Below, piece by piece: positions 1 through 64,000 of a DNA stretch of 64,000 bases. The DNA is from Macrostomum lignano (taxonomy: Eukaryota). The stretch is from positions 62,001 to 126,000 of the forward strand of contig NIVC01001270.1 of NCBI GenBank assembly GCA_002269645.1, in the 5' to 3' direction. The notes beneath the pieces are model-generated. The model saw only the letters and a list, made by a program, of their open reading frames with translations. It did no database searches and was not told where the DNA came from. The position numbers were made by a program, and so were the translations under genes. The stretch's first letter is position 1. Each line of letters starts with the position of its first letter.

Positions 1-179
1 CCCCAGAGTCGCAGACAGTAAAACGCCTTCAAATGAACACTGTGTAGGCAACTCTTTTTGACAACTTGTTCCGTGACATCTCGTCATTTTAGAGTCGTCT
101 AGAGTGACTTTCTTTCCTATTTTACCTGTGTTACCAGTAAAGGCGCTGGGGCGACGCAAGCGACTCTGGGACGCTCCTG
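1..179. mobile_element. Partial MITE (hAT-like end), left end outside the window
   Basis: CCCAGAGTCGC (2-12) is the inverted complement of GCGACTCTGGG (160-170). The right end reads ...GGGACGCTCCTG, i.e. a CAG-start TIR on the minus strand. TSD cannot be checked. Confidence 0.45.
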
Positions 180-271
180 GTCTAGGTACAGTTTTCATTG
201 GGAAATATTAGAAATGACAATAAAAGTTTACAATCATTTAAAAGGAAAGTTGTCATTAGATTTCTGAACAC

Positions 272-400
272 TCTCTGGTGTGAGTGTGTGCCTTTGCGTA
301 TGACTACGTACATATCTTTGCGCTTGTGTTCCTGCTTAGGGGATTCGGCGGAATGGGCAGTAATACCTCTAATAACAAACAATACCAATGTCACAATGTC
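272..400 (+). mobile_element. SINE family B, 3' body fragment
   Basis: CTGCTTAGGGGATTCGGCGGAATGGGCAGTAATACCTCTA matches CTGCTCAGGGGAGTCGGCGGAATGGGCAGTAATGCCTCTA in the full copy near 32090-32130. Confidence 0.7.
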
Positions 401-428
401 ACAAACTCTTAACCTACCGAAATCCCAG

Positions 429-2268
429 GTGAGCGCCATAGTCCGTCACTGCAATAAGCGTCGTTTAGCCGTAGTACCGCAGGGCGGCAACACCGGCCTG
501 GTTGGCGGCTCGGTGCCTCTATTCGACGAGATCGTGATCTCAACTAGCCGCATGAACAGCCTGCTTAGCATCGACCCAGTGTCCGGCGTGCTTGTTGCCG
601 AGGCCGGCTGCGTACTCGAACAGTTGGACAGGGAGGCGGCTAGCCAAGGCCTGATGATGCCGCTGGACCTTGGCGCCAAGGGCAGCTGTCAGATTGGCGG
701 CAACTTGGCCACGAATGCTGGCGGCCTTCGCCTGTTGCGGTACGGCAGCCTGCGCGGCACCACCTTGGGTCTGGAGGCTGTGCTGCCTACCGGACAGGTG
801 CTGGACTGCCTGACTACTCTGCGGAAAGACAACACCGGATACGATATTAAACAGCTGCTCATTGGTAGCGAGGGAACGCTTGGTATCATTACTAAAGCGG
901 CTATACTGTGCCCGGCCAGGCCCAAGTCTGTGCAGCTGGCCTTTCTCGGCCTGGATTCCTTTCAGGTTTGTTCCAGTTTAAAAATTAGCATTTGGAGTCC
1001 TTGAATTTGATCTTGAGACTTGATCTGTATAGTAGGATTGGGATCTGTATAGTAGGATTGGGATCTGTATAGTAGGATTGGAATCTGTATAGTAGGATTG
1101 GGATCTGTATAGTAGGATTGGAATCTGTATAGTAGGATTGGGATCTGTATAGTAGGACTGGGATCTGTAAAGTAGGATTGGGATCTGTATAGTAGGATTG
1201 GGATCTGTATAGTAGGACTGGGATCTGTAAAGTAGGATTGGGATCTGTATAGTAGGATTGGGATCTGTATAGTAGGATTGGGATCTGTATAGTAGGATTG
1301 GAATCTGTATAGTAGGATTGGGATCTGTATAGTAGGATTGGAATCTGTATAGTAGGATTGGGATCTGTATAGTAGGACTGAGATCTGTATAGTAGGATTG
1401 GGATCTGTATAGTAGGATTGGGATCTTTACAATAGGATTAGGATCTTTTGTAGGTAGAATTGAATTTTTAGTGCTGAGAGTGTAGAGGGCCTTGTGTACT
1501 AACCGCGGCCAGCTCTGCTTAACTCTATAATAGGCTTAGGCTTCAACTAACATAGACCAGGCCATCCCGCAGGCCGTGCTGGACACTTACCGGCTGGCCA
1601 GACGCAGCCTGGGCGAGATCCTGTCCGCATTCGAGTTCATCGATTCGGAGTCCATGCGAGCTGTCAAACAGAACCTCGGCCTCTCCTGCCCCCTGGGCGA
1701 GCACAGTTTCTACGTGCTAGCCGAGACATCCGGCTCTAACGAGACGCACGATCGAGAGAAGCTGGACGGCTTCATCGAGTCAGTGATGTCGATGGATGGT
1801 TGCGCAACCGACGGCACAGTAGCCCAGGATGCTGGGCAATTTGCTCACCTGTGGTCTCTGCGCGAGCGCATTGTCGAATCCCTGCTAGTGGACGGCTACG
1901 AGTACAAATACGACGTGAGCCTGCCGCTGGCCGACATCTACCGCCTAGTTGAGCACATGCGGACCCGCCTGGACGGCCGGGTTATTCGGACAGCCGGCTA
2001 CGGTCACCTTGGCGACGGCAATCTGCATCTGAATTTTACTACGCCAAAATTCGATGCCAAAGTGTTGGAGCTGATCGAGCCGCACGTGTTCGATTGGGTC
2101 AGGGACCGGCGTGGCTCGGTTAGCGCTGAGCACGGGCTGGGGCTCAAGAAGAGTCAGTACATTCGGCATAGTAAGGCCGATTTTGCTGTTCGAGTCATGG
2201 CCGAAGTGAAACGGCTGCTGGATCCTAACGGGATTATGAATCCCTACAAGGTGCTGCCCGATGAATGA
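429..2268 (+). CDS. D2HGDH: D-2-hydroxyglutarate dehydrogenase, last two coding exons (429-965, 1573-2268); 5' exons lie upstream of the window
   Basis: FAD-binding motifs [46 protein letters not shown]; C-terminal [29 protein letters not shown]. Phase-0 GT-AG intron 966-1572 joins FQ|AVLDTY in frame; acceptor AG at 427-428. Confidence 0.95.
1021..1445. repeat. 20-bp minisatellite in the D2HGDH intron
   Basis: About 21 tandem copies of GGATCTGTATAGTAGGATTG. Confidence 0.95.
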
Positions 2269-2397
2269 CTTTCTGATGTTGCCACCCCGTTATCCTGACA
2301 GTTCCAAACAGAATTAACTGTACATGTAAATATAGTTCATTATCTTCCCAGAAATAGTCCATCATTTTTTAGAAACTTCGTCCGTGTTGCTTCCAAA

Positions 2398-2745
2398 AGT
2401 CTTCGATAATCCTCCCCAAAAACCTTCGATAATCCTCCCCAAAAGTCTTCGATAATCCTCCCCAAAAGTCTTCGATAATCCTCCCCAAAAGTCTACGATA
2501 ATCCTCCCCAAAACCTTCGATAATCCTCCCCAAAACCTTCGATAATCCTCCTCAAAAGTCTTCGATAATCTTCCCCAAAAACCTTCGATAATCCTCTCCA
2601 AAAGTCTACGATAATCCTCCCCAAAACCTTCGATAATCCTCCCCAAAAGTCTTCGATAATCTTCCCCAAAAACCTTCGATAATCCTCTCCAAAAGTCTAC
2701 GATAATCCTCCCCAAAACCTTCGATAATCCTCCCCAAAAACCTTA
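2398..2745. repeat. 20-21-bp minisatellite
   Basis: Tandem CTTCGATAATCCTCCCCAAAA(A/G)(C/T) just downstream of the D2HGDH stop. Confidence 0.95.
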
Positions 2746-3345
2746 AAGTCCATATGGATAATTTGGCCTTTGATGTAACTTTTTATCGATCATTTCAAAC
2801 AGTTTACCTGCGTTCATGAAAGAGTCTTCTATACTCGTAAATCTTGATGTAGACAATTTGCGCATGCTTTTTAATAATTCTACTTCCGTAGATAACCTTG
2901 ATCTGTGTATTGTCATTCGACTCGGTGCGTTTCATTTATAAATTCGGCCTCCAAAAGGTTAACTGTTAATTTGAATTAGGCAACTGAGGCGAGCTGTGGC
3001 CTGTGGGTAAAAATTTCTAGTTTTAATAAGTTACATGTGCTGATTATTATGAGAATGTGAGGCCAATCCGACCAGTCACTTATTTGATCTTTACTTTGTC
3101 TTTCCGATTCACTACTTTTAAATTGTACGCTGATAATAAAAACATTGCAGCCATGTAATTCTATTACTCTATATAGAGCTTTACTTATTTACAGTTTGAG
3201 TTTTAATTCATTTTTTATTATGAAGCACTAGAAAAATAAATTATCAGAGGAAATATTCGCAATGTCCAAAGCCGAATTGTTATTTCCGTAATAATTCATG
3301 CAAAGCAAATTTTCGGTTTTCAATAAATCATCCAGCAAAATCACA

Positions 3346-4669
3346 ATGGCCACAGCAGCAGCAGCCGCTTCTAATTTGAGAGATCGGGACGATTCGTTCG
3401 AGCCGGACCTGATGCAGCCGGACCCCTGGGCTGACGGCCAGCAGCAGTTCAGCCTGCTCGACGCGCCCTGCCCGCAGCAGCTCATTGACGCCAATCGCAA
3501 CGGCAATGCCGACACGGACGATGAAGACGACGACGCCGCGGACGGCGGCATGCCAGCTGGCGGCCGGGACGTCCACGACTGGACTATGGAAGCCCCGTCG
3601 CCGGCCTCCCCGCAGGAGATGCTGGACGCTTCGTTAAAAATGCTGTTCCGTTCGCCGGAGAAAATTGTCGACCTAAGGCGTATTATTGCCCACCTTGCCG
3701 AGGCGGACGCCCTGCTGCACCAGGGGGAGACGGTTAGCGCGAATGTCTCTTTGATCTCTGATGTACAATGCTACTTTAAACCCCGTCCCCAATGTACATT
3801 TCCTCCAATCCCTGACCCCGTCCCCCAATGTACGTTACCCCTCCCAAACCCTAACCCCGTCCCCAATGTACATTTCCTGTCCAATCCCTAACCCCGTAAC
3901 CCAATGTACATTTCCTCTCCAATCTCTAACCCCGTCCCCCAATGTACATTTCCTCTCCAATGCATAACCCCGTCTTCAATGTACATTTCCTCTCCAATGC
4001 CTAACCCCGTCTTCAATGTACAGTGCCCTTCCAACCCGTAACCCCGTCCTCAATATGCATCACCCCATTTAACAATAATTACCTCCCCTGTACATTGATT
4101 GCCCCTCCAATTCCTGACCCCGTTTGTTCGTTTTTTCCCTTTTCAGGCTGGCGGAACTGAAGCCGCACCGGAAAAGTGGCAGCCACTAAAGCTGCAGCAT
4201 CCGCAGGCCAGACAGAAGCAGCAGCAGCAGCAGCAGCAGGTGTATCAAAACATGCCTTACACGCCTCCGCAGCAGAATCGTGAACTGGAACGCCTGAGAA
4301 AAGAAAATGAAGAGGTATTTTATTTGCTTTATGGCATTACTTATTAGAGTATTACTCACTCTATGACGCCCATGAGGGTCAACCCTGAAGGCACAGAGGT
4401 GTACATGCCGGACGATTAGCAAGTCAAAGGGCCGCTGTACACCCTGTGTGAGCGTGTGCATGAGTGCGCGCCTGCGTACCTGTGCTCACAATTATGACTA
4501 TTATTGCCATCCGTGCCGCTCAACTCCAGCTCAAATCCGTGAACAAGCAGTGGCACGAGTTCTGGTCCAGCCAGAAGGCTCGCCACGAGAAGATGAACGA
4601 AGATCGCGATCGCCAGCTCGCCGAGCTGCGAAATCAGCTTGCCCAGGCTAGGAGCGCGCCGCGGGCCGC

Positions 4670-4701
<32 letters not shown>

Positions 4702-5602
4702 CGCAGCCCAATGACCCAACTGATTCACTCATTTCCGACACAACAGAGGCCATGCGCCGACTCGAACGAGAGCGGACGCGCCTGGCTGACGAACTGGCCA
4801 GAGCTAATCGCGAATTGGAAGGCCTGCGACAGGAGAACGAAGTGCTGCAGGCTCAGGCTGCTCTGTATCAAGAGGATTTTGCCAGGGAAAGAGCCGATAG
4901 GGAGTCAGCTCAGGTGAGTACTTTACCGGTGCTGGGGGCCTGGGGCTTGTCTGAGGAGCTCATGTCCCTGTCTCTGACTTCTGTTCCTGTACATTCCTGT
5001 CTGTCACAATGTTCCTCTCTGTGACACGGTTCCTCTGTCACACTCTCCTATCTGTCACACTGGCCATCCCCATGGGCACAGAGAGAGAGGGTGCACATGC
5101 CGGATGATAAGAAAATCAGGGCCGCCATATGCCCTGTGCTGTTTACTACGAGGTCACTGTTGCCATCTATATTTGTAAAAATGTCCAAATTGCGGTACAG
5201 GCTCGCCTGGCCGAACTTCGAGACCAGCTTGGCGAAGCTCCGGCCGCCGCCGCCGGTGCCGTTGCCGCTGCCCCTGCGCCAGTCAGTCCGCCGGGCCCCG
5301 CCGATCGTCGGGCCTTCATGCAGCAGCGCCAGATGCAGCAGCAGCAACAGCTGCTAGCAACGACTGTTGGCGCCGACAACCGTCGCAACAACAGTAACAA
5401 CAACGACAGCGCCAGTGCAATCTGCGACCAGCTGCCGGAGTCTCACAACCCTGTCAGACCCGGAGCCGCCGCCGCTGCCACCGGCCCGGCTGGCCCGTGG
5501 AAATGCGAGGCCTGCACCCTGGAGAATCCGGCCACCGCGCATCACTGCAGCGTGTGCGACAGGGCGAAGCCGTATCCGGCTCAGAACCCCTACTTGCTCT
5601 AA
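3346..5602 (+). CDS. ABIN/TNIP-family UBAN ubiquitin-binding protein with C-terminal NZF (RanBP2-type) zinc finger; exons 3346-3732, 4147-4314, 4530-4913, 5201-5602 (446 aa)
   Basis: All three introns are GT-AG, phase 0 and in frame. EE|LKSVNKQW resembles the ABIN motif ELLEVNKQW. LQAQAALYQEDFARERADRE is a UBAN DFxxER motif. WKCEACTLENPATAHHCSVC fits W-x-C-x2-C-T-x2-N-x6-C-x2-C. Confidence 0.85.
3770..4060. repeat. ~39-bp degenerate minisatellite in intron 1 of the ABIN-like gene
   Basis: Tandem CCCTAACCCCGTCCCCAATGTACATTTCCTCTCCAAT variants. Confidence 0.85.
4345..4480 (+). mobile_element. SINE family B core fragment (intron 2)
   Basis: GTGTACATGCCGGACGATTAGCAAGTCAAAGGGCCGCTGTACACCCTGTGTGAG matches the copies at 32020, 48130, 53650 and 57000. 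Confidence 0.7.
5060..5150 (+). mobile_element. SINE family B diverged core fragment (intron 3)
   Basis: GGCACAGAGAGAGAGGGTGCACATGCCGGATGATAAGAAAATCAGGGCCGCC aligns to the family core. Confidence 0.55.
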
Positions 5603-5689
5603 GCCTGCCCGGGGTTTTATTCGCTGATTATTGATTGACTGGTTAGACTTGACTTTTCATTTTCTGCGGAGTCCAATTTCGGTCAGTTG

Positions 5690-6527
5690 TAGCTGTTCCC
5701 GAAATCGCCTGTGAGAATCGCCCCCCCTTCCCCTTATGTTGTCTCCTAAATCGCCTGTGTGAATCGCCCCCCTTCCCTTATGTTGTCTCCTAAATCGCCT
5801 GTGTGAATCGCCCCCCCCCCTTCCCCTTATGTTGTCTCCAAAATCGCCTGTGAGAATCGCCCCCCCCCTTCCCCTTATGTTGTCTCCAAAATCGCCTGTG
5901 AGAATCGCCCCCCCCTTCCCCTTATGTTGTCTCCAAAATCGCCTGAGAATCGCCCCCCCCCTTCCCCTTATGTTGTCTCCAAAATCGCCTGTGAGAATCG
6001 CCTCCCCCCTTCCCCTTATGTTGTCTCCAAAATCGCCCGAGAATCGCCCCCCCCCTTCCCCTTATGTTGTCTCCAAAATCGCCTGTGAGAATCGCCCCCC
6101 CTTCCCCTTATGTTGTCTCCAAAATCGCCTGAGAGTCGCCCCCCCTTCCCCTTATGTTGTCTCCAAAATCGCCTGTGAGAATCGCCTCCCCCCTTCCCCT
6201 TATGTTGTCTCCAAAATCGCCTGAGAATCGCCCCCTTCCCCTTATGTTGTCTCCAAAATCGCCTGTGAGAATCGCCTGTTCCCCTTGGGCTGTTCCCGAA
6301 ATCGCCTGTGAGAATCGCCTGTTCCCCTTGGGCTGTTACCGAAATCGCCTGTGAGAATCGTCCCCCTTCCCCTTATGTTGTCTCCAAAATCGCCTGTGAG
6401 AATCGCCTGTTCCCCTTGGGCTGTTCCCGAAATCGCCCCCCTTCCCCTTATGTTGTCTCCAAAATCGCCTGTGAGAATCGCCTGTTCCCCTTGGGCTGTT
6501 CCCAAAATCGCCTGTGAGAATCGCCCG
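5690..6527. repeat. ~46-48-bp minisatellite with alternating sub-units
   Basis: Tandem AAAATCGCCTGTGAGAATCGCCCCCCCTTCCCCTTATGTTGTCTCC, plus a GTTCCCCTTGGGCTGTTCCCG variant toward the 3' end. Confidence 0.95.
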
Positions 6528-7179
6528 TCAAAGTATCAAAAGAATCCTTAGGCCAAGTCAATAAACAACCCATCACATTGAGCCGACTAAAGTTAGATTC
6601 TGCACTAAAATGCCATATTTTGCGTTATGGTGGCAAAAATTTCCATTTTGATTCGAGCTGATTATATTCGGCTGTCGTTTATTTTATTAATCCAGATTTT
6701 CTGTCCAGTTGCGGATCTAACCTTTTTTGTCTGATGATATTTTTTAACAATTATCGTTACTAACATTTGTATTAATATGCCTATGCCTATATCATACTAC
6801 TAGTAGCAGTTTCGATTTGCTATTGCTGTTTACAATTGCTCCTGATCTAAGTTGAAGAGTTTCCGGTTTCTCCCTTCGTTTATCGCTTAATATTTATCCA
6901 GCTAGAGTAAGAAAAATTAATTTCTGTACTTCAAATCACTATTCAGAATGTATCCATACTCAGTATCTATCCAAGGTGTGTTTTTTTTGTTTTCTGTAGT
7001 AAAATCTTTTGTTTCGTTTTAATTTGTTTTTTTTCTATTGAGCGCTTAGCGTTTTTACAAATATTTTGTGTACAGTTGCTTTAATAATAACAACTGTTTT
7101 TGTCAGCCGAATGCAGTGAAAACGTATTACAAGTTGCCCATTTCAGTAATAAACGATTATTCTGACTGAAATCTACTAT

Positions 7180-7765
7180 AGTATGCCTGTCTGTGTGATC
7201 CACACGGTCTATGGTGTGCCTGTCTGTGTGATCCACACAGTCTATGGTATGCCTGTCTGTGTGATCCACACGGTCTATGGTGTGCCTGTCTGTGTGATCC
7301 ACACAGTCTATGGTATGCCTGTCTGTGTGATCCACACAGTCTATGGTATGTCTGTCTGTGTGATCCACACAGTCTATGGTGTGCCTGTCTGTGTGATCCA
7401 CACAGTCTATGGTGTGCCTGTCTGTGTGATCCACACAGTCTATGGTGTGCCTGTCTGTGTGATCCACACAGTCTATGGTGTGCCTGTCTGTGTGATCCAC
7501 ACAGTCTATGGTGTGCCTGTCTGTGTGATCCACACAGTCTATGGTGTGCCTGTCTGTGTGATCCACACAGTCTATGGTGTGCCTGTCTGTGTGATCCACA
7601 CAGTCTATGGTGTGCCTGTCTGTGTGATCCACACAGTCTATGGTGTGCCTGTCTGTGTGATCCACACAGTCTATGGTATGTCTGTCTGTGTGATCCACAC
7701 AGTCTATGGTGTGCCTGTCTGTGTGATCCACACAGTCTATGGTATGCCTGTCTGTGTGATCCTGT
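7180..7765. repeat. 33-bp minisatellite
   Basis: About 17 near-identical copies of GTCTATGGTGTGCCTGTCTGTGTGATCCACACA. Confidence 0.97.
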
Positions 7766-8487
7766 CATAAGCTAGCTGCTGCAACTACTTCGGCTGTCAA
7801 AACCTGTGCAGATACGAGTACTAATCGCTTAAGTTTGTGTTATATTTTTGAGGCTGTTAGTTTCCTTTAAAGGTCGCCTATGTACGGTTTTAAACACTTT
7901 AACAAACGAACGGTGTCCTGATTTTGGTTTCGGATGCGACACTTTAATTTTACTAATCGTTCTTAACTAATCGTCATAAAAGCTTATAGTGGAACATCTT
8001 AATTAGTCATCTTTTTGTTATATTTTGTGTCTCTGAATATTCGACACAGGCAGATTAATGCCATATATAAGCTTTCTTTACTCCTGTTTTATTTTCCTAC
8101 TTTAAGTAGACAAGTGGTGGGCTTTTTTTCTTTTCGGTTCTGTTTTTTTTTAACAAAAAAAGTTCACAAATATACTGTAAAACAATTGGAATAAAAATTA
8201 TCAGAAAGTTATCTATTTTTTCTCATCCATTGTTTGTTGTTCTTGCTTGGCTTTGTTTTTTATCCTTAAGAAAAAAGCACAACAAGGTTGGAAATTCTGA
8301 CAAACTATTTAGAAAACAAATCTGCACTACTAATAGTAGTAAAAGTTTTATTCAAGCTAATTTATGTACAGCACATCCTAATCAGTTTTTTAGGTTTGAA
8401 AAGTAAACTTTCGATACATATCGACGAATTAAACCCCGAGATAAAAGACTTCAAACCGATTCCTGTTATCTCCGATTCCAGACTGGG

Positions 8488-11160
8488 ATGTCGCGGCGTC
8501 GCGGCCGCCTCTACTACGAAGACCGACACAGAGACTCCTATCAGGGCGATGACAAAGATGATGATGAGGAGGACGATGATGATAGTGATGAATTTCTCGG
8601 CACGCCGTTGGAGTTGCTCGACGACTCTGACGACGATCCGGCGACGGCCGCGGCTAAGCAGGCAAAGCGCCGGCGCCAGCAGCCGCAGAGCGGACTGCCG
8701 ATCCATCAGCAGCGGGCGCTGGACGAGCGCGGCCGGCCTGTCCGATTCCACGGTGCCTTCACTGGCGGCTTCTCCGCCGGGCACTTCAACAGTGTCGGCA
8801 CCGTAGAGGGCTTTAAGCCTGGCGAGTTCCGCTCGTCTCGTCGGGATCGTCAGGGCGACCAGCGAGGGCAGCGAGAGCGTCGGCCGGAGGATTTCATGGA
8901 CGCCGAAGATCTCGGTGACTTTGGCATTGCACCGCGGGAAGTTCGCGCCCGTCCAGAGTACGACGGCATCGAGATGCGCCGGCTGGCGGCTGCTGCCACC
9001 GTTGGAGGACGCGGCGGCGCTGGCTCCGACCCGCTGGCGGAGCTGCTGCTGCCGAGTGAGACCGGCCTGGGTGACCGGCTGCTTCGGCACCTCGGCTGGC
9101 GTCGGCGGCAACAACCGCGGCCGACGACTGGCAACGACAATCCCGACAGCGATGACGGCGACGGCGCTGGAGACGCCGGCGACGCCGGCGACGCAGCAGC
9201 GGTGGACCTGCTGTCAAAACTGCGTCTGAAGCCCGGCCGGGACACCCGCGGCCTCGGCTACTCCGGGCTTGACGCCGGCCGCGCCCTATCGTCAACGACA
9301 GCCTCATCGACGTCAGTCGGCGGCATGCGCGGTCAGGCGTTCGGCGTCGGCGCGCTAGAATCTGAAGATGCCGATGTGTTCGGCGGCGACTCCATGGCCA
9401 ACTACGACTTCTCCATCGGCACCGAGGCCGAGGAGGCCGCGCTGGCCAGCCGCCGACGGACCTTCGGCTGGACGGCTCCGGACGCAAAGCGAGCATCATT
9501 AAACGACGTCGATGATGATGATGATGACAACTACGACGAAGACCGGCCCTTGAAAGGCTTTGTCCAGCGACGCGGCGGCACGGTTCGCCGGAAGGCCTAC
9601 CCGCCACCGGAGCTGCCGGCTGGCTTCGTGCCAATGCATCGGCCCGCGCCGGCCCCTGACGCTCTGGACATTGCGCTGCGCCAGATGCGCGCCGAAGCGG
9701 AGGAAGCTGCCGAAGCTGAGGCCGACTTGCCAAAGCCGCCAACGCCTCCGACGCCGTCAAAAACAATTATCCCGCCGCGAAACAGCCGCTGGGACGTCGG
9801 TGCTCCGCTGGATAAAAGCAATTCGACTTCAGTAGCTTCTTCTGCTGCCGCCGTTGTCGCCCCCGCAGCCCCCGCCGCCACGTCCGCGCCGCTGACTACG
9901 GCCCGCTGGCATCAGCAGTTTGGCGACGATCCGGCCAAGCAGGCGCGCTACCACAGCTATCTGCGCTGGCGAACAGCCGCTGGCGCCGAGCACGCCGAGG
10001 CCTACGCCAAAGCGGCCGACGGCGCCGAGGGCCTGACCGACTGGGAGCGCAACCTCGAACGGGATCAGTTCGCGCGAGCCGCCGACACCACCGCCGCTGC
10101 CGATAGATCTGCGCCGACCAGCCTGAGCAGCCGGTTCTTGCCTGCCGGCGCCTCCGATCAGCAATACGGTGCCGACGACAGCCTAGCGGGCAAAGCGGCC
10201 GACGAAGCTGCGGCCGACGCTGGCGGCGACAAGCCGCCGACCCGCCGACTGTCCGAGTGGCGGCCTCACGCCATGGTCTGCCGCCGGCTGAATGTGCCGA
10301 ATCCCTATCCGGAGGAAGCGCCGGCAAAGCGCGACTCGAGCGGCCGACCTTCGCAGATGTCGGCTGCTGTCGGCCAAGCTCCGATTGCGTCGGCGCAGTC
10401 GCTGTTCGCCTGCCTGTTCGAAGACAATGCGAATGCGCCTGCGGCGGCGCCACCCGCGCCCAACCCGATTGCTAACGTACAGCAGCCAGCCCCGGCCGCC
10501 GTCCCAGCCTCCGATGCGCCTGCATCTACGCAGTCGCAGACTTCCTTGGCTCTGTCCGTTGCCACGGCAACCGCGCCAGCTTCGGTTGTTGAAGCCAGCC
10601 GACCGTCTATGGACCTGTTTCGGTCCGTGTTCGGCTCAGATGACGAGGATGATAGTGACGGGCCAGATAGCGGGGACAAGGAAGGCGATGCTGATGCTGC
10701 TGATCGACACGATGGCGGCAGCGAAGAGCGGCCACAGTTGGCTAAGGCTCAGGCTAGCAAAGATACAGCGGCGGCACCAGCGGCGGCTACTGAGCAGTCA
10801 ACCAGCCGTATGCTGGCCGCTGGTAGCCTGTTTGCTCACCTGTTCGAGGATCAGCCTCCGTCAGAGCCGTTTAGGACGCCTGCTCCGCCTCCGCCGCCGC
10901 CGCCGCCGCCGCCGCCTCCGCTACAGCCCCCAAAGCCTCAGCAGCAGCAGCCACCGCCGCCTTCGAAGCCAGTCGCCGCCCAGTCTTCGTCAGCTTCCAC
11001 TGACGGCGATCGGGAGCTTCGCCGATTAGAGAAGAAGCTGCGCAAAGAGTTAAAGAAGGCTAAAAAGATTAAGAAGAAGCGAAAGCACAAGCAGTCGGGG
11101 TCCGAGTCCGATTCGGACAGTTACGAATTCGTGCCGGTATCCAAAAAGGCCGATAAATAG
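8488..11160 (+). CDS. GPATCH1: G-patch domain-containing protein 1, single coding exon, 890 aa
   Basis: N-terminal RFHGAFTGGFSAGHFNSVGTVEGFKP (DUF1604-type) and EDFMDAED; degenerate G-patch LGDRLLRHLGW; GQAFGVGALE; DDPAKQARY; TDWERNLERDQFARAA; TRRLSEWRPHAMVCRRLNVPNPYP; Lys-rich C-terminus. Confidence 0.93.
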   Translation: MSRRRGRLYYEDRHRDSYQGDDKDDDEEDDDDSDEFLGTPLELLDDSDDDPATAAAKQAKRRRQQPQSGLPIHQQRALDERGRPVRFHGAFTGGFSAGHFNSVGTVEGFKPGEFRSSRRDRQGDQRGQRERRPEDFMDAEDLGDFGIAPREVRARPEYDGIEMRRLAAAATVGGRGGAGSDPLAELLLPSETGLGDRLLRHLGWRRRQQPRPTTGNDNPDSDDGDGAGDAGDAGDAAAVDLLSKLRLKPGRDTRGLGYSGLDAGRALSSTTASSTSVGGMRGQAFGVGALESEDADVFGGDSMANYDFSIGTEAEEAALASRRRTFGWTAPDAKRASLNDVDDDDDDNYDEDRPLKGFVQRRGGTVRRKAYPPPELPAGFVPMHRPAPAPDALDIALRQMRAEAEEAAEAEADLPKPPTPPTPSKTIIPPRNSRWDVGAPLDKSNSTSVASSAAAVVAPAAPAATSAPLTTARWHQQFGDDPAKQARYHSYLRWRTAAGAEHAEAYAKAADGAEGLTDWERNLERDQFARAADTTAAADRSAPTSLSSRFLPAGASDQQYGADDSLAGKAADEAAADAGGDKPPTRRLSEWRPHAMVCRRLNVPNPYPEEAPAKRDSSGRPSQMSAAVGQAPIASAQSLFACLFEDNANAPAAAPPAPNPIANVQQPAPAAVPASDAPASTQSQTSLALSVATATAPASVVEASRPSMDLFRSVFGSDDEDDSDGPDSGDKEGDADAADRHDGGSEERPQLAKAQASKDTAAAPAAATEQSTSRMLAAGSLFAHLFEDQPPSEPFRTPAPPPPPPPPPPPPLQPPKPQQQQPPPPSKPVAAQSSSASTDGDRELRRLEKKLRKELKKAKKIKKKRKHKQSGSESDSDSYEFVPVSKKADK

Positions 11161-11624
11161 AGATTTGGATACTCATAATCTTGTATTTCCATGCATTTGA
11201 TTATCTTTACTTACTAGTGTTTGGTAAACAAATAAAAGTTAATGACTTCAAACTACTCCATCAATTGGAGCTTGTCTTTCCTTGACTAATGTAATCACAA
11301 TCAGCCAAAGTTGCTGAATGACTGACTTATTGCCGAAATTTAAGGATACAAGCAAATTCAAACACGCCAAGGGGGCTATAAATGTGTATTTTAATGTCTG
11401 CTATAAACATACGCAGATAAGATATTTTATTGTTCCGATGTGCTTGTTAGTTAAAAAATTTATTAGAGTATTAATACTTCTTGACAAAAAATTGATGATT
11501 AATAAGTTTTTCTGCTGTGTTGAATACTTTTCTACTACTAAGTCAATTGCCTTTAAACGAATTAGATAAATATCAGTTAATTAATTGCCGTTACCTTTGT
11601 AGTTCTTCATCGCTCCACAGATCT

Positions 11625-12800
11625 TCAGATTGACCACTTCCCCAATCCTCAGGTGTACCACTTCCCCAATCCTCAAGTTAACCACTTCCCCAATCCTCAA
11701 GTTAACCACTTCCCCAATCCTCAAGTTAACCACTTCCCCAATCCTCAGGTTGACCACTTCCCCAATCCTCAGGTGTACCACTTCCCCAATCCTCAGGTGT
11801 ACCACTTCCCCAATCCTCAGGTGTACCACTTCCCCAATCCTCAGGTTGACCACTTTCCCAATCCTCAGGTTGACCACTTCCCCAATCCTCAAGTTAACCA
11901 CTTCCCCAATCCTCAGGTTGACCACTTCCCCAATCCTCAGGTTGACCACTTCCCCAATCCTCAGGTGTACCACTTCCCCAATCCTCAGGTTGACCACTTC
12001 CCCAATCCTCAGGTTGACCACTTCCCCAATCCTCAGGTTGACCACTTCCCCAATCCTCCTCAGGTTGACCACTTCCCCAATCCTCAGGTTGACCACTTCC
12101 CCAATCCTCCTCAGGTGTACCACTTCCCCAATCCTCAGGTTGACCACTTCCCCAATCCTCCTCAGGTTGACCACTTCCCCAATCCTCAGGTTGACCACTT
12201 CCCCAATCCTCAGGTTGACCACTTCCCCAATCCTCAGGTTGACCACTTCCCCAATCCTCAGGTTGACCACTTCCCCAATCCTCCTCAGGTTGACCACTTC
12301 CCCAATCCTCAGGTTGACCACTTCCCCAATCCTCAGGTTGACCACTTCCCCAATCCTCAGGTTGACCACTTCCCCAATCCTCCTCAGGTTGACCACTTCC
12401 CCAATCCTCAAGTTAACCACTTCCCCAATCCTCAGGTTGACCACTTCCCCAATCCTCAGGTTGACCACTTCCCCAATCCTCAGGTTGACCACTTCCCCAA
12501 TCCTCAGGTTGACCACTTCCCCAATCCTCAGGTTGACCACTTCCCCAATCCTCAGGTTGACCACTTCCCCAATCCTCAGGTTGACCACTTCCCCAATCCT
12601 CAGGTTGACCACTTCCCCAATCCTCCTCAGGTTGACCACTTCCCCAATCCTCCTCAGGTTGACCACTTCCCCAATCCTCCTCAGGTTGACCACTTCCCCA
12701 ATCCTCAGGTTGAACACTTCCCCAATCCTCCTCAGGTTGACCACTTCCCCAATCCTCAGGTTGACCACTTCCCCAATCCTCAGGTTGACTACTTTCCCCT
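11625..12800. repeat. 21/24-bp minisatellite between the convergent GPATCH1 and KChIP genes
   Basis: About 54 copies of TTGACCACTTCCCCAATCCTCAGG-type units. The +CCT variant appears only from ~12055 onward. Confidence 0.97.
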
Positions 12801-12857
12801 GAGGCCTCTGATTGGCGTCCAGTATCAGTTGTAAAAACGCGTCAGGGTCGTCTCTAT

Positions 12858-19269
<6,412 letters not shown>

Positions 19270-19571
19270 TGGCTGCCTGCTGTTGCTGCTGCTAGTGCTG
19301 GTCCGTCGTGCTGCACTGCGCTTGCGATAGCTCGGGATTGCCTTTTATGCCGCGGGTCTTGGATTTGAAACTAACCCTCCTCGCTCCCATTGGTTGGGCT
19401 CGTCGAGCAAGGAGGACTTGAACGAGAATCTGTAGGAGTTAGCGACACGACACGACAGGCGTACACGCTTGAGGTTGAACTTGCTCTTTTATTTTTAATC
19501 CTGAATAGTTCTTAAGTAAGAGCTGGTTTTGACCCAAGTTTTGAAGCATAAATCTCCGTTGTTTGCGATGG

Positions 19572-19847
19572 AATAATAATAACTGCTTGCTTACGCCTGC
19601 ATCAATGGCAGATGTGCAACCGACAGCTCAGCCGCAGCTATTGCGCGGCGCATCTGAAGGCTGCGTACGGCTGTTCAGTCCAAGGACTGGGGGGTCGCAA
19701 CACACCCTCAATTACCCCAGCTAATGCTGGCACCCATTTTACAGCTGGGTGAACTGAAGCAATGCAGAGTTAAGTGTCTTGCTCAAGGACACAAATTGTC
19801 CCGAGGGGGTCGGGAATCGAACTCCCGACATTTTAGTCGTGATGTCC
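19572..19847 (-). mobile_element. SINE family A copy
   Basis: Reverse complement aligns with 16265-16557, including B box GAGTTCGATTCCC and TGTGTCCTTGAGCAAGACACTTAACTCTGCATTGCTTCAGTTCACCCAGCTGTAAAATGGG. Confidence 0.85.
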
Positions 19848-20607
19848 CTTTTTTATTCAGAAAAGCTGAACAACCCGCTCTGTCGAATGCTGAGAAGGTG
19901 TAAAAATGTGCTTTCTGAGGGTCTGAGACAAGCGTGTCAAAATCCAGATCCTCGTTTTAGCTCTCCTTGGCTCGACTGCCACTGATAGCCCAATCTTCTG
20001 CTCAACAGCTGCCCGTACAAATTACAGGCCTCGTGGCAATTCATAATTGCTATAATAGCGACGCTCTCGTACAGGCTGCTCGTGCGCACGCGGCACTGTG
20101 TGAAATACAAATAGCTTTTTCTTGTTGGAATGCTCAGTTTACCTCGGGCTGCTTTGGGCAGCTTCTCATCTGCCTCATCTTGAGGGAAGTGAGAGCAAGG
20201 CAGAGCGGCAGTCGCGGGCTAATTGCAGGCTCTAATGAGCACTGGCGCTACACTGAGCTTTCAATGCGTTTTTCTCTACACTCTCGCTGCATTATAGCTG
20301 GCGTCACGAAACGGCGCCGTGCTTGTGGGGCCGGGTGAGGATCTGTAAAAACGAAAAGGGGATCTCTCTTGGTGCGCTTGTCAGGCATATAGAGTGACTG
20401 ATTGTTAAATAAAGCTAGTTGAATGATTAACTAATTAATTAAGAAACTGGCATAATCAAATGGCAACCGTGTTCAGACATGAGCCCTGTTCTCATTATTG
20501 TTTTTGTTTAATCTATCCGCTTCGTTATCTCTAAAGCTGCCTTTCATATACCTCTCCCTTACTCCCGCTGTTGTGTCTCGGTCTCACCTTCTCTCCCTTT
20601 CATGTTC

Positions 20608-21075
20608 CCTTCCACTCCCTCTATCTGCATCTCACCCCTCTCTCCCTCACTCCCTCTATCTGCATCTCACCCTCTCTTCCTCACTCCCTCTATCTGCATC
20701 TCACCCTCTCTTCCTCACTCCTCTATCTGCATCTCACCCCTCTCTTCTTCACTCCCTCTATCTGCATCTCACCCCTCTCTTCCTCACTCCCTCTACCTGC
20801 ATCTCACCCCTCTCTTCCTCACTCCCTCTACCTGCATCTCACCCCTCTCTTCCTCACTCCCTCTATCTGCATCTCACCCCTCTCTTCTTCACTCCCTCTA
20901 TCTGCATCTCACCCCTCTCTTCTTCACTCCCTCTATCTGCATCTCACCCCTCTCTTCCTCACTCCCTCTATCTGCATCTCACCCCTCTCTTCTTCACTCC
21001 CTCTATCTGCATCTCACCCTCTATTCCTCACTCCCTCTATCTGCATCTCACCCTCTTTTCCTCACTCCCTCTATC
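20608..21075. repeat. ~35-36-bp pyrimidine-rich minisatellite
   Basis: Tandem CTCACTCCCTCTATCTGCATCTCACCCCTCTCTTC. Confidence 0.95.
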
Positions 21076-22048
21076 TCGGACAATCTAACTAGCCTTGTGT
21101 GGCCTACTCCAGTCCATCAGTTCGATTTTTCTCTCCACTCTCCTAGAGGAAGAATATTGAATTATTCTTCGCTCCATGCCCAACAAAAAGAGCAGGACTG
21201 CTCGCGGCCTCTTCTCTGCTTCTCTAGTTGGCATTGCTCAATTCCGGATCGCGACTCCCCAATTGGCAGGAGGGTCAGCGGGTGGAGTGCTGGCCGTTGA
21301 AAGCGGTCGCAGTTTCCAGCCGAAGATTGAAGACGCATGGGCATACGTCTAGGTAAACCTTGTTGCTGCTATCAGGCAAGGCCTCTCCTAGGAGACAGCT
21401 GGCTGGGTTGGCAAAAGAAGAGAGCGAGACAGAGAGAAGGAAATTGCATACTCCTCCTAAATTATGATCCTGAGTTTGTGGCGGACTATAGGGGCTGACT
21501 GGAGCTTCTCTGCTTTAATCTTCTCTTCTTAATCTTCCCTGCTTTAGACTAGTCCAGGCCTTTCTACTGTAACTATACAGCATCACCTTTGTAAGGCATT
21601 GGATGCTCGTTTTGCAACACACATACAAAACTAACCAATCTCTTTTCAGCACTTGAAGAAGTGTCAATAAGTACAACGGAACTGATATGTATCCAAAGTC
21701 AACTTCCAGTTCAAGAATTTTATTGCATAGTAAAGGGAAACCAGCATTTTTATTGGTTTCAAGCTTTCTGTCTATGGCCAAAACTGAATGGAGAAGTGAG
21801 GCAACCCCTGGTTCGATTCCGCAGCTGATCGAGTGGAAATCGTTAATCAATCTCACAAGCTGCTCAAATTTCGGCCATACTTTCAACCATAGACAATCGA
21901 GTAAACATGGAATGAAGCAATATAAAAACTGCAATTTAGTTTGCTAATCTCTTGTCAGCCGGTTCGCTAAAATTCGTTTGCACTCAATTTAATAAGTAGG
22001 TCCCATTCCCAGAGCAGGAAATTTCGCTTGGACAGAACACCGCCTGCG

Positions 22049-22561
22049 ATGCAGTCCAGCGAGCTGGTTGAGGCGACTAGCAAAGCGGCTACAGAACTGC
22101 CGGATCTGCCCAAAGGTGTCGTCAGCAGCGACTGTCCAGCCGCGGATCCGGCGGCCGCTGAATTCCCGGGCGTGCGAAATTTGATCAGAAAGTTTGACAG
22201 CTTGGGCGGCGGCAGCAGCGGGGCGTCGTCGGCCAGCGTTCGCGCCAAGTCGCCGTCGCAGCCACACTTCAAACGGTCAACGACGACGGTTTTAACAGCG
22301 GCCGCCAGAGCTCAGGAGGAGGCCGCGGTGTCGTCGCCATTAACGGAGGTCACTGCCGAGAGCTCAAAGCCACCGCTTGGAGAAGAAGACGCAAATTTGA
22401 ACACCAGCGACACCACAGCAGCCGAAGCCAAGAACGAGGAGGCTGACAATACAGCGACGGTGGCCGCCGCCGTGGACGAACCCGATGCCGAACAGTCGCC
22501 AAGTTGCGGCGGCGTCGGTGACATCGGTGGCGCGAATTTGCTCGAAGATGGCGGCAGCGGT

Positions 22562-22593
<32 letters not shown>

Positions 22594-24388
22594 AGAGATG
22601 CAGTCCGCCGTTTGCGACGTGGTAGAATTCGACGATGGTTCAGTCGACGTTGAGCAGTCGGCAGCCGCTGCTCAGGCTACGAAGGATCCAGCTTCCACTC
22701 AGAATGATGAGGCGAATTCGAGCGTCACTGATACGGCCTCAGCCTCCGCGTCCGGTGCTGCCGGAGATGCGGAGCAACCTGCAGAAGAGGCTGTGGAAGC
22801 TCCGGAGTCTGGGGATGGAGAAGAGACTGGCGAGTCAGTTGAGAAAGCGGAGGAAGCAGAGGAAGAAGCAGATTTGGTGGACGTTGCTCAGGGAGCGGAG
22901 GGAGGGCCGGAGGCGGTGACCATGGACCAGTCTGAGACATCTGCCGAGATCATACAGGACGCTGCGGACACACCAGAGCCGCCGTCAAAAGCCGTTGCCA
23001 AGGTGGTGACGGGATCGCGCAAGCAGCGGCGACAGCAGAAACTCAAGCAGAAGCAGCAGCAGCGCCAGAGCGGCAAAAGCGCAGACGAGGAGGGCGTCAG
23101 CCGGGCCGACTCGATGAACGCGCTCGGGTCTAAGAAGCGCCGGCCAGCTCTGCTTAGCAACTGCGCCAGGACTCTTAAAAACAAAGGTGACAGTTAGCTG
23201 TATTTTTAAATTTTCTTTCTGTTGAATCAGTGCTGCGCCCTCCTTTGCTGAATCTATTTTGCTAGCAAAGCCGCTTTCCAACTATCTGGCTCTCAGAAAT
23301 AGTTACTCACCCATCCTGGTCTCTTCTCTTTCAATCACTCCTGCCCCTGCAATCACTCCTGCCCCTGCAATCACTCCTGCCCCTGCAATCACTCCTGCCC
23401 TGCAATCACTCCTGCCCTGCAATCACTCCTGCCCCTGCAATCACTCCTGCCCCTGCAATCACTCCTGCCCCTGCAATCACTCCTGCCCTGCAATCACTCC
23501 TGCCCTGCAATCACTCCTGCCCCTGCAATCACTCCTGCCCCTGCAATCACTCCTGCCCCTGCAATCACTCCTGCCCCTGCAATCACTCCTGCCCTGCAAT
23601 CACTCCTGCCCTGCAATCACTCCTGCCCCTGCAATCACTCCTGCCCCTGCAATCACTCCTGCCCCTGCAATCACTCCTGCCCCAGCAATCACTCCTGCCC
23701 CTGCAATCACTCCTGCCTGCAATCACTCCTGCCCCAGCAATCACTCCTGCCCTGCAATCACTCCTGCCCCTGCAATCACTCCTGCCCCAGCAATCACTCC
23801 TGCCCTGCAATCACTCCTGCCCCTGCAATCACTCCTGCCCCAGCAATCACTCCTGCCCTGCAATCACTCCTGCCCCTGCAATCACTCCTGCCCTGCAATC
23901 ACTCCTGCCCTGCAATCACTCCTGCCCCTGCAATCACTCCTGCCCCTGCAATCACTCCTGCCCCTGCAATCACTCCTGCCCCTGCAATCACTCCTGCCCC
24001 TGCAATCACTCCTGCCCCTGCAATCACTCCTGCCCTGCAATGCTAATTCACTGTAGCTTATAAAATCATTTTTTTAAAAGTCCGCGACGCCTCGCGCTCG
24101 ATGCTGTCCCTGGTGGCTCGGACGGACGAGACAATGTCGGCCACGGGAGCAAAGCAGCGACTTCTGCCAGCGTCGCCGGCCTCCTCTTCAGCCGCTGCCG
24201 CCGCTGCCGAGGAGGTGTCGCTTAACGACGATGAAATCGTTGATGTCGTCGACAACGAGGAGCTGTCGCCGCCGATGCTGTTGCCGCCGCCACCGCCGCC
24301 ACCGCCGTCGCCTCCGGTGCCTGAAGATTCGGGTCAACAGCAAGCCAACAACAGCTGCGTCTTGTTGGCAGACCAGCAGCCAATGTGA
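22049..24388 (+). CDS. Acidic, low-complexity, probably disordered protein of unknown family; exons 22049-23186 and 24081-24388 (481 aa)
   Basis: GC-rich open exon. A phase-1 GT-AG intron (G|GTGACA ... TTTTTAAAAG|TC) joins RTLKNK-V-RDASRSMLSLV in frame. No recognisable domain; upstream exons possible (acceptor at 22011-22012). Confidence 0.6.
23333..24040. repeat. 17/18-bp minisatellite in an intron
   Basis: Tandem CAATCACTCCTGCCC(C)TG. Confidence 0.97.
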
Positions 24389-25001
24389 GTTAACGAATTA
24401 ACTTGGCGTTCTTTATTGAGAAAATTGCCGTCTAGATGTTCCATTTTGATTAGATAATGAAAATTTTGACTGACTTTTCATGAGGACGCAACAATCTTGA
24501 CTGATCCCTGCATGCGTTCCGACTGTTGGTGAATGAGTTTCTTACGAATAAACCAAAGAAATTCTACAGCTCGGAGTGCCAACTCTTCCCAAACCTCTCA
24601 TTTATTCATACAAGTCTAGGCTGACCACAGTTCCTCAGTTTACACAAAAAAGGCGCGTTCTTTTATTTTACTAAATTGATCATAACTTCCGGGTTTGGTT
24701 GCATCTCGATTTCTGCAAGTTTAGTCTCGTTTTAAAACATGATGGTTAAATCCTTTTGTTATGTCTTCTTTTACACCGAAGAAAGACGGAAGATAGTGTT
24801 TGAGCGTTTGCGAGCTTATGCCACTCGAGAGCATAGCCGTTTCAGAAACTTAATATATTTCTTTGGCTCGCGAGCCGTCTCAAGCATTTAATACTGTACC
24901 GAGTATCTAGAGTTTCAACCCTAGACACTTTAGAAGCAGAAAGCAAACGAGGCCGAAGTCTATAAGAAGTCAGAAGTCACGTCACAACATCCCTCTTCCT
25001 T

Positions 25002-28000
25002 TCAATCTTGAGCCTGATACCTCTCCGGCGGTCTTCGCGTTCGCTGAGGGTATCTGCGATCCGCCATCGGTTGATCCTCAGCACTTGGAGGTTCTCTCAC
25101 TGGCTCATTCGTTGCCTCGGCTCTGTCCCTGACATGGTCACGGTGCACGACCAGATCTCGTCCTTGCTCGTCCCGCACTCGTCTCAACTGTTCGCCGACA
25201 GCTTCGCGCAGCACTCCTTCCCTCCACTCCTTGTTAAACGGATCCTGGACCCAGACTGGGCTGTAGGCTTGGTCAATCTGCTTGTCTTGAAAGGACCGAC
25301 GGTGCAGCAGTGAGAGTCTCGTGTTGAACTCGCGCCCAAACATTTCTCGGCACGGCGCGACTCCGTTGGCTCTTGGACAGACTCGCACCGCGTACAAAGC
25401 CTGTTGCATCCGAACCTCCGGATCTGGGTCATTCAGCTGCTTCAGCTTGGTCTTCAGCTTTTTCACTGCAGCCTCTGCTACGCCATTTGATGCGGGGTGG
25501 TAGCGGGGAGACTTCAGGTGTAACACTCCCATCCGCTTCAGCCAGGCCTCCGTCTCATGCGCCACAAACTGTCGTCCGTTGTCAGTGACTAGTACATCTG
25601 GGATACCAAAGTTGCAAAATGTTCTGCGGAGTACTCTGATGACCGACGTTGCATCGATTTCGCGCACCCATTCGGCAGCGATGAATCCCGTCTTGGCGTC
25701 TGAAACCACCAGAAAGTTGCTTCCATCCAGTTGTCCCAGGTCAGCGTGCACTCGGCACCAAGCCTCCTTTGGTACTGGCCATGGTTTGAGCACCGATTTC
25801 TGGGATGGTCTCATGCGCTGGCACGTGTGGCATTCCGAAACGCACTTTTCTATCTCTGTCTCCATTAGCGGCCACCAGACATCCTGGCGGGCCCACGCCT
25901 TCATGGCTTGCATTCCGGGATGGGAACAGTGGAGAAATTGGATGACTTGCGCTCGGAACTTCACCGGGATGACGATCCGATGGTCCAGTAGCAGTAGATG
26001 GTCGCTGCAATTCAGTCTGCACTGTACTCTTCTGTATGAGTCCGGCACGTCCTCACCAGATCGCAACCTCTGTAGAACGTCTTGGATCTCCTTGTCCTCC
26101 TTGGACGCCTGCTCCATCTGATCCTTCGTGACTGGTCCATCTTCTGACAGGGCGATGTCCACCGCAGCAACTTCGTTAACCGCTTCAGTCGCCGTTTTGT
26201 CGCTCCAGTTATTTCCGTCAGTTGGTAGTCTCGACAACGCGTCGGCATGAGGAATTTCGTGCGTTCTTTTGCCTCTGACTAGGTACTGGTACGTAGCCAG
26301 CAACTCAGCCCAGCGCTGAACTCTCTTACTTGCTCTCTCGGGCAGGTCTTTGTGTGATGCGAATAAGAATTCTAGAGGCTTGTGATCGGTCACAATCACA
26401 AAACTCCGATAAGCTAGGAATCGATTTAGCTTCTTGACGCACCAGACCACTCCGAGGGCTTCTCGTTCTAGCTGGCTGTATCGCGACTCCGCAGGTGTGA
26501 ATATCTTGGACACAAACGCTACAGGCCTTCCATTCTGCTCCAGCACTCCTCCAATGCCGTAGGGCGATGCATCTGTAGTCAGAGTTAGCTCCTTACTTGG
26601 ATCGTACGGCGCTAGCACCTGCCTTGGTGTAATGTCCTGCTTCAATTGCATCACGGCCTTCGTGTGTTCTTGTTGCCATGTCCAGTTGACATCTTTCTTC
26701 AGCAAGTTATACAGAATGGCAGTCTTCGTGGCCACTTGCGGGATGAACGGCGCATAGAAATTTATCAGTCCCAGAAATGTTCTCAGCTCTTCCTGGTTTC
26801 TTGGATCTTCCATGCTTTGTATTGCCGTCACCTTATCCTCGTTCATGCAGCATCCCTCCTTTGAGATCTTAAGGGCTAGAAATTCGACCTCTTCCTTGTC
26901 GAACTGGCACTTCTTAGCATTCAGTGTGATGTCATTTTCTTGCAGCCTTTTAAGTATTATTTCCGTCTTCTCAGCTAAATTTTCCCGGTTTTTTCCACAG
27001 ACTAGAATGTCGTCAATGAACACCACCACTCCGAGGACATCCCGAAGCAACTCGCATAGTGTGTTCTGAAACAATCCAGGAGCAGATGACAGTCCGTATG
27101 GTAATACCCTGTACCGAAAGTGACCAAAAGGTGTTGCGATAGTAGTGATATCCCGTGAGTCCTCGCACAGCTCCAGGTTATGGTATGCATCCTTCAAATC
27201 TAGCACAGTGAAACGGCTGCATCCTGAGATGGCTCGTTGCACATCCGCCTTTGTTGGCATATCGATTGGCGGTAGCCGTAAAAACTGGTTGACCCGTCTA
27301 TAGTCTCCACACAGCCTGATGTCTCCCGAGCTTTTGGGAACGACCACAATCGGACTAGCGAACACCGGCTGTTCTACTTTTTCAATTATCTTCCGCTTTT
27401 CCAGATCTTCTAATCTTTCCTTAACGGCTGGTACCAGCGAAAATGGGAGTGGTCGGGCCCTCGATACCACCGGTCTCGTGTTTTCTCGTACTTCCAACTT
27501 CACTTGAATTCGCTTATAAGCCACTGAAGCTTGACAACGGCGTTTGGTAACTTCGATACCCAAACTACTAAACCAATTTCGGCCAATAACCGGCTTTGCG
27601 TTCATGTCCATGACTACCACTGGTAATGAGCACTTACTTTCATCTTCGGTCTGAACTCGAACATCTGCGGTACCACATACTGGTAGGTCTTGTCCTCCGT
27701 ATGATGTTAGTCGACAATTTGGGTCTGTCCAATGCAGTCCTAGTTGTTCAGCCAAAATCTTAGAAATGCAGGTCACTGATGCACCAGAGTCCACCATCAT
27801 AGCAACGTCCTTATCGTTCAGTTTTACATTGATCCAGACGCTTGATCTGTCCCGGTCATCGCATAGGCTAAAAAGCTCATTGTCCTTGGCTGGTTCATCC
27901 TCCTCCTCGATTCCTGCACACTCTCGCATTGACAACTTTCCTTTAATGGAGCCAGATGCCATCCTTCCATGTGAGCTAGCTTGCTTGTTAAGCTTACATG

Positions 28001-28727
28001 CAGCTTCAAAATGGTTTATTTTCCCACATTTTCGACATTTTGCTCCAAACGCAGGGCATGCCTTTGGCGGGTGCCTCTTCATACAGAAATTGCAAGCCTT
28101 GCTGAATGTGCGTCCTTGAGCTTGGGCCCTGTTTTGTTGTCGTACTCTGCCCTTAGTCGCACTGACTGTTTCCACCTTTCCATTAGCGCTTAAGGCACTC
28201 TTGCTTACTTGCTCTTGCGCCGTGGCGGTCTCCACTGCCAGCTCCAGGGTCAGCGGGTCTTTGATAAGCAGCTCTTTCACCACCGACTCACTGCGCAGTC
28301 CTGCCACGAATCTGTCTCGCAAAGCTTCCTGTAGGAAATCTCCGAATTGACATCGGTCTGCTTGAGCACGTAACCTGTTCTCAAAATCTGCCGCTGATTC
28401 GTATTCATCTTGCTTCAGTAAGTTAAACTTGTAGCGCTCAGCTACAACCAGTTTCTTCTGCGGCACGACATGCTTCTCAATTTCATCCTTCAATTCCTTG
28501 AAGGTCTTGTTCTCTGGCTTCGCCGGAGCGACCAGGTTCCGCAGCTTGTCGTAGGCAGTTTCCCCCATGAGGCTTATGAAGAAGTCGGTCTTGGGCGAAA
28601 ACCCTTCCTCCTTCTCATCCTTCACGCCGGATCTCCTGCAGACGGCTTCAAACCGCTCGATCCAGGCCTCGAATTTGTCCTCTGTCCAGGGAAGCTCCCG
28701 CAGGTTCTCTCGAGACAGCGACGCCAT
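25002..28727 (-). CDS. Single gag-pol ORF, 1241 aa (gag, 2x CCHC, protease, RT, RNase H, integrase)
   Basis: Mag-type gag WIERFE...VAERYKF...LRDRFVAGL; knuckles CNFCMKRHPPKAC and CRKCGKINHFEAAC; protease DSGA; RT LPYGLSSAP...FIDD; RNase H TDAS...EREAL...TDH; integrase HHCC plus D(HAD)-D(TDNG)-E(GVAE). No stops. Confidence 0.96.
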   Translation of the reverse strand: MASLSRENLRELPWTEDKFEAWIERFEAVCRRSGVKDEKEEGFSPKTDFFISLMGETAYDKLRNLVAPAKPENKTFKELKDEIEKHVVPQKKLVVAERYKFNLLKQDEYESAADFENRLRAQADRCQFGDFLQEALRDRFVAGLRSESVVKELLIKDPLTLELAVETATAQEQVSKSALSANGKVETVSATKGRVRQQNRAQAQGRTFSKACNFCMKRHPPKACPAFGAKCRKCGKINHFEAACKLNKQASSHGRMASGSIKGKLSMRECAGIEEEDEPAKDNELFSLCDDRDRSSVWINVKLNDKDVAMMVDSGASVTCISKILAEQLGLHWTDPNCRLTSYGGQDLPVCGTADVRVQTEDESKCSLPVVVMDMNAKPVIGRNWFSSLGIEVTKRRCQASVAYKRIQVKLEVRENTRPVVSRARPLPFSLVPAVKERLEDLEKRKIIEKVEQPVFASPIVVVPKSSGDIRLCGDYRRVNQFLRLPPIDMPTKADVQRAISGCSRFTVLDLKDAYHNLELCEDSRDITTIATPFGHFRYRVLPYGLSSAPGLFQNTLCELLRDVLGVVVFIDDILVCGKNRENLAEKTEIILKRLQENDITLNAKKCQFDKEEVEFLALKISKEGCCMNEDKVTAIQSMEDPRNQEELRTFLGLINFYAPFIPQVATKTAILYNLLKKDVNWTWQQEHTKAVMQLKQDITPRQVLAPYDPSKELTLTTDASPYGIGGVLEQNGRPVAFVSKIFTPAESRYSQLEREALGVVWCVKKLNRFLAYRSFVIVTDHKPLEFLFASHKDLPERASKRVQRWAELLATYQYLVRGKRTHEIPHADALSRLPTDGNNWSDKTATEAVNEVAAVDIALSEDGPVTKDQMEQASKEDKEIQDVLQRLRSGEDVPDSYRRVQCRLNCSDHLLLLDHRIVIPVKFRAQVIQFLHCSHPGMQAMKAWARQDVWWPLMETEIEKCVSECHTCQRMRPSQKSVLKPWPVPKEAWCRVHADLGQLDGSNFLVVSDAKTGFIAAEWVREIDATSVIRVLRRTFCNFGIPDVLVTDNGRQFVAHETEAWLKRMGVLHLKSPRYHPASNGVAEAAVKKLKTKLKQLNDPDPEVRMQQALYAVRVCPRANGVAPCREMFGREFNTRLSLLHRRSFQDKQIDQAYSPVWVQDPFNKEWREGVLREAVGEQLRRVRDEQGRDLVVHRDHVRDRAEATNEPVREPPSAEDQPMADRRYPQRTRRPPERYQAQD

Positions 28728-28826
28728 TGTTATGTCTTCTTTTACACCGAAGAAAGACGGAAGATAGTGTTTGAGCGTTTGCGAGCTTATGCCACTCGAG
28801 AGCATAGCCGTTTCAGAAACTTAATA

Positions 28827-30246
28827 TACCTTTTTACGTTCTATTTGATAAAAACTGCAACCAATTTGGCCACGGCTCAGCCTGACCATAGACATAGAAT
28901 TTTCCATAGACAGCCACCGCTAGCGGCAACCAATTTGGTAAAAACTGCGAGCTATTTTGCCAGCTTGAAGATAGCAGCTGCTCTGATGGCGAATCGTTGG
29001 CCGTACCAAAAAATAAGTCAGCTGGATCGAGAGCGAATCGTGAGAGCGTACAGGAGTGGCGACGACTGGGGAGAGCTTGGCAGAATGATGGGGATGAAGA
29101 AACCGACAGTGAGGAACATCGTGACCACGTATGAACGAACTGGTAGAGTTGGCACTCTGCCAAAAGGAGGAGTGAAGAGGATGGCGCTGACGGAGGCTAT
29201 GGTGGACACCATTGTTCAATTCGTCGAAGGTCAACCTACTGCGACGCTGCAACAAATGAGAGAGCACCTGCTGCACCAACACAATGACGTTGCCAACGTG
29301 AGTCTGACCACTATCAGTCGTGCTCTGGATGGTCGCCTCATCACCCTGAAGTTACTGCGCCAGGTACCTGTGAACTGGAACATGCCTGTTACAAAGGAGG
29401 CGCGAAGGATGCACGTTGAATGGATGCTGGACGAGGGAAGCCAGGTGAACACCATCTTCATGGACGAGTTTGGGGTGAACATCTGGACGGCGAGGACTCA
29501 AGGCCGCTCAGCGAAGGGGCTCCCAGCTGTGACTGTCGTCAGCGGACAGCGTGGGCAGAATCTCACCATCTGCCTGGCCATCTCGCAACTCGGCCTGATT
29601 CACAGCACTCTCGTCGAAGGAGGCTTTAAGAACGAGCACTTCATGGAATTCCTCTCTGAGATCGATGTTCTGATGGAAGAGGAGTTTGTGCTACTGTCCG
29701 ATGGGGCTCGCACTCACCTAGGTGTCCCTGGGATGTCTGAAGGTCATGCTCACCGATTCCTGCCTCCATACTCGCCGTTCATCAACCCGGCGGAGTACGC
29801 AGGCTCAGCGCTGAAGGCCAAGCTGAAAACGCAATTGCAATCACCTGCCATTCAGCTCGAGGTGGCAGATACTGGACTGGCTGCTGCAGCAGGTGCGACA
29901 TTGCATCAGCACAGGATGCGCATTCTGAAGAGAGAAGTGCAGCAAGCACTGAACTGCATCACGCCTCTCAAGTGCCTGCGCTGGATCAACCATTCCCAGA
30001 CGTACTTCAATCGGTGCTTGAATGCTGAGGACATAATGTTCTGACTTCGTGCATGTATTGTTAACATTCTTTATCGTTATTGTTATGCTATTGAGCTGCT
30101 ATCTTCAAGCTGGCAAAATAGCTCGCAGTTTTTACCAAATTGGTTGCCGCTAGCGGTGGCTGTCTATGGAAAATTCTATGTCTATGGTCAGGCTGAGCCG
30201 TGGCCAAATTGGTTGCAGTTTTTATCAAATAGAACGTAAAAAGGAA
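28827..30246 (+). mobile_element. IS630-Tc1-mariner superfamily DNA transposon (Gambol/IS630-like), 1420 bp, long TIRs
   Basis: 151-bp perfect inverted repeats at 28829-28979 and 30094-30244, plus terminal TA / AA dinucleotides. TA duplicated at 28825-28826 and 30247-30248. Removing the insert restores TTAATATATTTC as in the 3' LTR. Confidence 0.95.
28986..30044 (+). CDS. Intact transposase, 352 aa, DD30E triad
   Basis: N-terminal HTH region; catalytic DEFG ... SDGARTH ... LPPYSPFINPAE. RTQGRSAKG and QRGQNLTICLAIS are typical of IS630/Gambol-like enzymes. Confidence 0.92.
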   Translation: MANRWPYQKISQLDRERIVRAYRSGDDWGELGRMMGMKKPTVRNIVTTYERTGRVGTLPKGGVKRMALTEAMVDTIVQFVEGQPTATLQQMREHLLHQHNDVANVSLTTISRALDGRLITLKLLRQVPVNWNMPVTKEARRMHVEWMLDEGSQVNTIFMDEFGVNIWTARTQGRSAKGLPAVTVVSGQRGQNLTICLAISQLGLIHSTLVEGGFKNEHFMEFLSEIDVLMEEEFVLLSDGARTHLGVPGMSEGHAHRFLPPYSPFINPAEYAGSALKAKLKTQLQSPAIQLEVADTGLAAAAGATLHQHRMRILKREVQQALNCITPLKCLRWINHSQTYFNRCLNAEDIMF

Positions 30247-30629
30247 TATATTTCTTTGGCTCGCGAGCCGTCTCAAGCATTTAATACTGTACCGAGTATC
30301 TAGAGTTTCAACCCTAGACACTTTAGAAGCAGAAAGCAAACGAGGCCGAAGTCCAAAAGAAGTCAGAAGTCACGTCACAACACCTTTGTTATTGAGTAAG
30401 AATTATAAAAAATAGGCCAGGAAGCTGGCGCTGACAAAAGTTTAAAAACAATTTTTCAGTTTTTCAAACATTTACTAATTTTAGCCGAAATAGTTTACGA
30501 AAGTAGTACGAGCCGTATTGTAAATCTGATCAACCAAACCTTTTTTATAAACTTCAAAACTCATCGTAAAAACCAAACCAAACCAACCACCCCACCTCAC
30601 TTCATCTCATATGTTCAATCCAATAAATT

Positions 30630-31090
30630 CCTTCCCCGCGCGTGAATGTACACTCTCCAAGCCAAACCCCAGCCCCGCGCGCGTGAATGTACACACTCTC
30701 CAAGCCAAACCCCAGCCCTGCGCGCGTGAATGTACACACTCTCCAAGCAAAACCCCAGCCCCGCGCGCGTGAATGTACACACTCTCCAAGCCAAACCCCA
30801 GCCCCGCGCGCGTGAATGTACATACTCTCCAAGCCAAACCCCAGCCCCGCGCATTTTAATGTACATACTCTCCAAACCAACCCCCAGCCCCGCGTATTTT
30901 AATGTACACACTCTCCAAACCAACGCCCAGTCCATTTGAATGTACACACTCTCCAAACAAACCCCCAGCCCCGCGTATTTTAATGTACACACTCTCCAAA
31001 CCAACCCCCAGCCCCGCGTATTTTAATGTACACACTCTCCAAGCCAAACCCCGGCCCCCGCGCGCGAGAATGTACGCACATACTCTCCAG
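30630..31090. repeat. ~42-bp minisatellite
   Basis: Tandem GTACACACTCTCCAAGCCAAACCCCAGCCCCGCGCGCGTGAAT variants. Confidence 0.93.
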
Positions 31091-31858
31091 TCTGATATGC
31101 AACTTATTAATTATCCTGCTTGTTTGCTTATTGACATTGGCGATGCTTTCTGTCATCATCATTTCCTTGTCTGCAGACACACGACACCACCCCTAAGTAC
31201 ATGTAGTAGACTGCAGGTCTAATTTTAGAAAGTTTAAGAATTATAGGATGCCTATATTTTCATCCCTCCGTTATTTTCCTTCCCTTAAGTTTGGCTTCAC
31301 AATAACCTGCCAAATTGTTCTATCGAATGGCGAAGCCCCACTGAATGCTGCGATCGCTGTGAACGCTATCAAAGTCGAAGCCAGCCAGTTCTAGAGCTGA
31401 CAGCGCGGTTCGTTCAGTTGACAGCCTGGTTTGAGCGCTGTTGGTGTCCTATAAGGTCAGTGCATGTTTAGAATTAACTATAACTAACTATATACAGGAC
31501 AATTGCTTGTCTAAGTTTTTAAAATACTCATATTTAACTAGCCTGTCTTCGTTTTTAAGATCTCGCCAGAATTTTTTGTACGGCCTCGCGCTGATTGCTT
31601 TAACTTTGCTTTTCACTCATAAATACTTTTCACATTAACTCAGCTCAACTCGACCAGTATATTTCAAACTCTGCGTTGTTTGGAATTTCAATTCGGTTTT
31701 GTAAGCCACATTAAATACATATGTAACCCGCGTAAGTGCGAGTATCTTAGTGAAACTTATTAATATTCTCTTAATTTTGTGAGAACTGAGAAGTAGTATC
31801 TGCTACAGGTTTGTATACATGTAGGTTTGGGTACAGGTATTTGTTACATGTAAGTATA

Positions 31859-32190
31859 GGGGCCGGGTCGCAGTCCAGCGCAGGCTCTGGTGTGCCAGCG
31901 GCCCAGGCTCGATTCCAAGTGCAGTCACATTAATTTGGGGCTGAATTGGAATCTCGGCTTGGCTCTGCTCGTGCAATTATCGGCCTTGATCGAGGGCCAG
32001 CCCCCAAGCTGGCACAGTGAAGTGTACATGCCTAACGATAAATAAAGTTAGGGCAGCTTGTACAACTCCTGTCTGTGTGAGGTGTGCCTGCTCAGGGGAG
32101 TCGGCGGAATGGGCAGTAATGCCTCTAGCCGGTTGTGACAATGTCGCTTAATTAAAGTGTACTTAACACAGCCCCTGACACTAACTTAAT
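31859..32190 (+). mobile_element. SINE family B, most complete copy
   Basis: tRNA-like head GGGGCCGGGTCGCAGTCCAGCG...GGCTCGATTCC (B box). The body aligns with 48045-48342 and shorter copies. Confidence 0.75.
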
Positions 32191-32709
32191 GTCGTGTACA
32201 GTGTATTACAGAACACTACACTGATGCACATTAAGCAAGGGACTGCAAAATACGGTAAGTTAAGACGCTAAGAAAATATATTAACATTTTTAACAGTTGC
32301 ATGTACCGCTGAGTAATGAATTTTTATGGCTAATATGGGAAAATATTTAAGCCTTAATCCCAATGCTGATTTCTCATAAATATAAATAGCATATGTACAT
32401 GCATATGTATAAAAAGGTGAACATATAAACCCCCCTGATCATTTTTTTGCACTAGCGATGCATTAGAATTTACAAAATTTTGCAAAAACTTTTCCAAAAA
32501 CACACTTTATGAACTTATCGAGCTAAAAGTACACAGTAGATCCATGCAGTAGTACGCGTACTACTACGGCTGGACAAAATGCAAAATGAACTGCAATTTG
32601 CGCCTCTCCCCTGTCAAATCAAAGTTTAATAAGCTGTCTAATCACTTCGCTAAAATGTCTATTTTCAGTACAGAGCCCAGAGCATGCAGCAGTGAAAAAA
32701 TATTTACAA

Positions 32710-33173
32710 GTGATGAGGACGCACTTTTTCCCAAATCCCGCGCTAGCACATGGGCTCTTAACTTACTTGCCTACTAACAGTGGGCAGTGGGCATTTTTAT
32801 CCTTTTTCTGCGAATTTTCATAAAATTTATACTAGATATAATGTCTGGTCATACTAGTAGTCATAATAACATAGGCGCAGCTTTTTGGGTCATAAATCAT
32901 CGCTTTCGAAGCTGGTCTGACAGCCACCTGCGCCTCACTCAGTGTTGAGGCGGGCGCCAGATGGTCTGAGAGGATGCGGGCGGTAGCTTTTTTTCTCATC
33001 ATTTTGACAGGCCATCAAGATTTATGGTCAGAGCCTATTGTTTGTGTTCACTCAAGCATGTGACAGCTTTGACAGCTATGCGTTTTACCCCTAAAAGTAC
33101 TTTGGGATTAGCGATTAGCGATTTCTCTTCATTATCTTCACTTTCTATTTAATAAGAGCTTTCTAATGTATAT
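32710..33173 (+). repeat. ~465-bp interspersed repeat, copy 1 (unclassified)
   Basis: Colinear, high-identity direct match to 59035-59498. Confidence 0.85.
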
Positions 33174-33319
33174 TTTTTCATTAATTTCTGTCAATCCTAC
33201 GCGAAAAGTCATAAATCATTTTGTTGCGATTTTGAGTGATTTATGGCCGCACCTGTCATCTTTTTACGACCCTGTGGGAACTGATAGGATCTCTCGGTCA
33301 CGTGATTCTGGGTAGCAAC

Positions 33320-33435
33320 GAGCTTAGCCAATCAGAAAATTCGGCGCTCATTTTAACAAAACGGCTCAGCCAATCAGAATCGACGTGTTCCATTATAACA
33401 AACTGCGGTCCAGTTGGCGGCTATTTAAACCGGTG
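33320..33435 (+). promoter_or_regulatory. Pol II promoter-like module (two CCAAT boxes plus TATA), probably LTR-derived
   Basis: AGCCAATCAGAA at 33326 and 33368, TATTTAAA at 33422-33429. No downstream ORF, and no TG..CA/TSD boundaries found. Confidence 0.4.
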
Positions 33436-34987
33436 TTTTTGGCCCGCTCGGACCTCAACCGGTACCTGTTCCGACTCTGGCCTGGTTCCTACTCCACCGG
33501 CCCGGAACTGACCGTCGTTTCTTGATCCCCGGATTGCGATTCCCCCCCCCCATCATCATCAAGGACGAGTCCCCCGGTCATCAGCAGCGAACATCAAGTG
33601 AAGAGCATCACCTGCTAGCTAACAGCGAAGATTGTGACAGCATCATCCCGAGTCTACAGCTGCAGAGCATCAAGCCGATACGGTCACTGTGGATTACCTG
33701 GTCTCCGGCTGTTGAGTTTCTGATTGGTTGGGTGAGAGGCTACCTAGACTTGCTTGATTGGGTGATCCCTTATTTGTCCCCTGTTGCAGTAGCTGAATTA
33801 GGCGCACACTTTTGCTCATTTTGTTCAGTAGTGCTGTTGCTGAGGCAGAAATCATTCAATAATACTGCTAGTAGTCTCCAATCAATCTGAAGTGTGAAGT
33901 GAACTAAGGAGAAGGTTAAATCTAACAGTTATTTTTATCGGTTTTATTTCTTTGTTCGCCGATGGCTCAGATGAGTAGCTAAGCTAGTAGGCGCCGGTCA
34001 CAGTGGACCAATGGCAAGGCAGTTCTCAGTCGACCAATCTATCAAATCAGTGAGCAAAACTGCCAGAAGTACAGAATCGACGCCAGAGATGTACTTTGTG
34101 CACTCTAGGGTAGCCAAGCGGCTCGGGTAAACGAATCATGCGGTCTCTGAAGTTCGAGTTAGTCTATCATCAGCGCTATGAGAGGCTAGTTGGCGCGTTG
34201 AAGGCCAAAAGTACATATCTTCGTATTTAGCAATGTAATAGTACCCTGTAATAGCTACCCCATAGACTCGCCACCGCAAGAATCCCCTGCACAAGTCCCC
34301 TCTGTACCTGCATGGCCAATGCGATCTAGTCCCAGCAGTGTCCCTTATCATCGGCTATGACTTCGAGATTGACAGCAAAAAGACACTAGTTGGCAGGTAA
34401 GTGCAATTAAGCCCCTTCTAGTCGGAAGCCCGATTTCGAGAGTCCCGGTGTAGTGAGCCAGGGCGCACGGGCTGGTGGCAGCAAGTTAGCTGATCTGCGG
34501 ATTAGCTAATTTCTACTTTCAAAATTCTCCCTGCTCGTCTCTCGCTGTCCCTCTCTTAGCTATAGGACCTAGACTGCTCGCCACACGATCAAGCTACCAT
34601 GGGGGGGGCTGACCATCTGACAGGAGTGGGGGCCAGGACTCAAATTGATTTATTTCTGAGCCTGAGGCCCGAAGGCTTCCCTAACAAGGAGCCCGAAGGT
34701 CGAAACCCATCACAAGCCAAAGTGACAACTCCAATTAGGCTTTATAATTTGATGGCGTTGTTGTGGATTGACGAGCCATAATAGCTCGAACGTAGCCACC
34801 AGTTTTACATGTACCACCATGAACACAGTACTTTGAACCCATATGAACTACTGATTTGTTGCACTGCTTGTGCCGCACTTGCACTCTCAAAACTGTCCAT
34901 GCACTCTCGCGCATGTGCATTGTGTACAGTAAGAAATTAACTAAATTATTTGGTAGCTCTGAAATTTCTTCATATTACATGTACATG

Positions 34988-35200
34988 TACCTTTTTGCAA
35001 TCTATAGTTGGCCAAAACTGCGATCAATTTAGAAAATAGAAAATCTTTCGCTTTCGCGAGTAGGCTCACCCAGCTGAGCTGAGAGGAGAGGCCATAGACA
35101 GTGTAAAACTAAAACTGCAACCGATTTGGCCGAAAACTGCGGTCAATTTGGCCCAGATCGACATGCAACAAATTTAATTGGCCAGCTCAGCTGTGTTTGA
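34988..35200 (+). mobile_element. Orphan left-end remnant related to the Gambol-like TIR
   Basis: TACCTTTTTGCAATCTAT...AAAACTGCGATCAATTT, CCATAGACAG and AAAACTGCAACCGATTTGGCC match motifs of the TIR at 28827-28979. Confidence 0.55.
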
Positions 35201-35489
35201 GTAGTCCTAGCTGGAGCCTATATCGATGGAAATAGAGTCAACGGTTGGCGAGCGTAGCGTCTTACTTCAGTTTTCCATAATACAAGCACTCCTATTAATC
35301 TGATCATTGTACATTGTTTATTTCTTTATCTAAATTTATCTGAATAAATCCGATACTTCCAAGATACTAGCTAAAAATTTATACTTAAGCTATATAGCAG
35401 GAGGTATACAAATTTGTTTCTTCCTTTTGGTACTACATCAAAAATGTTTGTTTAATTGAACATCTTGCAGAAACTTTTTTAACTTACTA

Positions 35490-35867
35490 GGGTCTCCCTA
35501 AAACACGCACCGCCCCGCCCCACAGCGCTACACGTTAAAACAAATTGGACTATAACTGAAGACATTTCAAAATGCGTTTTATGTTAAGCTTCAAGCTTTT
35601 ATTTAACTTAGTTTTTTTACTTTAAAATATCAAATTCCGTGTATAATAAGTGATTTTAATAATAATATTAGTGAAATAATAATAATTTAATTGAATAATG
35701 CAAACGAGAATATGAAAAATAATAATAATATTTAAGGTAATAATTAAAGTTAATTATTATGTTACTCTTACAACCAATAGTTTTCTTTGCAATCGAAATA
35801 CTGCATTGACAAAAATGTTATAATGTGTAGCGGTCGGGGCGGTGCGGTGCGTGTTTTAGGGAGACCC
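35490..35867. mobile_element. MITE with 9-bp TSD (MULE-like), 378 bp
   Basis: TIRs GGGTCTCCCTAAAACACGCACCGC / GCGGTGCGTGTTTTAGGGAGACCC; TSD AACTTACTA at 35481-35489 and 35868-35876. Confidence 0.88.
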
Positions 35868-35922
35868 AACTTACTATTTTAGCTGAATTTCGTTTGCATC
35901 GCGCGACTGAGGATTTTTCTAT

Positions 35923-36547
35923 GGTCTGCGGTCATTTCGTCTGCCGCCTTTTCGTCTGCCAAAGAATTTTAGCAGACGAAACGACTTTTTTATTTATGTT
36001 TATTTTGGTTCACTTATTTAGTATTTTTTATGTAGGGAATTAAAATAAATTAGTATAAGCAAGTTTTAAGTATGTTTTCTTATTTATATTGATACATTTT
36101 CTTTTTCTTCATTTTCTACGAAACCTAACTAACCTATATAATACTTTCGACGCATCAATGCGAAGTTATTTTCTGAGTTATTGATAATTTTTCACCATGG
36201 AAGCAAGCGTAATTTGTAAACAGACTGTACGACCCAGACAACATGCGCTACTGTGCGACTTTGTGCAACAAATGGCAGCATCGGACATGCAATTCTCCAA
36301 ACGGTTGGAGATATTTGCTTCTGGCTTTGTGTATTCATATGCAACATATTAGCCTAGCTCCGGAACTTTCAGAAAAATCCTAGCATTATAATAAATTATA
36401 ATTAATAAGACATTTACATTACACTTCCATGCGAAGCTTGATGACATAATTAGTTATTCCGATTTATATATTATATATATTGGCAGACAAAATGACTATA
36501 TCGTATATTGGCAGACGAAAAGGCGGCAGACGAAATGACCGTCAACC
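35923..36547. mobile_element. MITE with GG..CC ends and 8-bp TSD (Merlin/MULE-like), 625 bp
   Basis: TIR core CGGTCATTTCGTCTGCCGCCTTTTCGTCTGCCAA is perfectly inverted at 36508-36541. TSD TTTTCTAT at 35915-35922 and 36548-36555. Confidence 0.85.
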
Positions 36548-39500
36548 TTTTCTATTGGTTTTTATATTCAGTAAGTAGTCCATCTGATGTCTACTGTATT
36601 GTGGGTGTTTTAACTCTGACGAATCTGTACTTAAATTGAGATTAAACTCCTTTATTCAGGGAGGTGCTTTTCTTTTCATACCTGGCTTGGCTGTTGGCTT
36701 GGACTTGGTTTAGGTCTAGCTTTAGCCTTTAGCCATAGAAAAGAAAAAGCAAGAGCCATTGTTTCAGAGGTTTTGCAAGTTTTCAAAACTTGCACACATA
36801 TCCTTCCATTTTTTTTCAGGAGGAACAACTAAAAATAACTCTACTATATAGGCCTACTTCTAATTTCTCACCTCTACAGAGAAGGCTCTCATCCCAACAT
36901 AGGTGTAGGCCTAGCCTAGTGTAGTGTCCTGCTAATGTGTTGTCCCATGACATGAATATCATTGCAAAATTATTAAAACATAAACACTAGGTGCTGCCAC
37001 AGCTGTGCAAAATTCGAATTTTCTGCACAAATGTGCAAATAATGTACAGTAGGCCTACCCTAAATTTCTGCGTAAATCAGACTTTTTGGATTGTTGACAA
37101 TCTGGCAATAGAAAAATGTTCGATTCCACTTCAAATGTTGATACATTGATACTTCACTTATTAGGCCTAGTTATGGCTACTCTTTGTTTGTACAATTGCA
37201 ATCAAAATTAAACACAATTTTCATACTATTTTGTTCATTTTCAAGCATTAAGCACTTGATTTATCATTTGATTCAGTTAAATAACAAATGCAGTCAGAGT
37301 CAAGCATACTTAGACTTTGGGTTAAGTTAGAAGTTACTAAACTTAGACTATGAACTTAGACTTAGAAAATTAGAGAAACTGATTAATGAGAGGCTAAAAA
37401 CTCCTAGTTCCAGCCAAAGTCATCATATTCGAGATCGTCATCTGTGGCTTATGAGAAAAACAACTAAATTATCTAAATTGTCATCATCTTAGTATTGGAC
37501 CATGCTGCATTCACTAAATTGTCATATTGTGTTGCATTGGCTGTGCAAGGATCTTAGCTCATATGGCAGCATGTTCTTGTTTGCCAACAAATTAAAACAA
37601 TTTTCAGTGGTATAACTTAAGGCTTTTTTATTCAAACCATGCATGCGCAACCCCCCTGATTTACACTGGCCATGCAACTTACTTTTTGACCAAAAATGCG
37701 ACTTACCTATAAAAAAAACCCTAATGCAATTTTGGGTAAACAGCAGGAATAACTATAACTGTCTTATAAGGGATAAATGCCTCGTCATCTAATATGGCTG
37801 AATTCTTTAAGTTGGGCATTTTTGCAACTTACCCCTGGTCCACCACAATTTATGGTGGCCAGATTGGCCAAGTTGGCCAGTAGTTGCGCATGTATAATTC
37901 AAACTACTATCAAATGAGCCATCAAAATCATACAGTCAAATATAAAGGAATCAAGTTAAATAAGCCTTTATAGACCAAATTTTTATCTATTGAAATTGAA
38001 ATATGAAATTTGCTTTTAACTTAACTTTGAACTAATTTTATTGTATCATTGTGCCTAAGGCTAGCCTTATAAAATGTCAGCTATACAGTGTAGTTCATTT
38101 TTATCTTTGTGTTTTTACTTAATTGGCCAATAATTGATAGGGCCTACTTACATGTATATCAACAAATGAAATGTAACTTTAAACATGCATTGAAGAATAA
38201 ATAGAAAGCTTAATATCAACATTTGAATATGATTGCAATTTCTAACAACTTCAAGGCGTTTTGCACGCCATGGTATATCGTCAGGATTTTATTAGAACAA
38301 TTTGAGAAATTGAGATTGAATGCAATTAATTAAATATTGGTTTTTGCAATGTACACAGGTAAGGAGGGTAAGATTGAAAACAATTGATTACAACTTAGCT
38401 TTAACAACATACATAGGTATAGTAGGTAGGAGAGAGAATTATAGATTGAGATTGAAAGTTAAACCAAATGTACACAATTCTTGTCCAGTGGTCAAAAGGT
38501 AGAATCAGGGGTGGTAGCTTAAGAAATTGAATGTCAAACTAAGTGTACACAGCGTGCACAACTGTGTCACTCACTGTTCAGAAAACATGCATTCTTTGCT
38601 ACTACAGGCAGTTCTCTTTGCATAAATTAATTTTGATATTTCTCATCTCTCTACTGTTTATTATATATTAGTCTCAGTAGTCATGTAGTAATCAGCATTA
38701 ATTGACACAGTTAATATAAAAATTATGGGTGCATGCAAGGGATTTTTGCCTGAAAGTAGGAAAATCCTAAATTAATACACCCTTGCTTTTGGTCAAAGTT
38801 GTCATATTTAAATGTTTAAGTCTTCCAGATTTGTTCAAGTCGTCATCATCATATGACAATTTTGGCTGCATCCAAACTCCTTGACTGAACAAAAGCAAGA
38901 GGGGGCTTGCATATATAAGGTGGAAATTGCACTATTGTAAACAAGACCCCCATTGCACACAGTTGATAATTCTATTGCTATTTTTAGCAACTGCCGCATA
39001 GTTTGCATCAGAGGAGCTATAGGTCTTGGTACACATTATTTCCACTATATATACAGGCCAAGTATACAGTAATAAAATCATTGTACTTTGGACTAACAAG
39101 ACAAAAGGGCCTTGTCGTGTGACTGGCTCCCATGACAAGGGAAAAATGCCTACTAGTAAAGCCACTAGCCTACTAGTGACCTTAAGACTAGAAAATAGAG
39201 TCTACTAGCAAAGCACTAGTGACTGCCATCTGGATTTTTTCTAAGGCTAGTCCTTGGGGCCAGCTAGTCCTTGCCAGCTAGTCCTTGGGGCTCAAAATCT
39301 AGTTGCCAATGGCTATTTTTGGTTGCCCATTGGCATCTAGCCAAATTCTTGAGGATAGATATTTCCAAGGCTACATTTGAAAGCAGAAATTTGTTCTCTT
39401 AACTCTAAGAGTGCTATCTATGCTGCAAATAATAACAAGCTATTAATTCTATCATATGATCATATTAATTCATATGGCACTTTTATTACACTTGAAAATT

Positions 39501-41917
39501 TTTTTTTAAATTGGCAACTGGCACAAGGAAAATAAAGTTGCCAGATTGGCCTCTAATGCCAAAAATCCAGTTGCCAATGAGATTTTCAAGGGGCCAAAAA
39601 ACCCTGTATGGCCCAAAAAAACCTAGACTACCAGAGAATAAGCCAAGAGCAGGCTAAACCAAGCTGTCTAGACATTACAAACAGGAGCATAAGACATAGA
39701 GGGCAAACAAGGACAAAAAGAGGCAGATAGGAGCAAGAGAAAGACACTGGCTATTATCTAGTAGCAGACAGCAATCTAGGGCAAGGGTAAGGGACTGCTA
39801 ACTAGTATAATGCCTAAACTAAACTAGTAACTCACTACACAGTCTATCTAATTGCTTTTGAAACAATTTCTCAATGGTATCATCTTGAATGTTATCAAAT
39901 TTTCAAAAGGAAATTAATTTTTCATGATACAAATATTGTGCAATATATATGCAATAGCAATAATATAGCAAATATCATCAGTATGATGTTGATAGAAATA
40001 GCATAGCCTATACAACCTTGAGTTAAGCTGACCAAAAGTATGTTATACAAATTGTTCTAGTTGATGCTAGTTATTTATTATAGATTTTTGCATGTTAGTT
40101 AAATTACCATTATTAATAAATAGAGTCATTGGACTATTGAGTAGTGGATGCACTATTTCTAAGTAGGTGTAGTCTATATATTTGTTTTTAAATTGTTTTT
40201 CTTCTATAATCTGGGCTGATAGTGGACTATACTGAAAAACATAAGCATCATGCATTTAGCCAGAGCATCCTCTAAATATAAGGTTTGGTTATGCTATAAC
40301 TTGCAATTGTAAAGCCTATTGATATTATTTTATTGCATAGTCAATAAATGTAGTAACTATTTAGTATATTTATATTGGGCACCATTAATGCAAATCTTAA
40401 TTTCCATTAATGGCAAGTGGTGCTATTAAAACAAAAAGTCTTAATTTATGAACTCTTAATTTTATTAAGTTAATAGAAAGCTAACTGCTAATCATTAGTA
40501 AGCATTAATCCATTAAAGTTAATATAGAAAATACAGAAATCTTGCACTTTTTTCCAAAATAGACTTTATAATGCACTTCATAATGCTCAAAGAACATTTG
40601 GAAACCCATATCATTCTGTTAGGGTTAGGGTAAGAAGCTCTCTTGCATTAGCAGTTGCTTCAATAACTATTGGCCACTTAATATAAATTGATGATAAAGC
40701 CAGAACAATTTTTCTTGACATGCTATACACAATTTAATTGACTTTTCCAATGCCAAGGTTATATAATACTTTGAATTCTAATTGTTTTTATTCCCATATA
40801 GTCCAGGTATATAAATAGTAGCCTTTATTAAAGTTTTTTGCATAACCTTCAAAGAGCTTTTTAATAGCAAAAAAATATATTGACTCAAATTTGAAACGTA
40901 CTGGGATCTTATTTGAATGCTCTTGATTTTTAAACTAGCCATAATTATATATTTCTTGTATTAGAAATTCAAAGCATCTTGGTGTCAGTTGAAACTGGCT
41001 TCTAAACTCATTCACACTGAACAATGGAATAACATCAGTAGAAAAGCAGGCACTTTAGTTTTTCTTTGACTTGCAAATGTTCCTAAGCTAATGCTAATAG
41101 CTAAATTTGATTGAAATATATGCAATGACCTCTGTACTTTTTCTGTGTAGCTCAAGTATATATTTTAGGATAAAATATTTTATTATGTCTTAACCTTTAT
41201 TTTAAAAACTAGACAAGCCAGAAAAATGTGTTTTTAGAATTTTATATAAAAAGGTATACAGAAGTATCATTAACATTTAAGCCTTATTTAGATTCATGCC
41301 ATTTATACCAAGAAAATAAATATAAATCCAAAAAATTGTATTAGGGCCTGTGTACACCGTAGTACACTTTAAGCAACATTGTCACATTCCATTGACTTTC
41401 TTGAGCCAGTACAAAATTTAGTGTATAGATATAAAAATTCACACAGGAGTGTATAGCAACCCTCACTATTTATTATCAGTCTTTTACCTTAATTTTTTAA
41501 TGACAGTACCTTGAATCAAGCCCTGGTTGTTAGCATCTAAGAGTGCCATGCTAGACACTGGTCTTTGCCCCCTTTCAGTGAAACAATTTTATATATATAA
41601 TAAAAACCAGTTAGGCATAGTAATATCATAGCTGAAAAAGGACTTATCATATATTTAAAAATGTTGTTTCTTGAAAATTTGATCGGCTTGTATTTTTGCA
41701 TTAAAGTTAGGCTAATTATAGGGTTCTATACTTTCTAGCTAGTAGCACAAGTTATTTCAACATTGTCCTTTATTATTTCTTTACCTCATTTTCCTACTGC
41801 AAATTAAAACTGTTTAACCATTGCAGTAGCCAAAAAGCAAGTTGCATAGACTGAAAAAACTTTGCACTGTCACTAGCCCTGTGTCTCTCTTTACTCTTGC
41901 CTATCTGGACTGCAAAA

Positions 41918-44900
41918 ATGTTCGATAACGGCAACCAGGACGTGTCTGCTGGAGGCAACTCGACTGATGCCGCCGCCGCTTCTGCTGCTGCTGCTGCTTC
42001 TAGCGACAGCAATGGCGCGATTGAGCGGAAGCGGGCCCGGAAACGGCGCTGGGGTGGCGATGATCAAGAGAAGATCCAAATTCCTGGTGAGGGTATTGAC
42101 TGTTTGTCATTGAAGCCACCATCTGTAATACCAAATTAGACATCTCAGATCCCATATTAGTCATCTCAGATCCCACATTAGACATCTCAGATCCCCATAT
42201 TAGGCATCTCAGATCCCATATTAGTCATCTCAGATCCCATATTAGACATCTCAAATCCTATATTAGACATCTCAGATCCCATATTAGTCATCTCAGATCC
42301 CCATATTAGACATCTCAGATCCCATATTAGTCATCTCAGATCCCATATTAGTCATCTCAGATCCCATATTAGTCATCTCAGATCCCATATTAGACATCTC
42401 AAATCCCCATATTAGACATCTCAGATCCCATATTAGTCATCTCTGATCCCCATATTAGACATCTCAGATCCCATATTAGTCATCTCAGATCCCATATTAG
42501 TCATCTCAGATCCAATATTAGACATCTCAGATCCCATATTAGACATCTCAGATAGATCCCCATATTAGACATCTCAGATCCCCATATTAGTCATCTCAGA
42601 TCCTATATTAGTCATCTCAGATCCCATATTAGTCATCTCAGATCCAATATTAGACATCTCAGATAGATCCCCATATTAGGCATATCAGATCCCCGGATTA
42701 GGGATCTCAGATCCCATATTAGGCATCTGCTGGTTAGGCAGCTGCGGCTGAGCTGTGGGTTACATATCTGCCCATTAGGTCAGGTGTAATATGAATTATA
42801 GTTATTAATTCTATTATTATTATTATTATCATTATTGTTATTAATATTATTACTATTATATTATGCTATTTTTCGCCCGCCCAGGCATGCCCACCATAGT
42901 CCCGTCGAACATGGACCCGGACAAGGAGAAGCAGTACATCAACCAGATCCAAATTGAGGACATCACTAGGAAGCTGCGGTCTGGCGATCTGGGCATACCG
43001 ACCGACCCGTCTAGGCGGAGCCCCAGCCCGGAGCCCATCTACGGCTCCGATGGCAAGCGGTTGAACACGCGCGAGTACAGGACCAAGCGTAAGATGGAGG
43101 AACTGCGCCACAAGCTCATACAGGAGGTGCTGGAGCTCAATCCGGATTATAAGCCGCCCAGCGACTACAAGCCGCCGACTGTGAAGGTCACGGAAAAGGT
43201 TCGGCACAGCTGTGATGTTCCTTTTTCCTACCTTGTGCTTCTTGTCTGCTGGATATGCCGATCCTTATGTCTCCTTACCCTCTCTCCTGTCTGTCCTCAT
43301 GTCTCATCTCACCCTCTCTCCTGTCTGTTCTCATGTCTCATCTCACCCTCTCTCCTGTCTGTTCTCATGTCTCATCTCCCCCTCTCTCCTTTCTTTTTTG
43401 ATGTCTCATCTCACCCTCTCTCCTGTCTGTCCTCATGTCTCCTCTCACCCTCTCTCCTGTCTGTCCTCATGTCTCATCTCCCCCTCTCTCCTTTCTGTTT
43501 TGATGTCTCATCTCACCCTCTCTCCTGTCTGTCCTCATGTCTCCTCTCACCCTCTCTCCTGTCTGTCCTCATGTCTCCTCTCCCCCTCTCTCCTGTCTGT
43601 CCTCATGTCTCATCTCACCCTCTCTCCTGTCTGTCCTCATGTCTCCTCTCCCCCTCTCTCCTGTCTGTCCTCATGTCTCATCTCACCATCTCTCCTGTCT
43701 GTCCTCATGTCTCCTCTCACCCTCTCTCCAAGTTTCTCTTCTCTTCATCATTCTACCAACCCTAGCACTGTCCGATGCCAATTAGCAGTTGCTTAGAGTA
43801 AACATAATGTTATAACCGCTGCAATTTGTCTTTAACCTCCACCTTCTGCCCAGATCTACATACCTCAGGAGGAGCACCCGGACGTGAATTTTGTGGGCCT
43901 AATCATTGGACCGCGCGGCAACACGCTGAAGAATCTCGAGCGCGAGACCAACTGCCGGATAATTATTCGGGGCAAAGGCAGCGTGAAAGAAGGTGAGGCC
44001 GCGCGTTTGGATTGTTCCTTGTCTTTATTAGATTTTAATTAATGGTTTTTGCCCTGTTAACTCATATGCTAACGATACTACTTTTTTCTCTCGTACAAGT
44101 AGCATTATAAACATTTTTGTTCGTCCAAAATTTAGGAAAAATTCGCGACGGCACAAAAATGCCCGGCGAAGACGACGATCTGCACGCGTACGTCACCTCG
44201 ATGTCTTCCGACAGTGTGCGCAATGCCATCGAAAAGATCCGGGCCATTATTAAGCAGGGTGAGTTGAGCTATCGCATTTTATAGACTTAGCACTTAAAAT
44301 AGGGCCTGATTTGACAGGCTAAGTTTAGAAGCTAGGGTGGATTTGATGGACTGAACACCTGAGATAGGGGTGGATTTGATAGAATGAACACCTGAAATAG
44401 TGGCGGATTTGATAGACTCAACATCTGAGGTAGGGGCGGATTTGATAGATTGAACGTCTGAGATAGGGGTGGATTTGATGGACTGAACACCTGAGATAGG
44501 GGTGGATTTGATAGAATGAACACCTGAGATAGGGGCGGATTTGATAGAATGAACACCTGAGATAGGGGCGGATTTGATAGATTGAACACCTGAGATAGTG
44601 GCGGATTTGATAGACTGAACACCTGAAATAGGGGCGGATTTGATAGATTGAACGTCTGAAATAGGGGCGGATTTGATAGACTGAACACCTGATATGGGGC
44701 GGATTTGATAGACTGAACACCTGATATGGGGCGGATTTGATAGACTGAACACCTGAAATAGGGGCGGATTTGATAGACTGAACACCTGATATGGGGCGGA
44801 TTTGATAGACTGAACACCTGAAATAGGGGCGGATTTGATAGATTGAACACCTGATGTGGGGCGGATTTGATAGACTGAACACCTGAGATAGGGGCGGATT

Positions 44901-46396
44901 TGATAGATTGAACACCTGATATGGGGCGGATTTGATAGACTGAACACCTGAGATAGGGGCGGATTTGATAGACTGAACAGCTGAGATAGGGGCGGATTTG
45001 ATAGACTGAACACCTGAGATAGGGGCGGATTTGATAGACTGAACACCTGAGATAGGGGCGGATTTGATAGACTGAACGTCTGAGATAAGGGCGGATTTGA
45101 TAGATTGAACGTCTGAGATAAGGGCGGATTTGATAGATTGAACGTCTGAGATAGGGGCGGATTTGATAGATTGAACGTCTGAGATAAGGGCGGATTTGAT
45201 AGATTGAACGTCTGAGATAAGGGCGGATTTGATAGATTGAACGTCTGAGATAAGGGCGGATTTGATAGACTGAACACCTGAGATAGGGGCGGATTTGATA
45301 GACTGAACGTCTGAGATAAGGGCGGATTTGATAGATTGAACGTCTGAAATAGGGGCGGATTTGATAGATTGAACGTCTGAAATAGGGGCGGATTTGATAG
45401 ATTGAACGTCTGAAATAGGGGCGGATTTGATAGATTAAACGTCTGAAATAGGGGCGGATTTGATGCACCAAGCAAGCAGTCATCCCCGGGGCGCCGCTCC
45501 GCTCATCCCCGCCCTCAGGCATCGAGCAGCCGGAGGAGAACAACGAACTGAGGCGGAAGCAGCTCCGCGAGCTGGCCCTGTTCAACGGCACCCTGCGCGA
45601 AGACGAAGGCCTGGCTAAACTGCGCCAGCTGGCCGAAGCCTCCGACATCATCACCAACCAGATTGTCTGCACCAACTGCGGCGGCGCCGGCCATCTCGCC
45701 AAGGATTGTCGGGCACCACGCGGCGGCGGCGGCAGCGATAACGCAGGCGGGCCTGGCAGCGGCGGCGGAGGCCCTGGCGCCCAACATCAGCAGAAGGAGA
45801 TGGACAGCGAGTACTCGGCTCTCATGCAGGAGCTCGGCGTCAGTACAGCCTCGTCCTCCACTGCTGCGTCAGCCAATTCAACGTACACCGCCGCGTCGGT
45901 AGCAACCAGCAGCTTCGGTGCTGGCGGCAGCGGCCCGGGGCCTCGGCGCTTTCCGGCGCCGACGCCGTCTGGCGGATTCTCCGCTTCTGGCGGGGGAGGG
46001 CCGCCGCCGCGCAACTTCGGCCCGCCGCAGGGCGGATACGGCAGGCCGTCCTACTATGGCGGACAGCCCCGGCCGCCTCTGGCCATTGCCGGGCCGCAGC
46101 ATCATCAGCAGCAGCATCATCAGCAGCAGCACCATCCAGGCTACGGAGCCGGTCCTGGTGGGCCGCGCAACTGGCACGGCCCGCCGTTTCAGCCCGGGAA
46201 CCGGCATCCGCCGCCTCCACCGCCGCCGCCGGGCTCGTCGGCCGGTCCGGCGTGGCGAGCGGCGCCGTCCCGGCCGCGCTTCCCGCCGCCGCGGCCTCCG
46301 TCGCAGTCCTGGCTGCCGCCTCCGCCAGGTGTCGGCGGCTACGGCGGCCACGGAATGCGACTGCCGCCGCCGCCGCCGCCGCCGCCCGGTTACTAA
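41918..46396 (+). CDS. SF1: Splicing factor 1 / branchpoint-binding protein; exons 41918-42086, 42885-43198, 43854-43992, 44136-44258, 45519-46396 (540 aa)
   Basis: ULM RKRRW; RSPSPEPIY; KH domain [15 protein letters not shown]...[11 protein letters not shown]; QUA2 [13 protein letters not shown]; knuckle [14 protein letters not shown]; Pro-rich tail. All four GT-AG introns keep the frame. Confidence 0.96.
42136..42722. repeat. 20-21-bp minisatellite, SF1 intron 1
   Basis: Tandem TAG(A/T)CATCTCAGATCCC(C)ATAT. Confidence 0.95.
42738..42860 (+). mobile_element. SINE family A 3' fragment with (TAT)n tail
   Basis: GCAGCTGCGGCTGAGCTGTGGGTTACATATCTGCCCATT...CAGGTG matches 16487-16536 and is followed by a TAT-repeat tail. 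Confidence 0.65.
43270..43732. repeat. ~32-34-bp CT-rich minisatellite, SF1 intron 2
   Basis: Tandem TCTCCTGTCTGTCCTCATGTCTCATCTCACCCTC variants. Confidence 0.92.
44330..45465. repeat. 33-bp minisatellite, SF1 intron 4
   Basis: About 34 copies of GAACACCTGAGATAGGGGCGGATTTGATAGACT variants. Confidence 0.96.
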
Positions 46397-47211
46397 GAAG
46401 AACACAACACATCCCTGATGTTGCTGTTGTTTCCTTTTCCTGGCTCTCGCTTTTTATGTCGTTAATTTTCATTGATGAGCTACAAGTACTACTACTGCAC
46501 TGAGTAGAGTATGCTGCAAAATATTTAAATGCATAGGCAGTTTTTTATTGTACGCGTGCCCCGTTTTGCTTGCATTATTTGATAATAATATTATGTAGCT
46601 TAAATGTAAAATATGTCTATTGTAATTGAGTAAATTTTGTGTTTAGATGTGCGCGTGTTTTTTTAACTGGCGATTCGGGTTTAGTCTCTGTGCTGCTCCT
46701 CCGGGTGTCACCGTTGCAATATGCAGCCAAGTTAATTACTCATTACTAGCAGTTCCAGTTGGACATGTGAAAGCAAGTTATTGATAATGTGAACTTTTTG
46801 TCTGCATATGAAATCATAATATATCTTAAAAGCGTCGTCACGATATAAAAATCTGTAAGTCTTGCGAATATGCCTTTGGTAGTTACGTCACTCCGCTGAC
46901 CCAAATCAAAGAAGAATTTACAATGCGCATTAAACAACTTGATGATGCAAATTGAAATTCGCCAAGCGAACTTCGCTTCTCTCGACTGCTATCTACATGA
47001 TCCAAAGTAGCATCTTGGATAAGGTTACGAGTAATTGCTAATACAGTACAGGTCTTAAGTGTGACTTCCTGTTGCCAGTTGCCATGCGGGCACACCTTGC
47101 GGTAATTGCTGGCCCTATATTTAAACAGGCAAGTATTGCAGCTTGGCTCTGCATTGCGCTGAGAGTTAAACAGCTTTCTTGCAGTGCGAATTCTTGACAC
47201 AGACAGCTCAG

Positions 47212-49421
47212 ATGGAGCCCAACACCAATCCCGAGCAGCTGTACGACAATGCCGAGGAGATCAGCAAGTGCCGCTGTCGCCTGCTAGTGCTGCCGCTGCT
47301 GCAGTGTTTCGTCACTTGCCTGTTTGTTGTCGGGCTGGAGTGCAGCGTAGGTTGGACTTGGCTGAGACCCTCGGCTGCGAGCCGGCAGGCGAGTCATTCA
47401 AGTGTTGCCTTAGCTCAATGGGGAGTTGCTGAGGCTCAATGGGGAGTTGCTGAGGCTCAATGGGGAGTTGCTGAGGCTCAATAGGGAGTTGCTGTGGTTC
47501 AATGGGGAGTTGCTGTGGTTCAATAGGGAGTTGCTGTGGTTCAATAGGGAGTTGCTGTGGTTCAATAAGGAGTTGCTGAGGTTCAATAGGGAGTTGCTGA
47601 GGTTCAATGGGGAATTGCTGAGGTTTAATAGGGAGTTGCTGAGGCTCAATGGGGAGTTGCTGAGGTTTAATAGGGAGTTGCTGAGGCTCAATGGGGAGTT
47701 GCTGAGGTTCAATGGCTCAATGGGGAGTTGCTGTGGTTCAATGGCTCAATGGGGAGTTGCTGAGATTTAATAGGGAGTTGCTGAGGTTCAATGGGGAGTT
47801 GCTGAGATTTAATAGGGAGTTGCTGAGGTTCAATGGGGAGTTGCTGTGGTTTAATGGGGAGTTGCTGAGGTTCAGTGGGGAGTTGCTGTGGTTCAGTGGG
47901 GAGTTGCTGTGGTTCAATGACTCAATGGGGAGTTGCTGTGGTTTAATGGGGAGTTGCTGAGGTTCAGTGGGGAGTTGCTGTGGTTCAGTGGGGAGTTGCT
48001 GTGGTTCAATGACTCAATGGGGAGTTGCTGAGGTTCAATTGCAGTGGATAGTGGAATCTCGGCTTGGGTCTGTTCGTGCAATTACGAGCTTTGAGGGCCT
48101 TGTGGGCCAACCCCTAATTGGCATAGTAAAGTGTACATGCCTAACGATAAATAAAGTTAGAGCCGCTGTACACTCCTGTGTGAGTGTGCCTGTCCTATGA
48201 ATGTGTACACATGTACGTTTCCGCGCGCTTCTGCTCAGGTGAGCTGACAGAAGGGTAATGCCTCTCGCCGGTTGTGCGACAAATGTCGCTAAAAGTGCAA
48301 AAAGGCACGGTGCACACAGCCCGTGGCTGTAACTAAAAACTAAATGGCTCAATGGGGAGTTGCTGCTGAGACGGCAAGGCTTAAGCGGAAGTTTTGAAAT
48401 GTCATGGCTGAAGATGGGCTTCTGAGTTGTCGTGGCAAGAAGGACCAGCGTATTCGATCAGTAGTTTGAGAATTTTCAGAGTAAATTTAAAATGGAGTGT
48501 AAGAGCATGCGTGTAAATTAATATTTACACGCTATCTACACTATAAGTGCGCTAAACACCCTCATTGCTCGCAGGACCTAATCAGTCTTGTCGTGCTGCC
48601 CTGCCCTAACAGCGCGAGCGGCCAGCTGTACTCCTGCCCGGACGGTTCCGACTGCCGTCTGCCGCTGGGCGAGCGACTCGACTCGAGCTTGGGTCCCTCG
48701 TATCGACTGGAGCAAAACAGTTCTGTACGAGTTCTGCTGAGCGGGAGCTTCCGCATCACCGCTCAAGTGAATGCCAATGTTCTGTGTATATGGACTAGAT
48801 TAGCAATCCATTGTATTGCTTCCTGTTTGTAGGATATAGATTAGCAATCCATTGTATTGCCTCCTGTTTGTAGGCTATAGATTAGCAATCCATTGTATTG
48901 CCTCCTGTTTGTAGGATATAGATTAGCAATCCATTGTATTGCTTCCTGTTTGTAGGATATAGATTAGCAATCCATTGTATTGCCTCCTGTTTGTAGGCTA
49001 TAGATTAGCTTAGCAATCCATTGTATTGCTTCCTGTTTGTAGGATATAGATTAGCAAATTCCCAGAGAGATTAGATATCCCTTTACCGTCGAAATCGATT
49101 GACCATTCGTTCAAATTTCTTTTTCTACGATACCGATTAGCAGTAAGCGCAGTGCAAAAATATTCCCAATCTTCACCATCTCACTCGCAGATAGCGTGTC
49201 ACACCACATGTAATAATACAGCTTGTGGCAACATGAGCGCTTCCATTGAGCTGCATAACAACAGGAATCTCCGGTGCTTCAAGAACAACAGCAAGTACCA
49301 GTTCTGCAACTTCTACGAGCTGCTTGATCTGTCAGCCAATGACAAGGTCAGCTTTCGCAGCAACTGCCAAGTGGCCTGCGCCAAGCACATGACCAGCATG
49401 TCGATTGAACGAATCAGCTGA
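47212..49421 (+). CDS. Putative type II membrane protein with a divergent TNF/C1q-like domain; exons 47212-47388, 48575-48766, 49191-49421 (199 aa)
   Basis: Hydrophobic segment LLVLPLLQCFVTCLFVVGL. LEQNSSVRVLLSGSFRITAQ|IAC follows the TNF pattern L-x-N-x-L-x-V-x3-G-x-Y-x-I-x-SQV. LLDLSANDKVSF follows the (F/L)-x-L-x2-GD-x-(L/I)-S pattern. Needs a GC-AG intron 1 (CAG|GCGAGT) and a GT-AG intron 2, both phase 0. Confidence 0.6.
47410..48038. repeat. 21-bp minisatellite
   Basis: Tandem CAATGGGGAGTTGCTG(A/T)GGTT; one more unit resumes after the SINE at ~48343. Confidence 0.95.
48045..48342 (+). mobile_element. SINE family B copy, 5'-truncated, inserted into the 21-bp array
   Basis: GGAATCTCGGCTTGG...GTGTACATGCCTAACGATAAATAAAGTTAG...CCGGTTGTG aligns with 31948-32186. 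Confidence 0.8.
48796..49058. repeat. 41-bp minisatellite
   Basis: About 6 copies of TAGATTAGCAATCCATTGTATTGCTTCCTGTTTGTAGGATA. Confidence 0.95.
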
Positions 49422-50363
49422 GGAAGAGTCTTAGATAACGAGCTATGCGACGGACTGGATCTCAGATCTTAACTAAAGTACTGGATGAGCCACTCGATAA
49501 ATGTATCTGATTTTTTAACCTATTTTCGATCGCAGATACTAGAATAACTAGTTATGTATGTCGAAAAAATGCGCTTGTCTACTCTTTTTCAGTAGTAAAA
49601 TTAGCGTTTTTTAAAAGCGGACTTCTAGGAATGCCTCAGACTCGAAATTATTTACAAAGAAATGAATTATGAATTTAAGATTGAAGATTTCAGGAAAACT
49701 TGAAAAACCCAAATCCAGTTTGTGTGTATAGAGAAACGGGGTTGGTGCCCCAGCCAGGCCGATAAAAATTTTGGCTTTCCTCTTGCCAACTTTGCTTGAC
49801 TTTGACTTCTGACTCTGACTTCTCTCTTTACAGCTCTCTCATTGGCTGAGCGAGATTGGGCCTGTCTTTCCCTAGTCTCAGTTTCGTCCATCTAACTCTG
49901 ATCTCTCTACTTACTGCTCTCTCATTGGCTGAGCTGGATTGGGTGCTTACTTGTGTACATCGAGTTAAATGCCTATTGTTGATTCCTAACCCCCATATTC
50001 TTTGAGGTCATAAACTAGGAAGGAAAGGAGATTTTAGCTGCCACATTAAATTTAAGTGGCGCTGCGCAGACAAACTACTGAAAAATAGTAGACGCTGTAC
50101 TTTTTCACAACTTTACTTGCGAGTGACATATCCATTAGTTATTGCATCTGTGCTTTCTATTGAACACCATATGATTTTTTTGCGGTAACTCGTCAGATCT
50201 GTGGGCTTTGACCATAGACAAAATGCTCGGAGCCAATAAAAACTGGGAGAGGGTGGCCCAAATATAGTGCTTTAGTATTCGTAGTTCATCAAATTTACAA
50301 TACTAATTTAACCCAAATTCGACTTGTATTCACGAACTAGCGTGCTCGACTTTTAATCCCAGA

Positions 50364-51585
50364 CAGTGGTGGGAGTGAGGAGTGCCCATTTTTTTCGCGC
50401 CTACGATTTTTTTTCGCGCCGCAAGTTTTTTTGTGTCAATCTTTTTTGCCATACATTGACTAAATAATGTTCAAAAGAGTAACTCTGATCGAAAAAAACG
50501 ATTGTTGTGTTGTTGCAACAGCTTGACTATAATTTAACATCGTAGTCGTAGACAATAGTGCGCCACTCGCACTCGTGGGTCTCGTGTATTGCATTTTATT
50601 AGGTCTTACTTAGGTCTTACTTAGGAATTATTTAAATGAAAGTTATTGAATTGCTAAAGATTAAATTCGAAATAATCGTAACTTGCATTTGTTATAATTC
50701 AAGCTAGACTAAATCTAATATATGAAATCGAAAGCTATATACGAGAGCGTATCTAACTTTGGAAGATGTAATTTTAAGCAAGTAAAAGGCAACTAACATA
50801 GCATTAGCCTAAAAAAACATTACGACTAATTGTTCAATATTGTCATTGTCACGCTGTTGTTATCCAGAGCGGAACTTTTTCTGTTGAACGCTTTCTGGCA
50901 GAGGGTTCGACAATGACTGCTCAATAGCTCGACGCTTGAGCACCGTCTCAGTGATTTTGTCGGCCTGTTTCAGCTTCTTCTTCTGCAGCTTGTCTTGTCT
51001 GTGTCGCAGGTCGTCCAGCTCACGATCTCGGTCCTCCTTCGCCTTAGTCATTTCCAGCAACAGCTTCTGAGCGTCATCCCTCTGCTTCTGCTTCTTCTTT
51101 ATATGCTCGTTAGTCTCCAGAACAGAATTTTCTAAGTCTGTGAATGTCTTGCTTGCGCTTTTCTCGTTTCGAATTTCGGAGAGGACACTCTTCTCGAGCT
51201 CTTCCCTCTTCTTGCGCTCCTCTTCTTGCTTCTCTTCTTCCAGCCGTCGGCGGTACGCAGCATAGGCGCTGTTGCACAGGTTCCGCAACCTAAGCGAGAC
51301 TGGTAGCGTAGCAGCTGTCCAACATTTAGCAGCAAGGCAAGAGCGCGCGACGAGTTTCAGCATAACACAAGTTTATTTAAACAACAATAAGTTTACAAGT
51401 GAAAGTACAGCTGTAGGAGACACTGGGGGTGTGGCAGTCACTGGCAAAGTAAAGCAAAATCAGCTCACTTTTTTCGCGCATTGAGCATAAAAAAAAATCG
51501 CGCCTCGCCTCACAAATCGCGCATTCGCGCCATTAATCCCGAAATTCGCGCCAGGCGCGAATTCGCGCCTCACTCCCACCACTTG
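50364..51585 (-). mobile_element. Internally deleted TIR element (hAT-like) retaining a coiled-coil terminal exon
   Basis: Inverted ends AGTGGTGGGAGTGAGG / CCTCACTCCCACCACT and multiple TTCGCGC subterminal motifs at both ends. Minus ORF 50860-51300 (LRNLCNSAYAAYRRRLEEEKQEEERKKR) resembles transposase C-terminal tails. TSD ambiguous. Confidence 0.5.
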
Positions 51586-51612
51586 GTCTGGGATTCCCAG
51601 ACTAATTATTTA

Positions 51613-53085
51613 CACCTTTTTCAGTTCAATTTCAACAAAACTCGCATTCAATTTCGGCAAGCTGACATTCAATTTCGGCAATTGGATATTATATTTCATA
51701 CTATAGTAAGGGCGCTAATTTGTCTATGGACAAAACTTGCTCCTGCATGCCGATTTCTCATTCAATTTCGGGATTCTGCATTCAATTTCAACATGAAGGT
51801 CCGAGAGCAGAGGCAGAAGCGGCTTTATGAGTTGCGCCAGACATGGACACAATCCTGTCCTTTCTCATGCGCGTCAAGAAGGTGGGTTCTGTCACGTTAT
51901 TGGCGTAGAGGCTATGACCCTTAGAAGGGCCGTTTTACGAGAGTTGTCGTAAGTCGTAGTCCCAAAATGAATTGAAGTCAATTCTTGCAAAGCGGATTGT
52001 GTAGCGGAGCACTTAGCGTATAAGGGCAGGAAACTGCCGTAGTTAATTTATTGTTGAGATCAGTATTCAAACTGGTTAATGTCAATACAGAACTTATTGC
52101 GCTTTGGGACACTGGCGGCTGCAACAATGGTTTTGAAGGTAGTTAGAATATGAAGTCGAGTGGCAGGCGAAGGATACAATGGCGACGCAACGTAGTGAGT
52201 GATGTCGATGAGCACAGTGAAGGCAGTGAGCAGTAAGTAAACAGGCAGATAAGTAACGGTGAGAGTGGCGTTAGCCGTGGCAGTACACAGTGGAGTACAG
52301 AGTGTGAACAGGCTGGCCCAGACAGAGGAGCCGTGGCGAGAGATAAGGAGGCTCGAGGCAGCCAAGAGAGAGAAGGAAAACGAGAGCCAGACGCCCGAAG
52401 CCAGAAGTGAGGAGGCGAGGGTAGGGAGGCGCCCAGCCCGCCGCCAGACGGGGGGTTAATAAAGAGCGCAGAGGGCTAGCAATATACACGCGGAGAGTTT
52501 TCATTGGCTGGCGAGAGAACTTGAAATTATCGATCGTGGTAAAATTTACAGACGAACGCGAGTCCTACCAAATACACAGTGAATTAGCAATTGATACAGA
52601 TTATTTGCACGCTACTACAAGTAAACGTTAAAATAAACTATTAGAGAAATTAAAATGAGAAATTACAAGGGAAACTATAGTCCAACGGCCCTTTTGCGGG
52701 ACCACTTAAACTAGCAACGTCACAGTTCTGTCTCCGTCAGACATCTGTCCGTAATGGACCCCAGGGTTCAACCCCATCATCTTCGTCACCGATTTTTTCT
52801 TCATCTCCCGCTTCTTCAAACATCACCTCGTCGCTCATTCTTCTGATTTGTACGGTAATATCTTAAATGAATTGAGTGTATGCTCCCGTACATGAAACAA
52901 AATTGTCTTCTGGAAGCGAATTTGAAGGAGAGCACTAAGTTTAAAGAGGGATGCAATAGAGAGCCTCAAACAGTTACAGCCTTAAATGCAGCATGCCGAA
53001 ATTGAATGACGGTTGAAATAGGTAAATACATGTATAGAATAATGAAATAGAATGTGAGTTTTGTTGAAGTTGAACGGAAAAGGTG
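51613..53085 (-). mobile_element. Deleted, decayed Gambol-like transposon interrupted by a solo LTR
   Basis: TIRs CACCTTTTTCAGTTCAATTTCAACAAAACTCGCATT vs (reverse complement) CACCTTTTCCGTTCAACTTCAACAAAACTCACATT; left flank TA. Removing the LTR restores YGQMSDGDRTHLLDAHEKGQD, similar to YQKISQLDRERIVRAYRSGDD in the intact transposase. Confidence 0.75.
51890..52724 (-). mobile_element. Solo LTR, 835 bp
   Basis: Ends TGTCACGT...ACGTCACA; 4-bp TSD GTTC at 51886-51889 and 52725-52728. Minus-strand CCAAT (~52507) and AATAAA (~52028) suggest the orientation. Confidence 0.8.
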
Positions 53086-53639
53086 TCATTGAGTGTCGTT
53101 TGACACCTCAGCTAATACGGATTGTCTTTGGAAAAATGAATGGACTAATTCAATGACCGATTGTATTGCCATTTTGTGCAACATTTTGCGGTGTTTTCTC
53201 AATGTATGCGTGTCCCGCGTCCTGGAAGCGTTACACTACCGGCCCTCGCAGCATCCTCGCCATTCTAGCATTCATCATTGTGATTTACCTCGACGTCTGC
53301 ATTACTCAAATTAGCAGCTTGAGGCACAATGCAAGGCAGGTAGGCAAGCCAAGCACAGCGAGCGCTTCTTGCTTTGACAAATTAAAATGACAGACGAGCC
53401 GGTCAACAGCAATGCTAGGCTCTAATCAAAATAAATAGCCAGTGCTGAGATGGCCGCTGCTGCTGCATTATGCAGGACAACAATAAGTAATTCCCAGCTT
53501 TGCTGTTCGGGCCTAGCGGTGAAGAAACTCATCAAGAAAAAAGCCAATTTTTGCTTTGGCCTTGATTCTTTAAGCGGTTCCTTCTGAGCAGTTCAGAGTG
53601 ATCAGTTCGATTCACTCCCATGAGGACCATGCAACCGCC

Positions 53640-53790
53640 AAGGCACAGACAGTGTACATGCTTGACGATTAGAAAGTCAGGGCTGCTGTACACCCTGAGT
53701 GCGTGCCTAAGTGCAGCATTGGAGCGCGGTGCTCAGGAGTCAGCGGAATGGGTAGAGGGTAGAATTGCCTCAGCGCTGGTGTACATGGGA
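53640..53790 (+). mobile_element. SINE family B core fragment
   Basis: GTGTACATGCTTGACGATTAGAAAGTCAGGGCTGCTGTACACCCTG...GCTCAGGAGTCAGCGGAATGGG. Confidence 0.7.
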
Positions 53791-53898
53791 TGATGTCGCC
53801 GAAGAGCTGTTCCCAATGACAATTGAGCTTTTCATTGAGGCCTTCGGACATTTTCAAGAAATTTCCATCTATTATGCTGAACTTATCAGATACGTACA

Positions 53899-55584
53899 CA
53901 GGGGCGTCGCCAACGTGGGGACAGGGAGGATATATGTCCCCTCCCAGTGAAAGATCTGGGGGGACATGCGAATGCTTTGTCCCCCTCCCACCCCACCTTG
54001 TGACCCCTTCTGGAAATCAATAATTTTTTTGCAGGGCGCCAAAATAGAGTGCCTGCGGCGCTAAAATGAGTGCCTGCGGCGCTAAAATGAGTGCCTGCGG
54101 CGCTAAAATGAGTTGCCTGCGGCGTTAAAATGAGTGCCTGCGGCGGCAAAATGAGTGCCTGCGGCGCTAAAATGAGTGCGTGTGGCGCTAAAATGAGTGC
54201 CTGCGGCGCTAAAATAAGTGCCTGCGGCGCTAAAATGAGTGCCTGTGGCGCTAAAATGAGTTGCCTGTGGCGTTAAAATGAGTGCCTGTGGCGCTAAAAT
54301 GAGTGCCTGCGGCGCTAAAATGAGTGCGTGTGGCGCTAAAATGAGTGCCTGCGGCGCTAAAATAAGTGCCTGCGGCGCTAAAATGAGTTGCCTGCGGCGT
54401 TAAAATGAGTGCCTGCGGCGGCAAAATGAGTGCCTGCGGCGCTAAAATGAGTGCGTGTGGCGCTAAAATGAGTGCCTGCGGCGCTAAAATGAGTGCCTGC
54501 GGCGGCAAAATGAGTGCCTGCGGCGCTAAAATGAGTTCCTGTGGCGCTCAAATGAGTGCCTGTGGCGCTCAAATGCATGAGTACCTGCGGCGCTAAAATG
54601 AGTGCCTATGGTGCTCAAATGCATGAGTGCCTGCGGCGCTAAAATGAGTGCGTGTGGCGCTAAAATGAGTGCCTGCGGCGCTAAAATAAGTGCCTGCGGC
54701 GCTAAAATGAGTTGCCTGCGGCGTTAAAATGAGTGCCTGCGGCGGCAAAATGAGTGCCTGCGGCGCTAAAATGAGTGCGTGTGGCGCTAAAATGAGTGCC
54801 TGCGGCGCTAAAATGAGTGCCTGCGGCGCTAAAATGAGTGCCTGTGGCGCTAAAATGAGTTGCCTGTGGCGTTAAAATGAGTGCCTGTGGCGCTAAAATG
54901 AGTGCCTGCGGCGCTAAAATAAGTGCCTGCGGCGCTAAAATGAGTGCCTGCGGCGCTAAAATGAGTGCCTGCGGCGGCAAAATGAGTGCCTGTGGCGCTA
55001 AAATGAGTGCCTGCGGCGCTAAAATGAGTGCGTGTGGCGCTAAAATGAGTGCCTGCGGCGCTAAAATGAGTGCCTGCGGCGCTAAAATGAGTGCCTGCGG
55101 CGCTAAAATGAGTGCCTGCGGCGCTAAAATGAGTGCCTGCGGCGCTAAAATGAGTGCCTGCGGCGCTAAAATGAGTTGCCTGCGGCGTTAAAATGAGTGC
55201 CTGCGGCGCTAAAATGAGTGCGTGTGGCGCTAAAATGAGTGCCTGCGGCGCTAAAATGAGTGCCTGCGGCGCTAAAATGAGTGCCTGCGGCGCTAAAATG
55301 AGTGCCTGCGGCGCTAAAATGAGTGCGTGTGGCGCTAAAATGAGTTGCCTGCGGCGTTAAAATGAGTGCCTGCGGCGCCAAAATGAGTGCGTGTGGCGCT
55401 AAAATGAGTGCCTGCGGCGCTAAAATGAGTGCCTGCGGCGCTAAAATGAGTGCGTGTGGCGCTAAAATGAGCGCTGACAACACCGATTCTGAAATAATGT
55501 ACATGTAGGAATTTAGTCAAGTACATGTACAAGTATAATTGTTGGCTCTGCCCCACCACCATAAAATCTATGGCGACGCCCCTG
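53899..55584. mobile_element. hAT-type MITE swollen by an internal tandem array
   Basis: Perfect 14-bp TIRs CAGGGGCGTCGCCA / TGGCGACGCCCCTG. Flanks TACGTACA and CATGTATA (5/8, only C/T transitions) look like a decayed 8-bp TSD. Confidence 0.75.
54040..55476. repeat. 21-bp minisatellite inside the MITE
   Basis: More than 60 copies of CCTGCGGCGCTAAAATGAGTG variants. Confidence 0.97.
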
Positions 55585-56298
55585 CATGTATATGAAAGTC
55601 GATCCAGTCAGTATACGCGACAATGCGGTGGGTATTTAGAGATAAAGTTCTCAGCTTGAGGCGCAGACTAAATAATTTGGGATTTCGGAGTCACTCGGCG
55701 GTGAACTCCGGAAGACGGGCAGGCAGCAGACTCGGTGCGGTGGAGATAAGAGAGAGAGAGAGAGACCGCTCCCGCACGAGCCTTTTGATTTATTATCGAA
55801 GTCACGAACACAGCTGCTGGTCATGCGATGACGCTCTGCACCTGTTTAATCCAGTACAGGGGGCTGGCGGTGGTCAGGTTGGGGAAAAGAAATCTTACCT
55901 GAGCAGACGGGGATGCCTTTTAGTCAACTATTTTTATATCGAGTGACGGACGCGTGGTTGTTAACGCTGATGGACTGACGCTATGGCTGTTATACGAGGC
56001 GATTCAAAGTGAATCAGGTGCTCGTGCACTGCATTAGAAATGACAATTTCTTTTATTTACGTCGATGCTTAGACGGAGAAATTTCTTTTTGCTTTAAGTC
56101 ACATGATCCACAACAATATCTGGCATGGGCCTGCTTGCAACTAACCAATTAGCGAGGAGTTGCGTGCAGTACCGACTACGAGCGTTATGCGTGCCCTGTA
56201 ATTGTACTCAATCCGTTCGAGTATATAGTTTCGATGCAATTGAGAGTTTGAGTTGAGTTGTTAAGAATGTCAGTGCTCGTGTGCTTCTCAATGCTTCA

Positions 56299-58127
56299 TT
56301 AGCTCAGAGACAGTTCCTCCAGCGGTACAGCAGTCGGTGGCGGCGGTTGCGGCAGCAGCGGCAGAGTCGCGATCAGCCTTCCCTGCCGCTGTCGGTCGCC
56401 TCCATCGTCCGGGTGGTCACTGGCGGCCTCATCGCCCTGATGTCGCTGCCGGTGCCACCGCATTGTCGACTGGCCCCGACGTTGTCGTCTCAGCAGTCGG
56501 CGACCCCGCTGCCGGTGGCCGTCGCCGGGACCAAGTTGGACGCAGCCGAGACTCGCGACAGTGTCGTAGATTGCTGAGCGCAGTGCCATGCGGAACTTGG
56601 CGGACATTAGGCTGTACAATACCGGATTAGCGATGGAAGAGGCAAAGTACAGCAGCCCGGAGACCAGGTAAAGCGTCTGATTGACGGCTGTCACCAGGCA
56701 GCTCTGGCAGTAGGACTCTCGCTGCACCAGGTCGCCAAGAATGCGCGATAGATGAAACGGAGCGTAGCAGAAGAAGAATGCGAGCACGAGAGCGGCTGCA
56801 AGGCGAGGGTTGGCGTCGAAGTCAAAATTACAAGCTGTTTTAAAAATTGCAGGACATCGTCCCGCCACTAGCGCTAAGGTAAATTTGCCCGATTCGCTGG
56901 CTCCTGTCACTCCTGAGCACAATATAAGACACGGATAATGTACGCAGGTACGCACGCACTATTACGAGGTACCCGCTCACACAGGGTGTACATCGGCCCT
57001 TTGACTTTCTAATCGTCAGGCATGTACACTCTCTGTGCCTTGGGGGTTTGGCCCCCAAGCCCCATGAACCGCATGACAAGTGTTAGATTAAAAGAGGTCA
57101 AGCACGGAATGCAACCCAGGGATCAAGGCGTGAGGGTCGGGCGCATTTACTGTTCCCCCGACTCAAATAAAGAGGACTTTCTGGTCCATCTTCAGGGTTC
57201 GCTAGGGCTGAGGATTAACGAGTAACCCATGGGATTCCGTGCAAATACGTCCATTTGCTGACAATGAAATGCAATGAAATGCTCATGAAAGCAGGGAGAT
57301 CCTTCACCTAGCAGCTTGACAAGCGCGCGGCGACCCTTGCTAGGGCCGCTAGCGGGTCTCTCCTGGTCGGCGGCGCCGGCAGTCCGGTAGCGTCGGCCCA
57401 GCAAGCGCGGGTAGCGTCGCAACGAGCCCTGCACAGCGGCGCCAATGCGCAGGTACATGTACAGCATCAGCAGCATCGGCAGTCCGAACAGCAGCACGGA
57501 GGAGGCCAGGAACGAGTACGGTATTCGTCGAGTTTCTACTACGTCGCAGAGTCGAGATTCAACCAGCGGCTTAGCCGAGTAGCCCGTGCTCGAGTCGTTG
57601 CGCAGCAGCACCTCCACGCCAAGCTGCGTGGTCATGGCGGCGGACAGGCAGACCGAGGCAAGCCAGAGCAGGGCGATGGACCGGCCGATGCCGATTCCGG
57701 CTGGCGTAGGCCGACAGATCGCCAGGTAGCGCTGAGTTGTCAAGGCCAGTAGCGTCAGTGCTGAGCAGCTGGTGCAGGCCTCGGCCAGGAAGCCCGAGCT
57801 GGCGCACAGCAGGCCGCTACCTGGGAACGGGTAGCGCCTCCAGTGCGAGTAGATCTCGTAGGGCAGCCGGGCAATGAGCACTAGCAGATCGGAGACGCTC
57901 AGGCTCATTAAATAGAAGTTTGTTGCCGTGTGCAAGTACCTGGTGCGAGCTATCACGGCGCAGATTGCTAGGTTTCCAACGCCGCCAACTAACAGTATGG
58001 TTGCCATGACAACAGTGTAGGCTACCAATTTGCCCGATCCGTAGGCAGTTGGCGGACCCCACTGCAGTTCTATACATTTGACGTCGCTGATGTTGTAATG
58101 ACAACTGACGTGCACAAAGGATATCAT
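56299..58127 (-). CDS. Class A neuropeptide GPCR, neuromedin U / PRXamide receptor-like; exons 58127-57308 and 56795-56299 (438 aa)
   Basis: GNLAIC, HTATNFYLMSLSVSDLL, QRYLAIC, FGLPM, CYAPFH, SGLLYFASSIANPVLYSLMSAKFR. A phase-1 GT-AG intron joins VKLL-A-ALVLAFF. Confidence 0.88.
56950..57065 (-). mobile_element. SINE family B core fragment in the GPCR intron
   Basis: Reverse complement GGCACAGAGAGTGTACATGCCTGACGATTAGAAAGTCAAAGGGCCGATGTACACCCTGTGTGAG. Confidence 0.75.
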
Positions 58128-58769
58128 TGCTAAATGGTTGAGAAAATTTGAATTGGAAATTGGAAAAATGTTTGCAGGAATATTTCTAGTGAATAATTCG
58201 AAAGCCCTTTAAATATTTTTTTCAGACCAATGCATGCTCTTGCAGCTTCTTTCATCCAATCAAGACCCTATATCTCCACACCTGGCCAATAAGTCTCGAT
58301 AGAAGTAATATTCTCTCTCAACCAATGAGGGCCGGCTTTGCTTCACATATTTTTAGTACTGCGGGTACTTTCTTATTTTTTATGCATTATAAATATGATT
58401 TCAATACAAGGGATACAATGTGAGGGATAAAATTGTGTATAAATACATGTACTATGAGTATTTTTGCATTTAGCCGGATAAAGTTTATAAAATATGTGTG
58501 GGTTTTTGCTATCATCGCGACTGGGATGACTTAAGGGATTCTTGATTATAACTTGATCGTGATGGATCGTCAGTATTATTTCACGCTAATGCAAAGATAC
58601 GGAGGGCTGCATAAATACAGTAAAAACGTGGGAGAGGAGTCACATGATGAAATTTTACATGGGTTGAATGTACCTTGGAAGTAACTGTGGCATATTGGAC
58701 AACGCAAATTCACATATTGTGCCTGGGTAAAATTATATGGTCGACTGTTTCACTTCCTTTGTTACCACC

Positions 58770-59028
58770 TAATGGCCAGATGTGCCAACCGAAAGCTCAG
58801 CCACAGCAATTGCGCGGTTGCGCGGCGCATGATCTGAAGGCTGCGTACGGCTGTGTCCAGTCCAAGGACTGAGGGGGGGGGGTGCCGGTCACACCAATTA
58901 ACCTTGGCTGAACTGAAGAAATGCAGAGTTAACTAGCTCAAGAAACAAATCGTTCCAGTAGGATCGGGAATCGAACCCCGGCCCAACCTTAAAATCGTAA
59001 TTAAGTGCGACGCTCTGACCACTAGAAC
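58770..59028 (-). mobile_element. SINE family A, diverged copy
   Basis: Reverse complement has a tRNA-like head (TCTAGTGGTCAGAGCG...GGGTTCGATTCCCG) and the GGACTGGACACAGCCGTACGCAGCCTTCAG 3' region. Confidence 0.75.
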
Positions 59029-59034
59029 ATGTAG

Positions 59035-59498
59035 GTGATGAGGACGCACTTTTTCCCAAATCCCACGCTAGCATGGGCTCTAAACTTACTTGCCTACTAA
59101 CAGTGGGCAATGGGCATTTTTATCCTTTTTCTGCGAATTTCCATAGAATCTATACTAGATATAATGTCTGGTCATACTAGTAGTCATAATAACATAGGCG
59201 CAGCTTTTTGGGTCATAAATCATCGCTTTCAAAGTTTGTCTGACAGCCACCTGCGCCTCACTCAGTGTTGAAGCGGGCGCCAGATGGTCTGAGAGGATGC
59301 GGGCGGTAGCTTTTTTTCTCATCATTTTGACAGGCCATCAAGATTTATGAGGTCAGAGCCTATTGTTCGTGTTCACTCAAGCGTGTGACAGCTTTGACAG
59401 CTATGCGTTTTACCCATAAAAGTACCTTGGGATTAGCGATTAGCAATTTCTCTTCATTATCTTCACTTTCTATTTAATAAGAGCTTTCTAATGTATAT
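59035..59498 (+). repeat. ~465-bp interspersed repeat, copy 2
   Basis: Direct match to 32710-33173. Confidence 0.85.
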
Positions 59499-61001
59499 CA
59501 TTGCCCAATTCTCATCCTTGTACAGCATGGCTTGTTGCAGTTTCAAGCTTAAAGCTTTGAGGGAGGAACGAGGATGTAATGTACGCTAAGATTACACTAC
59601 ATGTGTACCCTTTAACAGAGAATCAATTGTTTAATTACTTTTAAGCAGTCCGTACGCGGTAACAGTCATTTAAAATATTTTTAATGCCATAAAATTATTT
59701 AAGTTTACCACCAGACGCAGCCCATTGAAATCTAAATGCAGTAAGTCAAATTCTTCGCGATAGGGCCTGATTCAAGGCAATCGTATTAACTGCATGGCTC
59801 TCTCCACAAACGAAAGGCACTCTACTTGACAGATGTTTTAAATTTTTAGCATATGGGTGATGAAAAAACTTTAGTATTAGTAATTGGTTTGTTTTTATTT
59901 ATTTTTGTTACAAGTAAGCAAAGTTACATTAAGGTTTTGTTTTACTTTTTACACCTGTTATATTCTGATTTGAATTTCAAAAGTGGAGTGGAAGATATGA
60001 ATTGATTCAAACGACGACGATGACGACGTGTTATTTCAGCAGTGATGACGATGAACTTGTCTTCACTTTGAGACGTGGATTTTTGGCGTCTTAGCCTCTT
60101 AGTTTATTATATCAGTAGCAACCTGCACCAACTGATTTTTATCAGCAACAGATGTATTATTATAAACTCCATACTTATATGATATAGCTAGCTCCAATAA
60201 TAAAATTAACTCTGCACAAATTGACAAATAGGCCTACATTACTTTTGCTTGCTCGACACTACACAATTTGAGTCATTAAGTCTAAAGATTGGACTTAGAA
60301 AAGAGGAATTTGGCTGTGCTCATGTGCTGTTTGCTAGGCCTACAGCATTGATAGGCCTATGGTCTAGGGACTACACTATTTTAGTATTATTCTAATTATT
60401 GTTATTTTTTAGACATTAGGCCACTAGGCCTAGTCCATCTATTGTTGGCCTATTATATTAGGGCCTTTCTAAATTTGTAGCCTAATTTTCTTGGCTTATA
60501 TTGCATTTAAAGGGATAATTTTCTAGGCCTTATTTAAAAATTATATTAGGCCTATATAGATTAGCCTAGAGCCTATAGCTATATTATAGAATATATGGGG
60601 AAATCCAAAAATCGGGGGCAAGTTTTATGAAAATTCGTTTTTTGGCAATTTGAAAGCAATAAAGCTATAAAATAAATTTATTCATGTTTTTAAAAAGTAA
60701 AAAAGTCTATTAAAGCACAAATTATTTTCGTATAGCTTTATTTTTAATAAAATGATTTGTTAAAACGGTAAGTTTAATTACGACCTAAAATGAGTCTAAT
60801 GAAAATGATTAAAAAGCTATAATAATGTATTTTATTAACTTTAACTATCTTATAATGTTACACTTTATAATTCTACAACATATTTAACATTATTTTAAGG
60901 TTTTATTTGTTTATCACTTTCGTTACTCTTGACAACGTGTATTTTGTAGAGTTCGTTTGCAATAAATTGTATTCAACGTAAGTTTATTATTTAAACATAC
61001 A

Positions 61002-61531
61002 AATTCCCGTAAGGATCGGAAAATTGCATTTTACTCAGCTTCTACTAAAGCGATTTGGAAAATTCTTTTTTTCCTGCATATACGCCGCGATGATACATGT
61101 TTTAGTGTAATTTCATTGTTCTTCGTCGCTTAATAAGCATACAGTAAGCATCTGATTTGGAAGCCGGGTAACACATTGGAATTCCCATAAGGATTGGAAA
61201 ATTGCATTTTACTCAGCTTCTACTGAAGCGATTTGGAAAATTCTTTTTTTCCTGCATACACGCCGCGATGATACATGTCTTAGTGTAATTTCATTGTTCT
61301 TCGTCGCTTAATAAGCATACAGTAAGCATCTGATTTGGAAGCCGGGTAACACATTGGAATTCCCATAAGGATTGGAAAATTGCATTTTACTCAGCTTCTA
61401 CTGAAGCGATTTGGAAAATTCTTTTTTTCCTGCATACACGCCGCGATGATACATGTTTTAGTGTAATTTCATTGTTCTTCGTCGCTTAATGAGCATACAG
61501 TAAGCATCTGATTTGGATGCCGGGTTCACAT
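61002..61531. repeat. Three tandem copies of a 178-bp unit
   Basis: AATTCCC unit starts at 61002, 61180 and 61358; the copies differ by only a few substitutions. Confidence 0.95.
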
Positions 61532-61535
61532 CTTG

Positions 61536-61814
61536 CCTGATTGCAGCGCATGGGCATTTTGGCGGACGGCGTCCGGCGCGGATCTAATACGGCGCGGCGC
61601 AGCGCATACGGTGCGCAGCGATTAGTACGGCGCGGCGCGCTACTAATTAGATGCCGAGGCTTTTAAGCTTGATAAGACAGTCATAGTTACTCCTGCCGTT
61701 TACCCAAAACTGCGTTAATTTTGCTTTAGGGTTTCTTTCACAGGTAAGTCATTTCACAGCGTGGCGCAGGTTGTGTAGGCGTCTGGCGTACTTAAGCCAT
61801 GCGCTGCAATAGGG
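61536..61814. mobile_element. 279-bp TIR element (MITE) with 8-bp TSD carrying a 28S rRNA-derived segment
   Basis: TIRs CCTGATTGCAGCGCATGG / CCATGCGCTGCAATAGGG (16/18). TSD ACATCTTG at 61528-61535 and 61815-61822. Internal direct repeat TACGGCGCGGCGC twice. Confidence 0.8.
61635..61705 (-). pseudogene. 71-nt fragment of 28S rRNA (helix 69-71 region), non-functional
   Basis: Minus strand GGGTAAACGGCAGGAGTAACTATGACTGTCTTATCAAGCTTAAAAGCCTCGGCATCTAATTAGTAGCGCGC vs recalled eukaryotic 28S GGGTAAACGGCGGGAGTAACTATGACTCTCTTAAGGTAGCCAAATGCCTCGTCATCTAATTAGTGACGCGC: 57/71 ungapped. Confidence 0.85.
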
Positions 61815-62719
61815 ACATCTTGTGGTACCATTTTTTACCCAAAATTTTTAAGTCTAAATATAGGCATATTACAAATACTATTACAAATAAGTTGATATTT
61901 AAATGAAAGAAAACAACTTAAAGATTATTTTGCAACAAGGAATTAGCGATATATTTACTTTTAGAAAAAGATGTTTGCTGGCAAACTTTGCACTTTATAT
62001 TAGTATGAATTTTTGCGAGTTTATATGGTTTTAGAAAAACTTTGAAATCCTTAGAAATACTTCATCTTTTTGAATTGAATAAAAAGTAAAACACAGATTA
62101 CTTTCTGTTTTGTAATTAGTAAAAAAATTAGCCTTCTCTAAGGCCTACAAGTCTTAAAATTAATTGTTTAATAATGAAAAAAAGTGAAACAAAAAATTGC
62201 AAATCGGTCAACTCGGACTTTCAAAATGCTTTTTTGTGGTTTTTTCTTATTTATTCAACAATACAAAGCATGAAAACAATAGTTTTTATCCAGAACTATT
62301 TTCTAAAGACATATCTATCTTTCAAAAACCTTTTTTAGATACATTACTTTCCATCGAATGTCCGCAGATTTGTTTTACCGTTTTATCCCACGTTTTTGGA
62401 TTTCGCCATATTCATACAAGCTGTTGAAACCCGCAGATTTTAAACCCAAGGAATTCCAATCCCTGGAACTACTTTTGCATGTATTCTGAAATCTAAGGCC
62501 ATATACAAACAAAAATTTGTTAATAGTTAGTAGGATAGAGGTAGACATAAAATGGAGTACATTTGTGTAAAATTTGGATTTAAGGCAAACATTTGATATT
62601 GTTGGCTGGGGTACTGTGCAGAATGTCAGGCAATGTCTGTTTGACTCTAAAACATGTATTGGCAAACTCTAGCCTCTACCTGACTTTCCCTATATCCCTT
62701 GGATCCTTTAAAATTTCTA

Positions 62720-63660
<941 letters not shown>

Positions 63661-64000
63661 TTTTTAGTTTCACTTCAGTCTGCATCAGTCTAACAACCAA
63701 GGAAATATGCATTTCTTAGGCCATTTAAAATTTAAAGTACTTCTAAAAGAAACTTTAAATTTCTATGGTGTGAATAATTTAGTAGGGTTTTGTTGCATTC
63801 CATCGCCTTTTCATAAATCTTTCACTTTTACAAATGCAAACCATGCTGGATTGCCTTGATTTGCCAATTGCCATCCACTGTTAAACTGCTACAGAGTTTG
63901 CCAATACAGAGGGCAGTGGTTAGAATTTCTCACTTAACTGTCATGGCTAAATGTAGCCTCTACACGGGGGTGCAGAGAAGGCTATAAATAAAGTTATTCC

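What the first reader, a model, noticed from the sequence alone, without database searches (positions are those of the whole stretch)
47212..49421. Hidden TNF/C1q-fold type II membrane gene that needs a GC-AG intron
Seen: three short GC-rich exons, separated by repeat-filled introns, join in phase 0 to give 199 aa. The protein has a short N-terminal tail, one hydrophobic helix, a stalk and a Cys-rich beta-strand domain. The only nearby donor that preserves the frame is CAG|GCGAGT at 47389, a strong match to the GC-AG consensus. The nearer GT at 47351 leads to a stop in exon 2. Established: type II topology plus L-x-N-x-L-x-V-x3-G-x-Y-x-I-x-SQV and L-x-L-x2-GD-x-L-S strands is the TNF-ligand pattern. 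Inference: a very divergent, disulfide-rich invertebrate TNF-like cytokine that automated annotation would likely fragment.
Basis: partly seen in the sequence, partly recalled or inferred. Interest (0 to 1): 0.7.

Follow-up and report, generated by a model that had tools for sequence, protein, structure and literature searches.

The report
Unannotated divergent TNF-like flatworm gene
The window comes from the flatworm Macrostomum lignano and holds a small three-exon gene, missing from the deposited annotation, that probably encodes a very divergent membrane-anchored TNF-family signalling protein, a protein family already known in this animal.

Summary
The window is Macrostomum lignano (assembly GCA_002269645.1, contig NIVC01001270.1). 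The three exons (47212-47388, 48575-48766, 49191-49421, + strand) exist as described. They join in phase 0 to 199 aa and show coding-type codon bias. The splice sites are strong, and the introns are filled with minisatellites. No gene is called here in the deposited annotation.

Standard searches find nothing: Pfam, PDB sequences, a word-index search and an exhaustive phmmer of 1.84 billion proteins. Single-sequence AlphaFold fails (pLDDT 30-38).

A profile of the published Macrostomum/Microdalyellia TNF ligands (PMC7519573) does align with residues 106-199. It runs from TNF strand C to the exact C-terminus at 12.9 bits. None of 20,000 shuffles reaches that score. Exons 3 and 2 are the two best hits among all 359 six-frame stretches of the window. 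In a PDB scan, all 60 best hits down to 13.0 bits are TNF-family ligands.

True flatworm TNFs score 60-160 bits when held out, so this is a far outlier. The fold is unverified.

The GC donor at 47389 is the best donor. It is not strictly required: a weak in-frame GT donor at 47347 was missed.

Verdict: a probable new, highly divergent member of a known family. Interest is moderate to low.

The parts
47116..47125 (+). TATA-like element TATATTTAAA, 87-96 nt upstream of the ATG (possible promoter; weak evidence)
   Evidence: Sequence read directly. No functional test.
47174..47184 (+). Strong acceptor-like site CTTTCTTGCAG, ending 27 nt upstream of the ATG. Possibly a spliced-leader trans-splice acceptor or the 3' end of a 5'UTR intron.
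   Evidence: 38.8% of M. lignano genes are trans-spliced (PMC5730564). Its use here is inferred.
47212..47388 (+). Exon 1 (59 codons): 23-aa N-terminal tail, hydrophobic signal-anchor segment (residues ~24-44, nt 47281-47343), 15-aa stalk
   Evidence: GC3 is 0.78, and frame +0 has the best codon score of the six frames.
47347..47352 (+). Alternative weak in-frame GT donor AGC|GTAGGT. Its use would delete the 14-aa stalk and give a 185-aa product.
47389..48574 (+). Intron 1 (1186 nt) with GC donor CAG|GCGAGT and acceptor CATTGCTCGCAG|G. Contains the 21-bp minisatellite at 47415-48039.
   Evidence: The donor flank score of 8.2 bits is the best of all in-frame GT/GC sites. The intron is 1417 nt in the duplicate locus L004, 231 nt longer, which equals eleven 21-bp units.
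48575..48766 (+). Exon 2 (64 codons, residues 60-123): N-terminal half of the ectodomain up to the G-S-F-R-I-T-A-Q strand (TNF strand C)
   Evidence: Second-best hit of the flatworm TNF profile among 359 six-frame stretches of the window.
48767..49190 (+). Intron 2 (424 nt), GT-AG (CAA|GTGAAT ... CACTCGCAG|A). Contains the 41-bp minisatellite at 48796-49057.
   Evidence: The intron is 301 nt in L004, 123 nt shorter, which equals three 41-bp units.
49191..49421 (+). Exon 3 (76 codons plus TGA, residues 124-199): C-terminal half of the ectodomain, with Cys152/Cys162, the L-S-A-N-D-K-V-S-F motif and the terminal strand
   Evidence: Best hit of the flatworm TNF profile among 359 six-frame stretches of the window.

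Best explanation
This is an unannotated three-exon protein-coding gene of Macrostomum lignano. It lies 816 bp downstream of the splicing factor 1 gene (SF1) on the same strand.

It encodes a 199-aa single-pass membrane protein with a short cytoplasmic N-terminus, a signal-anchor helix, a ~15-aa stalk and a ~140-aa extracellular domain. That domain is N-glycosylatable and holds ten cysteines.

The ectodomain is most likely a very divergent TNF homology domain, paralogous to the TNF-superfamily ligands already described in Macrostomum.

By inference from the family, it would fold as a beta jelly-roll and assemble as a homotrimer at the cell surface, possibly shed by cleavage in the stalk. It would signal by clustering a cysteine-rich TNFR-type receptor. 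The two cysteines shared with the flatworm TNFs (Cys152, Cys162) probably form the strand E-F disulfide typical of the EDA/BAFF/APRIL branch.

Intron 1 is most likely removed as a GC-AG intron.

Shown here: the ORF structure, the codon bias, the splice-site quality and the profile similarity. Inferred: transcription, topology, fold, trimerisation and receptor binding.
For: Organism and locus:
- The SF1 protein of the window is 100% identical to BOX15_Mlig024025g1 of M. lignano.
- The window region tested (42000-53000) matches L003 (NIVC01001270.1) at 100%.

Gene reality:
- The exons join in frame.
- GC3 is 0.70-0.78 against 0.38-0.49 GC outside the exons.
- The proposed frame is the best of six in all three exons. 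Exons 1 and 2 exceed the maximum of 100 non-coding control windows.
- Both acceptors are the best local AGs and share the CTCGCAG motif.
- The GC donor matches the donor consensus at every other position.

TNF relationship:
- Profile A1 was built from eight published flatworm TNF ligands. It is itself valid: 6 of 8 members hit Pfam TNF, and its PDB hits are APRIL, EDA, BAFF, RANKL and Eiger.
- The candidate scores 12.9 bits against A1. The alignment is colinear from profile position 71 to 175 of 176 and from residue 106 to the last residue.
- None of 20,000 composition-matched shuffles reaches that score (maximum 12.2). The reversed sequence scores 8.8.
- hhalign gives P=0.0024 over 86 columns. 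One of 400 shuffles reaches it.
- The result holds when each subfamily is left out in turn: 9.3-13.7 bits, with 0-1 of 3000 shuffles reaching it.
- Exons 3 and 2, scored separately, are the two top hits among all 359 six-frame stretches of the window.
- In a scan of 177,635 PDB sequences, all 60 best hits down to 13.0 bits are TNF-superfamily ligands.
- Seven of 13 invariant family columns are kept (P100, G116, C152, C162, D174, V176, T191), plus Y to F at 118.
- Size (199 aa), the N-terminal membrane anchor and the stalk length resemble the known M. lignano ligands of 213-288 aa.
- The low-confidence AlphaFold model is all-beta with nine strands.
Against: - No transcript evidence was available.
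- The deposited annotation is transcriptome-guided (PMC5730564) and calls nothing here. It also misses the conserved 167-aa neighbour gene.
- Pfam TNF gives no hit at E<=10.
- PDB sequences, the word-index search and the exhaustive phmmer of 1.84 billion representatives found no relative.
- Pairwise BLAST and phmmer against the flatworm TNFs are not significant.
- Held-out genuine flatworm TNFs score 60-160 bits against 9-14 for the candidate.
- The invariant RR pair, the Gly of the G-D motif and one conserved Cys with its loop are absent.
- The N-terminal half of the ectodomain matches only marginally: 580 of 20,000 shuffles reach its score.
- AlphaFold gave pLDDT 30 and 38, and Foldseek found nothing with E<0.5.
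- The duplicate locus is too similar to test for selection. It shows 0 exon differences where 2.6 are expected, P=0.07.
Confidence: 0.6

Rival explanations
1. It is a real, expressed gene for a lineage-specific cysteine-rich type II membrane or secreted protein with no evolutionary link to TNF ligands. The 13-bit profile match would then reflect beta-strand periodicity plus a few cysteines.
For: - No hit in Pfam or PDB and no homologue in 1.84 billion representative proteins.
- The score is 5-10 times lower than that of any held-out true member.
- Several invariant residues are missing.
- The N-terminal half matches only at p about 0.03.
- The fold is unverified.
Against: - None of 20,000 shuffles reaches the score.
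- The 60 hits listed in the PDB scan, down to 13.0 bits, are all TNF ligands.
- The alignment is colinear, ends exactly at both C-termini and pairs both conserved cysteines.
- The two exons independently rank first and second in the window.
Confidence: 0.2
2. It is not a functional gene. It would be a silent or decaying duplicate (pseudogene) or a chance set of open frames, which would explain its absence from a transcriptome-guided annotation.
For: - No gene is called in either assembly copy.
- No identical or similar predicted protein exists in the 15-billion-protein collection.
- No canonical AATAAA or ATTAAA lies within 620 nt of the stop.
- The comparison between the duplicates has no power.
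Against: - The 600-nt ORF across three exons is intact. The splice sites are the best locally and an ATG follows a strong acceptor.
- Codon bias is specific to the proposed frame.
- Both copies are intact and identical.
- The same annotation also misses the clearly conserved 167-aa neighbour, so absence from it is weak evidence.
Confidence: 0.15
3. The gene is real, but intron 1 uses the GT donor at 47347 (AGC|GTAGGT) instead of the GC donor. The product would be 185 aa with almost no stalk, so the GC-AG intron is not needed.
For: The GT at 47347 is in phase 0 and gives an intact ORF. GT donors are about 99% of metazoan donors (established knowledge).
Against: - Its flank score is -1.0 bits against 8.2 for the GC site, and its exon side (AGC) is poor.
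- The GC site has the otherwise perfect consensus typical of GC-AG introns (established knowledge).
- The 14 residues it would remove form a stalk of the length seen in known M. lignano TNF ligands: about 13 aa between the anchor and the I-H-L-V-I-D strand.
Confidence: 0.25
4. It is a C1q-domain (gC1q) protein and not a TNF ligand.
For: gC1q and TNF domains share one fold, and both have a hydrophobic-x-L-x-x-G-D-x-V type strand (established knowledge).
Against: - Pfam C1q gives no hit at E<=10.
- There is no signal peptide followed by a collagen-like G-x-y stalk in the sequence.
- The only profile that matches is a TNF-ligand profile, and its PDB hits are all TNF ligands with no C1q chains.
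Confidence: 0.02

Closest known systems
Macrostomum/Microdalyellia TNF-superfamily ligands (Bertevello et al. 2020, PMC7519573; e.g. BOX15_Mlig009154g1, 216 aa)
   Same: - Same species and genus.
- Small type II layout with an N-terminal membrane anchor and a short stalk.
- Cysteine-rich C-terminal domain that ends at the protein's C-terminus.
- Shared L-P-C, L-G-P, G-x-[YF]-R-I-x-x-Q-[VI], two aligned Cys, D-x-V and T-x-x-x-I-x-R-[IL]-S elements.
- 22-27% identity over about 120 aligned positions.
   Different: - Scores only 9-14 bits against the family profile, where true members score 60-160.
- No Pfam TNF hit.
- Lacks the invariant RR pair, the Gly of G-D and the L-G-P-x-x-C...C loop.
- Has an extra C-x3-C-x4-C insertion after strand C and a C-x3-C before the last strand.
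- Not in the published list and not annotated.
Vertebrate EDA / BAFF / APRIL branch of the TNF superfamily and Drosophila Eiger
   Same: These are the best solved-structure matches of the flatworm TNF profile. They share the type II ligand architecture. An E-F strand disulfide is characteristic of this branch (own knowledge), and the candidate keeps both aligned cysteines.
   Different: There is no direct sequence match between the candidate and any PDB TNF ligand. The link is only transitive, through the flatworm profile.
gC1q-domain proteins (C1q/TNF structural superfamily)
   Same: They would share the jelly-roll fold if the TNF assignment is right.
   Different: No Pfam C1q hit, no secretory signal peptide and no collagen-like stalk. 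The candidate has a membrane anchor instead.

Membership tests
TNF ligand superfamily (TNFSF) | Type II single-pass membrane topology with the homology domain at the extreme C-terminus | tested here: met
   - One hydrophobic segment at residues ~24-44 after a 23-aa hydrophilic tail.
- K19, R21 and R23 flank it on the N-side.
- All 10 ectodomain Cys and all 4 N-x-S/T sequons are C-terminal to it.
- The profile match ends at the last residue.
This is a prediction only. The positive-inside contrast is weak (3 against 2 K/R).
TNF ligand superfamily (TNFSF) | Match to the curated TNF homology-domain model (Pfam PF00229) | tested here: not met
   No Pfam family at E<=10. Two of the eight accepted flatworm TNF-like sequences also miss PF00229 at E<=0.01, so this is a diagnostic, not a necessary feature.
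TNF ligand superfamily (TNFSF) | Significant profile similarity to bona fide members over the homology domain | tested here: met
   - 12.9 bits against the flatworm TNF profile, reached by 0 of 20,000 shuffles.
- hhalign P=0.0024.
- Robust when each subfamily is left out.
- Exons 3 and 2 rank first and second of 359 window stretches.
- All 60 best PDB hits of the profile, down to 13.0 bits, are TNF ligands.
The match is weak in absolute terms: E would be about 0.6 in a PDB-sized database.
TNF ligand superfamily (TNFSF) | Conserved family residues (flatworm clade invariants) | tested here: inconclusive
   Seven of 13 invariant columns are identical and one is conservative (Y to F). The RR pair, the Gly of G-D, one Cys and one Val are not kept. 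Fourteen of 31 columns conserved in at least 6 of 8 members are identical.
TNF ligand superfamily (TNFSF) | Ten-strand beta jelly-roll fold | tested here: inconclusive
   Single-sequence AlphaFold2 gave pLDDT 30.4 (full length) and 38.3 (ectodomain). The ectodomain model is all-beta with 9 strands. Foldseek against PDB found nothing at E<0.5. GITRL chains appear at ranks 7-9, 13 and 18, but not significantly.
TNF ligand superfamily (TNFSF) | Homotrimer formation and binding to a cysteine-rich TNFR-family receptor | not testable with these tools
   Needs a multimer prediction with a real alignment, or biochemistry.
TNF ligand superfamily (TNFSF) | The gene is transcribed and spliced as modelled | not testable with these tools
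   No M. lignano RNA-seq was reachable. No gene is called in GCA_002269645.1 at this site.
C1q-domain family | gC1q domain (Pfam PF00386) preceded by a signal peptide and a collagen-like G-x-y region | tested here: not met
   No Pfam hit at E<=10. The translated sequence has no G-x-y repeats and has an internal anchor instead of a cleavable signal peptide.
GC-AG (U2-type) introns | GC at +1/+2 with an otherwise near-perfect donor consensus, and a normal polypyrimidine/AG acceptor | tested here: met
   CAG|GCGAGT matches the consensus at -3 to -1 and +3 to +6 (8.2 bits on a rough weight matrix built from memory of metazoan donor frequencies). The acceptor is CATTGCTCGCAG|G. Actual use was not tested. 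A weak in-frame GT alternative lies at 47347.

The most novel reading that the evidence does not exclude
The gene founds a separate, fast-evolving, extra-disulfide-bonded branch of TNF-like ligands in macrostomid flatworms. This branch would have lost the family's RR and G-D signatures and one conserved loop, and so lies beyond Pfam detection. It might use a different receptor, or act as a decoy or modulator of the canonical Macrostomum TNF/TNFR pair. More such hidden ligands would then be expected in flatworm genomes, including lineages thought to lack endogenous TNF ligands.
Probability: 0.25. Interest if true: 0.55.

Novelty: new member of a known kind. Interest (0 to 1): 0.35.

Why it matters
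TNF/TNFR signalling in flatworms is debated. Parasitic species keep a TNFR but have no detectable ligand. Free-living Macrostomum has canonical ligands (PMC7519573).

A ligand-like gene that escapes Pfam, BLAST and a transcriptome-guided annotation shows that 'no ligand found' can be a limit of detection. It also adds a candidate to the ligand set of a regeneration model organism.

In practice it flags that the deposited M. lignano annotation misses small genes with repeat-filled introns. Two adjacent examples lie in this window.

The GC-AG intron itself is ordinary.

Tried and rejected
1. Pfam on the 199-aa product at E<=10 gave nothing.
2. PDB sequence search gave only two chance hits at E about 0.6-0.7.
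3. Word-index search of 5.8 billion clusters gave nothing.
4. Exhaustive phmmer of 1.84 billion representatives gave two hits to long repeat proteins (a bacterial repeat protein and an RCC1-like repeat protein). Both were multi-stretch and I judged them spurious.
5. AlphaFold2 without an alignment, on the full length and on the ectodomain, gave pLDDT 30 and 38. Foldseek on the better model found nothing significant.
6. I looked for an orthologous locus through the neighbouring 167-aa gene. The only homologue (44% identity) sits on two short metagenome contigs, and I saw no exon-3-like ORF on the longer one, L001; L002 was not read.
7. The duplicate locus L004 is 99.6-100% identical in unique sequence, so it gives no test of selection.
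8. tblastn of the product against the window and the loci found no tandem paralogue.
9. Pairwise BLAST and phmmer against the published flatworm TNFs were not significant. Only the profile comparison is.
10. A profile of the N-terminal half alone was marginal, p about 0.03.
11. I considered the Drosophila/insect origin that the codon bias suggested. The SF1 match to M. lignano rejects it.
12. I did not fetch the genomic loci of the known M. lignano TNF genes to compare intron positions.
Full report
**Source of the window.** The ORFs around the finding include a splicing factor 1 (SF1) gene at about 42.9-46.4 kb on the + strand (Pfam SF1-HH). Its assembled protein is 100% identical to BOX15_Mlig024025g1 of the free-living flatworm Macrostomum lignano. 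The next best hits, from molluscs and flukes, are about 60% identical. That protein is encoded on two contigs of assembly GCA_002269645.1 (Mlig_3_7). L003 (NIVC01001270.1) matches the part of the window tested, 42000-53000, at 100%. L004 (NIVC01001275.1) is a near-identical duplicate. This fits the known redundancy of the assembly, which has 180 Mb of duplicated blocks, with tandem and simple repeats at 15% of the genome and LTR elements at 21% (PMC5730564).

**The observation.**
- Donor 1 is CAG|GCGAGT and donor 2 is CAA|GTGAAT.
- The two acceptors (CATTGCTCGCAG|G and TCTCACTCGCAG|A) are the best local AG sites and resemble each other.
- Intron 1 contains about 28 copies of a 21-bp unit. Intron 2 contains 6.3 copies of a 41-bp unit.
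- Such minisatellites are everywhere in this window, with at least 14 arrays. They are a property of the genome and not of this gene.
- GC3 is 0.70-0.78 in the exons, against 0.38-0.49 GC in introns and flanks.
- I trained a codon table on other coding sequence of the window. The proposed frame scores best of the six frames in each exon. Exons 1 and 2 exceed the best-of-six-frames maximum of 100 non-coding control windows.
- An ATG follows a strong acceptor-like site (CTTTCTTGCAG) by 27 nt. This could be a spliced-leader acceptor, since 38.8% of M. lignano genes are trans-spliced.

One claim is wrong. The GC donor is not the only frame-preserving donor. AGC|GTAGGT at 47347 is a GT donor in phase 0 and gives an intact 185-aa product. 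It is much weaker, with a flank score of -1.0 against 8.2 bits on a rough donor weight matrix that I built from memory of metazoan consensus frequencies. It would also remove the whole stalk. I therefore still favour the GC donor, at about 0.7. The gene does not strictly need it.

**The product.** It has a 23-aa hydrophilic tail and one hydrophobic segment at about residues 24-44, preceded by K19, R21 and R23. A stalk of about 15 aa follows, then a 140-aa region with ten Cys and four N-x-S/T sequons. A signal-anchor (type II) orientation is the natural reading. It remains a prediction.

**Standard homology and fold tests failed.**
- Pfam gave no family at E<=10.
- PDB sequences gave nothing.
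- The word-index search gave nothing.
- The exhaustive phmmer scan of 1.84 billion representatives gave only two spurious multi-stretch hits to repeat proteins.
- AlphaFold2 without an alignment gave pLDDT 30.4 (full length) and 38.3 (ectodomain). The second model is all-beta with nine strands.
- Foldseek against PDB gave nothing below E=0.5. GITRL chains, which are TNF ligands, appear at ranks 7-9, 13 and 18, but a model this poor carries no weight.

**The literature lead.** Bertevello et al. 2020 (PMC7519573) report canonical TNF ligands in M. lignano, M. tuba and Microdalyellia and give their sequences. They are small type II proteins of 170-316 aa with cysteine-rich homology domains. The candidate is not among them.

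I aligned eight of their homology domains as A1. The profile is a genuine TNF profile:
- Six of eight members hit Pfam PF00229.
- All its significant PDB hits are APRIL, EDA, BAFF, RANKL and Eiger.

**The candidate against the A1 profile.**
- hhalign aligns candidate residues 109-198 to the part of the profile running from strand C to the C-terminus (86 columns, P=0.0024). One of 400 shuffles reaches that score.
- hmmsearch gives 12.9 bits, profile positions 71-175 of 176 against residues 106-199 of 199. None of 20,000 composition-matched shuffles reaches it (maximum 12.2). The reversed sequence scores 8.8.
- The score holds when any one subfamily is left out of the profile: 9.3-13.7 bits, with 0-1 of 3000 shuffles reaching it.
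- I scanned every six-frame stop-to-stop stretch of at least 60 aa in the whole window (359 of them), together with the proteins fetched earlier (482 sequences in all). The top two hits are the stretches holding exon 3 (49050-49418) and exon 2 (48503-48829), scored independently.
- As a control on real proteins, the same profile was run against 177,635 distinct PDB sequences at E<=10. It returns 71 hits, of which the best 60 are listed. All 60, down to 13.0 bits, are TNF-superfamily ligands. They include human TNF, LT-alpha and GITRL at 13.0-13.8 bits. The candidate thus scores like a true but distant member, at a level where none of the 60 listed hits is an unrelated protein.
- A MAFFT alignment is colinear over the whole ectodomain:
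  - L-I-S-L-V-V with I-H-L-V-I-D;
  - L-P-C and L-G-P;
  - S-G-S-F-R-I-T-A-Q-I with P-G-I-Y-R-I-Y-G-Q-V;
  - Cys152 and Cys162 with the two invariant cysteines;
  - N-D-K-V-S with G-D-R-V-S;
  - T-S-M-S-I-E-R-I-S with T-F-W-G-M-V-R-M-A at the very end.
- Identity is 22-27% over about 120 positions. Seven of 13 invariant columns are kept.

**Limits of this evidence.**
- Held-out genuine flatworm TNFs score 60-160 bits, including one from a different order at 60 bits. The candidate is a far outlier.
- Pairwise comparisons are not significant.
- The invariant RR pair, the Gly of G-D and a conserved Cys loop are absent.
- The N-terminal half of the ectodomain matches only marginally, with 580 of 20,000 shuffles reaching its score.
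- No expression data could be reached. The deposited annotation is transcriptome-guided and calls no gene here in either duplicate.
- That absence is weak evidence. The same annotation also misses the neighbouring 167-aa ORF (50860-51363, - strand), which has a 44%-identical homologue elsewhere (E=3e-25).
- The duplicate locus cannot test for selection. The exons are identical, but so are the two unique intron segments. Zero exon differences where 2.6 are expected gives P=0.07.

**Verdict.** Most likely (about 0.6) this is a real, unannotated gene for a very divergent TNF-superfamily-like type II ligand, paralogous to the known Macrostomum TNF ligands, with intron 1 removed as a GC-AG intron. 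The rivals are:
- a lineage-specific cysteine-rich membrane protein with only a chance resemblance (about 0.2);
- a silent or decaying locus (about 0.15);
- a C1q assignment, which has no support.

I rate it a new, strongly divergent member of a known kind, of moderate to low interest. The practical lesson is that small genes with repeat-filled introns are missed in this annotation.

The Ty3/gypsy-type element in the window was only scanned against Pfam and was not assembled or printed.

Noticed in passing
window 50860-51363 (-): A 167-aa coiled-coil ORF lies tail-to-tail with the candidate. It has a 44%-identical 173-aa homologue (E=3e-25) on two ENA metagenome contigs. No gene is called there in GCA_002269645.1, and it has no Pfam family. 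It is probably a second unannotated conserved gene.
   Followed up: partly
window 47415-48039 and 48796-49057; L004 15456-16872 and 17065-17365: The intronic minisatellites differ in length between the two assembly duplicates. Intron 1 is 1186 against 1417 nt, a gain of 231 nt that equals eleven 21-bp units. Intron 2 is 424 against 301 nt, a loss of 123 nt that equals three 41-bp units. Exons and unique intron sequence are identical.
   Followed up: yes
whole window (e.g. 1022-1446, 5702-6525, 7176-7762, 11621-12799, 14372-15241, 23332-24041, 42131-42728, 43262-43729, 44335-45464, 54035-55471): At least 14 long minisatellite arrays (period 18-53 bp, 13-68 copies) occur, several of them inside SF1 introns. 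They create long spurious ORFs, such as 11581-12861 with meaningless Pfam hits.
   Followed up: partly
window 25002-28805 (-) and 28470-30044 (+): An intact 1267-aa gag-protease-RT-RNaseH-integrase ORF of a Ty3/gypsy-type LTR element is overlapped at its 5' end, on the other strand, by a 524-aa Tc1/mariner-type (DDE_3) transposase ORF. Both were only scanned against Pfam. Neither was assembled or printed.
   Followed up: no
L004 18640 onward and 21318-24457 (-): Homology between the two duplicates stops at window 50465 (L004 18640), within the window stretch compared (46000-55000). About 2.7 kb further on, L004 carries a 1959-aa retroelement pol-type ORF. No equivalent was looked for at that position in the window.
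   Followed up: no
window 56299-56955 and 57192-58127 (-): Two exons of a rhodopsin-family GPCR (Pfam 7tm_1) lie here. The gene lies partly beyond the stretch whose annotation was inspected.
   Followed up: no
window 8488-11160 (+): An 890-aa uninterrupted ORF carries a DUF1604 domain (E=1.4e-28). It is probably a single-exon or large-exon conserved gene.
   Followed up: no
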